From positions 1,030,180 through 1,094,179 of the forward strand of contig OZ199839.1 of the NCBI GenBank assembly GCA_964304625.1: a stretch of 64,000 nucleotides of DNA. The letters run 5' to 3'. The translations under genes were made by a program, and so were the position numbers. The notes under the pieces are model-generated. The model saw only the letters and a list, made by a program, of their open reading frames with translations. It was not told where the DNA came from and searched no databases. Positions 1-64,000 of the stretch are shown piece after piece; positions within the stretch are counted from its first letter, which is position 1; each line of letters starts with the position of its first letter. Source of the stretch: Kudoa neothunni (taxonomy: Eukaryota; Animalia; Cnidaria).

Positions 1-2
1 CT

Positions 3-2804
3 TTGGATGACAATTGGTTTGTTTATAGAGGGAACTTGTTTAGTAGTGATAGTTAGTGGTTTATTAGCATTTTTATCTCGCAATTTTCTGGCATTTGCTT
101 TGTTTTTAGCAATAGTAATTAGTTGATTGACTTCTTGAGAAATCGTAGTAATTTTCGGTTGAATTAATTTTGGAGATTCCTCTTCTATTATTACAGAATT
201 ATCCTCTACAGTGGAGAAGTAAAGGGTATCTTCTTGATTAATTGGAGTAGGAATTGTAGTTGGTGTTGGAGCTTTAGGAGCGTTATATGTTGGGATATTG
301 GTTGGTGGATCATAGTACACAATAAATGATGAATTGGATGAAATTGATGAATTTAGAATGTTTGGTTCCTTTTCAATTAGTTCTAATTTGACAGCAGAAC
401 AGTCGCCTTCAATTGATGAGTTGGGTGATTTATTTGGTGATTTAACACTTACAATAATAACATCTTCATCATCTTCAATGGAATTTTCCAAAATGGCAAC
501 GTCTAGATTGTTTTCCTGTGATGACTGATTCATCGTTGAATCGTTCAATAAACTGTAATTATTGCTTAATTCTACTGTATTTTCATCAGCCATAATTGCC
601 ATTAATTCATTTCTATATTGCTCATGTTGATTATCAAATGTTAGAGTTTTTTGCGACCTGTTTGATATTGTCTTATTAGGCGCTAACATTATGTCTATAA
701 TATTTATTTCCTCTGGGTTGGGAACTATTATTTGCTTAAAATTATTATTTTGATTCTCAATTTCATTTTCCCTAACTATCTGTTCTAGTTTTAGTCGATT
801 TCTTTCAAATTCAGCCCACCATTTAGCTTCCTTAGCATTTTTTAAGCGATAACTGACATTATCGCTATTGCTATTGTTAGCTGAGTTATTGTTATTATTC
901 ATAAAGTTGATTGTCTTGTCAGTGTTTATATTAATGTTAATATTAATATTATTGTTATTATAGTGGTGGTGGTGGTGGTGATTTTGGACATTATGTTGTG
1001 TGGTTAAATTGCATGTTGTTTCATTTCTATTAGATACAGATTTGGGATTGAGAATTGGATTATGGATTGGATTGGATTTGGTGCACGTAGATATAACATT
1101 CTTTTTATATAATTCTAGTGCACCAAGGAAACCGTAATTATTATCAATATTATCAATATTATTATTATTATTATTAATATTAATATTAATATTATTATTA
1201 TTATCATTATTATTATTATTATCATTATTATAATAATAATTTTGGTTAATATCATTCTCCGATGGTTGTAGTGTAACTTTAGCTGCGTCGTCATTATTCG
1301 TGTTTACATTGTTGACATTTGTTGTTGATATTGATGCTGATGTTAATGTTGTTGACGTTGTTGTTGATGTGGAATTAATCAAATTAATCAAATTTTGTTG
1401 AGTTGCAGATGAGTTTAAGGTTGCGGTCGTGTTAACATTGACGTTATTGATATGATCAACAGTTTTATTGGTGTTATTATTATCAATGAAATGATTGTTG
1501 TTTAATAGTGATGGAACAGACTTTTCTTCGTGTAATTGTTGTTCCTGCTGTTGATTAGTAATAGAAAAGGAATTAGTAGGAATGGTGTGAAAGAATGGTT
1601 GAGTCACGCAAGGATTAGCGTGTTGATCATTAATAATATCATTATCAATAACGTTCAATGTAGGAATAGAATTGTTGTTATTTTCCGCGTTAATTTTAAC
1701 ATCGCAATGCGTTGCAGCTATATTAAAAGTTACTTGTTGTTGACCGGTTGCGTCAACCGAGTCAGTTGATGGATTAGATGGATTAGCATGGTAAAGTGAT
1801 GATTTTGGAGAATGTGAAATTGATGAGTTCGAGTCATTGGAATGGGTAGATTCTGTTGGATATAAATTCAGTGGATCATTTAGCGAAATGATGAGGTTTT
1901 CGCAGTCGAGCAATGGAGAGTCGTTTACCGATTCTTCTTCGTCTATTTCTTCGTAGGCGTCGCATGGTAATTCGTTATCAGCGTAATGGTCGGTGGTGAA
2001 TCGATAATTATCATCCGCTAGCTCATTTACAGTAATCTTGTTGGTTTCATTAGTGAGTAAATTAGTGGTGCTTTCTAGTGATGTAGTGTGTGGTGATTTG
2101 GAACAATTGTCGATTGGAATATTGTTATATAAATGAGAATCATATTCCGATGGTTGGATGGATATTGCCAAGGTTAGTTGGATAACCAGATTATCGGGGA
2201 TTAATCCGATTTCCATAAAATTTTCATTTTTCTCGTTTAGTTGATCAATGATGGCGTTTTTAAGAGCATCAATAGAAAGCGAGTAACGTTGCTTTCGCTC
2301 TAGTACTCGTTTTGGGAGTTTTGGATTGCAACGATTTATTACCATCCAAACCAACTTTAAAGATGGCCTGATTTTGACATCTTCTGATGGTTCAATCGTG
2401 TCAATATTGGGACATGGACAAGCCAAGGTAGGTATGTTTCTATCGTAATACTCATCAATTGCGTGTTGAGCGTTTTCCGAGTGTTTAATTGAGGACAACA
2501 TTTCCGTAAAGATTGGCATAGAGCATTGAAACAATGAAATGTACTTTCGTACAAAGTCAGCCACACTTTTAGCTATAGGCGGTAGTTTTGCGCACGTACC
2601 TTTCAATTCTAGATATGAAGAATATAGATGAAAAATCATCGGTGAAAGTTCGTGGTCAAAATTCCTCAGCATCGAGACCTCGCAAACTGATTTTAAAGGT
2701 ATCTTCATAATCAGCGCATCGTAATTTTGCGAAATATGCATAAATTTTCCATTTCCGCTCCGAAAAAACGAAAAATTTTCGCCTGGTAGGGGGCTCGAAC
2801 CCAT
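3..2804 (-). CDS. Long Asn-rich open reading frame (>=934 codons, runs off the left edge); probable N-terminal region of a second tRNA-associated non-LTR retrotransposon ORF
   Basis: Manual translation of the minus-strand frame finds no stop from about 2860 to position 3. It is missing from the ORF track because its stop lies outside the window. It begins MGSSPLPGENFSFFRSGNGKFMHISQNYDALIMK from the ATG at 2804 inside the tRNA half; the next ATG is at 2741. It contains poly-Asn (~1140-1235) and His6 (~963-980). No RT motif is visible in the window, so the retroelement identity is inferred from context. Confidence 0.7.
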   Translation of the reverse strand, partial: MGSSPLPGENFSFFRSGNGKFMHISQNYDALIMKIPLKSVCEVSMLRNFDHELSPMIFHLYSSYLELKGTCAKLPPIAKSVADFVRKYISLFQCSMPIFTEMLSSIKHSENAQHAIDEYYDRNIPTLACPCPNIDTIEPSEDVKIRPSLKLVWMVINRCNPKLPKRVLERKQRYSLSIDALKNAIIDQLNEKNENFMEIGLIPDNLVIQLTLAISIQPSEYDSHLYNNIPIDNCSKSPHTTSLESTTNLLTNETNKITVNELADDNYRFTTDHYADNELPCDAYEEIDEEESVNDSPLLDCENLIISLNDPLNLYPTESTHSNDSNSSISHSPKSSLYHANPSNPSTDSVDATGQQQVTFNIAATHCDVKINAENNNNSIPTLNVIDNDIINDQHANPCVTQPFFHTIPTNSFSITNQQQEQQLHEEKSVPSLLNNNHFIDNNNTNKTVDHINNVNVNTTATLNSSATQQNLINLINSTSTTTSTTLTSASISTTNVNNVNTNNDDAAKVTLQPSENDINQNYYYNNDNNNNNDNNNNINININNNNNNIDNIDNNYGFLGALELYKKNVISTCTKSNPIHNPILNPKSVSNRNETTCNLTTQHNVQNHHHHHHYNNNNININININTDKTINFMNNNNNSANNSNSDNVSYRLKNAKEAKWWAEFERNRLKLEQIVRENEIENQNNNFKQIIVPNPEEINIIDIMLAPNKTISNRSQKTLTFDNQHEQYRNELMAIMADENTVELSNNYSLLNDSTMNQSSQENNLDVAILENSIEDDEDVIIVSVKSPNKSPNSSIEGDCSAVKLELIEKEPNILNSSISSNSSFIVYYDPPTNIPTYNAPKAPTPTTIPTPINQEDTLYFSTVEDNSVIIEEESPKLIQPKITTISQEVNQLITIAKNKANARKLRDKNANKPLTITTKQVPSINKPIVIQ
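2761..2779 (-). terminator. Pol III terminator-like oligo-T tract after the tRNA half
   Basis: Minus strand reads AAAATTTTTCGTTTTTTCG (T5, T6) immediately after the discriminator base. Confidence 0.6.
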
Positions 2805-2813
2805 GGCCTCAAG
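2780..2813 (-). pseudogene. 3' part (nt 40-73) of tRNA-Lys(UUU)
   Basis: CTTGAGGCCATGGGTTCGAGCCCCCTACCAGGCG is identical to 8572-8605. Upstream of it is retroelement 3' UTR (…TTTTTGTGTA) instead of the anticodon loop (…CTTTTAAT). Confidence 0.95.
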
Positions 2814-3268
2814 TACACAAAAATAGCGGGAAAAATAGTGTTCGTAAACTAATCTAATAAATGTTTATTTTGGGAAGGTGGAAGTTGGAATTGGGATGGT
2901 CCTTGATTGGTTGGATGATCTAAATAAAATTAACAATTATTAAACAAGTTACGTGCGGTTTGGAGGAGAAGATTTCGTTTTCGCAACTCCCTGTAAGGGG
3001 GGGTTGCGAAGACGGAATCTTGGGAGGTATCTTCATCGGCTTTTTGGACGGTTGGGATAGTGGTTTTTGGATGGATTTCTTAATGGATTTTTTGCGCGAT
3101 GAAGGTGGAGGTGGAGGCGCCAAAGTCATCACTGGGGTAGCTTTGATAACCATGGGTGGCGTCACAGATTTCTTCTTCTGGGGAGGTGGATTTTTAAAGA
3201 TATCATCAGTTTGGGATAGAAACACTTGGGATGATTGGGAGTTTTGAGGAGAGTTGGAGGTGGGGATT

Positions 3269-6200
3269 TCAATTGTTGGGATGACTTGTTGGATAGTCTT
3301 GATGATATTGGTGGATTTGGTTGCTGGAGTGCGTTTTTTTAGGCGCGTTTCGCAGCAGTGGTTTTTGGTTGTCCACATAGACACCATTTCTACAAATGGG
3401 TGTAGCGGAGGTTCCAAAGACATGGGCTCTCCAGATGGTCGAAGAGTCCAAGAGAACAGATCTGGTGATTGCTTTCTTTAAGGCTGACACCCTCTTTTTG
3501 TTTTTAACGAAAAGAGCTTTATAAACATCATTATTGGGCTCATAATGAGCCCCCAAAGAACCGTAGATCAGCGCATAAAGTTGGCACGAGTAGCCCTTTT
3601 CCATCCATTGTGATTGCTCCTCCCTGTACTTGGCAACCTTGTGTTGGTATACTTCTTCCAGGCGAGAGAGTGACGATTCGAAGGTGATGGAAACGTCGCA
3701 GATAATGACATCTTTGGTTTGGTCATTGAGGAGTACAATATCTGGTCGACGGTTAGAGGGGATCTGTGGGAAAATGGTGTCGAGGAATGTCACCCAATTC
3801 TTATTGGGCTTCATCTGTTCAGCGATGAGGTCAACAATATGGTTGTGTCGAGCGGACCTTGCTCTTTCACCGAACTTGCAGCCACCCAGAATATGTCCTA
3901 GGTGTTCCGTTGCCACATGGCAACGTCTACAGTCGGATTCAGAACAAAGTTTACGTATTTTCAATACGCACTTTGTGGGGAGCGCATTCACTCGCGCCAG
4001 GATGCCAAAGCGGTAGACATAGGGAGATACATCACCTTGGTTAATCCAGGAGTTTGCGACTTTGCTTCCCACAAAACACTCAACGGATCGTCCCTGCATA
4101 CGCTGAGACTTCCATACGTCGAGGAACATCGACTGAACATGCCACCGAATACGGCGTACTCGGGTGGCACCTCGCTGTTGATGAGGGGGAATGTGTGGTG
4201 GCGGACTGAGGTAATCAGAGTCAATGTCAATCTTTGAGGGAGACTGTTCATCGACTTGCTTGACTTGGAGTCCAAGAGACTTTGCATTCAAGCGGATGCT
4301 AGAGAAGATACTTCTCACGTCTCTGGACTTGATATACTCAGTGTCCCTGTTAAAATAGTCCTCAGGGGTGAGACTTTCGTTGGTTCTCTTACCAACGATG
4401 GATAAAATTGCGTCCTCAGACAGTTTGGCGACTCTTTCATCCGCGGAATGGATGAGGTTGAGTGCGGAGGCTAATCGGAGGGCACAAAAGTCGAGTTTAA
4501 GGCATCTCAGACCGAATCCCCCCACTGCACATGGAGTGTACAGTAGGGACTTTGTAACAGATTCGGGCATAGCTAACCAATGGCGAACTGATGACCGAAT
4601 CTCAGAATCGATTTTCTTGAGGTCCTCGATGCGGATAATGTTATTCTTCATAGAATACTCAAGGGTGGGCATTAAGTAAGTTTTCGTGAGGTTAATCTTC
4701 ATAAAGTGCAGTAGGGGAGCGTTTGAAACTTTTTGAAGGTTCTCACTAAACTTAGGGAAGCAAGGTGGCAGGTCTTTAAACGACTTTAGATTTTTACAAG
4801 TACCTAGGTACTTATAAAAATCCTCCATCAGCGGGATTGGCACACCTTGGAGAACATATGGTTGGATTAATGTGGAATTTACAATGCGCGTTTTATTCTT
4901 AAATGTGACATTAAGTGTCGCACTCTTAGAATGGTTAATGCGCAGACCAAGATCATTAATAAATGCTTCGAATTGATGGAGGAGGACATTCATTTGGATA
5001 TTATTCTCGGTCAGCAACACAATGTCATCGGCATATGCCAACGCACCAAAAACCTGACCGTGAAGTTTATATCCCTGTTTTGAGTCATCAATTCGTCGCA
5101 AAAAGGGGTCCAAAACGAGGTTAAAAAGTAGGGGGGATAAGGGGCATCCCTGTCGTACACCTTTACCATAAGGGTAGAGGTAGCCAGTTCCGCCGCTCTT
5201 ATCCGTAACCTCGTTGAAGCTGTTTGCGTACATATGTTTTAAGAGGTTGGTGATTTGATGGGGGATATTAAAGTGGTTAAGTTGCTTTAATATCTCGGAA
5301 TGGGGGACGGTATCGAAGGCCTTTTTCAGGTCTATCCAGACAGCAGATAGAGGGTTCTTCTCACGTCGTACGTCATCTAAAATTTCCTGGAGAATGAACG
5401 CGTGTTCAACGCATCCATTTCCACCGACGAATCCTTTTTGAGACGGGCTTAGTTCAACTAGGGAGGCGAGCTTTTTATTGACCACACTCATAAACAATCT
5501 GTAGATTGTTTGCGTAATAGAGATTGGTCTATACGCTGAGGGGTCCAACACATTAATTTCGCCGTCGGTCTTTGGCAGGAGTATGAGACGGCTAACAAGC
5601 CAATCATCAGGGACTCGCTCAGAATTAAGGATCCTGTTGAACAACTTTGCTAGATGAGAATCCATAGAGGGCACCTTTTTCCAAAAGGCCATATGTATTC
5701 CATCCTTACCAGGGGCAGTATCTTTCTTTGCGCGGTCCAGAGCAGCACTGACTTCTTCATCAGCAATATAAAAATCGCTGAATCGGTTACCAGACTGATA
5801 GAGGGCTTCTGTGGTATACGGCACCGGTTCTACTTCATTAAGTGATACTTGAGAGGAGATTTTAACTTTCTCAGGGGGCTTAATAAAAGTAGGTTCTTCA
5901 TCATCTAGCTTAGAGGCTGGAGAGGCTAAAGGGCTAAAGTTGGGAAATTTAAACTTAGGGGTAGGTGGAGACAACGGTTCACGGAATATGAGGTCTTCAG
6001 GCGCAACCTTTTCAGGCTCACCATCATTAGATTCATTTTCAACATGATCCGAAGGAAGAGAAGACATTTGACTGTTATCCAAAGCTGGAATCTTAATAGG
6101 GGAAAGTTCGTCAGCATTCGTACCACAGAGAATTGTCTTAACGTCGTTGGAGTTGATGAAGGAGAGAGAATCAACTATTTCCTCAGCAGATGCTTCGCAC

Positions 6201-8596
6201 CACTTTGGCCTAGCCTCAGTTATTTCACGAAAACATCGCTTTTGGTTACAGCGATATAAAACACGCAGACGTTTTGCTTCATTTTTAGGGGCTTTTTCAA
6301 CTGGAGAATCATCTTTAATGGTGACTTGAGTGGTTGATTCTTCAGGTGCATCTTGAGTCGGTGTAGGGGAAGCAAGAATATTCTTTAAAGCTTCATCGAC
6401 AAAGGTTTTCGCGGGCTCCGGAGCTTTCGGATGGTAAACCATCTTCAGTTCTTTTGCACCGTTATGCGCCGTTGTGATGAAGTGAGTATATAAATCATTA
6501 ATGGGTAATTCAGAGTGAGTGGACATAACAGACCTGAGCTCATTAGAGACGCGCTCCAATGTTTCAGCTTGTTTCTTACGAAATTCAGCTGCCCTTTTAC
6601 GAATTTTGTCATGTTTCTCACGAGCCGCTATTTCATTCATTACTTCCTCCGGAATTGAAGAGGTTTCATGTGCTTTTTCATTAGCGGCATCACGTTTGGC
6701 TTGTAAATAAGATGGGGGTGGTGGAACAAAGATAGAGCGCAGTTCGGAATCTGCGATATCTTTTTCCAGAGCGGGAAGATCTAGAGGTTTGTCTAGATTT
6801 GGGTTGAGTGGGATTGTATCAACATTTTCATGAGATTTAAAGGATTTTTGTCGACAATCACGCAAATAATTATCAACAAAGGCAAGAGAGTGTTGGCGTT
6901 TACTTGGTTTTAATTTGGATTGAGCAAAAATAGAATCATTAGGCGTAAAAATAACTTCCTCAACATTAGGCTCAAACTCGGACATAATTAATGGTGTAGC
7001 GCAAACTTTCTCCTCATTAAGTGCTTCCACATCAATATCGGAATTGTTAATAATAATAGATTCATCAATATTGACGGGTTGCATAGAATTAAGAGCTTTT
7101 TCATTAGAATTACCATCAATTAACTCATTATGGTGCTCAATGTTAGATTTGGTTAAATTACTCGATTTAACACGCTCATTCAACTTCTTACTAATTATAG
7201 TAGGTATAAATTTGCCAAACTTATTCTTAGTAAGCGCGGATTTTGATTTTTTGGGTTTAACGTTAACTGGTTTAGCTTTAAACTCATTTGGAGCATCTGC
7301 GTCATTAAACACGATATCGCTATCGTCCTCACTTAAAACTTTAGAATTCTGACCAATAAATTCCATGTTTTCATTTTTAATGGCGTTTGCTGCGTTAAGT
7401 GATTGAAAAGGTGTAAATTTAGCACTATCATTATTCAATGAATCATGCGCAGGCAACACCGAAGTGTCGTCGTCGTCGTTTACACTTAAAATTGATTCAT
7501 TATCACCAGATTCAACGTCGTTTAATTCAGTATAGCCTTCCATACCTTCATAAACAACGTTAAATGCTGGGTTTCCTACAGTTAACTTGCTCATAAACAT
7601 TGCGTGAGCATCTGGATCAACTACCAAACCATTAATGTTCTGCAATGCTTTAAAGCTATCAAACGAAGAAGAAATTTTATTATTGGTGGAATTAACAACG
7701 CTAAAAGGTTGTTCTAACTCGCAATTGTCACTGTTGTACTCAATACTATCAACAGGTGGATTATTAAGGTTATTGTTACTCATTAATATGAGATTAGGTT
7801 GAAAATTGTTGCGAGCTTTGCCAGAACGAGTAGAAGATGATTTTTTAATGTTATCTGATTTAATATAACTAAGGAAAGAATCTAAATTGTCATGAGAGGC
7901 GAATTTAGATTCAAAGTCACGGCCGGAGATTAGGACCAGATTATCTGCGACAATAACATTCCCATCGTCATTATACAGGATTAAAGGTAGTGTGTTGTTA
8001 TTTATCATGAAAAGAGCACTCTGACGGATACTCTTTAACAAATTGTTAATTTCCGATTTTTTAGTGCCAGATGGCACCGCTTTCGGCTTATTAGAGCGCA
8101 ATGAAACTTTTGATGCTGAGTCACTATCGGCACGTTGCACGTGCAAATTAAAGTCGTTAGTTTTATAAGGAAAAGTGGAGTTGTTAGATGCATCAATACG
8201 ATCATTAGATGTAACATTTGCACTACTATCTATCGATAACGCAGTAATAGGCAAAGTACCTTGTTTGTAGGCCATAGAGAGGGTGGGATCTTCGGACAAC
8301 TTTGATGATATATCTTCAGAAAAAGTTAACTCAACAAAGCGGGCTATACGTTGGAGAAAAGGAGACCCTTGGAGCTTCAAACGCCGACGTCGCAGAAACT
8401 CATCAAGGTAATATTGAATGAAATCTGAGTAGCCTGTTAGGTCGACTTCAGCTAAACTGAGGTCAAACCCAACAAAAGTGGCATCGTTAGATTCCTTATA
8501 ACCTAACCAACCATCTAGTGCTAAAATTTCGCGTTTTCGAGCTGAAAAAAAGGTCGAAAAACGAAAAATTTCGCCTGGTAGGGGGCTCGAACCCAT
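3269..8596 (-). CDS. Non-LTR retrotransposon polyprotein: disordered N-terminus, reverse transcriptase, CCHC zinc knuckle, restriction-like endonuclease
   Basis: RT motifs APGKDG, YRPISITQTIYRLF, QKGF, DLKKAFDTVPH, GVRQGCPLSPLLFN, YADD (5024-5035) and YKYLG. These are followed by GGFGL, CRRC-x7-H-x4-C, RHN, RRPDIV…DVSI…KVAKY and GSLG. The frame is also open to 8647 through the whole tRNA (1792 aa); the start codon is uncertain. Confidence 0.95.
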   Translation of the reverse strand: MGSSPLPGEIFRFSTFFSARKREILALDGWLGYKESNDATFVGFDLSLAEVDLTGYSDFIQYYLDEFLRRRRLKLQGSPFLQRIARFVELTFSEDISSKLSEDPTLSMAYKQGTLPITALSIDSSANVTSNDRIDASNNSTFPYKTNDFNLHVQRADSDSASKVSLRSNKPKAVPSGTKKSEINNLLKSIRQSALFMINNNTLPLILYNDDGNVIVADNLVLISGRDFESKFASHDNLDSFLSYIKSDNIKKSSSTRSGKARNNFQPNLILMSNNNLNNPPVDSIEYNSDNCELEQPFSVVNSTNNKISSSFDSFKALQNINGLVVDPDAHAMFMSKLTVGNPAFNVVYEGMEGYTELNDVESGDNESILSVNDDDDTSVLPAHDSLNNDSAKFTPFQSLNAANAIKNENMEFIGQNSKVLSEDDSDIVFNDADAPNEFKAKPVNVKPKKSKSALTKNKFGKFIPTIISKKLNERVKSSNLTKSNIEHHNELIDGNSNEKALNSMQPVNIDESIIINNSDIDVEALNEEKVCATPLIMSEFEPNVEEVIFTPNDSIFAQSKLKPSKRQHSLAFVDNYLRDCRQKSFKSHENVDTIPLNPNLDKPLDLPALEKDIADSELRSIFVPPPPSYLQAKRDAANEKAHETSSIPEEVMNEIAAREKHDKIRKRAAEFRKKQAETLERVSNELRSVMSTHSELPINDLYTHFITTAHNGAKELKMVYHPKAPEPAKTFVDEALKNILASPTPTQDAPEESTTQVTIKDDSPVEKAPKNEAKRLRVLYRCNQKRCFREITEARPKWCEASAEEIVDSLSFINSNDVKTILCGTNADELSPIKIPALDNSQMSSLPSDHVENESNDGEPEKVAPEDLIFREPLSPPTPKFKFPNFSPLASPASKLDDEEPTFIKPPEKVKISSQVSLNEVEPVPYTTEALYQSGNRFSDFYIADEEVSAALDRAKKDTAPGKDGIHMAFWKKVPSMDSHLAKLFNRILNSERVPDDWLVSRLILLPKTDGEINVLDPSAYRPISITQTIYRLFMSVVNKKLASLVELSPSQKGFVGGNGCVEHAFILQEILDDVRREKNPLSAVWIDLKKAFDTVPHSEILKQLNHFNIPHQITNLLKHMYANSFNEVTDKSGGTGYLYPYGKGVRQGCPLSPLLFNLVLDPFLRRIDDSKQGYKLHGQVFGALAYADDIVLLTENNIQMNVLLHQFEAFINDLGLRINHSKSATLNVTFKNKTRIVNSTLIQPYVLQGVPIPLMEDFYKYLGTCKNLKSFKDLPPCFPKFSENLQKVSNAPLLHFMKINLTKTYLMPTLEYSMKNNIIRIEDLKKIDSEIRSSVRHWLAMPESVTKSLLYTPCAVGGFGLRCLKLDFCALRLASALNLIHSADERVAKLSEDAILSIVGKRTNESLTPEDYFNRDTEYIKSRDVRSIFSSIRLNAKSLGLQVKQVDEQSPSKIDIDSDYLSPPPHIPPHQQRGATRVRRIRWHVQSMFLDVWKSQRMQGRSVECFVGSKVANSWINQGDVSPYVYRFGILARVNALPTKCVLKIRKLCSESDCRRCHVATEHLGHILGGCKFGERARSARHNHIVDLIAEQMKPNKNWVTFLDTIFPQIPSNRRPDIVLLNDQTKDVIICDVSITFESSLSRLEEVYQHKVAKYREEQSQWMEKGYSCQLYALIYGSLGAHYEPNNDVYKALFVKNKKRVSALKKAITRSVLLDSSTIWRAHVFGTSATPICRNGVYVDNQKPLLRNAPKKTHSSNQIHQYHQDYPTSHPNN
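8547..8571 (-). terminator. Pol III terminator of tRNA-Lys
   Basis: Minus strand AAATTTTTCGTTTTTCGACCTTTTTTT (T5, T5, T7) directly after the tRNA. Confidence 0.7.
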
Positions 8597-8644
8597 GGCC
8601 TCAAGATTAAAAGTCTCGCGCTCTACCAACTGAGCTAACCAGGC
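8572..8644 (-). tRNA. tRNA-Lys (anticodon TTT)
   Basis: GCCTGGT TA GCTC AGTTGGTA GAGC G CGAGA CTTTTAA TCTTG AGGCC ATGGG TTCGAGC CCCCT ACCAGGC G. Perfect 7-bp acceptor stem, 4-bp D stem, anticodon stem with one G-U pair, A and B boxes, discriminator G. One U50-C64 mismatch in the T stem. Confidence 0.95.
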
Positions 8645-9910
8645 CATGCATTGTTTTGGTATGGTTAGTTTATATAGTTTATTTTTGACGATACATCATC
8701 CTACTAAAACTTTAAACATTAATGTCTCTGATAGTTCAAATATAAATAATTTTTCCAAGATTGAACTTTTATCACAAAGTTTTTATTCAAGTCATATTAT
8801 GTGAGATACTTATCTGATTTCATGTGTATTACCTATATATTATTCCTTAATTAACGATTTTAATTCAGATTTCTATATATTTACCTTTTGATACTTTTGC
8901 GAAATTAAAGTTATATTTTTTGTGCATTTTCTCTATAATTGTTTCACTGATTCTACGTCTATCAATAGTTTTCAATAACTTTGTACTCTTTATTAAGTTT
9001 CATGTAATCATCTTCACTATTCTCTACTTTCAATTCTTCTACCTGTATATTCAAAAAAACATTAATTATAGTCCACTCCAGATATGTAAGGATAAATACT
9101 TAATTAAATAAAAAAAACAATGAAAACATTATTTAATAGAGCTTTTATATTCAACTTTATATTAACATCTTGTATTATACAGGCATTTAAATTGTGGGTT
9201 ATTATATTGGACTTTAATCATAAAATTATAAAAAGTTATCAACGAATAAATCTTATACTAGCGAATGGTATTTCAAAACAACTAATGTTGATTTATTTTA
9301 GGAAAAAGATGCGATGGCTACTCTAACTCTAAACATCACAATGATTCATCTGCGAAGAAAATTGCTAATGGACATTATAATTTCAAATAAACATTGTATA
9401 ATATTGCAGGTTTAGTGAATTTAAAGTGTCTTATTGAATAAATAATAGAATTCATCATTTACATCGTGTTGGATTTGATATTCAATACAAAGATAACTCC
9501 GACAATTTATTCATTGTCTTAAACTCTATAATGAAGAAATATCCATGATATTGCAATAATGTTTCAATTTTTGCCAATTTCTAGCATGTCCAACTTTCCA
9601 AATAACTTAACTTAACTTAAGATTTACACATTCTAAAATAAATACAAAAATAATCATTAAACAATCTATTCTTGGTTATCATACATATTTGAAAGTTAGA
9701 TTGTTATTGGGCTTGTTAAGATCAAAATGTTTTAATACCTTACTCGAAAAGAAGTTATTTGTGGAAGAAAACATGATACCTTTAAAAAAATGCTGCATAA
9801 CATAAGAAACAGTTAAAAATATATTTAACATGTTGCTTCGATGCAAAGTTTCTAAAATAATTATCAGAGAACTCAAAAACGTATGTATATATATATATAT
9901 ATTGTGTGTA

Positions 9911-11663
9911 TAGTATACAACAGTTGTTGCGTAGATGGATATTGCGCATTAATTTTAGTCGCCATTAAATTTAACAAAATCTCGGAATTAAAGAGTATTA
10001 TCATTATTTGCTGATTTTAATGTTAATAAAAGTTGAACTAATAGTCAATACTGAAAAACATGTACAAATCAGGATTACATGTTGTTATTTAAATCTGAAT
10101 AGATTCATTGCTTTTAAACTATAACCAGCTGGAACTGCCCAGCGTTGCTTGGGGAAGATTTCACCTAGAGGCATTTTTTAATAGCATTCAAAAAATATAT
10201 TGAAATCTCGAATTAACCCATAGAAACAAAATAACTAAAGATTTTTAATCAACTTACTATAACGATTTGGATTATGTAATTTAAATTATTATAATTTCTG
10301 TGAAGGAAAGTATCAATCCCGACGTCCATTTAAAAATAGAAAAAATAAAAGAGATAGAAGAAAACTTATGAAAATTAATCGTTATTGTTAAACAACCACA
10401 AATTGCATCGATTTCAACATAAACAATTTAAATAATTTGGTGAAATAAAAGTACAACCATCCGCATTGAATTTAATCACGTAAAGTAAAACTTAGCGGAC
10501 AATTTAATGAAACCTATGAACGCAGTATTTCCATTATAACGCTTCAATCAACGTAACTTTAACGTTCTCCACGAATTCGTTATTTATGAAACATATATAG
10601 ATTTTTTACTACATTTAAAACCATTAACAAAACTTTAAAATATACTTATCAAGTCATATACGTTAAAACTCCGCAAATAAGGAGTGTGTTTAAACAGACA
10701 CCCAAATAGAAACGCCAACCTTTATATAAAAATAGAAAGATAGATAGATAGAAGCAGTTAATGAACATATGATGGAGCATATAAAGGAGATAGTAACTTC
10801 AACCGACCAAGTTGAACTCATTTAATCCAAAAAACAAACTTTAAATCGACAAAATCACTATTTCATTAATACTTTTTGAAACTTTCGTAGTCCAAAAACA
10901 ATTAAACGGTTTTTTTAAATATCGCAAATTTATAAAAAAGTTTATATATGGCTCTCTATCTCTATAAGGAAAAAATTATCCGCACATGCGTACTTAGGGG
11001 CATATACACACACTGACACAAACAAACATACCGACAGTCCTCTTTTATATATATAAAGGATTAAAAATTAATATTTTTAAGCCCATTGTTAAAAAATTGA
11101 AATGAATATAAATGTAAACGATTACGTAGATCATTTGCTTTTTTTACCCAACCGAACCTTGGTAAATTTAAAAGAAAAATTTATCGCAATTAATTCCGAA
11201 GGAACACCTTTCTAGATACACAAACATGATCGAATTTGCCTTTAATTCTCAACTTTTAAGTTATAATAAATCTAACAAGATGGTTGTATCTTCATTGATC
11301 AGTTACAACATAGAAAACATGTCAAGTTATAGAATTATAGAATCTGCTTTTTATTCTTATAAGAAAGATTAATCTATTTGAAATGAAAGTGACCACATCA
11401 CGCATGTATTAAACACAGAGAAACTGAACAATACTATCTTAGAAATACGCTAACACATTATAACTTAAGACCCAAATGAATTGAATGATTTCTATCCCAT
11501 TGATGGATAGGATATCTAAAATTGTAAAATATGCATAGAAATGTACTTTTATAACAATATTCCAATAAATAAATGTTAATTAGTAGTTTTCAAAAAATAA
11601 TTGTGTTTTATATTTCATACGAGCGTGATTAGATAGATATTGCGCAATAACCGTTGTTGATTA
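9911..11663. mobile_element. Non-autonomous TIR element (Tc1/pogo-like, TA-flanked), degenerate copy 1
   Basis: Degenerate TIRs (tagtatacaacagttgttgcg … cgcaataaccgttgttgatta). Internal segments 9921-10124 and 11062-11660 align by eye with 55584-57873. Confidence 0.7.
10125..11060 (-). mobile_element. Non-autonomous Helitron nested in the TIR element
   Basis: Minus strand starts A^TCCTTTATATATATAAAAG and ends with hairpin CCCAAGC-AAC-GCTGGG then CAGCTGG^T (TC…CTRR, inserted between A and T). The segment is absent from the homologous copy at 55.6-57.9 kb. Confidence 0.7.
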
Positions 11664-12129
11664 TATTCGATAATATTTGATAACAAGAAATGTTCACATC
11701 TCATCTCAGAAATTCCAACACGGCAACAACTTTAATCTCGAATTATATGTTTTATTAAAATTTGATTATGCCTCAAATTTTAAGGGAAATGCCACAACTC
11801 TTGTAAATGTGATGTTAATAGTTTTATTTCAAAATAAAGTTACTCAAAAAGGGCACACATAACATTTTTTAAACATTCTATATCATAATTAACAGATACT
11901 CTTTGTGTAGAGCGAGTAAAAGTTCATTTCAATTGATTATCAATCCGAACTAAACAAACGTCAATATTATATAGGTACTTTTCAATAAGTTATTTAAGTA
12001 GACTTCTAATAAAGATACTGAATAGATGAGTATTTTTAAGTGAATTACCGATTTTTTATAATAATACCATCCTTTCAAATGCAAACTAAAAGCTGTATTT
12101 AAAACTTTATATAAACAGTAGATTAATAT

Positions 12130-12960
12130 GGACTATTTGGAGATGTATGCATTGATGAGCAGCTAGTTTCTTTCAGAGGCCGTTGCCCCTTTAGGCAATA
12201 CATGCCCAGCAAATCAGCCAAATATGGCATTAAGTTTTTTCTCGCAGTTCATCCTAGATCACCCTATATATATATAATATCGATGTCTATTTGGGAAATC
12301 AGAACCAACTAAATAAAAAGGCAACAAACGTCGGAAAAAAGTAGTATTCAAGTTATCTAGCCTAGTGCATGGTTCCGATCGAAATTTGGTTTGTGATAAC
12401 TTTTTCACGTCTGTGCAACTGACTAACGAACTGCTAAGAAAAAACTAACCTTACTTGGGACATTTAGATCTAATAAACAAGAAATTCCACCATATTCAAA
12501 TATTTAAGACCAGTGAAAAATACCCCCTTCAATTCTTCTCCTTTTGTGTTTGGTGGTAGAAACATGATTTAAAGGTATTGCCCAAGAGAAAAAAACCTGC
12601 GTACATGTTGTGCACCTCTGCAACTAATACCCACGTTTCCGAAGAAGAGCCCAACAAATCTGATGTAATAGTTCGTTATAACTCTGCAAAGGGGGAGTTG
12701 AGACTGTTTCTTGATTATTTGCATCGGTAAGTGTGAGAAGATTTATTAGACGCTGTCCCCTGATTGTATTCTTCAACATGGTTGATATTTGATTGATAAG
12801 TGGGTTTTCTATTTATAAAGAAATATTTAATCAAGCCGGCATAATGTGAATAACGCTCCAACAAATTCGATTCGTAGGTGTCAATTTTGTGCAAGAAAAA
12901 AAAGATCTTAAAACGTCATAGTTTCAACGCTTACGCGTAATGTTGTAGAAAACATTCTAA
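12130..12960 (+). pseudogene. piggyBac (PGBD4-like) transposase remnant
   Basis: Frameshifted peptides CIDEQLVSFRGRCPFRQYMPSKSAKYGIKFF, CDNFFTS, GTFRSNKQEIP and YNSAKGGVE. Confidence 0.85.
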
Positions 12961-13003
12961 AACAATTTTCTTGAATCATTATGATAATTTCTTTGTTGGT
13001 TAA

Positions 13004-14558
13004 CCCATTCGCGTCCAGTGTGCATTTGAATGCATATAAAAACACAATATTTTAATACACTTAACTACTGTTTCATACAACACATTTGATGTATCATAAG
13101 CAATACTTAATTGTCTTCACTACTTTAAGAAAATATTAAGTTTTTCATCTATATATTGAGCATGCTCCAAATATGAAAGATTACACACACAAAATTAATC
13201 AATGTCAATTTTAAAAATTAATTTGAATTGTTCTTAACAAATAACAAAATATATAAAAGTATTTTGGTAACAAGTTATAAGAATCAATAGTTATTCTGCC
13301 TGACGCTGATATTTCAGAAAACCATAATGAGGCTACAGACGAAAAAAGAATACAGCTCGAATACCAAATTTATTCGGAATATATAGAAACCAACTTTCGA
13401 TGAAAATGCTAATTATGAGAATTCAGAGTGTTATTTTGAAGAAAGAAATGGACTTTTTAATCCTATCGATTATTTCAAACAAACCTTTATTCCAGACAGT
13501 CAAATTCATGTTTCAAAACTGATAGTGATGAAATAGAAAAGTTTATTGGAGTTCTCATCTTAATGGGTATAGATATAGTAAGGAAGCCTAGATATCGTTG
13601 TTATTGACAACAATGTTTGGACTACTTAAGATCAAATTGCTTAAAGATTCAACCCCAATGGAATTTACCTGTAGATGAATGAACAGATGATACCATTTAA
13701 AGTTAGATGCTGTTCAAATCAATATATGCCTAGAAAACCAACCAAATGGGGATTTAAAATGTTAACTTGAGGATATTTTATTGGGGAATAAATACAGCTA
13801 TGGTGAACTTTTAGCTATTGTACAAGAGAAATAAAAGAGAGTAAAATATTTTATTTACTGAATTTCGCCTATTCAGTATGTGAGACTTTAATAATTATTA
13901 AAAAAGGAAACAAACGTAAAGTTAAAGCGCGGGAGACCACCATTATCGATAGAGAATGAACCGGAAAATTGTGTATTCCTCTCTGTCTTATGATATCCGA
14001 TTCGGCAATGTTGGGCCTTACCCAAAGTCACGCAAATCAAATGCATTAATGCAAAGCGAGTTGTTTCCAAGTTAAAGAAAGGAATTGTTTCTGCGAATTT
14101 CATCAAAAATTATATTAATTAGATTGAACTATTCAGTATGTTTCGTTATATTGTGTGTATTTTCTTGCAAATTATGATGTCATTTTGTCTTCTAACCTTA
14201 GTGAAATTAAATAAACCGAACCAATACGTGTTAAAAAATAAATTTATAATAAAAAATTTGCATTACGTTGACATCATAAATCTATTTATATTATTATTAA
14301 GAAAAATGAAATAAATTTTGAAATTTAAAATAATTATTCATTAAATCTAATATTAGAATAGTTACTTTGAATCTTTTATTCATTTTCAACTTTTTTTACC
14401 ATTTAGTCCCAGTATACATTTAAATGCACATGAACAAAATTTAAAAAATCTTCATAACAAAATTATTTTTTCAAATTAAAATTTTTAATTTTTACTAATT
14501 AATATCCCCTTAACAATATATATTATTTATGAAAAATAAAACATAGAAAGTGAAAGGG
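13004..14558 (+). mobile_element. Internally deleted piggyBac element (PGBD2/3-like)
   Basis: TTAA|CCCATTC … GAAAGGG|TTAA ends. Remnant peptides DEIEKFIGVLILMG, QYMPRKPTKWGFKM and the C-terminal ERNCFCEFH. Confidence 0.75.
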
Positions 14559-17500
14559 TTAATATCTTGCCTCATTTATATCGAGATAGAATTAATTAAA
14601 CATTTTGACCACTAAAAATATTGTAATTAAGAATTAATAAAATTTTAACCGCGCACACGCAGTTAATTGAAGTTAGCAATTTTGCTTAAAATTCGAATAA
14701 AAGTTAAATAAATAATTTATTGATCAACGATATTATTTATCATCCCGACATTGTAAAATTATCCTTGAAAGGTAGACACCTTTCAAAAATTGACACTTAT
14801 GAAAGAATGCGGGTGCCATATCAGTAAAACATCCATTACAGAATCAAATAATTATCGAATATTACGCGAATTTTCAGTAAACTTGTTGATCAAAAACATG
14901 GGAAAAAATTCCATTAAATATTTATTAATGTCTATTATTTATACAAAAAAAGATTTTTGCATTAAATTCACATTCTACTATATAATAGACCCTTCATTGT
15001 TAACTCTATTTTAATAAATATATTAATTAACAAAAATAGAACTTTCATATAGCAAAATTATTTCGATCATTATAAAATCGTTTTTCACTTTAAAAAAAAA
15101 CATTTAAAGTATATATTTTAAAACAAAGCCGCAACACAACTAATTAATATAATACATACTTTAATAAAATTGAGGATATTTGATAAATAATTTAAATTAC
15201 CTTTATATTCCCACATTTTTCTTTTGTAACGAGAATTTTAAATCCTTTTTAATCTGCTCACTAAAATGAAAAATGGGAACGAACGAGTTCAAATATTTGT
15301 TTGTACGATTGGATTATCCATTAAAACAAGATGGGATCCGCGAGGAAGAAAGGTTAAGAAACATTGTTCCAAATAAAGAAAATAAATTTTAATATAAAGC
15401 AACTACGATCCTTATTTTTTACATTTGCGTCAAAGACGTTTATACCACCTTTAGAAGCTAAGCTTTCACGCAAAAGTGCTTCCTTGAATCATAATGCAAT
15501 TTCGAAACGTCCGCGACTTCATTATGAAAGAAATCTTCATCGTTCTTAACCCTCCAAAGAATAATTAAAACCAACATTACTATTAGTGCACTCTTTAAAA
15601 TTTCTCAATTTTTTATCTATTTTCCTAAATATTTGTACAGTATATAATAATAAAATTATGGGGAAAATGATCATACGAAGAATGATACTTCGAGTTCATT
15701 GTTTTAGTTGATAAGTTGAAGACTATGTATTGCTCACGAAACAAAAAGTTTATATAAATTTTTAAAAATCTGATCCGAATTATCTAATTATTTGAACAAT
15801 TCTTACATGTTTTCGATAAATGAACTGAGCAATAATATTTAATGCAACATTAGTCTGGGTCCCTAAAAATGGATTAACTGAGAGTGTAAGTGTATTTTTT
15901 AAATGATTTTAAAGGGATTCTTCAACTCAAAATATTTGTGTAACCTGAAAAAGGCAGGGTTTCGTGCTAGTTTAGATTAAAAAAGCTGAAAAAATATTAC
16001 GGTCTAAGTGAAAATAAACAATAATTGTTATTTTCGGTTATGTATTAAATTATTTATTATAGACATTAAGTTAGTCATTAAACAATGGCTTACATTTTAT
16101 GGTCATGCCCTAACAGCTCACGAATAATTACAAAAAAGATTTAACAGGTAACAATTTTTAGAATTAGTTTATCAAATAATAATCTGGGGTCAAATTGACC
16201 CCAAAAGACCTCCGGAGATTGTTTTTTAGCCACTTTAGAACTTTAGAAGGTTAATAACTAATTCAGGAAAATTTATAGAAAAAGAAACCACAATGCAGGT
16301 AGATCTTTAGATATTCTACAATAATCAAATTCTATATGTATAATTTTCGGATATGATATATTCAAAGAAGGTCGATAATTAGGACAAAATTAAATTGTAA
16401 AAGTTATTGTGGTTTAAAAAAAATTAACCTTTTTAAATGAGATATTCCAATATACAATGACTTTATGCAACAAAAAGGTGTTCACGCGAATAGGATAATA
16501 ACATATGAAGCGCTTTTCAAGCGATAGACAGGATTAAGACTAACAAAATGGAACAATGCATTCAAAATTATTTAATAGATTTCATTTTCCATTGAATAAA
16601 AATAATAATTAATTTTTTTATGATAATTTAATTAATTTTTTTGTTACGAAGAATATGCATGTTTTATACGAGCGTGTACATAAATTACTCATACAAGTTC
16701 ATCTTAACGTTTCCTTCATATGTTTTAAAAAATAATTAACGATTTGGCCTCATTTATAAGGTTTTAACACAGAAACGCTTTAATAAAGGATTGATGTTTA
16801 AGGGGATTAGGTGGGTAAATACATGCGAACGTAATTTATATGTGCATTACAACAATGAAATACAACATTACTTTTATATCTTGAATCAATGGGAAAATTG
16901 ACGTTTATCATCCATACATTACTTTGATATCCCTTTTTAGTGTATCTAAATAAATTGTCAACAAAAAAAGGCAACAACGACTTTTTATATTATAACCATC
17001 GAAACATTCTAATGGTTTTTTAATGCAACAGAATAAATATGACTTAATGTAATATAGTTTTTTAGTTTAATAAACAAAAAATTACGTAGCCAATAAGGTA
17101 TAGATGCAGTTGTGAACAAATAGTCAATTTATCTTCGAGAATTAGCAATTTCGCACACTGCCATATACGCACTATATTTCTCTATCATTTAAACCATAAC
17201 TCTTAAACGTAAGTCATTAGGTGCTTTATTTTTAAAATTAAAACTTCAGCGTGCGCCTTTCCATTATCAATCCACGTGGCAACGTAATTTTCGTATCAAA
17301 GCATGTTGAAGTTATCCGCTGGCTAATCCTAGAGCTTAAATCTTGATCTGTGTTAATTTCCCCCCTTTATATTTAATCCTAAATATTATATGCTCATGAG
17401 ATACACTATTTGAATCAAAACAACTTCAATTCATAGGTTGAATACATCGTTCACTTTCTAGATTGCGCTATTGTCAATTATTTCTATCCCTTCATTACAT

Positions 17501-18088
17501 TCCTAGAAGGCATCAATAATGTAATACAGTCAGTGATCGATTTTACGCATCTTTTAAAAATCAACACAATTCGAATAATCAAATGTACAATTAATATATA
17601 TTTTTTTAATGTTTATATTAAAAAATTGGATTTAAATAATATAAGGTTGAGAAATTTCAATATTGTTAATCACGTGACAGTTCGCTTTTAAGCACTTTTT
17701 TCGGAAGGTTAATGAAAAAAATAGATAAATATTGGGCTGATGTTTACAAAAGAACAGTAGATAATTCCTTGATCTTCATGCAGCCGCCGGGATTAAAACG
17801 CTCATTATACGATTCATTCGATAATCTTAATGTTCGATAATTTATGCTGTTGGCGTTTCTTAATAGATTAAGTTATACATACTCCAGTAGAATACATTTA
17901 ATTGTAAGTGTTTATGAAAATTAAAAAATTACATAAGTAAATTTCAAAAATGACTTGTGACGTGGGATTAACCCGCATTATCGGAATCAAACTCATTAAA
18001 GCGCTTGTGCTATGACATTTTTCTTTTTAGCTTTTATCTATAAATATTTTTTAACATTTGTTTTGTTATTATGTGTGTTGAAATACTA

Positions 18089-20338
18089 CAGTAGGTGACC
18101 GATTTTCGGTAACTTCGGACTTTGTTCCATTAGAATATTGTTTTAATATTTAAAAATGGGGGTTTTCACATTATTATCGCTTAACTGATTTCCCGTAACT
18201 TTTCAGCTTTAGGTGGATTTAGTGGTGTGCCTTTTTTTACATTTGTAATGTCTGAAAAAGTTAAAAATAGGGAAATAATAAAACTAAAATAAAAATCTAT
18301 TATTTTTTTAAAGTATACTAAACAGGAGTGCATAAATACTACTTTTAGTAAATTTAAGCTCCTTTCTATTTCTACTCTTGATATCATCCTGATTAGGAAG
18401 AAAGATATAGTTTTATCTTATAAACTGGCTTGGCTTCTTCGGAGAGAAATAATTTTAAACAGTGTTCAAATCACGACATCGATACTATGGTAATGACTGT
18501 GAATTATTTGAGATAAAAAATTGAACCTAAACGTAGTAATGACCCATGATTGATTTCTTTGTTTTAAATCACGATTTAATTTAAAAATATCATTATCTAC
18601 GACGATGCTGCTGCTGCTGCTGTTTATGTTGACTAAAGTTTTGTAGAAAATTGGTAATCTAAAGGTAGTGGCTATTACCACGGGAATCAATTTCTCTGCA
18701 ATTGTTATCTCTATTAAATAACTAATTTCACATTACTATTATTTATATTTTTCTCTACTAAATTATAGAATTAGGTAACAATTGAGAATATCTTTTTTTA
18801 CATATTTATATTGTTTATTTTATTGATCGCATTCCATAATTAAATGAAAGATTTATTTATCTTAGTTTAAAATACAATCAAAATTGTATTGTATCATTTT
18901 CTATCAATAATAAGGTTAAAGTTGAAGAATTTTGTGTGGATTATATTGAAGGCAAATGGATTTAAATGATTAAAATACGCGTTTAGAACTTCATTTGAGG
19001 TATCAAAATTAACTGGGTTCAGTAATATTTTGGTTATATTGTATTTCCTTTCTATTCCCATTGATTTGAGAGCGTCAAAGAAATAACGGAAAAAATCATT
19101 AAGATTTGAAAATTTCTTTATTTTCTGTTTTAATTGACCATTAATGGCTTCTAATCTATTATTGGTCAAGTTTCCATAGGAACGATATGCTACACTTAAT
19201 CCTATGACCCCTTCATCAGCGATTGTTTCCTTATTGGATTTAAAATAGTTAGTAAACTTATCGCTGCTTTGTTGAAAAAGATTATTGCACAGTTTATCGA
19301 ATTCCTGTTTATTTTTCGAATAGATAATTTTATTGAGTTTCAAGCAATTGGCCCCGTTTCTCTTGAGTGATACCATATTTCGACATAGTTATTTCACGTC
19401 TAAAACTTTGGGAAACATAAAATATGAAAATCATTAGATTGGAGTGTGGTGCTTGTCAGTAATGATCGTTCGGACATTTTGAGTCATGTTCGGCATCATT
19501 TTTATTAGTTGAGAAATATACCACTTAATTGACTCCGCCGTTTCATCGTACAAGACGCAGTCGCTAGTTATGTAGGTTTCACCAACCGAGTCTTTTGCAA
19601 CAGACAGATACAATGGCGCACTAATAAACAAATGAAACAACGAAATAGAGAAAACCTCTTAAGATTACCGTGAGTCTAGCAGTTTATAGGTTGCATTGAA
19701 TCTCTTGTGATTGGAAATCACAAAAACTATGTTGTTTTAAAAATGCTAAATAAAACAGGAAAGAATGGATGATTAGGGAAGTATTTAACAAATATCTTTC
19801 TAATTTTGACAATGTATTCAAAACGATACCGCTGCAGTTAGCAGTGATATAAATACATCCTCCCAAGGTATGCTTCAAACATTGTTCCTAATTAAAAAAT
19901 CATGGGACGGTGTTTCAAAGGATATCGTATTTAATTGTTTCAGAAAATATTAATTTAAGCAATAAAGAATTCTCAGCTGGAAATTCCGAAATTATTCAAA
20001 AGGAAGTCATTATGTCTACATCAAAACACTTTGACGAGCTTGCTCCTTTGATTGTTGAATCTGCGGATTCTGGAACGGAAGAATTTATATCAGAAAAAGA
20101 TTTATTTAAATTTTTAAACAAGCTGAATAGATATACGATAGAGAGGAATTGATTATCTAAACGAAATAATGACTTAAGATGATCAAATTACGACATACGT
20201 CTTTAGAAATATGAATAAAAATAACATATTATTTCAATAAAAGGAGATGAATGTATAAATTAAATTAATTTCTTTAAAATAGGCATATATTTTTGTATTT
20301 GCGTGCGCAGAAAATTACGGAAAATCGGTTATCTACTG
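18089..20338 (-). mobile_element. TIR element (27-bp imperfect TIR, TA flanks) containing a decayed Mutator/ZSWIM-type transposase
   Basis: TIRs CAGTAGGTGACCGATTTTCGGTAACTT and CAGTAGATAACCGATTTTCCGTAATTT (23/27 match). ORF fragments 19434-19640 (PLYLSVAKDSVGE…DETAESI…IITDK) and 18894-19376 (TNNRLEAINGQLK) resemble the MULE domain. Confidence 0.75.
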
Positions 20339-20679
20339 TATTTTATTTAATTCAATGAACAATTTTCTAATCTAGAGACTGAATATAATGTCTAAAAAAT
20401 ACTTAGACAATTTCTATATCCATGAATTAAAAAATATTTTCTTGTATATCCTTAATTCATATTTAAGAAGATAAATAGGTTTTGTCTCTAAAACCTCAAC
20501 AACTAAAAGAGATATTGCTTCAAAATGATTTTTGTTTTCATTATTACAAGTTAGTTGAACAAAAAACAACTTTATAATTATTATAGATGAGTTTCCTTTT
20601 TCATACGTAAGTCGAGCGATTTTCATTATGTTAGAAATTTACTAATACAATATTCAAATATAATTTAGAAAAGGGTTTT

Positions 20680-21054
20680 TTAGTCTTTCCTAAACATGTA
20701 GGCATCTATACACGAATCGATCATATCATCCCTTTTATTAGTGACATGTCGGAGGGATCTTTTGAGAGCATTCCAAGTCGACTCTATTTTGTTTGTGTGA
20801 AGTCCTTCCGAATTTACAAATTCATATTTGTGGATTACAACAGAATGTTGAAACCCCAATTCATCCAGACGTGAATATGAAGGCCAACCATCCGTTACAA
20901 TTAGGGATCCTTCGATGACATTTCTGCAAATCATGTCCTCGAGGGTTGCTTGGTCCCTTATTAAAGTTTTATCAAAAAAAACCTTATTGTTTGTTATGTA
21001 CATAATCTCTTCCCAGCCCTGTACACAAACCTGGTAATTAGTTGAGTAATCCAT
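20680..21054 (-). pseudogene. Merlin/ISXO2 (IS1595-like) transposase remnant
   Basis: RDQATLEDMICRNVIEGSLIVTDGWPSYSRL…HSVVIHKYEFV…GLHTNKIESTWNALKR is a typical ISXO2 DDE core; the N-terminal part is lost. Confidence 0.85.
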
Positions 21055-21229
21055 TTAATCCATTTTTCATATTCATTGTATTTTTGTGTCAACGTGTTTT
21101 CCCTTGCTAACGTTTTGCTAAACTTGGACACAACATTGTTAGAGTCTATTTCCCAAATAATCCAAGTATCATGATCATTTCTGTGCTGGAATGTATCAAC
21201 GCTAAATAATTTAAAGTGCAATCTAATAC

Positions 21230-21950
21230 GTTATTTTTTTACCTTGAAGTATGTTTAAAACATTGGACAAACAATTCTAAACTATATTTTTATTGTTTCA
21301 TAAGTTTTTGTACATGTCAAAATTGAATAATAACAAATTCGGACAAATATGCTAATTGTAAATATTTCAAGATGTTAACACAATATCTTAACTAAGGTTA
21401 TTATTTCCATCGATACACATATAATTGACCAAAACTAATAAATTTATAGAAATAACAATTCTTTGAAGTTATATTAACAACATTTTTACGTTCATCGAAT
21501 GCTATACTAAACACATATGTAAGAATTCCTCCTAAAAAGTAATAATTTTCTATAACCTATCTTAAATCATTACCCTATTGAAATTAATCAGCTCCAAGAA
21601 AATTTAGAAAATATATTTAGAGGGCACGTGGTTGTCTTCTCGATTTTAAACTATCCATACTTAAAACCTGTATAATTAAATTTGGTATTGTAAAATTTGT
21701 GTTTATATGATAAAACATATGAAAGAGAACAATTCAATGTTCGGATGAAAAATTCTTAAAAGTTGAAAGCTATTATTTTATTTTGTTATCAGGAATAATG
21801 AAAAAAGAAATTCGAAAAAAATGCGCAAGAGAATGTATTTTAGGTGTCGCATACTTCACCATTACCTGATATTTTATTGTACTATTCAATGGTGAAATGC
21901 GTAAAGATTTATAAAAATTTAAGAATAATTTTAAAGATATTTTGACGAAT
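21230..21950. repeat. Terminal region of the Merlin-type element; inverted homologue of ~53505-54420
   Basis: By-eye alignment, e.g. 21580-21760 matches the reverse complement of ~53770-54030, and 21830-21880 matches 53629-53690. Confidence 0.7.
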
Positions 21951-24900
21951 TTTTTGTGACCAAAATAACTAATTATTTACTTATTATCCATGCTTTCGCG
22001 GGTGCGCGCCCACCTTTCTGTTTTTTTATTTATTCTCTCGTTGCACTAATAATAACTTTATTAGTGAGATATGAAAAATTTTCGTAATCATTTCTTTATT
22101 TCTTTTAGATTTTCTATTTAATTTGTGCATTTTTAGACTAACTCTCGTAGCAAACACATGGAGTTGTCCTCGACCGACAGTTATAGGATTGTTGTTTTTC
22201 GTTAAATAAATTATAAAGTTAATTATTAACAATCTAAAAAAATTAAAAAACGAAAATTTTAATAGTTTATTTCCATGAGTTTAAACTCAGAAAATCAAAG
22301 GTTAATGATGCATTCGAACGTAATACGTTAACTCTAGTATGGATTTTTGATAAAGTCTCTTTCCAAGTGACTCTGAGTATCATAAAACAATATTAATTAA
22401 TTTTCTATCCTTATTATTTATTTCCGGTTTATGAGCCCAGTATGCACCAAAGTCTTTCCTAATGCGGATGGATTACCACAAGTTTCACTTAACGCTGTTT
22501 ATGACGGATAGCAGGACTAACTATGTTAATTTTTAAGGTTCATCGATAAATTATATTAGGTCTGATCAAATACATTTTAATTCTAATGAGAAAACAAATA
22601 GATATTATTTGCTTTCAAATTTTAATGTGATAGGAAGCTTGATTGAAAATTGTAAACAGGTTAAGTTAACAAATTGATACTTACGACAAACGTGGAGCAC
22701 GAAACATTTTATGAAAATAACGAATATTGTGGTAGTAAAACTTTCGAATTCTTATCTCTGTATCTATTCATTTTCAGCAGTCATTAACAATGTTGTGAGC
22801 GCTTACAATGAAAACACATGTTAAAGTCACACACAAGGGTCGCGCACCCCGGGGATATCTCCTTTTTAATAATTAATTACTAACAAACAATTCTGTTAGA
22901 ACGACGTTAAATAAACCAATTGCTAATCTTTTTTATTGGAATTAATTATTAAATATTTTATATTCACTATTATTTTTCCATGTTAGCTGCCTTAAATTCT
23001 TAATGTAACGTCAACTATATTCACGTGGTTAGGTTGATCCCGTCTGATAGATGGATTAATCTGGCTGGACTACCAAATTTTAACTACCATTTTGAATTTT
23101 TTTAATAACTTCAAATGTGATTTAATATTTAAAAAATATATAGTTGGAAATTGGGGTAACATAACTTTTCTGAAACGTTAAAATTACATTTAATTTTTCG
23201 CTTGCGTTCATGGGGATGGAATAATTCTCCCCGGACACACTTCGGAGTTATATTTCATGGAAACTTTGGGACAAAAAATTTTTTATTTTTATATTTTTCA
23301 TGGTTTCTATTTATTTAAAGATGTTTTTGCCTGTTTAAGGATTTTTTATATGATGTTTATTTTAATTAAATAACATAAAATAGTAAAATAGACAATTATA
23401 ACAAATTTTATGTTTTATATTTCACTCAATTTGCTAATGTGATATCCCAAAGAATATAAATTAATCACTATAAAAAATTTATAAACTAAAAAAGTTTGGT
23501 ACTTTTAAGAAAAAGATATTTAAAAGTAAAAATATAAATAATTTCTACGTACATTTTTGGACGTTAACAAAAATGAAATACATTCAGTCAATTAATTAAC
23601 TTATGGTAATAATGTGCGAAATAAGCACCTAAAAATATTTAAAATTATCAAAATAATTATATTTCAGATGTACATTTATGAAACTAATATCTCTTTTAGG
23701 TTAATTATTAGCTGAAATAATAACGTTAATAAAAAATATGTGTGATGTGATATCACGACGTGGGTATTCGCTGATGACTGAATCGAATACACCGAAATTG
23801 TTTTACTGACTTTAACTTATTTTTTATTCAATAAATTAATAAATTTCATGGGAAAATGAGAGATGAGACAATTAATTTGTTTTTATTTTAGGCGAAACTA
23901 AATGAAGTATACACACGTGTCCTCACTCTTCTGATGTCTGCGCAATATAGTTTGCTAAAAATATATTTAATTTTTCTGTAACGTATTTCCATTTAATTAT
24001 TATATACTGAATACGATAACTGCGCGGATGAACGAACAATTCCAACTATAAATAAATCTGGCACTATAAATTATTTTACATAATTTTAACCGCCACGCCT
24101 TAATTCATTCTGTTTTCTCCTTGAGCTCAATAGTTAAGTACGTCTGTAAGTTGAAAAAGATCATTAGAATTAATTGCCTTATTAAAGTTAAAGTATGCTA
24201 ACCATTTATGCGCGCGAATCAAGCATAAACGTATAACGTATAAACAGGGATGCCAACAACGTAAGATACTGCTACTTTTCCGATCCCATCACGAATAAAT
24301 CTATATTCTGGCAGAGCCAGAAGTAGATCATTATGTACGATTAGACGAAATTTTTCATTTCGCCTAATTAATTATTTTTATAAAACTAAATATTTATCAG
24401 TGATTAAAAAAATATATTCCTAATGCGCGATTTTCAGGCCTGAAAGGGTTAAATAGATCCGTTTCAATAGCCACTGTCAACAATTTTTTCCGCTCATTTT
24501 TGATAACCTTTCAAACGATGTTTAAAAATTGTTATATTTTTGGATAAAAAATCTAAAAAAATTTAATTTCTATTGACAAGAATTAATTTTAATCTTAATG
24601 TCACTAATAATCACTGCTTTAGTTACTTCTTCATTGCTAGATACACTTTTTTAGGGAGCGCTAAAAATTCTTCTTAATCAAATTTTAAATTAAATATACA
24701 ACATTACTTATATTATCCTACCTTCGTCCTGCGCAATATTTTCAATATTTTTGATTTTTATAGACTATTAATGATGGTTAATAAAAATAACAAAATAACA
24801 TTATTAAGATTTTTGTTAATCGTATATACTGGCAAATGTTTGTATCTTTTCACACTGGGATAAAATTTAGTGAATAATCAGTTCTAAAAAATTAAAATAA

Positions 24901-25063
24901 TATTTCTTATTTATTTTTTAACATAATATAAAAATTTTACCTTCATTTCTAATAAAAACGATTTAATCTACGTGCTTAGGCTGAAAAAATTGCGTATTAT
25001 CGACTAGTCAAGTGATAAAACTATATAAAATGTTAAAATATAACTTTTTATTTATTTACGCGC

Positions 25064-25700
25064 TTGCGGGGAATTATTTACTTTCGAATGAGTCTGAGTG
25101 ATTATAGTGGGAGCTACTCTGATACTGATTCATCAGAAAACGCTTATTTTCCTACGGACGATATTTCATCGGATGGTTGCGATGTTGATTCAAATATCCG
25201 GATAAATTCATTTTTGGACAAAAATGGAACTTTATGGGAGACTGAACCTCCCTTACCCACTAGAACAGCAGCCGAAAACACGATGTATAATCTATAATTG
25301 CTCCTTTGATATCTCTAACTGCAAATAATGCAACTGATTCGTTTCGAGTATTTTTTAACGAAGAAATATATGCTTTGTTCTTCGATGACCAACGTTCACA
25401 CAGCGACAGAACCACCGCATAAACCTGACGTTATAGTTTATTATAACGTTATAAAAGGTGGAGTTGATATGATTGCTCGATAGTTAGCTTGGTGAGTGTG
25501 AAGAGAATCACACGTCGCTTGCCCCTCGTCGTTTTTTATAATATTTTGGACATTTCATTTATCAACGCTTTTTGTATTTACAAAAACGTATTTAATTCGC
25601 CAAATCTTGTGAGAAGGGATTTCCCAAAAATGATGGCTAAACAGTTAGCTGGTCCATTAGTTTCAAGGAAAAACCACAACAATAAGGTGTGACATCTGTT
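25064..25700 (+). pseudogene. Internally deleted piggyBac transposase remnant
   Basis: Acidic N-terminus and KNGTLWE…TRTAAEN joined to KPDVIVYYNVIKGGVD and KRITRRLPLVVFYNILDISFINAF. A TAGGG|TTAA end lies at about 26547. Confidence 0.75.
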
Positions 25701-27189
25701 CTTCTCCTTGTTGTATGCTCCACTATAAATGTATTTGTACGATATATTTGAATAATTAACATTAACATGCTATTTTCTTGTCGTTTAGGAGCATTTTACA
25801 TGTGTTTTTTGATATATAGGCGCTATGATTATTTATCTGTAACGTAAGCATAGTTTGATGAAAAAATGTGTTAAATTTAATAAATATTCAAAATATGTCA
25901 AAATAAAGACATCCTAAACTTTCGGTGTACGCACGAATAACAATTATCTAAAATTTTCTTAAATTAATAATTTTTGTATTATTATTAGTTTTACAAAAAA
26001 AATGTGAGGTGTACTTATATCCCAAAATTACTTGGCGTATGTAAAATTTTGAGTTTTATCAGCGCTAAATAAATTCGACATTCACCATCCAACAACAGGC
26101 TATCATCTTTGTCGCCCCACAACTTCTTTATATTACGACCATATTCTCTTAAATATGATTTAACGTCGAAAACATATTTCGTGGTGTATAAAACTTAATC
26201 TCCTTTTTAAACATTCGACAACTAAAATTACATCGTGCTTATTTAGGTCCCCTTATCAATATCGTATATTACGATTTGAAAAAAAGGTTTCTAATATATT
26301 AAAATTTATTACTCTCCAAAAAATCTTTATTTAGAATAAAGAATTAAAAGATTCAATGAACAGCTAAATATTACAAAAATCACTCTCCACGGATAAATTT
26401 AATTTTTGGATTCCTGAAATTATTACATAAAATATCATTTCTCATTTTTAGCTATATATCCATAAAAGAAGTCTGTACGATAATAAAGAGACTTTATTTG
26501 ATCAATTTATACTTGGACCAAAAAGGGGCCCATTGAGCTTTCTAGGGTTAAGTAATGTATTATTCCAACATCCATTGGCTCCATACAGCTAGAGGTATTC
26601 TTTGGTTTGAGAAGAATAAAAATTTTACTTGCGTGAATCCGCATAAATTTTCCAGATGACAATTTTTTTCTACTGTAAGAAATATCGAAATTAATAATAC
26701 TGTAGTTATTTTACAGGGTGCTGCCCAACGATGATTGGACTAAAACTTCTCACACGAAAATCAAAACAGATGCAGTTACCATGTAGATTAAATAATTTAT
26801 TTTTTTCGACCTTTATTCCTCTAATTCCCTTATTTGATTTAGAAAACTATATAATAATCAGTTTCAAACCATAGTTATTCGAAAAAAAATTTGCTTAAAA
26901 AATTCTTTAGTTAAAACTCATAATAAAATATTTGTCATATTCAACCTTCTAAGTAACATGGGTTGAAAAAGGATCCCAGAAGAAATTACATTTCAGGTAT
27001 GTTTTTATAACTCAAATACCTATTAAAAATTATTTTTGAAAAAGTTATAAATCAACATGGTGAGGATTTGAAAAAACACCCCAGATTTTTATTTTAAGTT
27101 TCAATACTATAAAATTCAATAATGCCACTAATAAAAGAAAACTTAAATTGAACAGTAGCTTCATGTCGTAAAATGACAAATACTTAAAA

Positions 27190-27850
27190 CCCATGCTCGC
27201 GCGCACACGCGAAACTGTTTTAATGGCGATGGAATATTTTTTAACAAATAGCGACTATGCTGATTCCCTCGCTGATAAAAATAATAATTTGCAGAGCGTC
27301 GTGAAACCAAGAAAAACAAAAGATGCAGAGGAAAAAAATAGTAAATTTAAACAAGATGTGACTCTATACGCCACTCAAAGAATTTCTAATATCGCTGGAT
27401 GTTTTCGTCATTTTTCCCCTTTGAAATAATGAACATAATCGTTGAATTTACCAACTAATATGGGAATAAATGGGAAAACGTTGATGTCGATGAAATACAT
27501 GGTTTATTGATTGTCTCTTATATATGGCTCTCCATAAAGATCGACAAGAACCATTAGTTGATTTGTTTAGTTATCCTACAGTATAATGCTGCTAAAGGAG
27601 GTGTTGACACTGCAGATCGTATGTTGGCATCGATTTCAGTGAGACGATTCACTAGATGGCCGTTGGTTGTGTTTTACAACGTGATTGATATCTCACTTGT
27701 AAATGCATTGGTAGTGTACAAGGGGACATTTAACGATCCAAATATTAAAAGAAGAAAAAAATTCCACAGTTAATAGAGCATACAGGTTCCATCAATCCTT
27801 CACATGTGATCTCTGTAAGCGTCCATATTGCAAAGATTTATCTTGATAAT
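27190..27850 (+). pseudogene. Internally deleted piggyBac transposase remnant
   Basis: ILQYNAAKGGVDTADRMLASISVRRFTRWPLVVFYNVIDISLVNA; same family as the remnants at 12.1-13 kb and 25 kb. Confidence 0.8.
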
Positions 27851-27989
27851 TATTTATAATATGAATTTTAACTAGTTTATTACAGTTGTTCAATTATTTT
27901 CTATATATCACATAATTTTTAAACTTAACCACCTACCGATTTTTCGCCAATACCGAAATGTCTGACATATCTGTGATATTATCGAAAAA

Positions 27990-29150
27990 GAATAAAGAAA
28001 TGATTATATATAATGATTTTATATATAATTATGATTCAAGAACAGAAAGGGGACTTAGTTGGAGATGTCATAACCGAGGATGTTGCGGTAGAATCTATAC
28101 ATGTATTGGGGGAAACACGTGATTGATGAGATTATCCATTTGAAAATTCGCTAAAAAACCAGACATCAAGCAATTATTACTCCATTACCACCTTCTGATA
28201 TCATCATCAAGGCCTTCGAAAATGAATACGAAAGTATTTCCGATTCAATAACTAAAATTAGGCGGCAAATGGGTATTAAGCCTATCTCTAAATATGACGA
28301 TATTCCAGAAAATTTAAAGAAAACACTCTGTGGTCAGCAGTTTTTGCATTTCGATAGTGGTGTTGGCTCTACTGATAGAATCTTAGTATTTTCCCATCCT
28401 AAAATAATCGAATTTTTGAATAAATCCTTGGTATGGTGATGGTACTTTTTACATTACACACCCAAATAGGAGCACATGTATCACCCATAGTTTTTTGCTT
28501 GGTGCAAAACAAAAAATATGAAACATATTCTACTTTTTTCAAAATGATTTATGATAAAGTTGGTCCCTATGAACCCAAATATTTTTTCTGTAATTTCGAG
28601 GTAGCAATTAGGAAATCGTTTAATGAGGTTTTTAAGAAAACTGGAATTAAGCACTGCCATTTCCGCTTCGCCCAAACAATATGGGGAAAAATAAAAAATG
28701 TAGACTTGGTAAGTCTTTATAAGCAATCGAAGATTCTAAAATCCTACATACGTAAAATAATATTATTATGTTACGTTCCAGAATGTGATGTCGTCAGGAT
28801 CTACGAACTCTTAAAGGATACATTCAAGAATAAACTATGTGGTATAAAAATTGATGAATTCAAGAAATTTTTAGGAAAGGAGTGTATTTACAAAGAAACT
28901 AATACAAGCACTGGATTGTTATCATACGCGGAATTTTGGTCTGTATATGACCCTGTTCTTGGGGGGGGGGGGGGGGGGGGTATGATTCCACAAATAATGC
29001 ACTAGAAGCTTGGCACGGTTCTCTGAAAAGAAAGACTCACTCGGTACATCCTAATCTAAGGAAATTCATAATGCTATTACCAAAAGATGTGAGAAAATAC
29101 AACTTATATGATGGGCTTTCATACCATGAAAGTATAAGCATGTATTTTGG
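27990..29150 (+). pseudogene. Mutator (FLYWCH + MULE) transposase remnant
   Basis: WRCHNRGCCGRI, FLHFDSG…DRILVFS, WYGDGTF, PIVFCLVQNKKYETY, CHFRFAQTIWGKIK and TNNALEAWH across frameshifts. Confidence 0.85.
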
Positions 29151-30002
29151 ATTTAATTTTGACCAATAAATACCAATTTAATATTGTTACTTCTTTTAAA
29201 ACTATTATTATCTTCTATCACAGCCTATTTTTTGTGGCACGCGTGCGTACCTTTGCCGCCGAAAAACGGATAGACGTTTTTTCACAAGATTATACGTTAG
29301 TTTACTACAATTGTTCAATTATTTTCTATATATCAAATAATTTTTAAAATCAACTCATTTACTCCTAAATCTAAATGCTGGCATAAACAGAAATTATTTA
29401 ATGAAATGAACGCCTGTGTAGTTTACTGTATTATTCTTAGATTGCCAATTTTACATTATAAAAATAGAAAAATTTATTTGTTTCAATAAACCAATTATAG
29501 TTTAATGGGGTTTTTACATTTCAACAATCGCGCTTTATATAGACAATATGTACATATGCACATTCGCGGTAAAAATTAAATTTTTACGAATTAAGTAATA
29601 ACACAGGAATTTAATGCTTCGGAAAATTTTGTTCTTAAATTTTTTCTGTTACAAGTTTCTTATGTTTCCATATTATCTAGTTCACGATTAAGGAGTTCAT
29701 TTGATTAGATAGTTTAAACTTTGTACTTTTCCGAATTCACGCGTTGGTTGAATTAGAAAAAAATTCAACACAATATTTTTTTCACGAGCCACGGTTTGAT
29801 TACCTACCCCTGCTCTATCCAATCACGCTATTTCCAGGTACGACTGTACATCACCTAATTAGTGGTTCAAGTTAAAACTTAAATATCGAATTAAATGACG
29901 TTCAACCACAAAATAAATGCGTGCAATAAAACAAAGTATCTCATATTGTATATTTATTTAGTCAAAATATGAATTTGATAATGGTTGATCATATTTCAAA
30001 AA

Positions 30003-30410
30003 TTAACGTCTCATTTCAATAGGATTGATTCCTTTCCTCAATTCCTTCAAAAGATGTCAAAAATTCGCTATCTAATAAACTTACAGTGTATTCTTGTCGG
30101 AGTGCGCAAGAACTACACCACAGATGAGTACAGCAATCATTGTCATAATCCCCCTATATAAAAGGTATCAGAAATACCATCTTGGAGCATGAAAAAATTA
30201 TACATCAATATTTCTTTCATCTCGAATTTCTCCTCTATAAACGGCAGAAACAACCGAACCTCCTATACAATAAGCCACACCAGCAACGGCAGAATTTAAC
30301 CCAAGTAGTTCGGCGTTCATTGCACCAACTGCACAAGGTACAAAGTACCCCAAGCAACAAATTCCACAATGAGGACCACACTCACACAAACCAGTACTCC
30401 ACCTTGGCAT
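30003..30410 (-). CDS. PLAC8/cornifelin-family cysteine-rich protein, 3 exons (30410-30204, 30153-30085, 30044-30003), 105 aa
   Basis: WSTGLCEC…CCLGYFVPC…YRGEIRDERNID|GDYDNDCCTHLWCSSCALRQEYT|ELRK…; GT-AG introns of 50 and 40 bp. Confidence 0.9.
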
Positions 30411-31362
30411 TCTATTCTAATATTAATATTTCGTGTAATCTGACGAAAAGATTATAGATTCGATGATTATATTTAAATTTATTAAATTCAATTACCTCTG
30501 AAAACAAATTTATAATTACGAGTATTTTTAATGGAATTATTATACTGGCAGATTTCTATTACCAAATTTGGTATCTTTTTATTAGTTAAATCTTTATATC
30601 TACATTTCTAATCAATTTGTACACAAAATGGGTAAGCTTATTAATGGACTATTGCTCCAGTGAGATAACAGTAATTATAATGGCACAATTAATGCAAGCT
30701 ATTATATATTAAAATATATAACGAATAACCCTTAAAAAATACTTCAGTTTAAATATACTTTAGGTATTAGTATTTTGTGAATAACGCAGTTATAAACATT
30801 TCTTCTAATAATAAAATTTATCAATGAATCATACTAGGATGATAATTTTGTTAAAATTGACTCCATTTATTTTATTTGATCACATGAATCAATAAATATT
30901 ATGAATATCTAATTAAAGAGATTCCAGTCAACATACACACCAAATTATATATTAATTTGTTTAAATCCCTTGCGTATAAGGTCGTCACTATTAAACACTA
31001 AATCACTTGATAATATAAAGTCTTTTTTGTGCCGAAAAAATATAATCCAGATTTAATACAACTTTCTTTAAAAATCCTAATAATTTTAATTCCAAATATA
31101 TATAGATACAAAATGCGATACTGTAACACTTATCCACGAGTATCGATAAGTATTGGTGAGTGGTATTAATGGTGAAACGTTAAAAAATTGTTTATTCCTA
31201 AAAGATAACTTTATAATTTCTTCTCTCTCTAAATCAATTATATAATAAATAATAATTATGGGTAAGATTGCAGAATACTGGTCGCATTTAACGATTGAAG
31301 TTTATAATTAGTTCCCACATGAATGTAACTTAAATTAGTGTGATATGTTTTGAACCATAATT

Positions 31363-31483
31363 TGTTGTTGTTGTTGTTGTTGTTGTAACGATAAATATTT
31401 GATACAAATGAACATGTAATTCTGCTATAAAACATAAATTTCCTTTTCATATAGATATAGATAGATATAGATATAGATATAGA
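31363..31483. repeat. Microsatellites (TTG)n and (ATAGAT)n
   Basis: Directly visible at ~31363-31386 and ~31450-31483. Confidence 0.85.
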
Positions 31484-33864
31484 TGTAATAATAGGCAATC
31501 GCTAAGGAGAAATTGTGATAACACGTCCAAATCATCAGTCACACTTAACTTTTAGAACACATAAAGGGTGTTTTACGTGATTGAGTGTTATGCCTGTAAA
31601 AATGACTGCGAGGGGCTAGGTGATATAAAATAGGTTACAACAACTAACATGTGTAACGAATAAATTATTCAATACGAGATTATGTTGCATCAACACTAAA
31701 AAACAATAAACCCAACGTAATCAGAATTCAACATGGCCGAATTTGTTCGTTATCACTTATTAAGATTACAACCATCATTCTGCAGTTTTATCAACCTATG
31801 GAAGAGAGATTTCAATCGTCTTTTAAAATAATTATTTATTCTTCACATGAAGAATTAATCGATAACTAATGAAAATTGTTTTATCTAGCGTTGATAAGAA
31901 TATTTTTAGCGATAATATTGTTTGGTAATGTACCTATCTTTATCAGAAACCGATTGCAATATCGGGAAAACAATGAATGATTATCATCATTTATATTAAT
32001 GTATGAACGATAAACCCAATGTCCTATCAACTTTAACTATCATATCTGCCTTTTGAGGATAATAATAACTAAAAATGTTTATTTCAATCATCAAAAATAA
32101 TGAATACATTTATGACCAATACCGGAATCAGAATCACAGCTTTATTTTACGGCTGCGAAATCCTAGTTTGGCTCTTGGCTTTTGGCGTGAGGTCAAAAAT
32201 TCTAAATCATTATTGAATTTTTATTCTTTTTTAGTTGAAATATGTTTAAATATTAAAGTGGAACTATTATCAATTAAAAGTTAACGTTAGATTTGAATTT
32301 TTAAAAAGAAAATAATACAAATTTTTAAATCAAGGCTAATTGAAAATAATGATAACATTTCTGGCTTTCGTTTTAAATTTTAATGATATTATTCCCAAAT
32401 TTAAAAACATATATTTAACATGAATTAATTTACTTCCTGATTAAACAAAAGTGGATTGATGTAATTAGATTAAATAGATGGGAATTAATATAATATATTT
32501 ATAATGGTTAAAATATTGAGAAATAACATGATTAGATATTACAATTCTAATGTTGGAATTCAATGAGACAACTAAGAGAAAGTCTCAAAAACTCACCAGG
32601 CATAACATTAATAACGAGTTTCCTGGAAAATAAGGTCTCATTCGAAAACATGTAATAGAAACTTGCTATATAACTACAATTTATATATAACCTAATTTCA
32701 TTTTCGCTATAAAACAATATTACTTAAGCTAATTATAACAAATAAAATTATTATACTTTGCTAAAAACCGACTGTGAATTATATAATAATTGAAAAAATC
32801 TTCATTTTCTGACCTCCTGAAAAATTATTAAACCAGTGTATAATTCATAATTTTAATGAAATATTGAATTTCCTATCAATTAATAAAGCATATAATAGCA
32901 GTTTATATCCTATATTCATACTTAGAAGTAAAACATTCTATTTTTTCCGATTCCAACACTTTATATAACATTTAAATTACTTCAAAAATAATAAATCAAT
33001 CAAATAACATTAAAATAATCTTAGTTTAAATGCTAGTTATTCCTCCAACTATGCTCTGGTCGAATTCATCCTAATTGGAGCATTAAATATCGTACAATTT
33101 TTTATTGCTACATTGGATGAGTTTTAAATCATACTTTTATTAAAAAATAAATTATTTTTTATAAATATAATATTACAATATTACGCAATTCTTGTGTTTT
33201 TTTTCAAAATTTAAAGGGTATTCTTCAATGACCGTTTGAAACAGATTCGACCTCGTATTTATACTAAATTTTGAGTTATGAAATGATTTTTGTATTAATT
33301 TATCCAAAAGCCCATCTAACAAACTTTAAGCTTATGCGAAATTTTAAAGGTCTTTTGTTAGCGATGTGGTAAATTTCGTTATTCCTGACATAGATTTCAA
33401 GTATATTTAGGTATTAATGCAGTTGTAGAGATGTATAAATTGATTACTGAAATACTTTACAGAACAAAATAAAATTTGATCATAAGAGTCAATTCGATTT
33501 CAATCTTTCGCTTCAAACAAGTAGTGTTTTAATTTTTAGTGGATAAAAATTTAACATTAGGCACAAGTCGTTTAACGTAATAAATAATAATAATAAATTC
33601 TCAAATCCCAGTAAAAATACATAAATATATATAAATGCATACAAATTAATAATAATATCAGACAGGAAAAAGGACAATGTTAGTGATCGAATAAATTTTG
33701 ATGTTTCATTTAAAAATAATCATTAATAGATTAATTTCAGTTGAATCGAGTAGGAAAAATTTTTACAATGCGAAGCCATAACATAAAAGCGAAAAAAGAA
33801 AATATATAACTATAATTGATAGCAAATTATAGAATGTAATCAGTGAGTTAGTTAATGAGCAAAT

Positions 33865-34286
33865 TCATCTGACCATTTCTCTAGTGCTTGGAAAATTGTT
33901 AAGTTCCTAATGATACAAAATAATATCAATTCAGAAAAATGGTTATTGTTACAACGTATTCTTGGCGAAGTGCACAAGAACCACAGCAAAGATGCGTACA
34001 ACAGTCTCCGCAGAAATTCCCCTACGAATTTGAGTGGTAAGATAACAACTGCATAAAACATAATAGGAATTGTGCCTACTTTGATTTCGTAACGCTCTCT
34101 AATTTTCGAACGAAAAGCAGCACCAACACAAGAAGAACACAAACCATACAGAATACACCAAGTGTAACGACTATCTCCAAACACATCAGCATTCATTCCT
34201 TCCACAACTGGTGGAAAGAAAAATCCAAGACAACATATTCCTCGTTCACGATGGCAATTGAATAAATCACTGGTCCAATCCCTCAT
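33865..34286 (-). CDS. PLAC8/cornifelin-family protein, paralogue 2, 3 exons (34286-34080, 34021-33953, 33906-33865)
   Basis: MRDWTSDLFNC…CCLGFFFP…FRSKIRERYEIK|GNFCGDCCTHLCCGSCALRQEYV|ELNNFPSTREMVR*. Introns are 58 and 46 bp, at the same positions as in paralogue 1. Confidence 0.9.
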
Positions 34287-37200
34287 TATCAAAATGAAAT
34301 GAATAATACCCTGAATTAGTTTATTCGGTAGAAGTGGATAATCCCAAATAATTCCGCCGACAATTTATTTTATCATTATTGGCCTAAATGTTACGATAAG
34401 ATGTGATTATGAATTGCTTAATGGACTACTGAGGTACTTGGCTAATATTTCCAAGATAGTGTACATCAATAACTACATATTTCTAAAAACACTATTCAAT
34501 ACATCATACTCAATTAATAAAACAATCCTTTAAATTAAACCTTATAATTATTTATAATCCTATTTTTATTAATAATATTGAAGGCGGAAGTTTAAATGAT
34601 ATAATTTAAAATATTATTACATTAGTTCGAATTATAGAGTTTGAATCGGCAGTATTTAAATTCCATTATAACTTTATTTAATCAACAGATAAGAATATTT
34701 CATTCTAATCTTATCACTTCTTCTACAATCTATATTAATTTGAATAATAACAATATATTGACGTTTATTTTTGGACAATTCACTGTATATTTTTAAAAAT
34801 AGATTTTTTTCAAGACAATTAAACGAATTTGTGGTTTTGACAGAAGAATCAACGATAACGTCCTTATTTGAGGGTGCGACGTTTATTCGATACTCAACAA
34901 GGGACATTTTTCTTTTATGGTTAATGAAATAGGGAAATTAGTGAGGTTTGAGCGAATTTTGTTACATGTAAATTTTTCTCAACTTTTAATAATTGTTTTA
35001 ACACAGAAAAATAACGTTACTGAACAAAATTAAGTAGAAATTAATATTAATCTCGTTATTAACTTAGAAACTTATTAAAAACTCCTAAACCCTTTTCTAA
35101 TTATTATGAAACTTCTAATTACTATGTTAAACTTTCTTAAAAACCAATATAAGTTCAAAAAAATAATTTAAGTCAGAAAACTTTATTCCGGACATTGAAC
35201 TTTAATAAAGATTTATTTATATGTGCCTTTTTACGTTAATCATTTAATATATTAAAAGCGATACTACAAATTTTTCAATTTTTAAGTGACCATAATTAGA
35301 AAAAATGAACTACAAAGTTTCACTTAACCCTCGTGGGATCAACTGAAATCATATGCGGCCCAATTCCGTTAGTTTGACTTTTTCTCGCATATCAAACTAA
35401 ATTAGAGGACTCAAAGCTCTTGGATTCCTTAATTATAGCCTGTAATTGATAATAATAAAGTCATAAAGAAAAAAGTGTATTTACTGATTTAAATATTTTA
35501 CTTTTAATAAGCGATGCGCTCGCTACTTCATTTAAATGTAGTTATTACGACTTGGTATAAAAGAATAAATATTATAAAGATAGCCGATGACATTAATTTT
35601 GATTAAAAAGTGCTAGAGCATTACCAGAAACGTAATGAATACATTCTTTGATTTTGTACCAAAGGACTCGGTTCGGCTATGGAGGTTATCCAGAGATTAT
35701 CCTTCAGAAGAGTCTTTAACATGCAATGCAATAAAGGATGAAGTACATCTAATTTCTACTTTAAATAAAAAAGGAGAATCAATAAAATACGTCGGCAGCT
35801 TTAAAATATATTTATTTAAAAAAAATGTTTTATGGTCTCCACATTTGAATAATTATAAGTTAGTTGGGAGGAGCGCGCTCTATTTAATCAACAAAAATCA
35901 AATCATAATTTACAGTTGCATACACGTATTATCGAGCCACACCGGGAATTGTAAAAATCAAAAGCTTGGGGTTTGATGTTCAAAATTCACGTTATAACTC
36001 ATTTGGATATTCTATTATAATCGTTTACTCCTTGAAAATGTTCTAAAATAATGGTATCTATCTATTTAAGCCATGATATCCATTAATATACAATTAAGAT
36101 GGATCATGGTTTATGGAGCGATGTAAGCATTAATGATAACTTAGTCATGGTAAAAGTCCATCAGCTAATTTTAATTAAATACATATAATGAGTAAAACAA
36201 CTAGGTAAAGTAAAAGAATTTAGCTGTTTAAAATAATTAAAAAGTCCTGGGGTCGAAAATGTCCCTAGTTGGTTCGGTTCCTCGCGTAAGTCTTTTTAAG
36301 TCGGTCCTTCGATAATTAAGTTGCTACAAATTAACAAATTATTCGTTCTAAGTATGTAATGATCATTATTTTTTCAGCTATAACATACAAAATAACAATA
36401 TCCTATTCCGTCGTTTTTTGTAAAATTAGTCACATGTACTCATTTGTAACACTACATAAATAATTTCTATAATTAAAAACCGAATTAATCATATTTTATT
36501 CTTGCGAATGAATTAGCTCATATTTTATGTACTAACTCAAGTAGTTGAAACATTTATCTGATAATTCTGGGTGATTTTTATCATAAACATTAGATCGATT
36601 TTAAGAAAGACAAAGATTCCACAGATTTTTGAAGTTTCCTAAATATTTTCACGGGGATATCACAACGTAATGAAACTAAGGTCGAATTTTTATAACCTCG
36701 ATAATAGAAGAGTACTTATATTTTGAATAGCGCAAAAGTGTCAACATTTTATAAGAATTATCGGATTCCATTACAAAAAAATCATCATCCGTAAACAGTT
36801 GTGATTGATACAGTTTGTCATGACGATGAAGTTTTTACAGAGTTTTTAAAATTTGAAAACAGCCTAGCAGCACTCACGTTTGAAAAAAATCGAATAAATT
36901 TTTTTTCGATTAATTATAAAATGTCAATCTAATGGAGTAGAAATACATTATTTTTCGAAATATCGCTCTTATAACACTGGGATTCGTGAAATTGGGCTTA
37001 AAATCCGACTTTGTTATGTTATATATAGATTGATTCTTGGGATAAACCTTTAATGAATTTTTGATTACGATATCACAATAACGAATGATTTTATGAAGTT
37101 TTACTTGTTTTTCTTTCCTTATATTAAATTAATTGATTTATTCCATAATTTAGCGGTAAAATTCCTTTCTGAATATCTTAATTTGTTCCTTGAATTATTT

Positions 37201-37390
37201 TCCTAATTGATTATTTAAAACAATGATTTCTATGCTCAGGTATTAATAGGTAACTAATTAGGTGACCATGAAAAATTCTAAAGTATTAGTAATTCCCAAT
37301 CTTCAAACCTTTCCGAACATTGTATAATTACAGAAAAATTAAATTTTATTATTTTAGAAAAATAATGGAATCTGGCGTTTCTTGCATTAA

Positions 37391-39502
37391 CCCTTAATCG
37401 ATACCCTGCGTGATTTCCTCGATTCGATAACTTGGGCTAGACGAGCCCGCCCATTCAAAGAGATGGTATTATTTAAATCAGTAATGATATTATTTTAAAT
37501 GTTCTATCTTAATTTGTAGAAATATGAGGGATAAATAAAAATAAGACAGTTTAACAAATAAAACTAAAATTTTCCACACTCGCTACATGTTATAATTTTT
37601 TTTTGAATACTCATTACATACATAGCGCGTGCATTTTACGAAAATTTGTTTGCTCCTCCTGCGAATTGATTTAGGACAAAAAATGCAACGCTTTCTTTGT
37701 TTAATGACGCCTTTTTGAGACATAGAGGACCGATTACTTGAAAAATTAAAGCCGACGATCTCCAGTGAGCGCTTTACTGCAGGTTGACAACTAACCTTAA
37801 AACTTTCATCTCTTCTTTCTTGATGGAGTTTAATCATCGAGACGGCCAACTATAATAAAAACTGATGCCTATCATCACACTTTTTATGAGCAGAATTATT
37901 TTTTGACTATACACTACATAGGAGTAAAAGGCTGCCAAATCAACAACCTGACGAAAAACTGCTACAGACCAACGATTTGATTTTCGTTTACCACTGTAGA
38001 TAGACACACATTGATCACAGTATCAGTACCGCATTTCTTGACATTATAGTCTCGAATTGCATTTGGCTTTGAATGGAATTCTGAGCTTATTTCTTTAGAT
38101 CGATGTTCGGATCATAAGATAATTACGGCGCAATTTTTCTTCGGAACATACGATATAATAGTAAATTGCTTGTAAAATCCAAACAACGACGAAAATAATG
38201 GTCTTGATTTGTTTGTCATGAATTCTGATGGAATAAATGTTCTACACTTTCGAACCGTTCCAAGAATTGACGTCTTACGTTGCTGTAGGTGCTCAGTGAG
38301 TTTCCATGTTATGAAGTAATTATCATAGGTGGTTCTCCTATCCGAGTTAAGTGGGTAGTTTACTAGGTCGGTGACAACTTTAAAACTCGGGGATTTTTCC
38401 CGTTTTTGATTTTGTTGATCTATGCATGGAACGATGTTGGAAACATAACGTATTTCGCTGTCACATTCCATCCAAAATTTAATTCCATACTTAGACGGTT
38501 TTTTGGTATATACATCAAAAATTTCAACCGTCCTCCGAATGAATACAGCTGTTCGTCAATCGTGATATTGGATCTAGGGGTATAACTTTCTTTACAGATT
38601 TTGACAAAAGATTTGAATATATTTCTTATCGGTGAAAAAGCGTCGTCGGATTTGACATTTTTTCTTAACCAATATTGATCGAATCTAAGGTAGAGCCAAA
38701 TCTTTTTGAATCTCTCACAAGACATTGTTGAACGAAACAAAGGTTTACCGTGAATTTCGTGCCATAAAATCTTGTTGTCCTTAATATTCGATTTATAGGC
38801 CCAGAGAGTAAAAGTTGTTCCAAAAAAGCTTTAAATTCAGTTAAATCAACGGGTTTCCACTTTTCACCTAGATTCTCGAATCCTTTTTTTTATTGTGTAT
38901 TCAATAATTTCTTCCAGCATCTCGTTTTTCATGGAGTGATAAAACATCGTCTCTGGAGCTGTAGCATCAATATCATCAATAGGCGTTATAACAACTTTAT
39001 TGTTATCGATAATATTGTTTGCAGGTGTTCTTCCTGGTTTGAATTTGGATCCCAAACAATCGATTTATCTTTTGAAATAAAAACATTTTTTCGTGGGTCG
39101 AATTGTCACTAATCTGTATCGATTCATCGTTGTTTTTGTTTCAAATTGTTTTTCCTTTAAAATGATTTCCAGATTTAACTTCAAAAATATTTAATATTAT
39201 TTACGATGAATGATACAACTTATACCCGAATCAGCTTCTCCATATGATTTATTATTACATAAATATACCGCTGATTCTGTCTAACTAACACTTTCTGCAT
39301 CTTAAGATGAGTATTCATATGAAACATCAGATTCCGCCATTATATTGTACCACAAGTTTAGGATTGCCATAAACGTACTTAACTTTGTTAACGTGAAGGC
39401 TAATTTGGACTAAAAACAGCCATAATTTAGGGTATTTTTGAGCACTTTACTGCGAAGATAGGCTCGTGGAATCGAATCCATGGTTATCGTATCGATTAAG
39501 GG
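37391..39502 (-). mobile_element. piggyBac element with frameshifted PGBD4-like transposase
   Basis: Perfect 14-bp TIR CCCTTAATCGATAC with TTAA on both sides. Peptides FRSTMSCERF…LRFD, TIDEQL, DNYF, GTVRK and the C-terminal RKRCIFC. Confidence 0.92.
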
Positions 39503-41783
39503 TTAATATACTTTTAAATATAACAAACTTAATTTTTTCCAATGGATTGGATGTATGTTTTGACTCAAAATAACATTTTTGATTCCTTAATCATTTCTCA
39601 TCATATATATAAAAATATTTAAAAAATAAAATAAAAAATATTTCTCGATTTCTGCGAAATTTCCTTATATCAAATTATTAGGAATAATGTTGCGATCTTA
39701 TATTAAAAACATTAAATAGAGTACGTTAATAAAACATGCAATCAATACACCCAATTAATTAAAGTATCCGACTTGCATTAAATGGAGATTAAATAATCCA
39801 ATTATTTTGATGATTTATCAAAAAATAGTTTTCGTCCATTAATCATGAATGTATGCCGAAAGCCATCATAATACAGTTTAATTTTGTTAGAATTTTTGCT
39901 CGCAAATTCGTAAAATCACAGAATTTATTTTGAAAAATTATCCATAGCTTCGATAAATATAATCAACACTGTTTTAACCCTTGTGTAAATTATTGAATAG
40001 AACTCATTGAGAATAGACTCTGAAGAACAATTGTTGAATCATTGATTTTCATATTAAATAATCCAATTAGAAATAAATATCTTAAAGATTTATAAATCTA
40101 GACAAATATATATATATATATATATATAAGACGAAAGAATTAAATAATAATGTACATTTTCGTCAATCTATATTTTAATGTCAATTATCGCACATAAATG
40201 AAATTAATAAGATCTTTGTATTACAATATAATTAATCTACTTTATAATTTTTCTCCATATAATAACAATAATAATGATTTCGCCTACGGCATCCTTAACT
40301 CGATGTACAGAAAATAATTCATTAGGATTTTCAGTGATAAAGTTTTTTGCGGATTTATAAGATTTTATACTTGAAACGTTGTAACGATTTCATCGTTGTG
40401 TTTTGGACAAATATATTCACTTCGAAAAGTAAATTATCATGATCATCATCTTTGTTTAAATGTAAAATTTCATTTTTTCACCAACAAAATAATATCATTA
40501 ACATTTTATCTACAGATATGAATATTAGAATTTTTTATTGATTATTTTAAAGTTTTATCTTTGTAATTTTTAATAAAAATGAAGATAAAATCAATTACTA
40601 ATTTTTAAATCGTAACCGTTCCCCGATCCAATTTTCACGTATTTAAGTAATCGAACGCGGCACATTTAAATATTCCTAGATCTTCCCCTTCGAATAGCAC
40701 ATATTCGCATAATATTCTTCACTAATCGACTTTTTAGTGGGGAATTATTCCCAGATCAATTGGTCGCATTACACAAGCAGTGTTTTTGACAGAAATAGGG
40801 ACTAGATGTTTTCGAAATAATCGATCGATTAAGGGCGATATGAGCAATGTTCTAATAAAATTAAAACCCTTCTGTTTTCTTTTATGAATATCTGGTAAAA
40901 TATAGATGAAGATAATCATGCATTCATTTGCGAATGACATTAAACTGAAAGCTCTTTAATTCCTTAAAACAGCAATTTTTCCTAAAATTCTCTTATTACG
41001 TGTAATTGCAATTTTCACGCGGTAATTGAAGCAATGACGAAAACCGCAGTATACTTTTGAATTGCTTTACACTTTTACATTGCGCTGATTTTTTATAGTA
41101 GACGTACCCCTTATCAGCTGTTCATAATAATGAGTAATCTCACCTAAATTTAATATGTACTCTGGATTGAATCTTGACAATATCTCTGAAGAATTTCCCA
41201 CCCATTGATAAATATATTTAAAATCTTTTATTCAATTACTTATGACAATAATACGAGATTTTTCGATTATTAAAAAAATTAGATAATATTTGTTTTCGCA
41301 TTGAAACTACCCAATTGTAAAAATTATTTTAATATCCTTATATTTTCTGGCTTTAAATATTTTTCAAGATTTTGAAATGCTTGAATCTATGGTTCCAACT
41401 TGATTAGAAAATCTTCTATAAAGTTTTAACTAACCTATTTTAAATAATCGAACAATATCGTTAGCACCACGTATAGACTTAAAAAATTATAGTAATCAAA
41501 TATTTTTATTACATTCTCTTTAGTTATTTGAAAACTTTCCATGTTTTTTATAGTGCATTCATCAGATTAAAGAGATTAACGTGAAAAAATGAGTGACGCA
41601 ATAAATAGCGAGACACAAGGTTTTTCTTAATTTGTTTGATATCCGCTCGTTAAAAATTTTTGTTTGTTTGTATAATTATCCATATAAGCATACTTAATAT
41701 GACTATTATGTTTTACTTAGTGAATTAAAGCACATAATGCTAATAAAGCTAAATTACGCAGTATCGAGACACACTGTACTTAA

Positions 41784-43878
41784 CCCTTTCATGCCTGAAT
41801 TTTTATTTATCCAAAAAAAATTTTTGTTGAGCTAATATCTTTAAGTTATAATTTTTTTTCAGTAGACTGAACAATGGAACTTGGTGGCAAGGAAAATGTG
41901 CAAGAAAGGAATCGAATTTATTATAACAATAACAGATGGGGTAATCAATAAAACAATAATTTAAAGTATTATGATACTCATAAAAACAATTTCTACATCT
42001 ACCTGGCGTAGATACCACTTCTGGGAAATGGTCTACATTATCATATCTAATATTATCGGATAAAAGAGTGTTTCTTTTGCGTTTTGTTATAGTAGACCCC
42101 ATTATGTTTTGTGAATTAGAATTATTAACCGGACGACCACGTTTTCGAGTTTTTATTAACGTTTGATTTTTATACAAAAATGATTTACAGATTGAATATG
42201 TGGACGATAGCAAATCGAAAACTTTACTTTTGTTAACATCTTCATGGCATTTTGTCTACGATGCAATAGCCACGAATTAGTGATCGCGGTGTTGATACCC
42301 CCTAAAAATATCCTCCTGTAAAATTTTTTACATTCGTGATTTAACCTATACGATGACTTTAACACGTTTTTTGCCGTTTATCATATCTATTCACCGTTGT
42401 TAGAGGTTCACTACAAGAATAAGTGGATGAAAAAGTCACGACGGAGCTATCATACCATCGACTTAATATCAGTGCATCATTAGATCTTTTTTACTGAATA
42501 AGAGACACCCTTAAGTTCTATTATTTCGAATAGTCCTCACATAATATTTCCCCCTTTTTTTCAATGAAGTTGCATTTGGAATGATGTGAACCACTTGTCA
42601 AAATTCAACAGATACATGCTATTCTTTAAAAGTTGTTCACACAATTTTATTACAAAATCCCCGGAAACCAAACCACAGCTTTCTTATACAAAGGGCGATT
42701 TTTCATCATACAAATGAAAATCTTGCATTATCCCATCTTATTCCACATCGAGCAAAACCTTTGATTCCCCATTTGGTGTGTTAATTTGATATACACTGCT
42801 TTTCCCTGCACTTACCCTTAAAGGGAATCATTTGTTGGTCGAGCGAATTTATGCTCTTTGGAGTGATTTTTAATAATACCTGCCTCAAATGCTCCAAAAA
42901 GGTCTAATTTTGACAAACCAGTCCAAAGTTTGGGACGACCGATCGTTGGTTGCATTATGAGTATTATCAAAATGTAAAAATTGTGGCAGCTACTCAAGTT
43001 TATCTCTAGAAAGTGCATCCGAAATAAGGGAATAATTGAAACGTTTGGACCAATAGCATCGTTAAAATTATGATTCCTAAATAAGTTTTAATTTCTAAAC
43101 TGTTTGTCTTAGAATTCGGATTATTTTGTGTGACGTATCGATTTGATTCGGTTACAATTAATTGAAACAATGGAGGGGGTGAATTAAATGATCTAACTTT
43201 TTGAATTCATCGTTTATACTGCATAATTTCTCTGGTAAATTTTTACTGACATCAGTTGCTTCCATTGAAGGCCAGTGTCAATTTCAGTATCAGAATAATC
43301 AAATGATGAATATTCTTTGGAATCTGAAAATTCATTAATTATTGATGATGTAAATGTTGTATCGTTTTCTGAATATGTATCTGGTTCGAATATATCGACT
43401 TCAGGTAGAACTACAATTTCCAAAGTTCTTTTTACAGTTTTATCCTCACCGTTACAAATGTCGTAATCCATTGTGATTGGCCAAAAATAGGTCCACGAGT
43501 TCCTGTTGTTCAGTTTACTGACAAGAATTAAAATCGTATTATTTCAGATAATAATAAGTTTCTTAAAATTTAAACAGACGAATATAGTTAAAGCCAACAT
43601 ATTGTAATTGTAAAAATTGTGGTTCCAAAAAATAATACAATTCAGTTTACAAATTAATACATTACTTTAAGGACGAACGTGGTATGGAGAATTGAACATT
43701 GTTAATGCAATTTGCTACACATAAAGTTTCTTAAAAAATATAATATTAACGATTTTTAAACATCTGTTTGAGTTGAAATTATATGTCCGTGTCGAATACG
43801 AAGCAATAGTTAAATGTTTATTTTAGACGACGACGAAAAAGTTAATCTTCAGTATACCGCACAATAGGCATGAAAGGG
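41784..43878 (-). mobile_element. piggyBac element with decayed PGBD3-like transposase
   Basis: Perfect 13-bp TIR CCCTTTCATGCCT with TTAA on both sides. Remnants KFYRRIF…AITNSWLLHRR and IRYDNVDHFP…GRCRNC. Confidence 0.9.
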
Positions 43879-44003
43879 TTAAAGGATTGTTGTTAACCCG
43901 AGTTTATATCAACGATAAAAAGAAATGCTGAATGTTACACAGAATGGGAAACGGCAACGCCTAATATAATAGAAAAACACATAAAAAACAAATAAGTAAA
44001 ATT

Positions 44004-47000
44004 TTATCGAAATAAACTGTTGTATTCTTTACAAATAGTACTAAATAAGGTATAGAAATGTTTGTCCATTTTAGCAGAATCGTTGTTGGATGAGAGAGTA
44101 TTGGATACATTGGAGATGAGATGGCCGATTCGTTGAACCATCAATCCAAGGAAGCTGAACGAAGGAGATCCTCTTAGAACAGTCACGAAAAATCGCAGCA
44201 GTTTAATTGATTTAATAGTGATGCTGACATATTTTGCGTTGTTATCTGTGTCGTTAGTATTGTTTTGTGGTGTTATAGGTTTTTGAATAGAGCAAACACT
44301 CAAATAGAGCATATTTATTTGTAACACATCGTAGATAATTTCCGAGATATAAGTGTAGATTTCCACTTGATCACGCACACCAAGGTTAGTTTGCATACTT
44401 TTGATGACACTTATCGCCGACGACTTGTTCACTTGATTGTTGTTATTGTACACAAGATGATACAGGAAAACCACTATCCATTCGTAGTAGAAAAATTTAA
44501 TGGGATAGTTGTTACTGAAAGTTGGCAGTTTGTGGTAGAGTAACCGATTGATAATGTGGAAGGATGGGGAGCCTTGATGGCTGTCCACAGTTATACAGCA
44601 GTTATTAGGGTTGTCTTGAAAGGAGCCATGGTAAAGATCAATGAGGTCTGTATTGTGAAAGAGCAACTTGGGCACAATACTTAAACAAAGAATGTCCATG
44701 ACAAAACAACTGTTCAATTGTTTAGTAGAGTTGTTCTCGTTGACAACTGTGGATAGGCCTTGTTCGAATTTCACTGTCAAATTGGAGTGAGGGAAATTAT
44801 TACAGTAGAACAGATGGAAGATGTCATGGAAGAGTGACGGAAACATGGTATCACAGAGTGTATTTGGCGTTGTGAATTGTATGTCAACCAGCGTGTTCAA
44901 TGTGATAAGTAGCATAACATAAAAATTGACAAGCATTTCGCTATCGAAAACAAGTTTGAAAACAGGTGAGTTCGGTTCGGTTCCAGTGACTACATCAGAA
45001 AACTGAGTCAAAAAATCGTTCCTCAAATAAGTGCTTATTCCATGCGATCTGTGCATCAAGCTGAGCAAATCCACAACCAGAATTAACATTCGTTGTTTCG
45101 AGCTCAACCTGAGTGAAGTAACAACTTGTGGATTGATTGTGAACAAATACAAAATTTTAATCGCCATAGCAATCATTCGTGCTATTATTTCAAAGTGTTT
45201 TGAGCAGTTAGGATTGGTGTTACGTTTAAAATTGAGAACATTTAAGCTCGAGGTTGTTGGTGCTCCAGCATGATCACCGTTATTTGAATTGAATGCGGTG
45301 AATATTGAAAACTCTCTGCAACAACACACACCTACAAGTGTTTTATCAAGAACTGCTTCGAACGAATTCTTCACGCTTGAATCCGGTTCGTTCAAACACT
45401 CTTTGACGAAACAATTCAACAAACGATCTGTAACGTCCGGATTTGAAAAGTTAAAATTGTCGATGGCACTAAATTTGTGCAAGGCGCCAGATCTCATATC
45501 TCCACTAATATTTTCATCATTAGAATTTGTAAATGAATTGGCACTGATGCCTCCTCGATAATAATGTAGAATTTTTATGATTATCTCAAAGCAATTGTAC
45601 AGTCGTTCAATCAGTACATCCATAATTAATGGATTTTGATTGACAACGTCGGCGACATTTGACGACATATTGTTGCTCTGTTCTAGTTCTAGCAAAGAGT
45701 CAATAGCCCGCCGAATCAAATTTTCATTGTTTCCAAGCAAATCATTTAGTAAAGAGTTTGAATAATCGGCAGTTAAATCAAACTGTGTTTTTATGTTAGT
45801 ATAATTTCCATCATTATTCTGTAAAATTGATTGATCGCTGGTAAAAATATCAAACAACACTTGAAAGGATTGATTTGGTGGAGGTATAGGTTGATTTCTG
45901 TCTTCACTAACAGCATCTGCCGCAGCTGTAGCATTAGTTGTGGACGAATCAAAATTGTTAACATTATCACAAATGATATTGTTGCCGGTGGACGGAAGAG
46001 AAGACAACAACGAGCTATTCTCAAGTAAATCCGATGGATCGATATCATTTGGAGCACGTAAAATTTGCAGCATGATATCATGGCATTGCAGGTTCATATC
46101 GTTGTACCAAGTGAGCAGATTGGCTAGCTCACCAAATGCCACCAAAGAATCTGTTGTTTTGATCTGAGTTATCAATGTTTGGATGCGATCCATCATTTTT
46201 AAATACAGGTTGATTTTTTCTTTAATATTTAACATGGTGTAGATTTCATTCTTGTGGATACACAACACCATCTGCATGTACAATATTTGAAGACAGGTGT
46301 CATGTTGAAGAGATCGAAACACTGTGTGTTGTTTTAATAGATTGGAAAAATCGGTAAAAGAGCTGAACGCTTCTTTATTGAAGTAGAATGGAGTTTGGAC
46401 CTGTGATTTCGTAACTGATGCAGAGTTGCTAGAATCAGAAGGTTGATTAGTGGAGAAATTGTTCACATCTTCTGAACCAATAACTCTGTTGGTTGATTGA
46501 TGTAAACAATTATCGTTGTTTATATTGGATTGATTATTATTATTGTTGTTGTTGTTATTATTATTAAGCTCAGTGTTGACAAGTGGTGGTGGATTTGTAT
46601 TGTTGGTTGAAGATGCTGCTGCTGACATGGTGGAAACCAACTCACTCCATTGTGTCCATCTCATGCTGTCGTATTGTTTGATGTGTTCGCGAACCAAGGC
46701 AAGTTGGTGTTGCGACATGAAACGTGGCAAAAATGAAACCAAACGTAAATCAGCCATCAAAGTTATCGTCATAGCGTGATCTGATTTGAGAGCCAACTCA
46801 AAATTATAAAGATAAGTGTGGTAGTAGAAAAGTAGATTCTCGGGGGTGAAATTCGACCGATGAACCATATTATAACAGATGGTCACTTGTTGAACTAGGT
46901 CGGAGTTGAATTTGGCTTTAAGAAAGTCAACCACTATTTGGTTCATCAACACAAACAACAAATAGTTGTCCACATTGTATTCTTTGTGTTGGAAAGTGGT

Positions 47001-47607
47001 TGCGGACATGAACGCATCGAAACATTCGTTAAATTTCTCGCGATAATAGAACACATTAATCTCAATCTATTTAGCATAAATTTTTACCAACGTTGATTCA
47101 ATATGAATTGAGTAATACCAAATAGTAGATAAATTCGTTCAGAATTTCGATCATTATAGGGGGAATACATAACAATCTTGTACAGGCTATAAACAATAAA
47201 TTTCTAAATCACAGAAAACTGGACAATCTTACGCCATTTCATTCTCAAATTGGCACCCACATTCGACAAAAGAATCATTCTATCGGATTGTGGTAGAAAA
47301 TCTAGATAAAGAATTTAGAAAAGTTATTAGTCCAACAGCAGCTATAATTCACTTACTGTTTGGAAGAACTATAAAATTGCCCGAAACGTTATTGACATTA
47401 TTGACGTTATTCGAATTATTGATATTATTGGCGTTATTCGCAGTATTGTTGGCCTCTAAAATTAAAAACATGTATTTAAACCAAACAACGCCATTATCAA
47501 ACAATTCTTAGGATAATTTAGGTTTTACGAGACTGATTAGTTGGTTTCAGGTTGTAGTTGTTGAATGTTGAATTGTTTTGTGTTGGAAATTCGTGATTTG
47601 AAGTCAT
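44004..47607 (-). CDS. Unidentified ~1125-aa Asn-rich protein, 5 exons (47607-47529, 47455-47357, 47301-47233, 47186-47119, 47066-44004)
   Basis: A 3.06-kb stop-free last exon. Four GT-AG introns (73, 55, 46, 52 bp) give phase-consistent splicing. No domain recognised, and further upstream exons are possible. Confidence 0.75.
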
Positions 47608-49614
47608 CCGGTAAAACAACCAATTAAATATTTTCGGATTTTCAATCTTTGGTCAGTATATTATATTCGGCTTGGTATAAAAATGGACAATCCAACTGCC
47701 AAAAACTCTCACTACAATCAATTTCTAACACAAATAACTAATTGTATTTATAACTGGCGAGCTCACATTAATTTCTACACAGTGGCACTGATCTTATTCG
47801 AGTATTCGACCGAATACCGCCAAGTATTATCTCCAGTTATGCGGACCACTTAGTCAACCAGCAACGGAGTAGCAGATTATTATTAGTTGTTGATCGCTGC
47901 GTGCGCACGATTATTCAACAAATCAACTTCTCCCTCATTTGTACTTTGTACACGTAACAAATTTTCAAATTCCACATTCAGATTATAATTTGAAGTTATT
48001 TTCATTATAAAAATTTTATGTGTGGATTAAATTTTAAGGGGAACGGATAATTGAAATTGTGGGAATTTTGGGGAGAGAAATTAATATCTACTCAATTAAT
48101 AGATTGATAATCTATTGGATTGATTATTTGTTGATAGTTGTAAGAGTATATGATTATATTTACCCTTATAAAAATAACGCGCCTGCGCACAAGCTTTACA
48201 AATTGTTTGTTTACTGTGTGGTTGGTGGTCGGGTTCTCACACAATCGGATAATCCACACTTTCAAAAATCGTGCCGTCCAATATAAACCTGCAAGATTAA
48301 TTTTAATTTTGTGAGATGTAAAATAAATTTATATTAGAAATTATTTTTTTGTTAATATAATTGAGTTGAATGTGTCTATTAAAAAACTTTATTCAGTACG
48401 TATATTTTTATTGTTTATAATGAATTCGTTTCATTTGAGTTGATTTTTTTAAAATAAAAAATTATTTTCAAAAAATTCATTGGTTGGAAAAAAAATTTGG
48501 GAATACTATTAGTTGAATACAGGTTTAATATTGACAGTTTAGAATAATCTATTTCATTAGCTAAAATTAAAATTATAACTAAACAAACTTTATCGTATAA
48601 TAAAACCTTGATAGAGTGTAATAAACCAGGGGTTAAGGTTGTTTGCGTTATAGTGACTGAGTGGGACTATTTTCATGGTAAATAATAATCTGATATCATT
48701 AGTTTTGACTACATTGAATTATTTTGGGCTCCTTCGAAAGAAACAGTTGGTTATAAATAACTACATTTGTAAATTGCTACCTAATAACGATAACGTGCGT
48801 TTGGAGATGAAATAAAATTTCTTAAGCTATCCATCTTGAAATTTTAAATATTATTTCATTTGTTTCGCACAATTTAACCATAAAATAATTCGTTCAGCGT
48901 TGTTGATTTTTAGTAATAAAGAATTTATTTGCGGACCTAATCTAGTTTTTAATCTAAGCTGTAGGTAGGGACAGTTTTATTTTGGACATTATTATCTGTC
49001 GTTTTACATTTAATTCTTTTCATTAAATTAATAGTGATGTAAAAATTACTTTTTGTAAATTAATTCTGATTTTTCTAATTTGAAACATTTCTAATTATGC
49101 TATTTAATTATTATCTTCAATTAAATTAACTGTGAAATAATGAATTAACAATATATGTTAATTTAATCGACGTATAACTTTTTATAGAAATATTCTGTTT
49201 ACGTTTTATTTATGCATATTTATGATTTTTTGTTATTATTCGTAATGGGTGATATTTCAATAAATTCGCTGACAGTTTAATTGAATAGTGGAATATTTTA
49301 GAATTAAATGATCTTGATTTGCTTTATTGGAAGGAAGTTTTTGATTAGAAAATTCATTACTATCGACTATTCTAGTATTTTTTTTCTTGGAAGTCATGTG
49401 ATCTAATAAGACCGTGGCTATGTAATTCGGTAAAAAAATTCTAGAATAGAAATGTTTGAAATAAATATAAAGAAAATTAAATGGGTTATAATAAGATATA
49501 TGTAAATGGTTAGTATTTTTTCAACTAATATTAATAATATTAATAATATCAATAATATCAATAACATAGGTATATTGTTATTTCTTCCTCGTAGATTTAT
49601 TCTATTTATATATA

Positions 49615-50895
49615 CAGTCGATCCTGGATATTGCGTAACTTCACATGTTCTTTGAAATATAAAAGATATTTTAAATTTTTTACTAAAAACTTGCTTTTAT
49701 ATTATTTGGATTAATTTTAACTGAGCAAACGAAGATAAAAAGTTTTTACTAAAGAAATATAAATTAAAATTAATGTGCTAAAACTAAAATCTCGCTACTG
49801 CGTAACATTTTGTTCATTTTAATCCTCAATTAATCTTCTTTTTTAATTCTGCGAAACAAAAATGGTAAGGAATCAGCAAACAGTAACTTAATAAATTGAA
49901 ATAATCGAATATTATAATTCGATTAAATCACTCAAAGGAGGAAAAGGAATGACTTTTAAACTTCCCAAGCCATCTAATAATATAAAATTATCTAATCCAA
50001 TTATAATATATTTTCAAGGCATTATTCTATTAGTAGAATTTTAGCTTCTCTAAATGATATTATTAATTATATTATTTCGGCTTCAAAAAATAGAATGAAA
50101 GAAGACAAGTACATGAATAACTAAAATGAAAAAAAAGTTGTTCCTGCTTATCTAATTATTAAAAACTCAAAAGGTATCGCTAAATCCGTAGGTATTGACA
50201 AATAATTAGGTTATAACGGTTGGTTCGTAGAATTTAAAAATAGATTTGGAATTAATTTGAAAAAAATTTCATTACGATACGAAGAATGCAACGTAATAAA
50301 TATGGATAATTCAAATTTAATTAAGTATATCATTTAAATAAAGTTAAAACTTTAAATCATGCATGGGAAAACGTATCATCGACTATTATTCAAAACTGAT
50401 TTAGAAAATCTAGACTTTTCGAACATTGTACTTTGATACTACAATACACCAAATTAAAGATTAAATATTAGATAATAAACAATTATCTCAAGATCTTTCT
50501 GAAAATAATGTTGAAAATTTTATCACATTATTTAATTGTTTATCAACTTTAATTTTTAGATAAAAAATATGACAAAACCAACAATATCGAAGAAAAGGAA
50601 AAATACATGAAGAATCAATAGCTTTATCTGAAGCGTATGCAAATGATAAATTTCAAGACAATTTCGATCCAACTTTTTTAAAAGATGAAGCGTTTGTGTC
50701 AACTGCAGAACTCAAACAATCAATTAATTTAATCAGAAAACTCAACAGCATTATTTTCAAAACACATAGTTATGGAGTTCATATCTGAAATAATCCGAAA
50801 ATGATGCAAACAACTTGAAATTACCGGTTATTTTTAATTTTAAATCTCAATAGATTTTTGCTTTTTGTAGATAATATAATATCCAGGTTCAACTG
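49615..50895 (+). mobile_element. Tigger/pogo-like element remnant
   Basis: TA|CAGTCGATCCTGGATAT … ATATCCAGGTTCAACTG|TA ends. Remnant peptides GYNGWFVEFKNRFGI (CENP-B-type HTH) and AWENVSSTIIQN. Confidence 0.8.
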
Positions 50896-53504
50896 TATTT
50901 TGTACGTTGAATAAAAATTGTATTGAATGAAAAGTGTACGTATTTTAATTTGTTTGAAGAAATTATATAAACTATTATAATCACCGCTTTTAGATATTTT
51001 TCTTTCAAATTGGTTAAGTTAAAATTCCGATACTTATATTTATTATCATAGAATCGTAATTTTGCGTTAATTGAATTTTCAAGTTAATTCAGTAGACACA
51101 TTGATTTACTTAACAATTATATAATAGATTATATTATATTTTTTAATTCACACCTTTTTCTAAGATGCAGAAATATCTCATATCAACTTTTACCCAAAAG
51201 TTGAATTAATAATAAGCATGAAATTAATGCATCTACAAAAATTTAAATTATTATTTTCTATAATAAAAATGCTGTTGAAATATATATTAATCCGATGGAA
51301 AAATTTATGAGAGGATAAATATTTTTTCTCCTTTAGACTCTAATGACCTTGTGCACAGATTGCTTGGTATAAGAATGACAAAACTATTTTATAAATGTAT
51401 TATATTTATATTAGAAGGATGAGATTTAATTAAATATTTCAAATTAATGTTGTTAAAAATTATGTAGGTGTAAAAAATATAGAGATATGTTGATCGGGTC
51501 AAAAACCACCCAACAAACCTTAACGGGATAAGAAATGATTTACCTTTAAATTTTTAGATTACTTCCGAATAACGCTGCGTTTATATAATTGGTGTAAGAA
51601 TGTACATTACCAACCTCGGAATTTGCCGATACCACTTTAGAATGAAATTGGGAAATGCAGCCAGATTTACAGATATTTAACCTGAGAATTATCTTAAATG
51701 ATTACGTAAAGGCTTTAAATTAATAATGTTAATGAAAAAATGGTGATTCGCTAAATTCAAAACTATGTATTGCCTTAAAAATTATAGAATTCACAAAGCA
51801 CCGCTAGTCCTAATACCACTGATATTATCAAATAGATAAAGAATTTATTAGGAATTCTTCGGAGATATATATACATAAATATATTTTAAATTTAGATCAT
51901 TCTTTCGTAGCAAAAATATCTCTAAAATATGTTTATTTTCTGCTTTTAAATATTATTTAAATTATTTACACAATTTAAAAATTGTTCGAATAGTTGTTCA
52001 CAAATAGAAACTGAGGAATATTTTAAGATTATGGTTTTTTATAAAAAGAGGTATTGCAATGATACTAAATTCATAATTAATGCAGCAAAGTATGGAATTT
52101 TTCTTTTTATTTGAATATAATTTACATCCCCAATTTTCTATCAAAAATCGGTGTAAAGATTTCTCCCTGCTTTTTCTTGGTACCAGGGATGGCAATTTCG
52201 TGTTCCTTCACACGAATAAAAATTTTCACATTACAAATATGAACGAACGAAATTAAAACTTGATTTTGTAAATGATTATAAGCGAATGAAATTATGAGAC
52301 ATTAAACACAAATAAACCAATAACTCGGTAAAATGTGACTCCTAATAACACCTTTTATGGGTTTCTTTTTATTTTTTTTGCATTTGTTTAAAAATATTTA
52401 ATGAAGATTGATATCAAATATCCAGCTAATCTGATTGAATCCTGAAGTTTCACATAATAGCAAGCCGGACATATAGAACACACGTGTAATGTCCGTATTA
52501 ATGTGTTGAGCATTAATAATTCTCAGTTTTTTCTAATCTCCAGGTTTATTCATGACTTATTATTACTAATTATGTTCTTAGATGAGTAATAATGTTATGA
52601 CTACACAATTGAACATTAGGTGATTACAAAGATCCCCAAATCTGAAAAATACCTTTTTGCGCACTCTATTTATCATAATTTTTTGCCGTTTCTACTTCAT
52701 AAACTAAATAAAGATGAATTCCAAAAAATCAATCCAAGAGATAACTTTTAAATTTTAACGAAATCTTACTTCAAGCAAAATTGTTCGCGGGTAATCTTCC
52801 TTTTGTTGACATATTTTGGAACATTCTATGCTTCAATCATTAAACTAATTTTTTCATGAAGAAATAGATTTACTATTACCACGTTTTGTTTACTGCGTCC
52901 TATTCGACAATGGAGATTTTAATTTGTTGGGGGTGTTGATTATAAAAACTATTTTCATAAATTTGTACCTAGAGGTTATCTCTGCAAAACACCGAATCGA
53001 TATAAAAATCGCAGAAATTTCAATTGTATGATCCTAAGAAATCGGAGAGTGATTGTCATAAGGCAAACGACTTAACAATCTGTAATGACAAAAATTACAT
53101 GGAGTTTTTCCATGTATTTATATGAAAGATAAAAGTTTACCTCAAGTTACTATTACTGCTTTCAAGAAAAATGTATCCTTCTTTTAATTAGATTATTATA
53201 AACTGACGTTAGAAAATTGTTATATTTTAGTCCTTTTCATATCTTCAAAAATCAATGTCAAAACAAATGGAATAAAAGCTGCTCCAATAACCATAGATTA
53301 CTTATTTAACTCCCTAATGAGACTTTGTTCATTGTATAATTCGTTACTTATAATTTCAAACTTTCTGAGATTACTTGTATTCCTTCGAAATAATTTTATT
53401 TAGATATTAAAATAACAATTTTTATAAGGGTTTCCCTGATACCAACAAAATTTCTTTTTTTAAAACCAGTGTATATTGAAGAATAGTGTGTCAAGTTACA
53501 TTAA

Positions 53505-54830
53505 AATGTATCAAGATATCTTTAAATTGGCATTTAAAAATTATTCTTACATTTTTATAAATCTTTACGCATTTCACTATTGAAAAGTACAAAACACATC
53601 TTAGGTTTGCAATATTCATTAGTCATGCCAATAAAATATCAGGTAATGGTAAAGTATGCTGCACCTAAAAAACGTCCTCTTGTGCATGTTTTTTCACGAT
53701 TCTTCAGAATAAAATAATATGGAGAGCAAAAATTAAACTTGAAATAATAATTTTAAAATTTTGAGAATTTTTCATCCGAACGCAGTCGGATACACGTAGA
53801 ATCTCCATCTTTTTCAACAAACATTGAATTGATCTCTAATTTGTTTTGGTAATCATTCATAAATTTGTTCTATTTCATATTTTTTTGTATCATATAAACA
53901 CAAATTTTACAATATCAAATTTAATTATACAGGTTTCTATAGATTTTAAGCATGAATAATTTAAAAGCGAGAAGACGACCACGTGTTCTCTAAATATATT
54001 TTCTTAAGTTTATTGGAGCTGATGAGTTTTTTTAATAATTAATCAACATTTAATTTCAACAGGGAAATAACTTAGGCTCGATTACATGAAGTTATTACTT
54101 TACTAGAGGAATTTTTACGTGTGTGTTTAGTCTATCATTGAATAAACTTAAAAATGTTGTTATTATATCTTCAAAAAATTTTAATTTCTATAAATTTATT
54201 AGTTTTAGTCAATTATATGTGTTCCGATATAAATAATAGATAAAAATAACAAAATATGTTTACGTCTTGAAATATTTACAATTAATAAATTTGATCAAAT
54301 TTTTTGTTAGGAAAATTTGACGCATAAAAAAGCTTACAAAACAGTAAAAATATAGTTTTAAGTTTTTTCCCAACGTTTTACACATAATTCAGCGTAAAAA
54401 AATTAATAAAGTTATTTTTGAAAATTAGTTTCCAGAATTTTAAGAATAAAAACAAAATAATTTCTTAATTTCTAATAAAAATTTAAAAACTAAAAAAACC
54501 TTACTCCATTAATATTTCTACTTAGAAGTTCACAAAGTATGTTTATTATAGTTAAAAATGAGATGTTTTCGTGAAATTTGCAAAAAGTTTTTTTTAAAGT
54601 TAGTTTATATAAAATGTTTACATATTAATAGTAAAAAATCTAAATAATAAAAAATAACTTTTGAGTTAATAACTGAGAAAGAAACAAAATAATTCAATGT
54701 TTGTTGAAAAATGATGGAGATTACACGTGTATCCGACTGTGTTCGGATGAAATTTTTTTTATCTAATTATTATCAAGAATCGTGAAAAAAGAAATGCGAA
54801 ATACATGCGTAGAACATGATATCGGTGAAA
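53505..54830. mobile_element. Non-autonomous Merlin-related element with long inverted repeats
   Basis: ~53690-53830 is an inverted repeat of ~54690-54795 (ttcatccgaacgcagtcggatacacg versus cgtgtatccgactgtgttcggatgaa). The body is homologous to 21230-21950. Boundaries are approximate. Confidence 0.65.
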
Positions 54831-55541
54831 CCCTAATATATATTAAAACTTCCTTTTTCATAATCTTTTTTAAGAATTATAAATCTTGTTAGCATAGAAC
54901 AAAAAATTTTAACTTACCGAATAAATTATAACAATAATAGGTTTTCGATGGATTACTTAGCGGGAATAATCAATTAGCATGTAGATTCGATACTAAAATG
55001 CAATATATTCAATGTAATTAAATTAAATTAAATTAAGACCTCTCTCTTATGTAAAGTAAGTGACTGAACGCTAATAGATCGAAGAAAGGTTCGTTAATAT
55101 TGAATTTACTCGAAATAATTCAGCTTGTGCCATATAATGACAGTTCAAACATTTTTAGATGAATACTACATTTTTTCTTCATAAAGGCATATGTAAGGGA
55201 AAATATTTAGGAGTTACTGCTTTTTATTTTGTATACTTATTATTTTTTGATTGATATCTCCTCATATTTTGATCAGAATAATTCTACTTAAAAATTCTCA
55301 ATCTCCATAAATTTTATAAATATTTTAGAAAATCATATTTTGGTTATTTCGACTATATAACTCAATATATTATAATAAAAGAGTGACACCCCATCTGGCT
55401 TAATTCAGAATTTAATCAGCCTATCGTAGATCAAAAATTTAAGTTAATATTGCATGCTACATGTAATTAAAATGACAAAAAATGTAAATATTTTTGGAAA
55501 TTCCTAAAATAATTACTTATCGGAGAACGCGAAAACTAACA

Positions 55542-55578
<37 letters not shown>

Positions 55579-55583
55579 GTGTA

Positions 55584-57873
55584 CAGTCAATAACGGTTAT
55601 TGCGTAGGTGGATATTGCGAGCTTTTCGTTGTGTTTCATTATTTTATCGTTTTATAAAATGCAGTTCTATCTTATAAGTATTTTAACAATATCTCCAAAT
55701 CAAAGTGTATACTTATTATTTGGTGATTTTAATGTTAAACAAGTTAAACGAAATCAAAATTTGATTTCAACGTTTTTCTATTTTTATATTAAAAAAAAAT
55801 AATTCGAGGTTCATTCATTAAACAACAAAAATTGAACTAATAGTCAATACAGAAAAACATGAATATTTTTATAACTATAAATTTTATCCACATGAACAAA
55901 TTTATTAATGCTTTGGTTTCCTTATAGGATTACATGTTGTAGTTTAAATCTGAGTAGATTTATTGATTTTAAACTATAATTGTTTGTCATTGTAGACAAT
56001 ATTTTTATTATATTTAATGTGATTAATGTAACTACGACAAATGGATAATTTTAACAATGTGGATAACATTTAAATATTTTATATAGAAAACTGTGAGTTT
56101 AGTTACTAAATACAAATTGACTTCTTTGATGCGTATATCTTTGAGATCCTAAATCGATGATCAAATTGATGATAAATAAAGTATATGTAATCCTATAGAA
56201 TCTTGGAAGAATCTGACCAACAACAATCAGAAATAACAATATAATTAAATTTTGCCTTCTTTCGATTTAATGGATAAATTAAAATAAATTTTTAATGATT
56301 AATAATAAACTAAAATGTCTATTCTCTAAAATTTGCAAGATACGTATATAAAGGTGCGAATATATTAACAAATTCGTTAAATCTTACTTAAAATATTAAA
56401 ATGATGTAATAAAAAATAACTATCGTGTATAAAATTTTTGTTTAAATAATCATACTTTATATTAATTTCGAAACAATATTAAGTTTTGTTTTTATGTCTA
56501 CGCAATCCAACGGCTGTATGGAATAGAATTTTTATTTTGCATTTCCTGAAATCCATAATATTTTATTTTTATGTAACTACTAGTATAAAATTTCTTTAGG
56601 AAAATAAGGCTTTCAATGATGAATTAAATTATAAACAAATAAAGAGAAAATTTTATATTAAGACAATGCACTGTAAATATATTTGTTGGTCATTATGATG
56701 AAAATATGTAATTTAGATAAAGTTAACTGTTTCTGTTCAATCTTTTTTATTTTTATTTATTATATCTGTTATATTTTTTATTATAAATAATATATAGATT
56801 GATATCATTATAATGTGGGAAACAACGGTTTAAAAAATCCGATGGTAGATATCTTCCAATATTAATTACATATCTTTTAACTTTTTAGCTATTGTAAAAA
56901 TTTTTTAAATACTGAAAACAGACCTATAATTATAAAAAATAAGTATTAAAAAGCGAATAATATATTGAAACAAATTGCTTTTTTTTAGATTTAATTATAA
57001 TGTTTTTTTTTCACAACTAAAAATTAACATTTTTAAACCCTTTTTATAAAAATATTTTATTACGTTTTTCAACTATATTAGTATCTAATATAATCTGTAA
57101 ACAAAATTAAAATGAATATAAATATAAACGGTTACGTAGGAAGAAATCACAAATTTCAAAATTAAATTAAACGCAAAATAACAACTTCATTCTTAACACG
57201 CGCGCACCCACATGTATCATGGTTCCTACGCAGATCATTTGCTTCCTTTTACCCAACCGAACCCTGTTAAATCTAAATCTGTTTATAATTTTAATTCCAA
57301 AAATTAGATTTAAAAGAAAATTTTATCGAAAATTAATTCAGAAGGAACACCATTCTAGATACACAATATTATCAAACTTACCTTTAATTCTAGACTTTTA
57401 AAAACTTTAATAAATCCAGCAAGGTGGTTATATCCATTATCAATCAATTAGAACATGTGAAATTATTCAGTCTGGTTTTTATTCTTATAAGAACAATCCA
57501 TCTATTTGAAATGAGAATTCTCAATATGATACAAATCGTAATGAAAATGGCCGCCTCACCTATATATTAAATGCGGAGAAACTGAAGATTGTTATCTCAG
57601 AAATACGCTGAACATTTGAACTTAAGGCCCAAATGGATTGAATGATTTCTACCCAATGATGAATAGGATATCTAAAATTGTAAACCATACCCAGAAATAT
57701 ACTTTTTAAAACAATTTTTTCCAAAAAAATAAATGTTAATTAGTTTGTTTTAATGAAAATAATAGAGTTTTATTCGACATGCGTGCGCAATTAGGTGGGT
57801 ATTGCGCCACAGAATATGTGTTCCGTACCTTTTTGTCATCCCCAAAAAAGTGCTTAATAACCGTTGTTGGCTG
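55584..57873. mobile_element. Non-autonomous TIR element (Tc1/pogo-like), copy 2
   Basis: TA|CAGTCAATAACGGTTATT … AATAACCGTTGTTGGCTG|TA ends; homologous to 9911-11663. Confidence 0.85.
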
Positions 57874-57899
57874 TAGTTATAAATTGGTTTTGTTTATCC

Positions 57900-60412
57900 C
57901 GTTGTTAGTATCAACAGTTAATTCTGATAACGTTGATGCGTTCAGGTGGTAGCGGTCTTTTTTATTAGATTTTTTTACTGTATGAAAAAACCCTTTCAGA
58001 GCAAGAACTGCTAGCAGGCCTCGAAGAGACATCTACTGCCAACTTTTGGAGACGTTTATATTTGGAACTTTCCCAATAGTCCAAGGGGTTTTTATAAACA
58101 ACTTGCATCTTTTCTTTCATATATTGCTCCACTTGTCAACATCCTTTTCGTTGGAATCAATATAACTTCCCAATCCCCCAAAATATCAGTATAGTAGTTA
58201 ACCGATTTTCCGCACTTTGGAAATCTTACAATAAACGTTTTAGAAACGTTCTAATTTCGAAGGAATCATTATAATTCCCCTTTGTTATAATATTTGTGAA
58301 ATTTTAATCATTCAAACATTTTTCCCCGTGTTTTTTCGAACATTTTTTCGCCTTTAATCCTTTTTTTTCTCTGATGAGCATGCGATAAAAATAATTTTCC
58401 TTTAGTTAGATGGCAACTTTGTATAATGTATGTATATGTATATTTTCCGCCTCATTCTTCGTAAAGCTGTTTTTTAATAATCAAATTTTGTTATCTTTGC
58501 TAAACGTTCATATTGCTTTACGATAATTCGGACCTCCACATGGATACAAATCCCATTTACAAAACATCTACTGGCTATTTTATCAAGTTATTTCGTGTGT
58601 TTACTGGAGGTATTCTACGTCAAGAGAACTACGAGAATTACAATAATGTAATAGTTTTAATAGACGTAGCCATATTAATACTAATTAATGTAAACGTATT
58701 AACGAGAATTCTTTTTTTCTTAGTGTACATGTCGCACATCCTATAATTTAGATTGGTTCATAGAGGAAAACTTAATATTTCCCTGTTTATCGCACTTTTT
58801 TGGTGGTCCCAAGGGGATTACGAAAATCGGTTACCTACTGTATATACTGTATTAGGTTTTGTATGATACTCCTTCGCAGGTTCGTTTGGCTCAAGTCTTG
58901 AGAACTAGATAATCTCTCCTTAATCGCTGACACCACAGAATCTCTTTCAGTTTCAGCCACAAAGTTCATTTTTTTTAAGTTTGGGGATAGTGAGGCGGCA
59001 ATTTTGTTATCGTCCGTCATAGATCACATCCGAAAACTTCGGGAGTGCAAGTAACGAAATTTCATTTTTTAAATAATATAATAAATCAATATCGCTATTT
59101 GAATTGTCATAAACTATTTTAAATAGTCTGTGATTTATTCAAAAAACCTACACCATAATACAGAATTAGACCTGTTTTAGAGTAAATTTTCCAATAAAAT
59201 AATATGTGGATTACATGATGTACACTTGGTGTTTTGACTGATTCTAAGTCATTAAAATAGTCGCTAAATTGACCTAAGAATTTTGAAACTTTCTCGAGAT
59301 CGGATTTAACAATTCGGTCAAAATATTTTTTGACTTATCTAAGACCAAGTCCCTCAAATCATCGTAGTTGGATAATACTGGCGAATAGCGATCCGTGAGG
59401 CCGCGCCAAAGTCTCGTCGTAGAATCCCGTAGAGTTTTTGTTTTTAACCTATTTTGAATGTTTTGAGATTTATGCTGACAATTGAACAGACTTTCTACAT
59501 TAATTTTGAGAACGCTCAAATCTTCTAATGAATCGGATCGGACGTTACATTGCTCCAAGCTTAAAATCCAGGACAATTAATGTCGAAAAATTAAACAACG
59601 CGAAAGAATGCAAAAAATTCGAATACTACCCTCAGATATAACTGTATTCAACCTATGAGTGGCGCACCTAAAATACCTATATTTATTTGGACCAGCAATC
59701 ATATTAGAAGCCGAGTCGCAAATAGCTCGAATATTGCTTGTTTTTTGATGAATTTCCGATAGGACATTTAAAAAAAAACATTTAGTGCAATAAGTTTTAC
59801 CGGAAACTCAACCGTTTTGTTTTGATGATATTTTAGTTGAAAGTCTTGAACATATATAAAAGAAAGGTCCATGTAATTGTTCATTTTGGAATTATCGCAC
59901 CAAATATCAAAAGATGTGGTAATATTTTCAACACGAATTGATTTCAAGAATTCTCTTGAATACGACTCCATTCCACTGTATTCATTAAAAATTTTGTTTT
60001 TCACTTGTTTCCTGTTTGGAATATTATCTAGAAGGGTTCTGCTTCCATATTTTCCACTCAATTTATGTGCATACTCAACCAAATCGAGAAAACTTTTATT
60101 TTCGACGATTATGAAAGAGCCTAGCGTATCGGCCACAAAGTTTGAAATCTTCTTATATAAAAGATTCATTTCTATTGTAGGTAGTGCAGTAGGGATACAA
60201 GTAAATTGAGTAATCATTGATCCAGGAGTGGATTTTGAGTTATGGTCTATAATTTTTCTATTTCCGTTACGAGAATGATGTGAAATAATCGTATTGCATC
60301 TAATGTATTTAATAAACGGGATCGGGGACGATTCATCCTGATCTCGCTCGAAAATATGAAGAAAATGTTCCCCATTCTCAATTTTATTTTTCACTTCAAT
60401 TAAGTTCATCAT
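57900..60412 (-). pseudogene. Disrupted hAT transposase
   Basis: MMNLIEVKNKIENG (Hermes-like start), degenerate BED finger, FIIVENKSF, SFDIWCD, CDSASNM, IAASLSPNLK. The dimerisation motif PLDYWE…YKRLQKLA…PASSSCSERVFS lies at ~57985-58090. Confidence 0.85.
58192..58840. mobile_element. MITE with CAGTAG-type TIRs inserted in the hAT transposase
   Basis: TA|tAGTAGTTAACCGATTTTC … GAAAATCGGTTACCTACTG|TA; same TIR family as 18089-20338. Confidence 0.8.
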
Positions 60413-62253
60413 AGTGGAGAGCACGCGAAGGAATGAACTTGCCATCCCAGTTTGGTACAGGCAAAGTATTGTAAGTGCCAAATATTGTTGAACACGTGAA
60501 TTCATGATAAAAAGCTTTTATTGACAATATAAATAGATAATGAACAAAATATATATTTAAAATGTTTCAGTGTCCAATTCATCACCATAAACAAAAACGA
60601 ATTTCTCCAATTCTTCTCGGGTTACCGTATTTATTCGAATATAACACGCACCCAAACGTTGAATTCGTTTTTAGGTAAAACATTATTGCACATATACTAA
60701 AAAATGTGGTGTTTAAAACAGTGCTTAATTTTTTTAAGCATATTCCTAGTTGAAACAAATTCACAACCTAAAAAACCCTATAGAAGACTAAAATAGACAC
60801 TTTTTGAAAAAGAAACGGAGTTAAACTCATTATAAAATTCGAGAAAAACGTGGGAACACAAACACGATGGCCAGAGGAGCTATTATACTAAGACTGACAA
60901 ATTATAAAAAAGATCAATTTTCAAATATCTTCTGGCTGGTGTAATATTAAAAAAAACTCCATGATTAACTCATCCACTAAATTCGAATATTTGTTGTCAA
61001 AAAATTTGTACACCAATTTTTAAAATTATTAATTTCCATAGGTTTGCGACATATCTGAGAAAAGCGGAAAAGTTAGTTGATCCTGTCTGCATAGGAAACA
61101 TGGATGGAACATTAATATTATATGATACATCAGGAACCGAAGGATCGAAAATTTAGGGACTTAACCGATAACAGTCAGAGAAAATAGTCATGAAAACAAA
61201 TTTAAGTGTCGTTTTAAACTGTATAAAGATTTTACTAAGACAACATAAATGTTACGTTCTAACTAAAAATACTGCCAAAGGAAGAATTTTTCTAATTATG
61301 TGGTTATGATAAATAATATCTTTTAAAATTGATATTTCGTTGGTTACCCCTATTACTTATGTGTCTTTACAATATATTGTTATTTTATATAGTTCTCTTA
61401 TTTATCTGTAATAAAGTTGGAAGTATAATAAGATTTGAAAACAAGTTACGCAATGATAAAATTAAAGTTATGCCCAAAAATTATATATTCCATATAAACT
61501 AGAGTTTTATGGAAATTTATTCCTTTACGCTAATAGCACAAAATATGAAAAAAAGTTAGAGGTTTTAGCAATATAAAATGGTTGTTTTGTTAGTGATGGT
61601 TTCATTAGCTTGGCTAAATATTCCATTTTACCTCGTTGATAACTTAAAAAAATTATTTTGAAATTACTTGTTGAGTCGCTTTAACGTAACGAGTCTTCCC
61701 ACATTAATGATATAATGATAGACGGATTTCAGCAACTATATTCACAGATGCTTGAAAATTCTTTTTTAACAATTCGAATAAACACAAACTTATCCAAAAC
61801 ACTAATTACTCTTATATGAATTATTATAAGAGCAATAATTACGACAAATTTGGACTGATCAAGTTTTGAATTAATCATGACAAATACTCTCGGCCATTTA
61901 AAAGTTACAATTTCAATATTTTATGAATAGTAAGCATAAGATAATTTTAATTGACCCAGCCAATTTGTTGAAACGATTGATTTTATATATTTCCGAAAAT
62001 TAATTACAACTCTAAATTATTGGTGTAGTAGGTCCTGAAACGACACAAATTTATTGAAATACACTTGAATTTCTGTTGATTTTTATAGCTTAATTTATTA
62101 ACTTTTAAAATTTGACTCACATAAAATCATTCACAAATCAAATACATCATCATTTAGTTTAAAAAAGAATGAGATATTATGAATACGCGCACGCATTTAT
62201 TGCAGTTACGACACGCGAGTAACTGTTCGTTTAGACTCGTGTATTGCTTTAAA

Positions 62254-63050
62254 ATGCCAAAAAATAAAGGTAACTTTAAATCTTCAGTCGTATAAAATCA
62301 TGAAACGTCACTCAAAATGTGTGTTTGTAGGTAAGGGAGGAAAGAACAGACGTAGAGGAAAAAATGAAAATGAGAACGAGAAAAGAGAGCTGATCTACAA
62401 AGAAGAAGGCCAAGAATACGCTCAGGTGGTTAAAATTCTTGGAAATGGTTACGTGGAAGCCATGTGTTTTGATGGGATGAAACGTTTATGCCATATAAGA
62501 GGTAAAATGAGAAAGAAGGTAATAATAACCGATTGAGGCAGTTAAAATGGCATCTCTTGGAATCAACGCCTATCTATTATGATGTATTGTAGGTTTGGGT
62601 GATCCATGGAGATATTGTGCTGGTGGGTCTTCGAGATTTTCAAAACAGTCGTGCCGACATTATCCACAAATATTCTGCTGTAGAATCCAAGCGATTAAAA
62701 GCCAACAATTGTATCCCCGATTCCGGTAGTTTACGCTTTTATTCAACTGAAGATTGTTTGCTGTTTTAACAACTTGAGTCGCTTACTTTTGAACTTTAGT
62801 GAGATTAATCGAAAATGCCATGGTGGATGGTAACGCTAACGATGAAGATGATGAAATCTATTTCGATTACACCGCTGACACCGAAGTTGAGGTGAACCCA
62901 AGACGTAGAGATTTCTATGCCGGTATTTCTGATGACGATTCCGATGAAGACGCTGAAGATGATGAGGACGTCAAATACGAGCTGGAAGATGATGACACCA
63001 ACATTGATGACTATGAAACTGATGAACCTGTCAATTCACACAGAATTTAG
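62254..63050 (+). CDS. eIF1A: Eukaryotic translation initiation factor 1A, 4 exons (62254-62269, 62331-62518, 62593-62725, 62800-63050), ~195 aa
   Basis: [20 protein letters not shown]…[15 protein letters not shown]…CFDG…[12 protein letters not shown]|VW…[11 protein letters not shown]…ADII.KY, followed by an acidic tail. GT-AG introns of 61, 74 and 74 bp. Confidence 0.95.
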
Positions 63051-64000
63051 TCATTCTGTGGAGCTATTTCCTATCGAATCAATCTGTTAATAGTAGTTGA
63101 TTTTTAGATCGTTATTTTTGTTCACTCGCACCCCCCCCGTCCCTTAAGATTAGCTAGTGATATAATTGTTCGCGTCTATTATTATATGCAGTTAGTATGA
63201 TATATTTTAAACCAAATTATTTAATGATTCATCTAATAGTAGTTTTGAGTTCATTAATTGTCATTTGGATTTTCAATTAAAATAGATTTTAATCCATTCG
63301 AATAATTCGAGATTATCAATCTAATAATTTCAGAACCCCAGTGTGTTATTTTTATTTCTTTTTAAAAATTTGGCGGTCTTTAAATATTTAAATAGATCTT
63401 CATCATAAAGTTTGGTCCAAATGAACTTTTGTTTTATAACAACCTCCTGTCTTCACGTCATTACAGAGGTTTTAAACCGGTTATGCATGCACCAATCAAT
63501 ACCTCTGGGCTCAGTTCTAAGCTAACCAAAATTAAGCCCAATTTTAGTTCCCAGCTTACCCACCCATATAATATATAATAAAAGGACGCATATATCAAAA
63601 GAATAATAAGAAAAACTAATTATTCAAAATTATTGATACAAAAATTACTGAGATTAATTTGTAGCTTGTTTTCCTCTGCAACTGCGCCAGAATTTATACA
63701 AAAGATTAAATATTCTAATTTTAGAAAATAACAGACATAACAATGCGTCGTATTATGGGGTGTTTCTATACTCAATTATAAACTAAGGGATGCAATTTTC
63801 GACGTTTATTTTTTGAAGAATCGACGTCTATAAATAAAGGTCGAGTTTTTCGACTCTTGTGTTTAAAGGGGATTATACAAAAATCTACGCAAATTAACAT
63901 TATACCATATGTAACCAAATTATATTTAATTTCATCATTTTAATACAATTATAGTATCATATGAATATTTTATCCCGAATGAGATGTTCTCCTATCCGCA

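What the first reader, a model, noticed from the sequence alone, without database searches (positions are those of the whole stretch)
1..2813. Hidden second >=934-codon ORF behind the tRNA half: probable tandem stack of different tRNA-targeting elements
Seen: a stop-free minus-strand frame from the tRNA half to the window edge, not listed in the ORF track. Like ORF A it has a ~200-aa ordered-looking N-terminus followed by a long Asn/Ser-rich tract. Similarity to ORF A is only faint (DNLV motif; ISQEVNQLITIAKNKANARK versus IPEEVMNEIAAREKHDKIRK). Its first own ATG is 39 nt from the tRNA end, leaving no room for a normal Pol II promoter. Inference: an older or divergent family inserted first and rebuilt the tRNA, and element A then inserted into the rebuilt tRNA, giving a head-to-tail array from one self-renewing target.
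Basis: partly seen in the sequence, partly recalled or inferred. Interest (0 to 1): 0.8.

Follow-up and report, generated by a model that had tools for sequence, protein, structure and literature searches.

The report
Second retrotransposon behind a tRNA gene
The open frame is the front half of a second, recently active jumping gene stacked behind this fish parasite's only lysine(UUU)-tRNA gene; it belongs to a family that enters essential single-copy tRNA genes at the anticodon loop yet always leaves a complete tRNA gene in front of itself.

Summary
Observation confirmed. Window 1-2813 is the 5' 937 codons of a 6.44-kb R2-group non-LTR retrotransposon (family B). The frame ends at an assembly gap; a 99.3% identical copy further left carries RT, CCHC and restriction-like endonuclease and ends at another tRNA-Lys 3' half. 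The array reads full tRNA-Lys(UUU), A, B, gap, B, B, A, A, then two decayed B relatives. B is therefore not simply the older layer: both families are recent and alternate. The genome matches Kudoa neothunni (Myxozoa). 18 of 37 tRNA types seen head such elements; all 31 tRNA halves found match their own array's head gene, cut at nt 37-40. Two metagenome samples show the same layout. All families share a helical N-terminal domain in place of R2's zinc fingers and Myb, with no Pfam, PDB or fold match. Best model: target-primed insertion in which the element RNA brings the tRNA 3' half and terminator (inferred, 0.6; no RNA data). tRNA-targeting relatives are known; rebuilding single-copy targets across many tRNAs was not found in papers searched. 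This scan noted the system before at other loci of this genome.

The parts
2780..2813 (-). tRNA-Lys(UUU) 3' half, nt 40-73, joining the 3' end of element A to the 5' end of element B
   Evidence: 34/34 identical to the head gene; junction types also seen in contigs of the source reads
2762..2779 (-). B-type trailer with two T-runs (Pol III terminator-like); differs from the A-type trailer and follows the family
1..2813 (-). 5' part of element B (family unit 6,444 bp); open frame of 937 codons cut by the assembly gap left of the window
   Evidence: twin copy G000:C2:1018354-1024797 is 99.3% identical over this part
2109..2747 (-). Helical N-terminal domain shared by all tRNA-linked families; no zinc finger or Myb motif
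204..2108 (-). Low-complexity Asn/Ser/Thr-rich linker with microsatellite length alleles between B copies
84..143 (-). ISQEVNQ motif, kept in the B-lineage element at tRNA-Lys(CUU), without a counterpart in A
2814..8605 (-). Element A, 5,792 bp from tRNA nt 40 to the next half; 99.4% identical to two copies further left
3269..8647 (-). ORF A, open through the whole tRNA gene; RT at about 4910-5575, CCHC at about 3878-3931, PD..D/ExK endonuclease at about 3626-3751
8572..8644 (-). Complete tRNA-Lys(UUU) gene heading the array; the only full copy found in the genome

Best explanation
B is a site-specific non-LTR retrotransposon of the R2 group with one ORF of about 2,080 codons: helical N-terminal domain, long low-complexity linker, RT, CCHC, restriction-like endonuclease. 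SHOWN: domain content, 3' end joined to nt 39/40 of tRNA-Lys(UUU), confinement to that one array, alternation with family A, one complete tRNA gene at the head. FROM KNOWN R2 BIOLOGY: the endonuclease nicks the template strand at the 3' edge of the anticodon loop and the RT copies the element RNA from that nick, which leaves the old 3' half behind the new copy. INFERRED: the element RNA begins with tRNA sequence, so a full-length cDNA ends in its own tRNA 3' half plus T-run terminator and is joined to nt 1-39. The single-copy gene is restored, can be hit again, and grows a stack with the newest copy nearest the head. 5'-truncated copies would destroy the gene and are not kept. Two unrelated subfamilies (A, B) take turns at the same gene.
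For: Twin copy has RT (AFADD), CCHC and RLE; best PDB matches are R2 proteins, E 3e-68. B's 3' body occurs only in this array; one full tRNA-Lys(UUU). All 31 halves found match the head gene of their own array, 14 tRNA types, starting at nt 37-40. The trailer 3' of nt 73 follows the family of the element behind it even where families alternate. In the Gln-UUG array (X X Y X X Z W V) the half before Y has two changes at nt 69-70 that turn G.U into A-U pairs with the head's 5' strand, plus its own trailer, while both neighbours carry the head version: a pure DNA copy of the target would need two changes and two reversions. 26 of 29 junctions scored are followed by a full 5' region rather than a truncated body. 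A copies differ by 20 synonymous and 8 replacement changes, dN/dS about 0.11, p 4e-8, which fits replication through a working protein. Precedent: many R2 RNAs carry up to 36 nt of upstream 28S target, proposed to anneal and give uniform 5' junctions (PMC3774820).
Against: No RNA run holds this DNA, so the RNA 5' end is unknown. No HDV-like ribozyme, no T-run depletion and no general trailer hairpin were found, so how the RNA gets its tRNA part is open. Gene conversion between tandem units could also tie halves to families; some 5' regions are mosaics. Each assembled B copy has 1-nt homopolymer indels in different places, and the order across the gap may join two haplotypes.
Confidence: 0.6

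Rival explanations
1. Same element, but the half is an ordinary long target-site duplication: bottom-strand nick at nt 39/40, top-strand cut at or just after nt 73. The element RNA starts at the trailer. Family-linked halves arise later by gene conversion.
For: Identical 34-bp halves at all five Lys-UUU junctions. RLE elements can make long duplications: 20 bp for reptile Utopia (PMC4640811); 22-49 bp for CRE/SLACS (from memory). 5' regions of neighbouring units are sometimes near-identical for 400-740 nt, as conversion would give.
Against: Needs conversion or reversion to explain the Gln Y half. Predicts harmless 5'-truncated copies behind an intact tRNA, and almost none were seen.
Confidence: 0.27
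2. The arrays grew mainly by unequal crossing-over, or are partly doubled by the assembly joining two haplotypes across gaps; retrotransposition supplied only a few founding copies.
For: 200-N gaps in both Lys arrays with 1.5-kb and larger overlaps on both sides; the two left B copies differ only by homopolymer indels; k-mer coverage about seven.
Against: Synonymous excess between A copies; different families joined at the same nucleotide with their own 3' tails; the same layout in two other samples; contigs of the source reads show A-to-B, B-end-to-half and A-to-decayed-unit junctions.
Confidence: 0.1
3. The frame is an Asn-rich exon of a host gene.
For: No Pfam match in the windowed part.
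Against: The 99.3% identical copy continues into RT, CCHC and RLE and ends at a tRNA half; the N-terminal domain occurs in the genome only in these element arrays.
Confidence: 0.01

Closest known systems
LIN15_SM (tRNA-Arg), LIN25_SM (tRNA-Glu) of Schmidtea and NeSL-1_TV (tRNA-Pro) of Trichomonas, NeSL-related RLE elements (PMC4640811)
   Same: RLE non-LTR elements with 3' ends inside tRNA genes, sense orientation, AT-rich tails; LIN15_SM hits several Arg isoacceptors.
   Different: LIN15_SM joins 5' of the anticodon, here the join is 3' of it (nt 37-40). The machine-read supplement shows one 5' junction with tRNA ending in the T-arm, not a whole gene. No report of arrays behind single-copy genes or of a spread over 18 tRNA types.
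R2 (28S rDNA), e.g. R2Tg, R2Bm
   Same: Single ORF with RT, CCHC and PD..D/ExK endonuclease; best PDB matches (E 3e-68 to 1e-40); some R2 RNAs carry upstream target sequence (PMC3774820).
   Different: Target is tRNA, not 28S; no N-terminal zinc fingers or Myb; no HDV-like ribozyme found; R2 breaks one unit of a multicopy gene.
Utopia (U2 snRNA)
   Same: RLE element; tandem insertions and arrays of different families in U2 genes of Phytophthora and Nasonia; 20-bp duplications in reptiles.
   Different: One multicopy target kept across eukaryotes, N-terminal zinc fingers; not reported to restore the gene.
Dada DNA transposons (PMC8869645) and Dictyostelium TRE elements (from memory)
   Same: Many tRNA types used as targets; Dada hits the anticodon arm.
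   Different: Dada is a DDE transposase that disrupts multicopy genes; TRE elements use an APE endonuclease and land beside, not inside, tRNA genes.

Membership tests
R2-group (RLE) non-LTR retrotransposon | Non-LTR type RT domain | tested here: met
   Twin B copy: AFADD motif, phmmer E 3e-68 to R2 proteins against 1e-16 to L1
R2-group (RLE) non-LTR retrotransposon | CCHC knuckle and PD..D/ExK endonuclease C-terminal to the RT, no APE domain | tested here: met
   Motifs read in the twin copy and aligned to R2 residues 924-1137, E 2e-14; no APE Pfam match
R2-group (RLE) non-LTR retrotransposon | Precise 3' junction at a fixed target site, no LTRs | tested here: met
   Both B 3' ends join tRNA nt 39/40
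R2 clade proper | Insertion in 28S rDNA | tested here: not met
   All located 3' junctions are in tRNA genes
R2 clade proper | N-terminal C2H2 zinc fingers and Myb domain | tested here: not met
   Motif scan finds only the C-terminal CCHC; no Pfam match in the 937-aa N-terminal part
R2 clade proper | HDV-like 5' ribozyme | tested here: not met
   No Rfam match at E up to 5 in 20 head and junction loci (B's own 5' region was not among them); loose descriptor over 36 regions including B: 3 hits, 3.0 expected from shuffles, none in B
NeSL/Utopia/LIN group | RT tree placement with named NeSL, Utopia or LIN15/25_SM references | not testable with these tools
   No named reference sequences on hand; the tRNA-linked elements form their own clade (100/99) against 30 mostly unnamed database hits
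NeSL/Utopia/LIN group | Small-RNA gene as specific target | tested here: met
   tRNA genes, 14 types with the half confirmed

The most novel reading that the evidence does not exclude
The tRNA half carried on the element RNA helps decide which tRNA gene is hit, so the family retargets by swapping about 35 nt of RNA, and every insertion overwrites the 3' half and terminator of the host's only gene for that anticodon. In the Lys families the AUG inside the carried T-arm may also start the ORF.
Probability: 0.25. Interest if true: 0.9.

Novelty: new variant of a known kind. Interest (0 to 1): 0.74.

Why it matters
Site-specific retrotransposons are thought to survive by choosing multicopy targets they can afford to break. 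Here a lineage lives in essential, mostly single-copy tRNA genes by leaving them whole. One genome holds about 18 natural target variants of one RLE clade with a DNA-recognition region unlike R2's, and B and A give a pair of distant proteins with the same target. That makes the old question of how R2-group proteins choose and change targets directly testable, and bears on R2-based gene insertion tools.

Tried and rejected
General hairpin right behind the tRNA: present in a few families, but mean z -0.07 against -0.60 for element-free tRNAs. Pol III read-through of the whole element: no T-run depletion against synonymous shuffles, and T5-T7 runs lie right behind the tRNA. HDV-like or other Rfam ribozyme: none. 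ISQEVNQ as homologue of A's IPEEVMNE: A's stretch aligns about 100 residues past the window edge. Fold of the N-terminal domain: Foldseek best E 0.64, VIA best Z 5.5, atlas TM under 0.35, all generic helical matches, so no fold is named and novelty of fold is not shown. Word search with the domain alone was blank but cannot see long proteins; the full HMMER search gave two hits, both the same kind of element. JGI metagenome scan: nothing. An independent WGS run with the same species label gave no reads.

Full report
Observation. The frame is real: 954 stop-free codons on the minus strand from 2864 to the edge, 937 from tRNA nt 40 at 2813. It starts in a 34-bp exact copy of nt 40-73 of the tRNA-Lys(UUU) gene at 8572-8644. 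The window begins right after a 200-N assembly gap, which is why the frame has no end here.

What lies to the left. On G000:C2 the minus strand reads: full tRNA (1038823), A (5,792 bp), half, B 5' part, gap, B 3' part, half, B (6,444 bp), half, A, half, A, half, then two decayed B-lineage units, the second behind a decayed half. The B parts on both sides of the gap overlap by about 1.5 kb and differ in two microsatellites and one base, so they are different copies or haplotypes. The complete B copy holds RT, CCHC and PD..D/ExK motifs; its best solved relatives are R2 proteins (E 3e-68). Its four frame breaks, and those of the other copy, are 1-nt homopolymer indels, each absent from the other copy; with k-mer coverage near seven they are probably read errors, so an intact ORF of about 2,080 codons is inferred, not shown. 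B's body is found nowhere else in the genome and there is one full tRNA-Lys(UUU) gene. A copies differ by 20 synonymous and 8 replacement changes (dN/dS about 0.11). Contigs of the source reads show the same junction types but are not independent.

Host. Three large contigs plus one of 18,219 bp (by subtraction) match the Kudoa neothunni assembly: 40.2 Mb, three chromosomes, an 18,219-bp mitochondrial contig (PMC12239612). That paper has no mention of tRNA or retrotransposons.

Genome-wide pattern. 39 tRNA genes of 37 types were seen, a lower bound; only Gly-GCC and Ala-AGC are doubled. 18 types have an element directly behind them. At 31 element 3' ends a tRNA 3' half was found, always of the array's own head gene, from nt 37-40, covering 14 types; six decayed ends had none. 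Targeted genes never have G39 (0/17 against 7/16, p 0.003) and mostly A38 (15/17 against 6/16, p 0.004; post hoc). In an RT tree all these elements form one clade (100/99); B groups with the Lys-CUU, Thr-UGU, Ser-AGA and Thr-AGU elements, A with the elongator-Met element and a second Lys-CUU element. So A and B reached the same gene from different branches. Two ENA metagenome samples hold the same layout: element, tRNA-Asn half, element, half, element (L084), and a 1,596-aa element between two tRNA-Gln halves (L114). One has an element 5' end behind a full tRNA-Ser(CGA), a gene that is free in this genome (L115), so occupancy shifts between species.

The protein. A and B versions match by profile comparison (90.5%, E 1e-6), including the DNLV segment. 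It is all-helical with a basic turn and has no Pfam, PDB or fold match; among 1.84 billion representatives only two proteins match, both such elements. It sits where R2 has zinc fingers and Myb, none of which B or A has; a role in target binding is an inference. The ISQEVNQ motif is B-lineage only.

Mechanism. The 3' join at nt 39/40 is what target-primed reverse transcription from a bottom-strand nick gives (known R2 chemistry). The open point is where the upstream copy of nt 40-73 comes from. The terminator-bearing trailer follows the family of the element behind it. In the Gln-UUG array the half before family Y has two stem-keeping changes and its own trailer, between units with the head version. 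26 of 29 scored junctions lead into a full 5' region. These points favour an RNA-carried half, with precedent in R2 RNAs that carry up to 36 nt of upstream target (PMC3774820). A long staggered cut plus gene conversion remains possible, as mosaic 5' ends exist. How the RNA is made is unknown: no RNA run holds this DNA, and ribozyme, hairpin and Pol III read-through tests were negative. In A, B and the Lys-CUU family P the ORF is open through the half and in frame with the ATG at tRNA nt 49-51, and A has no own Met before the conserved helix; most other families have stops there and their own ATG, so this is at most a Lys-specific feature.

Comparison and verdict. RLE elements in tRNA genes (NeSL-1_TV, LIN15_SM, LIN25_SM) and mixed tandem arrays (Utopia in U2 genes) are known (PMC4640811). 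I found no paper on myxozoan tRNA-targeting elements or on restoring single-copy tRNA targets (the library lacks many subscription papers and Repbase reports). B works like R2 but fails the R2-clade tests of target, N-terminal domains and ribozyme. It is a new variant of a known kind. Earlier agents of this scan reported the same system at other loci of this genome; those notes agree but are not independent support. Interest 0.74.

Noticed in passing
L030, L047, L050, L052, L114 (about 85 nt behind the tRNA-Gln 3' end): A GT-AG stretch of exactly 34 nt with donor, branch-like and acceptor motifs lies just before the first ATG in Gln-lineage elements of two samples; host introns average 49 nt. 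An intron kept in a retrotransposon would mean an unspliced template and a spliced mRNA.
   Followed up: partly
window 8482-8491 and 50-90 nt behind the tRNA end in at least 12 families: Conserved motif TCTAAYGAYG, often right before the first ATG but out of frame in A, so kept at nucleotide level; promoter or RNA signal unknown.
   Followed up: partly
G000:C3:3364046-3369150 (Lys-CUU array): Chimeric unit: 740 nt of family P 5' end joined to a 5'-truncated A-lineage body; this array also has a 200-N gap with a doubled block.
   Followed up: partly
G000:C2:1817224-1820532 (L082, L105, L107): Decayed element of the same clade interrupted by what looks like a Tc1-type transposon; no head tRNA or half seen in the stretches read.
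   Followed up: partly
window 20683-21054, 28424-29002, 38115-38830: Transposase fragments: ISXO2/Merlin-like, MULE and piggyBac-like.
   Followed up: no
window 62253-62900: Host eIF1A gene with short introns.
   Followed up: no
window 44007-47066: 1,020-codon open frame without a credible Pfam match.
   Followed up: no
whole genome: Nearly one tRNA gene per anticodon; the two doubled genes (Gly-GCC, Ala-AGC) have identical flanks.
   Followed up: partly

What the first reader, a model, noticed from the sequence alone, without database searches (positions are those of the whole stretch)
2761..8644. RLE-type LINE inserted inside tRNA-Lys(UUU) with the tRNA gene rebuilt in front of it
Seen: on the minus strand the order is complete tRNA-Lys, oligo-T terminator, intact RT-CCHC-RLE ORF, 3' UTR, tRNA nt 40-73, oligo-T terminator. 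The 3' junction is exactly between T39 and C40, just after the anticodon loop. Known: R2-group elements are often site-specific for multicopy RNA genes (R2 in 28S rDNA, NeSL and CRE/SLACS in spliced-leader genes, Utopia in U2), and insertion usually disrupts the target copy. Inference: here the interrupted tRNA is restored, analogous to phage attP sites that regenerate tRNA 3' ends, so insertion may be nearly neutral and leaves a reusable target. Two mechanisms fit. One is a tRNA-headed template whose cDNA anneals to the upstream tRNA half. The other is a staggered cut giving a 34-50 bp duplication. I do not recognise this family, but I cannot exclude that it is catalogued.
Basis: partly seen in the sequence, partly recalled or inferred. 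Interest (0 to 1): 0.93.

Follow-up and report, generated by a model that had tools for sequence, protein, structure and literature searches.

The report
Retrotransposons that rebuild their target tRNAs
In a tuna parasite (the myxozoan Kudoa neothunni), an apparently undescribed group of jumping genes inserts at the same position inside many different transfer-RNA genes, brings along a replacement back half so the gene stays whole, and piles up in rows behind it.

Summary
Observation confirmed, but the locus is one case of a genome-wide system. The genome is Kudoa neothunni (contig sizes match PMC12239612). The element is an intact R2-group (RT-CCHC-RLE) LINE joined to tRNA-Lys nt 40, first in a stack of two diverged families behind one complete tRNA. 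18 of 20 RT clusters lie 1.7-5.0 kb behind a tRNA gene on the same strand (0.07 expected). All five loci I could read (Lys-UUU, Lys-CUU, Met, Trp, Gln) show the complete tRNA plus nt-40 halves, as do relatives in three other public assemblies. They form their own clade (100/100), outside R2 and Utopia, with a new N-terminal domain. Terminators follow element lineage, and an intact Gln element carries its own acceptor-strand variant, which favours a head copied from element RNA (0.55) over a plain 34-37 bp target duplication (0.3). tRNA-targeting RLE LINEs and long duplications are known separately; full restoration across many low-copy tRNA isotypes was not found in the literature searched. 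Array copy numbers are unreliable (assembly gaps); no RNA data. The scan's first readers noted the same pattern on other pieces of this genome.

The parts
8572..8644 (-). Complete tRNA-Lys(UUU) gene; nt 1-39 (8606-8644) are the fixed host half
   Evidence: only complete copy of this sequence in the genome
8572..8605 (-). tRNA nt 40-73 heading element A and completing the gene; carries ATG at nt 49-51 (8594-8596), in frame with the ORF
8523..8571 (-). Element-borne trailer: T5 Pol III terminator (8564-8568) as 5' arm of a weak hairpin; same in all three A copies, alignable to the Met-locus element
   Evidence: z 4.5-4.7 to m1; fold z -2.1
3269..8596 (-). Single ORF, 1775 aa from the tRNA-encoded ATG (frame open to 8647)
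7900..8490 (-). N-terminal domain shared by the clade (helical, ending in a P..L...DG.V....L motif); no zinc finger, Myb or Ulp1
4910..5575 (-). Reverse transcriptase core (QGCPLSP, YADD)
3878..3931 (-). CCHC zinc knuckle
3430..3850 (-). Restriction-like endonuclease (RHN, RPD, D, K..KY, YGSLG)
2814..3268 (-). 3' UTR, no poly(A), ends directly on tRNA nt 40; GC hairpin near 2980-3010
2780..2813 (-). Downstream tRNA half (nt 40-73), identical to 8572-8605; also the head of element B
1..2779 (-). 5' part of element B (39-42% aa identity to A in RT-RLE): own terminator trailer (T runs 2763-2775) and N-terminal ORF, cut by an assembly gap just left of the window

Best explanation
An R2-group non-LTR retrotransposon clade that uses tRNA genes as self-renewing landing sites. 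Shown: same-strand insertion with the 3' end at tRNA nt 40, a complete tRNA plus oligo-T in front, stacks of different families behind one gene, at 18 or more tRNA loci. Inferred from R2 biochemistry: the RLE nicks the bottom strand at nt 39/40 and RT copies the element RNA from that 3'-OH (TPRT). Inferred from junctions: the RNA begins with tRNA sequence (at least the 3' half, possibly the whole tRNA) plus the element's own terminator; the cDNA end pairs with the target, either with a top-strand overhang left by a downstream cut or with the upstream tRNA half, and primes the second strand. The gene is thereby rebuilt from host nt 1-39 plus a 3' half and terminator that come partly or wholly from the element. 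New copies go mostly into the rebuilt gene and push older ones away; recombination also reshapes the arrays. On a move to another tRNA the half is replaced by target sequence while the trailer is kept.
For: Junction at nt 40 (0-5 nt microhomology upstream) in 16 of 16 junctions at five loci and in three outside assemblies. tRNA adjacency 18/20 against 0.07, max 2 in 20,000 shuffles. Gln array: intact element E3 has ..AACC.. in its upstream half and ..GGCC.. downstream, in one contig; no full tRNA carries AACC; the gene's 5' strand pairs Watson-Crick with AACC and by two G.U with GGCC; E3 and E5 differ at 56% of four-fold sites, so each lineage kept its own compatible acceptor strand. Trailers follow lineage across loci. 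A copies diverged 20 synonymous to 8 non-synonymous (p 0.002). ATG at nt 49-51 is in frame in all four intact-type Lys-headed lineages despite homopolymer spacers of different length, and is the only in-frame ATG ahead of A's conserved N-domain. No 5'-truncated unit among about 20 heads read. Precedent: earwig R2 propagates a 22-bp downstream-target duplication with three substitutions in its RNA (PMC3774820).
Against: The direct evidence for an element-borne half rests mainly on one array and covers only nt 69-70; nt 40-68 are identical everywhere and could come from the target each time. After target switches the half always matches the local gene, which a staggered cut explains more simply. 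No promoter, ribozyme or RNA 5' end was found (Rfam; no RNA run with the organism). Every array read contains a 200-N gap, so unit order and number are uncertain.
Confidence: 0.55

Rival explanations
1. Plain long target-site duplication: bottom nick at 39/40, top cut 34-37 nt downstream (at the tRNA 3' end); the RNA starts at the trailer, for example after RNase Z cleavage of a read-through transcript, and supplies only the terminator.
For: Lineage-specific sequence starts within 1-3 nt after nt 73 in most heads; halves match the local tRNA after switches; U2-targeting relatives show about 20-nt downstream duplications (PMC4640811); R9 makes an exceptionally long duplication (title cited in PMC3774820).
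Against: Needs two recombination or conversion events to explain E3's unequal halves; does not explain the conserved frame of the tRNA ATG or the lack of 5'-truncated copies; the cut distance would have to track tRNA length.
Confidence: 0.3
2. Insertion is ordinarily disruptive as for Utopia; restored genes are the rare survivors (repaired by conversion from the downstream half), and the arrays grew mainly by unequal crossing-over.
For: Near-identical units (E2=E5; A copies 99.4-99.8%) and one real chimera (u2) show recombination in arrays. Selection removes alleles with a broken low-copy tRNA.
Against: Families 39-83% identical in protein share one array and one junction nucleotide; internal units also keep complete heads; same layout in other organisms; purifying selection between copies.
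Confidence: 0.1
3. The half belongs to the element's 3' end and insertion is just after nt 73, so the tRNA is never cut.
For: Gives the same overall order of parts.
Against: The variant half goes with the element that follows, not the one before: E2 is identical to E5 yet is followed by AACC while E5 is followed by GGCC.
Confidence: 0.04
4. Chance insertion or misassembly.
For: Arrays contain scaffold gaps, and the 13.6-kb repeat at Lys-CUU and the internal duplication in B sit on such gaps.
Against: Short-read contigs confirm both junctions; genome-wide statistics; independent assemblies.
Confidence: 0.01

Closest known systems
LIN15_SM and LIN25_SM (planarian R5/LIN, NeSL clade) and NeSL-1_TV (Trichomonas); PMC4640811
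   Same: RLE non-LTR elements specific for tRNA genes (Arg, Glu, Pro). The machine-read S6 Fig shows LIN15_SM in several tRNA-Arg isoacceptors and one 5' junction that runs to about nt 65, i.e. a long duplication.
   Different: LIN15 3' junction is about nt 25/26, LIN25 earlier still; the one legible 5' junction stops short of the acceptor strand, so the gene is not rebuilt; one isotype per family; no arrays behind a restored gene described.
Utopia (U2 snRNA-specific, NeSL clade); PMC4640811
   Same: Best-scoring outside hits of the clade profile are U2-inserted; small low-copy RNA-gene target, occasional tandem insertion, 20-bp downstream duplication in some families.
   Different: 27-29% identity; targets U2 and leaves it disrupted; has N-terminal zinc fingers or Ulp1; the Kudoa clade falls outside the Utopia/YURE group (90/92).
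R2 (28S rDNA), especially earwig R2; PMC3774820
   Same: Same RT-CCHC-RLE fold (TM 0.76-0.80 to R2Tg, R2Bm); target sequence carried in the RNA gives precise 5' junctions; earwig R2 carries a downstream-target duplication with substitutions.
   Different: R2 disrupts a high-copy target, has ZF-Myb and an HDV ribozyme; the tree excludes the Kudoa clade from R2 (100/99).
SLACS/CRE1/CZAR (spliced-leader genes) and R9 (rotifer 28S)
   Same: Long downstream duplications (about 22-49 bp for the trypanosomatid elements, 126 bp for R9; own knowledge, the SLACS paper was not held).
   Different: Multicopy tandem targets, other clades, no radiation over many genes.
Phage and island attP sites in bacterial tRNA genes (own knowledge); Dada DNA transposons (PMC8869645)
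   Same: attP restores the tRNA 3' end; Dada has diversified over many tRNA isotypes.
   Different: Recombinase or DDE chemistry, not TPRT; Dada disrupts genes of over 100 copies.

Membership tests
R2 group (RLE non-LTR retrotransposons) | Single ORF with non-LTR RT | tested here: met
R2 group (RLE non-LTR retrotransposons) | C-terminal CCHC and PD..D..K endonuclease, no APE domain | tested here: met
   model pLDDT 87 matches R2 structures, E 1e-43
R2 group (RLE non-LTR retrotransposons) | Integration by TPRT at a bottom-strand nick | not testable with these tools
   uniform 3' junctions fit it; no biochemistry
R2 clade in the strict sense | 28S rDNA target | tested here: not met
R2 clade in the strict sense | N-terminal zinc finger(s) and Myb | tested here: not met
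R2 clade in the strict sense | 5' HDV-like ribozyme | tested here: inconclusive
   no Rfam match; Rfam models R2 ribozymes poorly
R2 clade in the strict sense | Nested among R2 in the RT-RLE tree | tested here: not met
Utopia / NeSL clade | U2 or spliced-leader target | tested here: not met
Utopia / NeSL clade | N-terminal zinc fingers or Ulp1 protease | tested here: not met
Utopia / NeSL clade | Grouping with NeSL-clade RTs | tested here: inconclusive
   outside the Utopia/YURE group (90/92); a sister position is not rejected, p-AU 0.34
R5/LIN and NeSL-1_TV (tRNA-specific families) | Insertion inside tRNA genes | tested here: met
R5/LIN and NeSL-1_TV (tRNA-specific families) | Same site in the tRNA | tested here: not met
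   LIN15 about nt 25/26 against nt 39/40 here; NeSL-1_TV site not legible
R5/LIN and NeSL-1_TV (tRNA-specific families) | Common descent | not tested
   no identified LIN, R5 or NeSL-1_TV protein came up
CRE / SLACS, R4, HERO clades | Tree position with reference members | not tested
   no verified reference sequences in hand

The most novel reading that the evidence does not exclude
A myxozoan retrotransposon clade whose RNA is headed by host tRNA sequence has colonised about half of the parasite's low-copy tRNA genes. It rewrites their 3' halves and terminators at each insertion, so part of the host's tRNA set evolves inside retrotransposon lineages (G.U-compatible acceptor variants), and the Lys-headed elements take their start codon from the tRNA T-stem.
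Probability: 0.45. Interest if true: 0.92.

Novelty: new variant of a known kind. Interest (0 to 1): 0.82.

Why it matters
Kojima and Jurka (PMC4640811) call the persistence of target-specific LINEs in low-copy genes poorly understood, because each insertion destroys a target. This clade offers a direct answer: the target is rebuilt and reused, which allows several old lineages to share one gene and a radiation over many tRNA isotypes. It gives a natural series of related proteins with different targets but one cut position, useful for studying RLE target recognition and second-strand priming, the least understood step of TPRT, and relevant to R2-based insertion tools that need a non-disruptive site. 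It also means that many tRNA genes of this parasite may be half element-derived.

Tried and rejected
Locus-specific trailers (my first reading): rejected, trailers follow element lineage. AACC head taken from a second tRNA-Gln gene: rejected, no full gene carries it. Template jumps as the source of chimeric units u3, U2, w2, E4: rejected, each lies on a 200-N assembly gap; only u2 is gap-free. A loose end at 8534 as an empty allele: rejected, it maps to C3:4115285, a library chimera. YURE as tRNA-specific (memory): wrong, it prefers U2-derived satellite. 'Only Lys(UUU) gene': not claimed, other Lys-like matches exist. The idea that the tRNA ATG was created by the T-stem mismatch: not supported, Lys-CUU has the same ATG in a perfect stem. 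Host identification by eIF1A search gave nothing. Atlas hit of the N-domain to HSF DNA-binding clusters (0.83) is at chance level; its model was too weak for a fold search (pLDDT 57). RNA and other-specimen runs held no reads of the organism.

Full report
Observation. ARAGORN and Rfam find one tRNA in the window, Lys(TTT) at 8572-8644 on the minus strand. A stop-free frame runs from 8647 to 3269 (1792 aa) and holds an RT and, aligned with 19 relatives, intact CCHC, RHN and PD..D..K motifs. Its AlphaFold model (pLDDT 87) matches R2Tg and R2Bm at TM 0.76-0.80. tRNA nt 40-73 recur exactly at 2780-2813, and the element's last base does not match T39. Short-read contigs, probably from the same specimen, cover the element from half to half in one 5802-nt piece and carry the upstream flank across nt 39/40.

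Host. The window is G000:C2:1030180-1094179 of a 40,260,978-base assembly with three chromosomes; the remaining contig is 18,219 bp. PMC12239612 reports 40.2 Mb, three chromosomes and an 18,219-bp mitochondrial contig for Kudoa neothunni from yellowfin tuna. That paper has no occurrence of 'tRNA', 'retrotranspos' or 'transposable' in its main text, and no myxozoan paper on these elements came up.

The locus is an array. Only one complete copy of this tRNA sequence exists, followed by five exact 3' halves 5.8-8.2 kb apart. As assembled the order is tRNA, A, B, B, A, A, then decayed C and D. A and B are 39-42% identical in RT-RLE yet end at the same nucleotide. A copies differ by 0.2-0.6%, with 20 synonymous against 8 non-synonymous changes between U1 and U5 (expected synonymous share 0.34-0.43, p about 0.002). 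Caveat: each of the five arrays I read contains a 200-N gap, one directly left of the window, and short-read depths would also fit two different haplotype arrays. Junctions are secure; unit counts and order across the gaps are not.

The system is genome-wide. A protein search gives 20 RT clusters; 18 start 1.7-5.0 kb downstream of a tRNA gene on the same strand, against a mean of 0.07 and a maximum of 2 in 20,000 shuffles; 18 of the 39 tRNA genes found are occupied (both lists are lower bounds, and the Met gene was found because of its element). A second query added no further cluster. At Lys-UUU, Lys-CUU, Met and Trp the gene is complete and each element is followed by the local tRNA from nt 40 on; at Gln a full gene is followed by seven halves. 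All 16 junctions read fall at nt 40 with 0-5 nt of microhomology upstream. Intact ORFs lie mostly next to the tRNA and decayed ones distally, as expected if the rebuilt gene is the preferred target.

It is not confined to this species. The only close relatives in public protein sets (46-48% identity) show the same layout: a Gln half at both ends of a unit in ENA ERZ795007; an Asn-like half between two different elements and a Lys half at both ends of a B-like unit in ENA ERZ28624939; and a 4.26-kb tandem unit with a 34-nt half beginning at C40 on a contig of a fish assembly (Muraenolepis orangiensis, GCA_027704905.1), which I take for a parasite contig (inference). Gln- and Lys-type lineages group across organisms, so isotype preference is old, with some switches (A at Lys is sister to the Met element).

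Classification. The elements form one clade (100/100), outside the R2 group (100/99) and outside the Utopia/YURE group (90/92); which of the two is sister is unresolved (p-AU 0.34). The next-best profile hits are U2-inserted Utopia elements. The N-terminus lacks zinc finger, Myb and Ulp1 and has a helical domain shared across the clade with no Pfam match. LIN/R5, NeSL-1_TV, R4, HERO and CRE references were not identified in the set, so membership of those is untested.

Where the head comes from. The trailer after nt 73 always has a T4 or longer run within 9 nt and follows the element's lineage across loci: A aligns with the Met element (z 4.5-4.7), B with the Lys-CUU elements (z 4.3-5.3), A with u1 not at all. 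So the terminator is element-borne and a target duplication cannot exceed 37 bp at this locus. For the half itself the Gln array is informative. E3 has an intact 1788-codon ORF and differs from its neighbours at 56% of four-fold sites. Its upstream half has A69-A70 while its downstream half and the present gene have G69-G70; an older unit has G69-A70. The gene's fixed 5' strand pairs Watson-Crick with E3's version and by G.U with the others. A duplication of the target would give E3 two equal halves. The simplest reading is that each lineage carries its own acceptor strand, kept compatible with the host half by selection. Two further hints agree. The ATG at nt 49-51 of Lys halves is in frame in A, B, u1 and the ENA Lys element although the spacers differ in length, and it is the only in-frame ATG ahead of A's conserved N-domain; this suggests the half is part of the translated RNA. 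And no 5'-truncated unit was seen. Earwig R2 propagates a downstream-target duplication with substitutions in the same way (PMC3774820). Against this, nt 40-68 do not vary among intact units, halves match the local gene after target switches, and no RNA could be examined.

Mechanism, shown and inferred. Shown: site, orientation, restored gene, element-borne terminator, stacking, spread over isotypes and organisms. Inferred from R2 work: bottom-strand nick and TPRT. Inferred here: tRNA-headed template and homology-primed second strand (0.55), against a 34-37 bp staggered cut with RNA starting at the trailer (0.3), restoration by later repair (0.1), or others (0.05). The first two can be combined: a downstream top cut leaves an overhang that pairs with the cDNA copy of the head, which would explain both the inherited variants and the clean switches. 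How the RNA is transcribed is unknown; Pol III should stop at the T run, so Pol II read-through is more likely (inference).

Novelty. tRNA-specific RLE LINEs are known (NeSL-1_TV, LIN15_SM, LIN25_SM), LIN15_SM shows a long but apparently incomplete duplication at another site (machine-read figure), and long duplications occur in R9, SLACS and Utopia. I found no report, in nine literature searches of a library that lacks Repbase Reports and most subscription journals, of a clade that fully rebuilds its target, forms polar arrays and has spread over many low-copy tRNA genes. It bears directly on the open question of persistence in low-copy targets. First readers of this scan noted the same pattern at other loci of this genome; I treated those as leads only. 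Verdict: real, new variant of a known kind, interest 0.82.

Noticed in passing
L034:2700-2790, L042:3080-3150, L043:100-160 and 5130-5195: Gln-lineage 5' UTRs hold a 33-34 nt intron-like segment (GTAAGT ... branch-like CTAAY ... T-run AG) just before the start codon, conserved between K. neothunni and the ENA relative. An intron kept by a LINE would need an unspliced template RNA. Host eIF1A introns in the window are 57-74 nt.
   Followed up: partly
window 8523-8571; L048:62-112; L027 around C3:3350340-3350395: In Lys-headed elements the trailer folds into a hairpin whose 5' arm is the oligo-T terminator (L048 z -5.8, u5 -3.8, A -2.1; B, C, u1 about -1.3); absent in Gln, Met, Trp heads. Could shield a tRNA-headed RNA from 3' processing (speculative).
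   Followed up: partly
G000, about 25 dispersed sites, e.g. C1:4546245, C3:3756435; also C1:71111 and C1:12500556: A dispersed, diverged family with a TTT anticodon loop and T-arm (tRNA-derived repeat?), plus two other Lys(UUU)-like candidates not among the scored Rfam hits.
   Followed up: no
window 3334 and ORF 2920-3423(-): The window copy has one extra base against U4/U5 and against the short-read contigs, which shifts the C-terminal tail after the RLE (1775 against 1881 aa); possibly a homopolymer error. The 167-aa ORF is the displaced tail.
   Followed up: partly
L023, C2:1006770 onward: Decayed element C has a head identical to B for 78 nt and to A for 49 nt, then diverges (66%); likely recent exchange or deletion between neighbours.
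   Followed up: partly
L028/L029, C3:3364043-3369145: Gap-free chimera u2: first 760 nt from the resident B-like element, remainder from an A-like element lacking its first 565 codons.
   Followed up: partly
L030, C1:2997390-2997466: The complete tRNA-Met has one extra T in the T-loop that the downstream half lacks; assembly error or a defective allele.
   Followed up: no
C2:1815656-1820553 and C2:7764717-7775132: Two decayed RT clusters with no detected tRNA within 7 kb; the second may be the distal end of the array behind C2:7729710.
   Followed up: no
window 62240-62900(+), 44007-47066(-), 33855-34364(-), 12200-13760, 38115-38830, 18897-19388, 20683-21054, 28424-29002: Host eIF1A gene with short introns; an unassigned 1020-codon ORF; a PLAC8-like fragment; several decayed DNA-transposase-like fragments (by eye only).
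   Followed up: no
L050 (JANIIK010003181.1): Contig in the Muraenolepis orangiensis assembly made of tandem copies of this clade behind a half with an initiator-like T-loop; probably myxozoan contamination.
   Followed up: partly

What the first reader, a model, noticed from the sequence alone, without database searches (positions are those of the whole stretch)
8572..8647. Both retro-ORFs are in frame with an ATG inside the tRNA T-arm, created by the tRNA's only true mismatch
Seen: tRNA nt 49-51 are ATG (8596-8594 and 2804-2802). From there ORF A reads MGSSPLPGEIFRFSTFF… and ORF B reads MGSSPLPGENFSFFRSG…. Both stay open into very long ORFs although their trailers differ by indels and then diverge completely. 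In ORF A the next Met is about 107 codons downstream. The T of this ATG (U50) faces C64, the sole non-pairing position in the stems; G50 would pair and destroy the ATG. The whole tRNA is also stop-free in this frame, with another ATG immediately before nt 1 (8647). Inference: the elements may use the tRNA sequence as leader and start codon, making it dual-coding DNA. Chance in-frame agreement of both is about 1/9, so this is suggestive only.
Basis: partly seen in the sequence, partly recalled or inferred. Interest (0 to 1): 0.85.

Follow-up and report, generated by a model that had tools for sequence, protein, structure and literature searches.

The report
Retrotransposon start codon inside tRNA gene
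In a fish parasite with mostly one gene per tRNA, jumping genes insert into the tRNA gene and leave it rebuilt; those at lysine tRNAs keep their protein in frame with an ATG inside the tRNA, so one stretch of DNA may be both tRNA and start codon, which no RNA data yet confirm.

Summary
Coordinates and frames are confirmed; "created by the mismatch" is not supported. The host matches Kudoa neothunni. This is the assembly's only tRNA-Lys(UUU) gene, heading six tandem units of R2-like (RLE) retrotransposons, each starting with tRNA nt 39/40-73. Relatives follow about 15 other tRNA genes.

ATG49-51 also occurs with a paired U50-A64 in the Lys(CUU) paralog and in a Lys half from another species. 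No Lys homolog seen has G50, and 50:64 mismatches occur in 3 of 29 tRNAs.

Four Lys-targeting families (A, B, Lys-CUU, the foreign one) are in phase and open from nt 49, against 0 of 15 families at other tRNAs; chance is about 0.001-0.02. Only A needs it: its ancestral-type ATG is one base out of frame, and Met108 lies past the conserved N-terminal domain. The other three have their own Met at codon 17-22. Two decayed terminal units are out of phase, and Ser elements tolerate a closed tRNA uORF.

No RNA evidence exists; frameshift, splice or non-AUG starts remain open. The scan noted the same idea at other loci of this genome.

The parts
8572..8644 (-). tRNA-Lys(UUU) gene, only copy found in the assembly
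8572..8605 (-). tRNA nt 40-73, the segment repeated at the head of every array unit
8594..8596 (-). ATG at tRNA nt 49-51, candidate start of ORF A; U50 = 8595
8581..8581 (-). C64, mismatched partner of U50 (A64 in the Lys-CUU paralog)
8645..8647 (-). In-frame ATG just before nt 1; first unit only, probably chance
8545..8568 (-). T5, T5, T7 tracts: Pol III terminator-like trailer carried by family A, read through in ORF A
8482..8494 (-). Leader motif GAATCTAACGATG shared between families; its ATG (8484-8482) starts the ORF in the Ser, Thr-AGT, Gly, Cys and Val-AAC families but is one base out of frame in A
8464..8470 (-). G GGT TTG heptamer, possible -1 slip site (rival start mechanism, untested)
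   Evidence: inference
8342..8455 (-). Approximate conserved N-terminal helical block (about codons 48-85), upstream of Met108
8273..8275 (-). Met108, next in-frame ATG of ORF A
3269..8596 (-). ORF A, 1775 aa from the tRNA ATG
4910..5575 (-). Reverse transcriptase domain (PF00078, aa 1008-1229)
3587..4033 (-). CCHC zinc knuckle and PD-(D/E)xK restriction-like endonuclease (approximate limits)
2814..8571 (-). Body of element A, from tRNA end to 3' junction
2780..2813 (-). Second tRNA 3' half (nt 40-73) heading element B, identical to the gene
2802..2804 (-). ATG49-51 of the second half, in frame with ORF B
2739..2741 (-). B's own in-frame Met (codon 22); another at 2708-2706 (codon 33)
1..2804 (-). 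ORF B, open at least 934 codons; runs into an assembly gap just beyond the window

Best explanation
SHOWN: a clade of single-ORF RT-CCHC-RLE retrotransposons sits in tRNA genes of Kudoa at nt 37-40. tRNA nt ~39-73 heads every unit, so the gene in front stays whole and is followed by element-specific T-tracts. ATG49-51 is an ordinary feature of Lys T-stems here and does not depend on the U50-C64 mismatch. INFERRED: the element RNA includes the tRNA 3' half as its leader, either from a start near nt 38-40 or by read-through, so ATG49 is the first AUG met. At Lys tRNAs selection keeps the trailer in phase and stop-free. B, Lys-CUU and the foreign family keep an internal Met, so ATG49 only adds 16-21 residues. 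In A the ancestral-type ATG is out of frame and ATG49 is the only AUG that gives the full N-terminal domain. tRNA nt 49-73 would then be both tRNA and the first eight codons.
For: Four of four Lys families with a readable N-terminus are in phase and open from nt 49, against 0 of 15 at other tRNAs. Trailers before the own Met are 23, 29 and 38 nt of homopolymer-rich DNA, so phase survived indels. A and B belong to different subclades. Shuffle-based chance: A 0.054, B 0.29, Lys-CUU 0.33, foreign 0.17; product about 9e-4, or about 0.016 if the B clade counts once (my arithmetic). B-clade members at Thr-UGU and Ser have lost the link. A has no CTG, GTG, TTG or ACG in frame before the domain, only ATT and AAG. 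A is under purifying selection, 20 synonymous to 8 non-synonymous changes between two copies, so it has been translated somehow. A diverged third unit in the Lys-CUU array is also in phase by coordinates.
Against: No RNA, ribosome or peptide data: the one RNA run laid gave no reads. T-tracts follow the tRNA and element-specific sequence begins within 1-3 nt of nt 73, which fits an RNA that starts at the RNase Z site and lacks the ATG. The two terminal, decayed units are out of phase. Ser elements carry an ATG at tRNA nt 43 that opens only a closed 2- or 14-codon uORF, so a tRNA ATG need not be used. A sister family of A at C1:2,997,477 aligns to A codons 14-97 in one frame with one stop, and no ATG-type T-arm was found there, which hints at another start mode in the A clade. 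The comparison is post hoc and three of the four families are related.
Confidence: 0.5

Rival explanations
1. The repeated tRNA half is a ~35-bp target-site duplication and the element RNA begins after nt 73, for example by RNase Z release of a read-through trailer, in the way R2 is cut from the rRNA co-transcript. ATG49 is not in the mRNA. B-type families start at their own Met; A starts by a -1 frameshift after the motif ATG, by removal of a 56-nt GT-AG intron after an upstream out-of-frame ATG, or without AUG. The phase agreement is luck plus shared ancestry.
For: Family-specific sequence starts at the tRNA 3' end in every array. A's motif ATG lies 71 nt before the YY block, against 72 and 75 nt in two Ser families, and a G GGT TTG heptamer follows. 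Five GT-AG joins can restore the frame on paper. Gln families have a canonical-looking short intron before their ATG in two species. R2 is thought to start cap-independently (PMC12203849).
Against: It needs the 4/4 versus 0/15 pattern to be chance, and A's 107-nt stretch to be stop-free by chance (0.16). The donors (GTTAGG, GTTTGA) are weak compared with GTAAGT in the Gln families. A slip heptamer ending in G is atypical (own knowledge).
Confidence: 0.3
2. The leader contains ATG49, but selection only prevents it from acting as an inhibitory upstream ORF. Most protein starts at downstream Mets (B clade) or Met108 (A), with the N-terminal domain dispensable in A or supplied by other families.
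For: B, Lys-CUU and the foreign family all keep a Met at codon 17-22, and Thr-UGU has one at the matching place.
Against: Ser families tolerate a closed tRNA uORF. A's codons 48-85 still align with the domain of other families.
Confidence: 0.13
3. One reading: an ancestral G50-C64 pair mutated to U50 and was kept because it gave the elements a start codon.
For: U50-C64 is the only mismatch of this tRNA and is present in all six halves of the array. G50 to U is a single step. One dispersed T-arm-like copy reads AGGGG.
Against: Lys(CUU) and the foreign Lys half have ATG with U50-A64. Five unrelated Lys(UUU) genes have A50-U64, U50-A64 or C50-G64, none G50. 50:64 is also mismatched in Thr-AGU and Ala-CGC and a wobble pair in five more tRNAs. 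The true ortholog in another Kudoa was not obtained, so direction is not proven.
Confidence: 0.07

Closest known systems
tRNA-targeting RLE elements near NeSL: NeSL-1_TV (tRNA-Pro), LIN15_SM (tRNA-Arg), LIN25_SM (tRNA-Glu) (PMC4640811)
   Same: RLE non-LTR elements specific for tRNA genes; LIN15 3' junctions lie near the anticodon arm (machine-read supplement).
   Different: That paper frames targeting as use of multicopy repeats and, in the passages read, reports no rebuilt gene or tRNA-derived start codon. Here about 16 different, mostly single-copy tRNA genes are used at one structural position. No N-terminal zinc finger. Clade relationship not tested.
R2 (R2Tg, R2Bm)
   Same: Best solved-structure match over RT, CCHC and RLE (E 1.8e-78); single ORF; target is a structured RNA gene; possible co-transcription with the target.
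   Different: Target is tRNA, not 28S rDNA. No ZF or Myb N-terminus. No HDV-like ribozyme found by Rfam.
Utopia (U2 snRNA), R9, SLACS/CRE
   Same: Insertion into small RNA genes, tandem arrays (Utopia), 20-bp duplications in reptile Utopia; long duplication in R9 (reference title); SLACS/CRE from memory.
   Different: Different targets; no described use of target sequence as start codon in the papers read.
Dada DNA transposons and Dictyostelium TRE
   Same: Use tRNA genes as landmarks (PMC8869645; PMC5391098 abstract).
   Different: Dada is a DNA transposon in genes with many copies; TRE inserts beside, not inside, the gene.

Membership tests
RLE-type non-LTR retrotransposon | Single long ORF with non-LTR RT | tested here: met
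   PF00078 E 6.5e-37; best PDB hits are R2 proteins
RLE-type non-LTR retrotransposon | C-terminal CCHC knuckle and PD-(D/E)xK endonuclease | tested here: met
   Aligned to R2Tg C-terminus, E 7e-19, with CCHC and PD..D..E..K columns present
RLE-type non-LTR retrotransposon | Precise 3' junction at a fixed target site, no LTRs | tested here: met
   3' junctions at tRNA nt 37-40 at seven different tRNA loci
R2 clade in the strict sense | 28S rDNA target | tested here: not met
   Targets are tRNA genes
R2 clade in the strict sense | N-terminal zinc finger(s) and Myb domain | tested here: not met
   None by Pfam in ORF A or P0001, found in outgroup P0003; N-terminus models as helical with no clear fold match
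R2 clade in the strict sense | 5' HDV-like ribozyme | tested here: inconclusive
   No Rfam match at E up to 5 in 2500-9200; diverged ribozymes can be missed
NeSL/Utopia/LIN group | RT phylogeny inside the group | not tested
   No named reference sequences were available; trees show only that the Kudoa elements form one clade
NeSL/Utopia/LIN group | Small RNA gene target | tested here: met
NeSL/Utopia/LIN group | N-terminal zinc fingers (as in Utopia) | tested here: not met
   feature from PMC4640811
Dual-coding tRNA / start codon | Phase and openness kept across independent families | tested here: met
   4 of 4 versus 0 of 15; two decayed terminal units are exceptions
Dual-coding tRNA / start codon | mRNA contains the tRNA half and ribosomes start at ATG49 | not testable with these tools
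   No RNA run holds the stretch

The most novel reading that the evidence does not exclude
The T-stem of an essential single-copy tRNA gene supplies the working start codon and first eight codons of a retrotransposon protein. Family A depends on it, and the link arose at least twice in a retrotransposon radiation that occupies single-copy tRNA genes without destroying them.
Probability: 0.45. Interest if true: 0.87.

Novelty: new variant of a known kind. Interest (0 to 1): 0.7.

Why it matters
Site-specific retrotransposons are described as favouring multicopy genes because single-copy insertions are harmful (PMC4640811, PMC8869645). Here one clade occupies about half of the tRNA genes examined, most of them single-copy, at one structural position, and leaves each gene whole. 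If the insertion itself restores the gene, that is a natural safe-harbour design and a set of retargeted RLE proteins for studying specificity. If ATG49 is used, a eukaryotic tRNA gene overlaps a protein start, and the question of how RLE elements are transcribed and translated becomes testable with a simple reporter. A recent preprint calls LINEs nearly absent in Myxozoa (10.64898/2026.02.11.705288); this genome has many. I found no description of these elements in eight literature searches, which cover open papers only and not Repbase.

Tried and rejected
Element-free Lys(UUU) comparison: impossible, single copy. Kudoa Lys(UUU) ortholog: not found; the 91%-identical L078 lies in a dense AT-rich tRNA cluster that looks like a giant virus, not a myxozoan. 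RNA: run X10 gave no reads; X1, X2 and X4 are one sample, look like DNA and are not independent. Loose ends at 8607 and 8632 fall at TTAA and CTNAG sites and one partner is window 15309, so I treat them as probable proximity-ligation junctions, not alleles (inference). Motif as reverse B-box or T-loop partner: no covariation with the host tRNA, rejected by eye. Motif as branch point: rejected for Ser-type families because the residues after it are conserved. N-terminal fold search: best Z 6.1, unspecific. N-terminal homolog search with A alone: none. The careful tree did not finish; quick and FastTree trees were used.
Full report
Observation. The tRNA-Lys(UUU) lies at 8572-8644 on the minus strand. 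Nucleotides 49-51 are ATG at 8596-8594, and again at 2804-2802 in a second copy of nt 40-73. ORF A runs 1775 codons from this ATG and ORF B at least 934. A's next in-frame Met is codon 108. U50-C64 is the only non-standard pair. Contigs from three runs of one sample show no variant there, but they may come from the assembly's own specimen. The extra ATG before nt 1 belongs to the first unit only, and 24 of 87 tRNA frames here are stop-free, so it adds little.

Host. The genome has 40,260,978 bases in 4 contigs, with C2 at 12.04 Mb. This matches Kudoa neothunni: 40.2 Mb, three chromosomes, N50 12.0 Mb (PMC12239612). The identification rests on these statistics, not on a marker gene.

What the locus is. 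The gene is the only Lys(UUU) found in the assembly. It heads six tandem units, A, B, B, A, A and a decayed C, each starting with an identical nt 39/40-73. ORF A has RT, a CCHC knuckle and a PD-(D/E)xK endonuclease, closest to R2 proteins among solved structures. Related elements follow about 15 other tRNA genes: Gln-UUG, Gln-CUG, Phe, Asn, Thr-UGU, Thr-AGU, Cys, Ser-AGA, Lys-CUU, Ile, Met, Val-CAC, Val-AAC, Gly-UCC and one unnamed tRNA at C1:3.80 Mb. Where the 3' junction was in hand, it is followed by the cognate tRNA from nt 37-40. Of 30 tRNA loci typed, only Gly-GCC appeared twice; the tRNA search scored only the best candidates, so this is a partial list. The elements form one well-supported clade, with A and B in different subclades. 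Two public metagenome assemblies hold the same arrangement from other species: Gln halves (L067), a whole Ser-CGA gene plus element (L070) and a Lys half (L073).

Test 1: did the mismatch make the ATG? Not supported. The Lys(CUU) paralog reads ATGGG/CCCAT, fully paired, as does the foreign Lys half. Five unrelated Lys(UUU) genes have A50-U64, U50-A64 or C50-G64, none G50. Pair 50:64 is also mismatched in Thr-AGU and Ala-CGC and is a wobble in five more of 29 tRNAs. The simplest reading is a tolerated change at 64. The real ortholog was not obtained, so direction is not proven.

Test 2: is the frame link more than chance? Probably. The Lys-CUU family (three copies, broken further downstream) is in phase and open from ATG49 into the N-terminal domain. 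So is the foreign element L073, open for 921 codons and 35% identical to B. Of 15 families at tRNAs without ATG49, three are in phase but closed, two are open but out of phase, and none is both. Phase (1/3) times shuffled openness gives 0.054, 0.29, 0.33 and 0.17 for A, B, Lys-CUU and L073. The product is about 9e-4, or about 0.016 if the three B-clade families count once. Against this, the two terminal decayed units are out of phase, and Ser elements carry a tRNA ATG at nt 43 that opens only a short closed uORF. The test is post hoc.

Test 3: who needs the ATG? Most families have their own ATG 50-145 nt past the tRNA, often at the end of a shared motif, GCTGAATCTAACGATG; L070 shows the same in another species. 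B, Lys-CUU and L073 have a Met at codon 22, 17 and 19. A is the exception. Its motif ATG (8484-8482) is 71 nt from the conserved YY block, against 72 and 75 nt in Ser families, and opens a 10-codon frame. No CTG, GTG, TTG or ACG is in frame before the domain, and Met108 lies past it. All three A copies share this, and A is under purifying selection. So A starts at ATG49, or by frameshift, splicing or non-AUG initiation. A sister family aligns to codons 14-97 in one frame with one stop, with no ATG-type T-arm found beside it.

Mechanism. Shown: architecture, insertion site, whole gene in front, phase pattern. Inferred: first-strand nick near nt 39 and target-primed reverse transcription (established RLE biology); restoration of the tRNA by a carried leader or a 35-bp duplication, not separated here; initiation at ATG49 (0.5). 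The main rival is an RNA starting after nt 73 with a non-standard start for A (0.3).

Known systems. tRNA-specific RLE elements exist: NeSL-1_TV, LIN15_SM, LIN25_SM (PMC4640811). These elements work like R2 but fail R2 membership on target and N-terminal domains. NeSL-group membership was not tested. I found no report of a single-copy tRNA radiation or a tRNA-embedded start codon in the searchable literature.

Verdict. Real feature, new variant of a known kind, interest 0.70. The mismatch story should be dropped. The tRNA-start hypothesis is better supported than first stated but unproven.

Noticed in passing
G000 tRNA loci L013-L041; RT loci L042-L066: About half of the typed tRNA genes, mostly single-copy, are followed by members of one RLE clade, several as tandem arrays (Gln-UUG at least seven units, Lys-CUU five). 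This is the larger finding behind the one given.
   Followed up: partly
L027 (about 85-120 nt after tRNA-Gln-UUG); L067 about 115-153 and second unit: Gln-targeting families carry a short GTAAGT...TTTTTAG intron-like piece just before their ATG, in two species. An intron kept in a retrotransposon leader is odd and bears on which polymerase makes the RNA.
   Followed up: no
window 8482-8494 and trailers of L013, L014, L018, L028, L030, L040, L070: Motif GCTGAATCTAACGATG is conserved as nucleotides across families about 50% identical in RT, in different frames; function unexplained.
   Followed up: partly
G000 C1:2997477-2997728 and C1:3003772-3004014: Sister family of A with an unidentified target tRNA and an unknown start; coordinates only.
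   Followed up: partly
G000, about 15 places, e.g. C1:855921, C3:1334458, C3:3195572: Dispersed family with a Lys-like T-arm (GGTCATGGGTTCGACCCTC and variants); SINE or tRNA-built LTR element.
   Followed up: no
G000 C2:688009 and 698477; C1:15358995 and 15371099: Two tRNA genes duplicated whole 10-12 kb apart (Gly-GCC and one not typed).
   Followed up: no
L047 and L063 3' junctions: Downstream tRNA halves differ from the working gene (Gln one base, with a better acceptor pair; Ile two bases), so old halves record earlier tRNA states or decay.
   Followed up: partly
window 2094-2741 (-): The N-terminal region of these elements models as a helical domain (pLDDT 66) with no Pfam or clear fold match; it sits where R2 has its zinc finger and Myb DNA-binding module.
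   Followed up: partly
window about 3340 (-): The window's A copy ends at 1775 aa because of a one-base difference in the tail after the endonuclease; another copy runs to 1881 aa.
   Followed up: yes
L062 (C3:3350844-3354542): A-clade RT and endonuclease inside a Lys-CUU array unit whose 5' end is B-clade: chimera or nested truncated insertion.
   Followed up: no
window 21269-21935 with 53534-54368; 9882-11550 with 55555-57706: Old inverted and direct dispersed repeat pairs, 77-96% alike in blocks.
   Followed up: no
window 28433-29005, 20680-21054, 33852-34292, 44004-47054: MULE and IS1595-like transposase fragments, a PLAC8-family ORF, and a 1016-codon ORF without a Pfam match.
   Followed up: no
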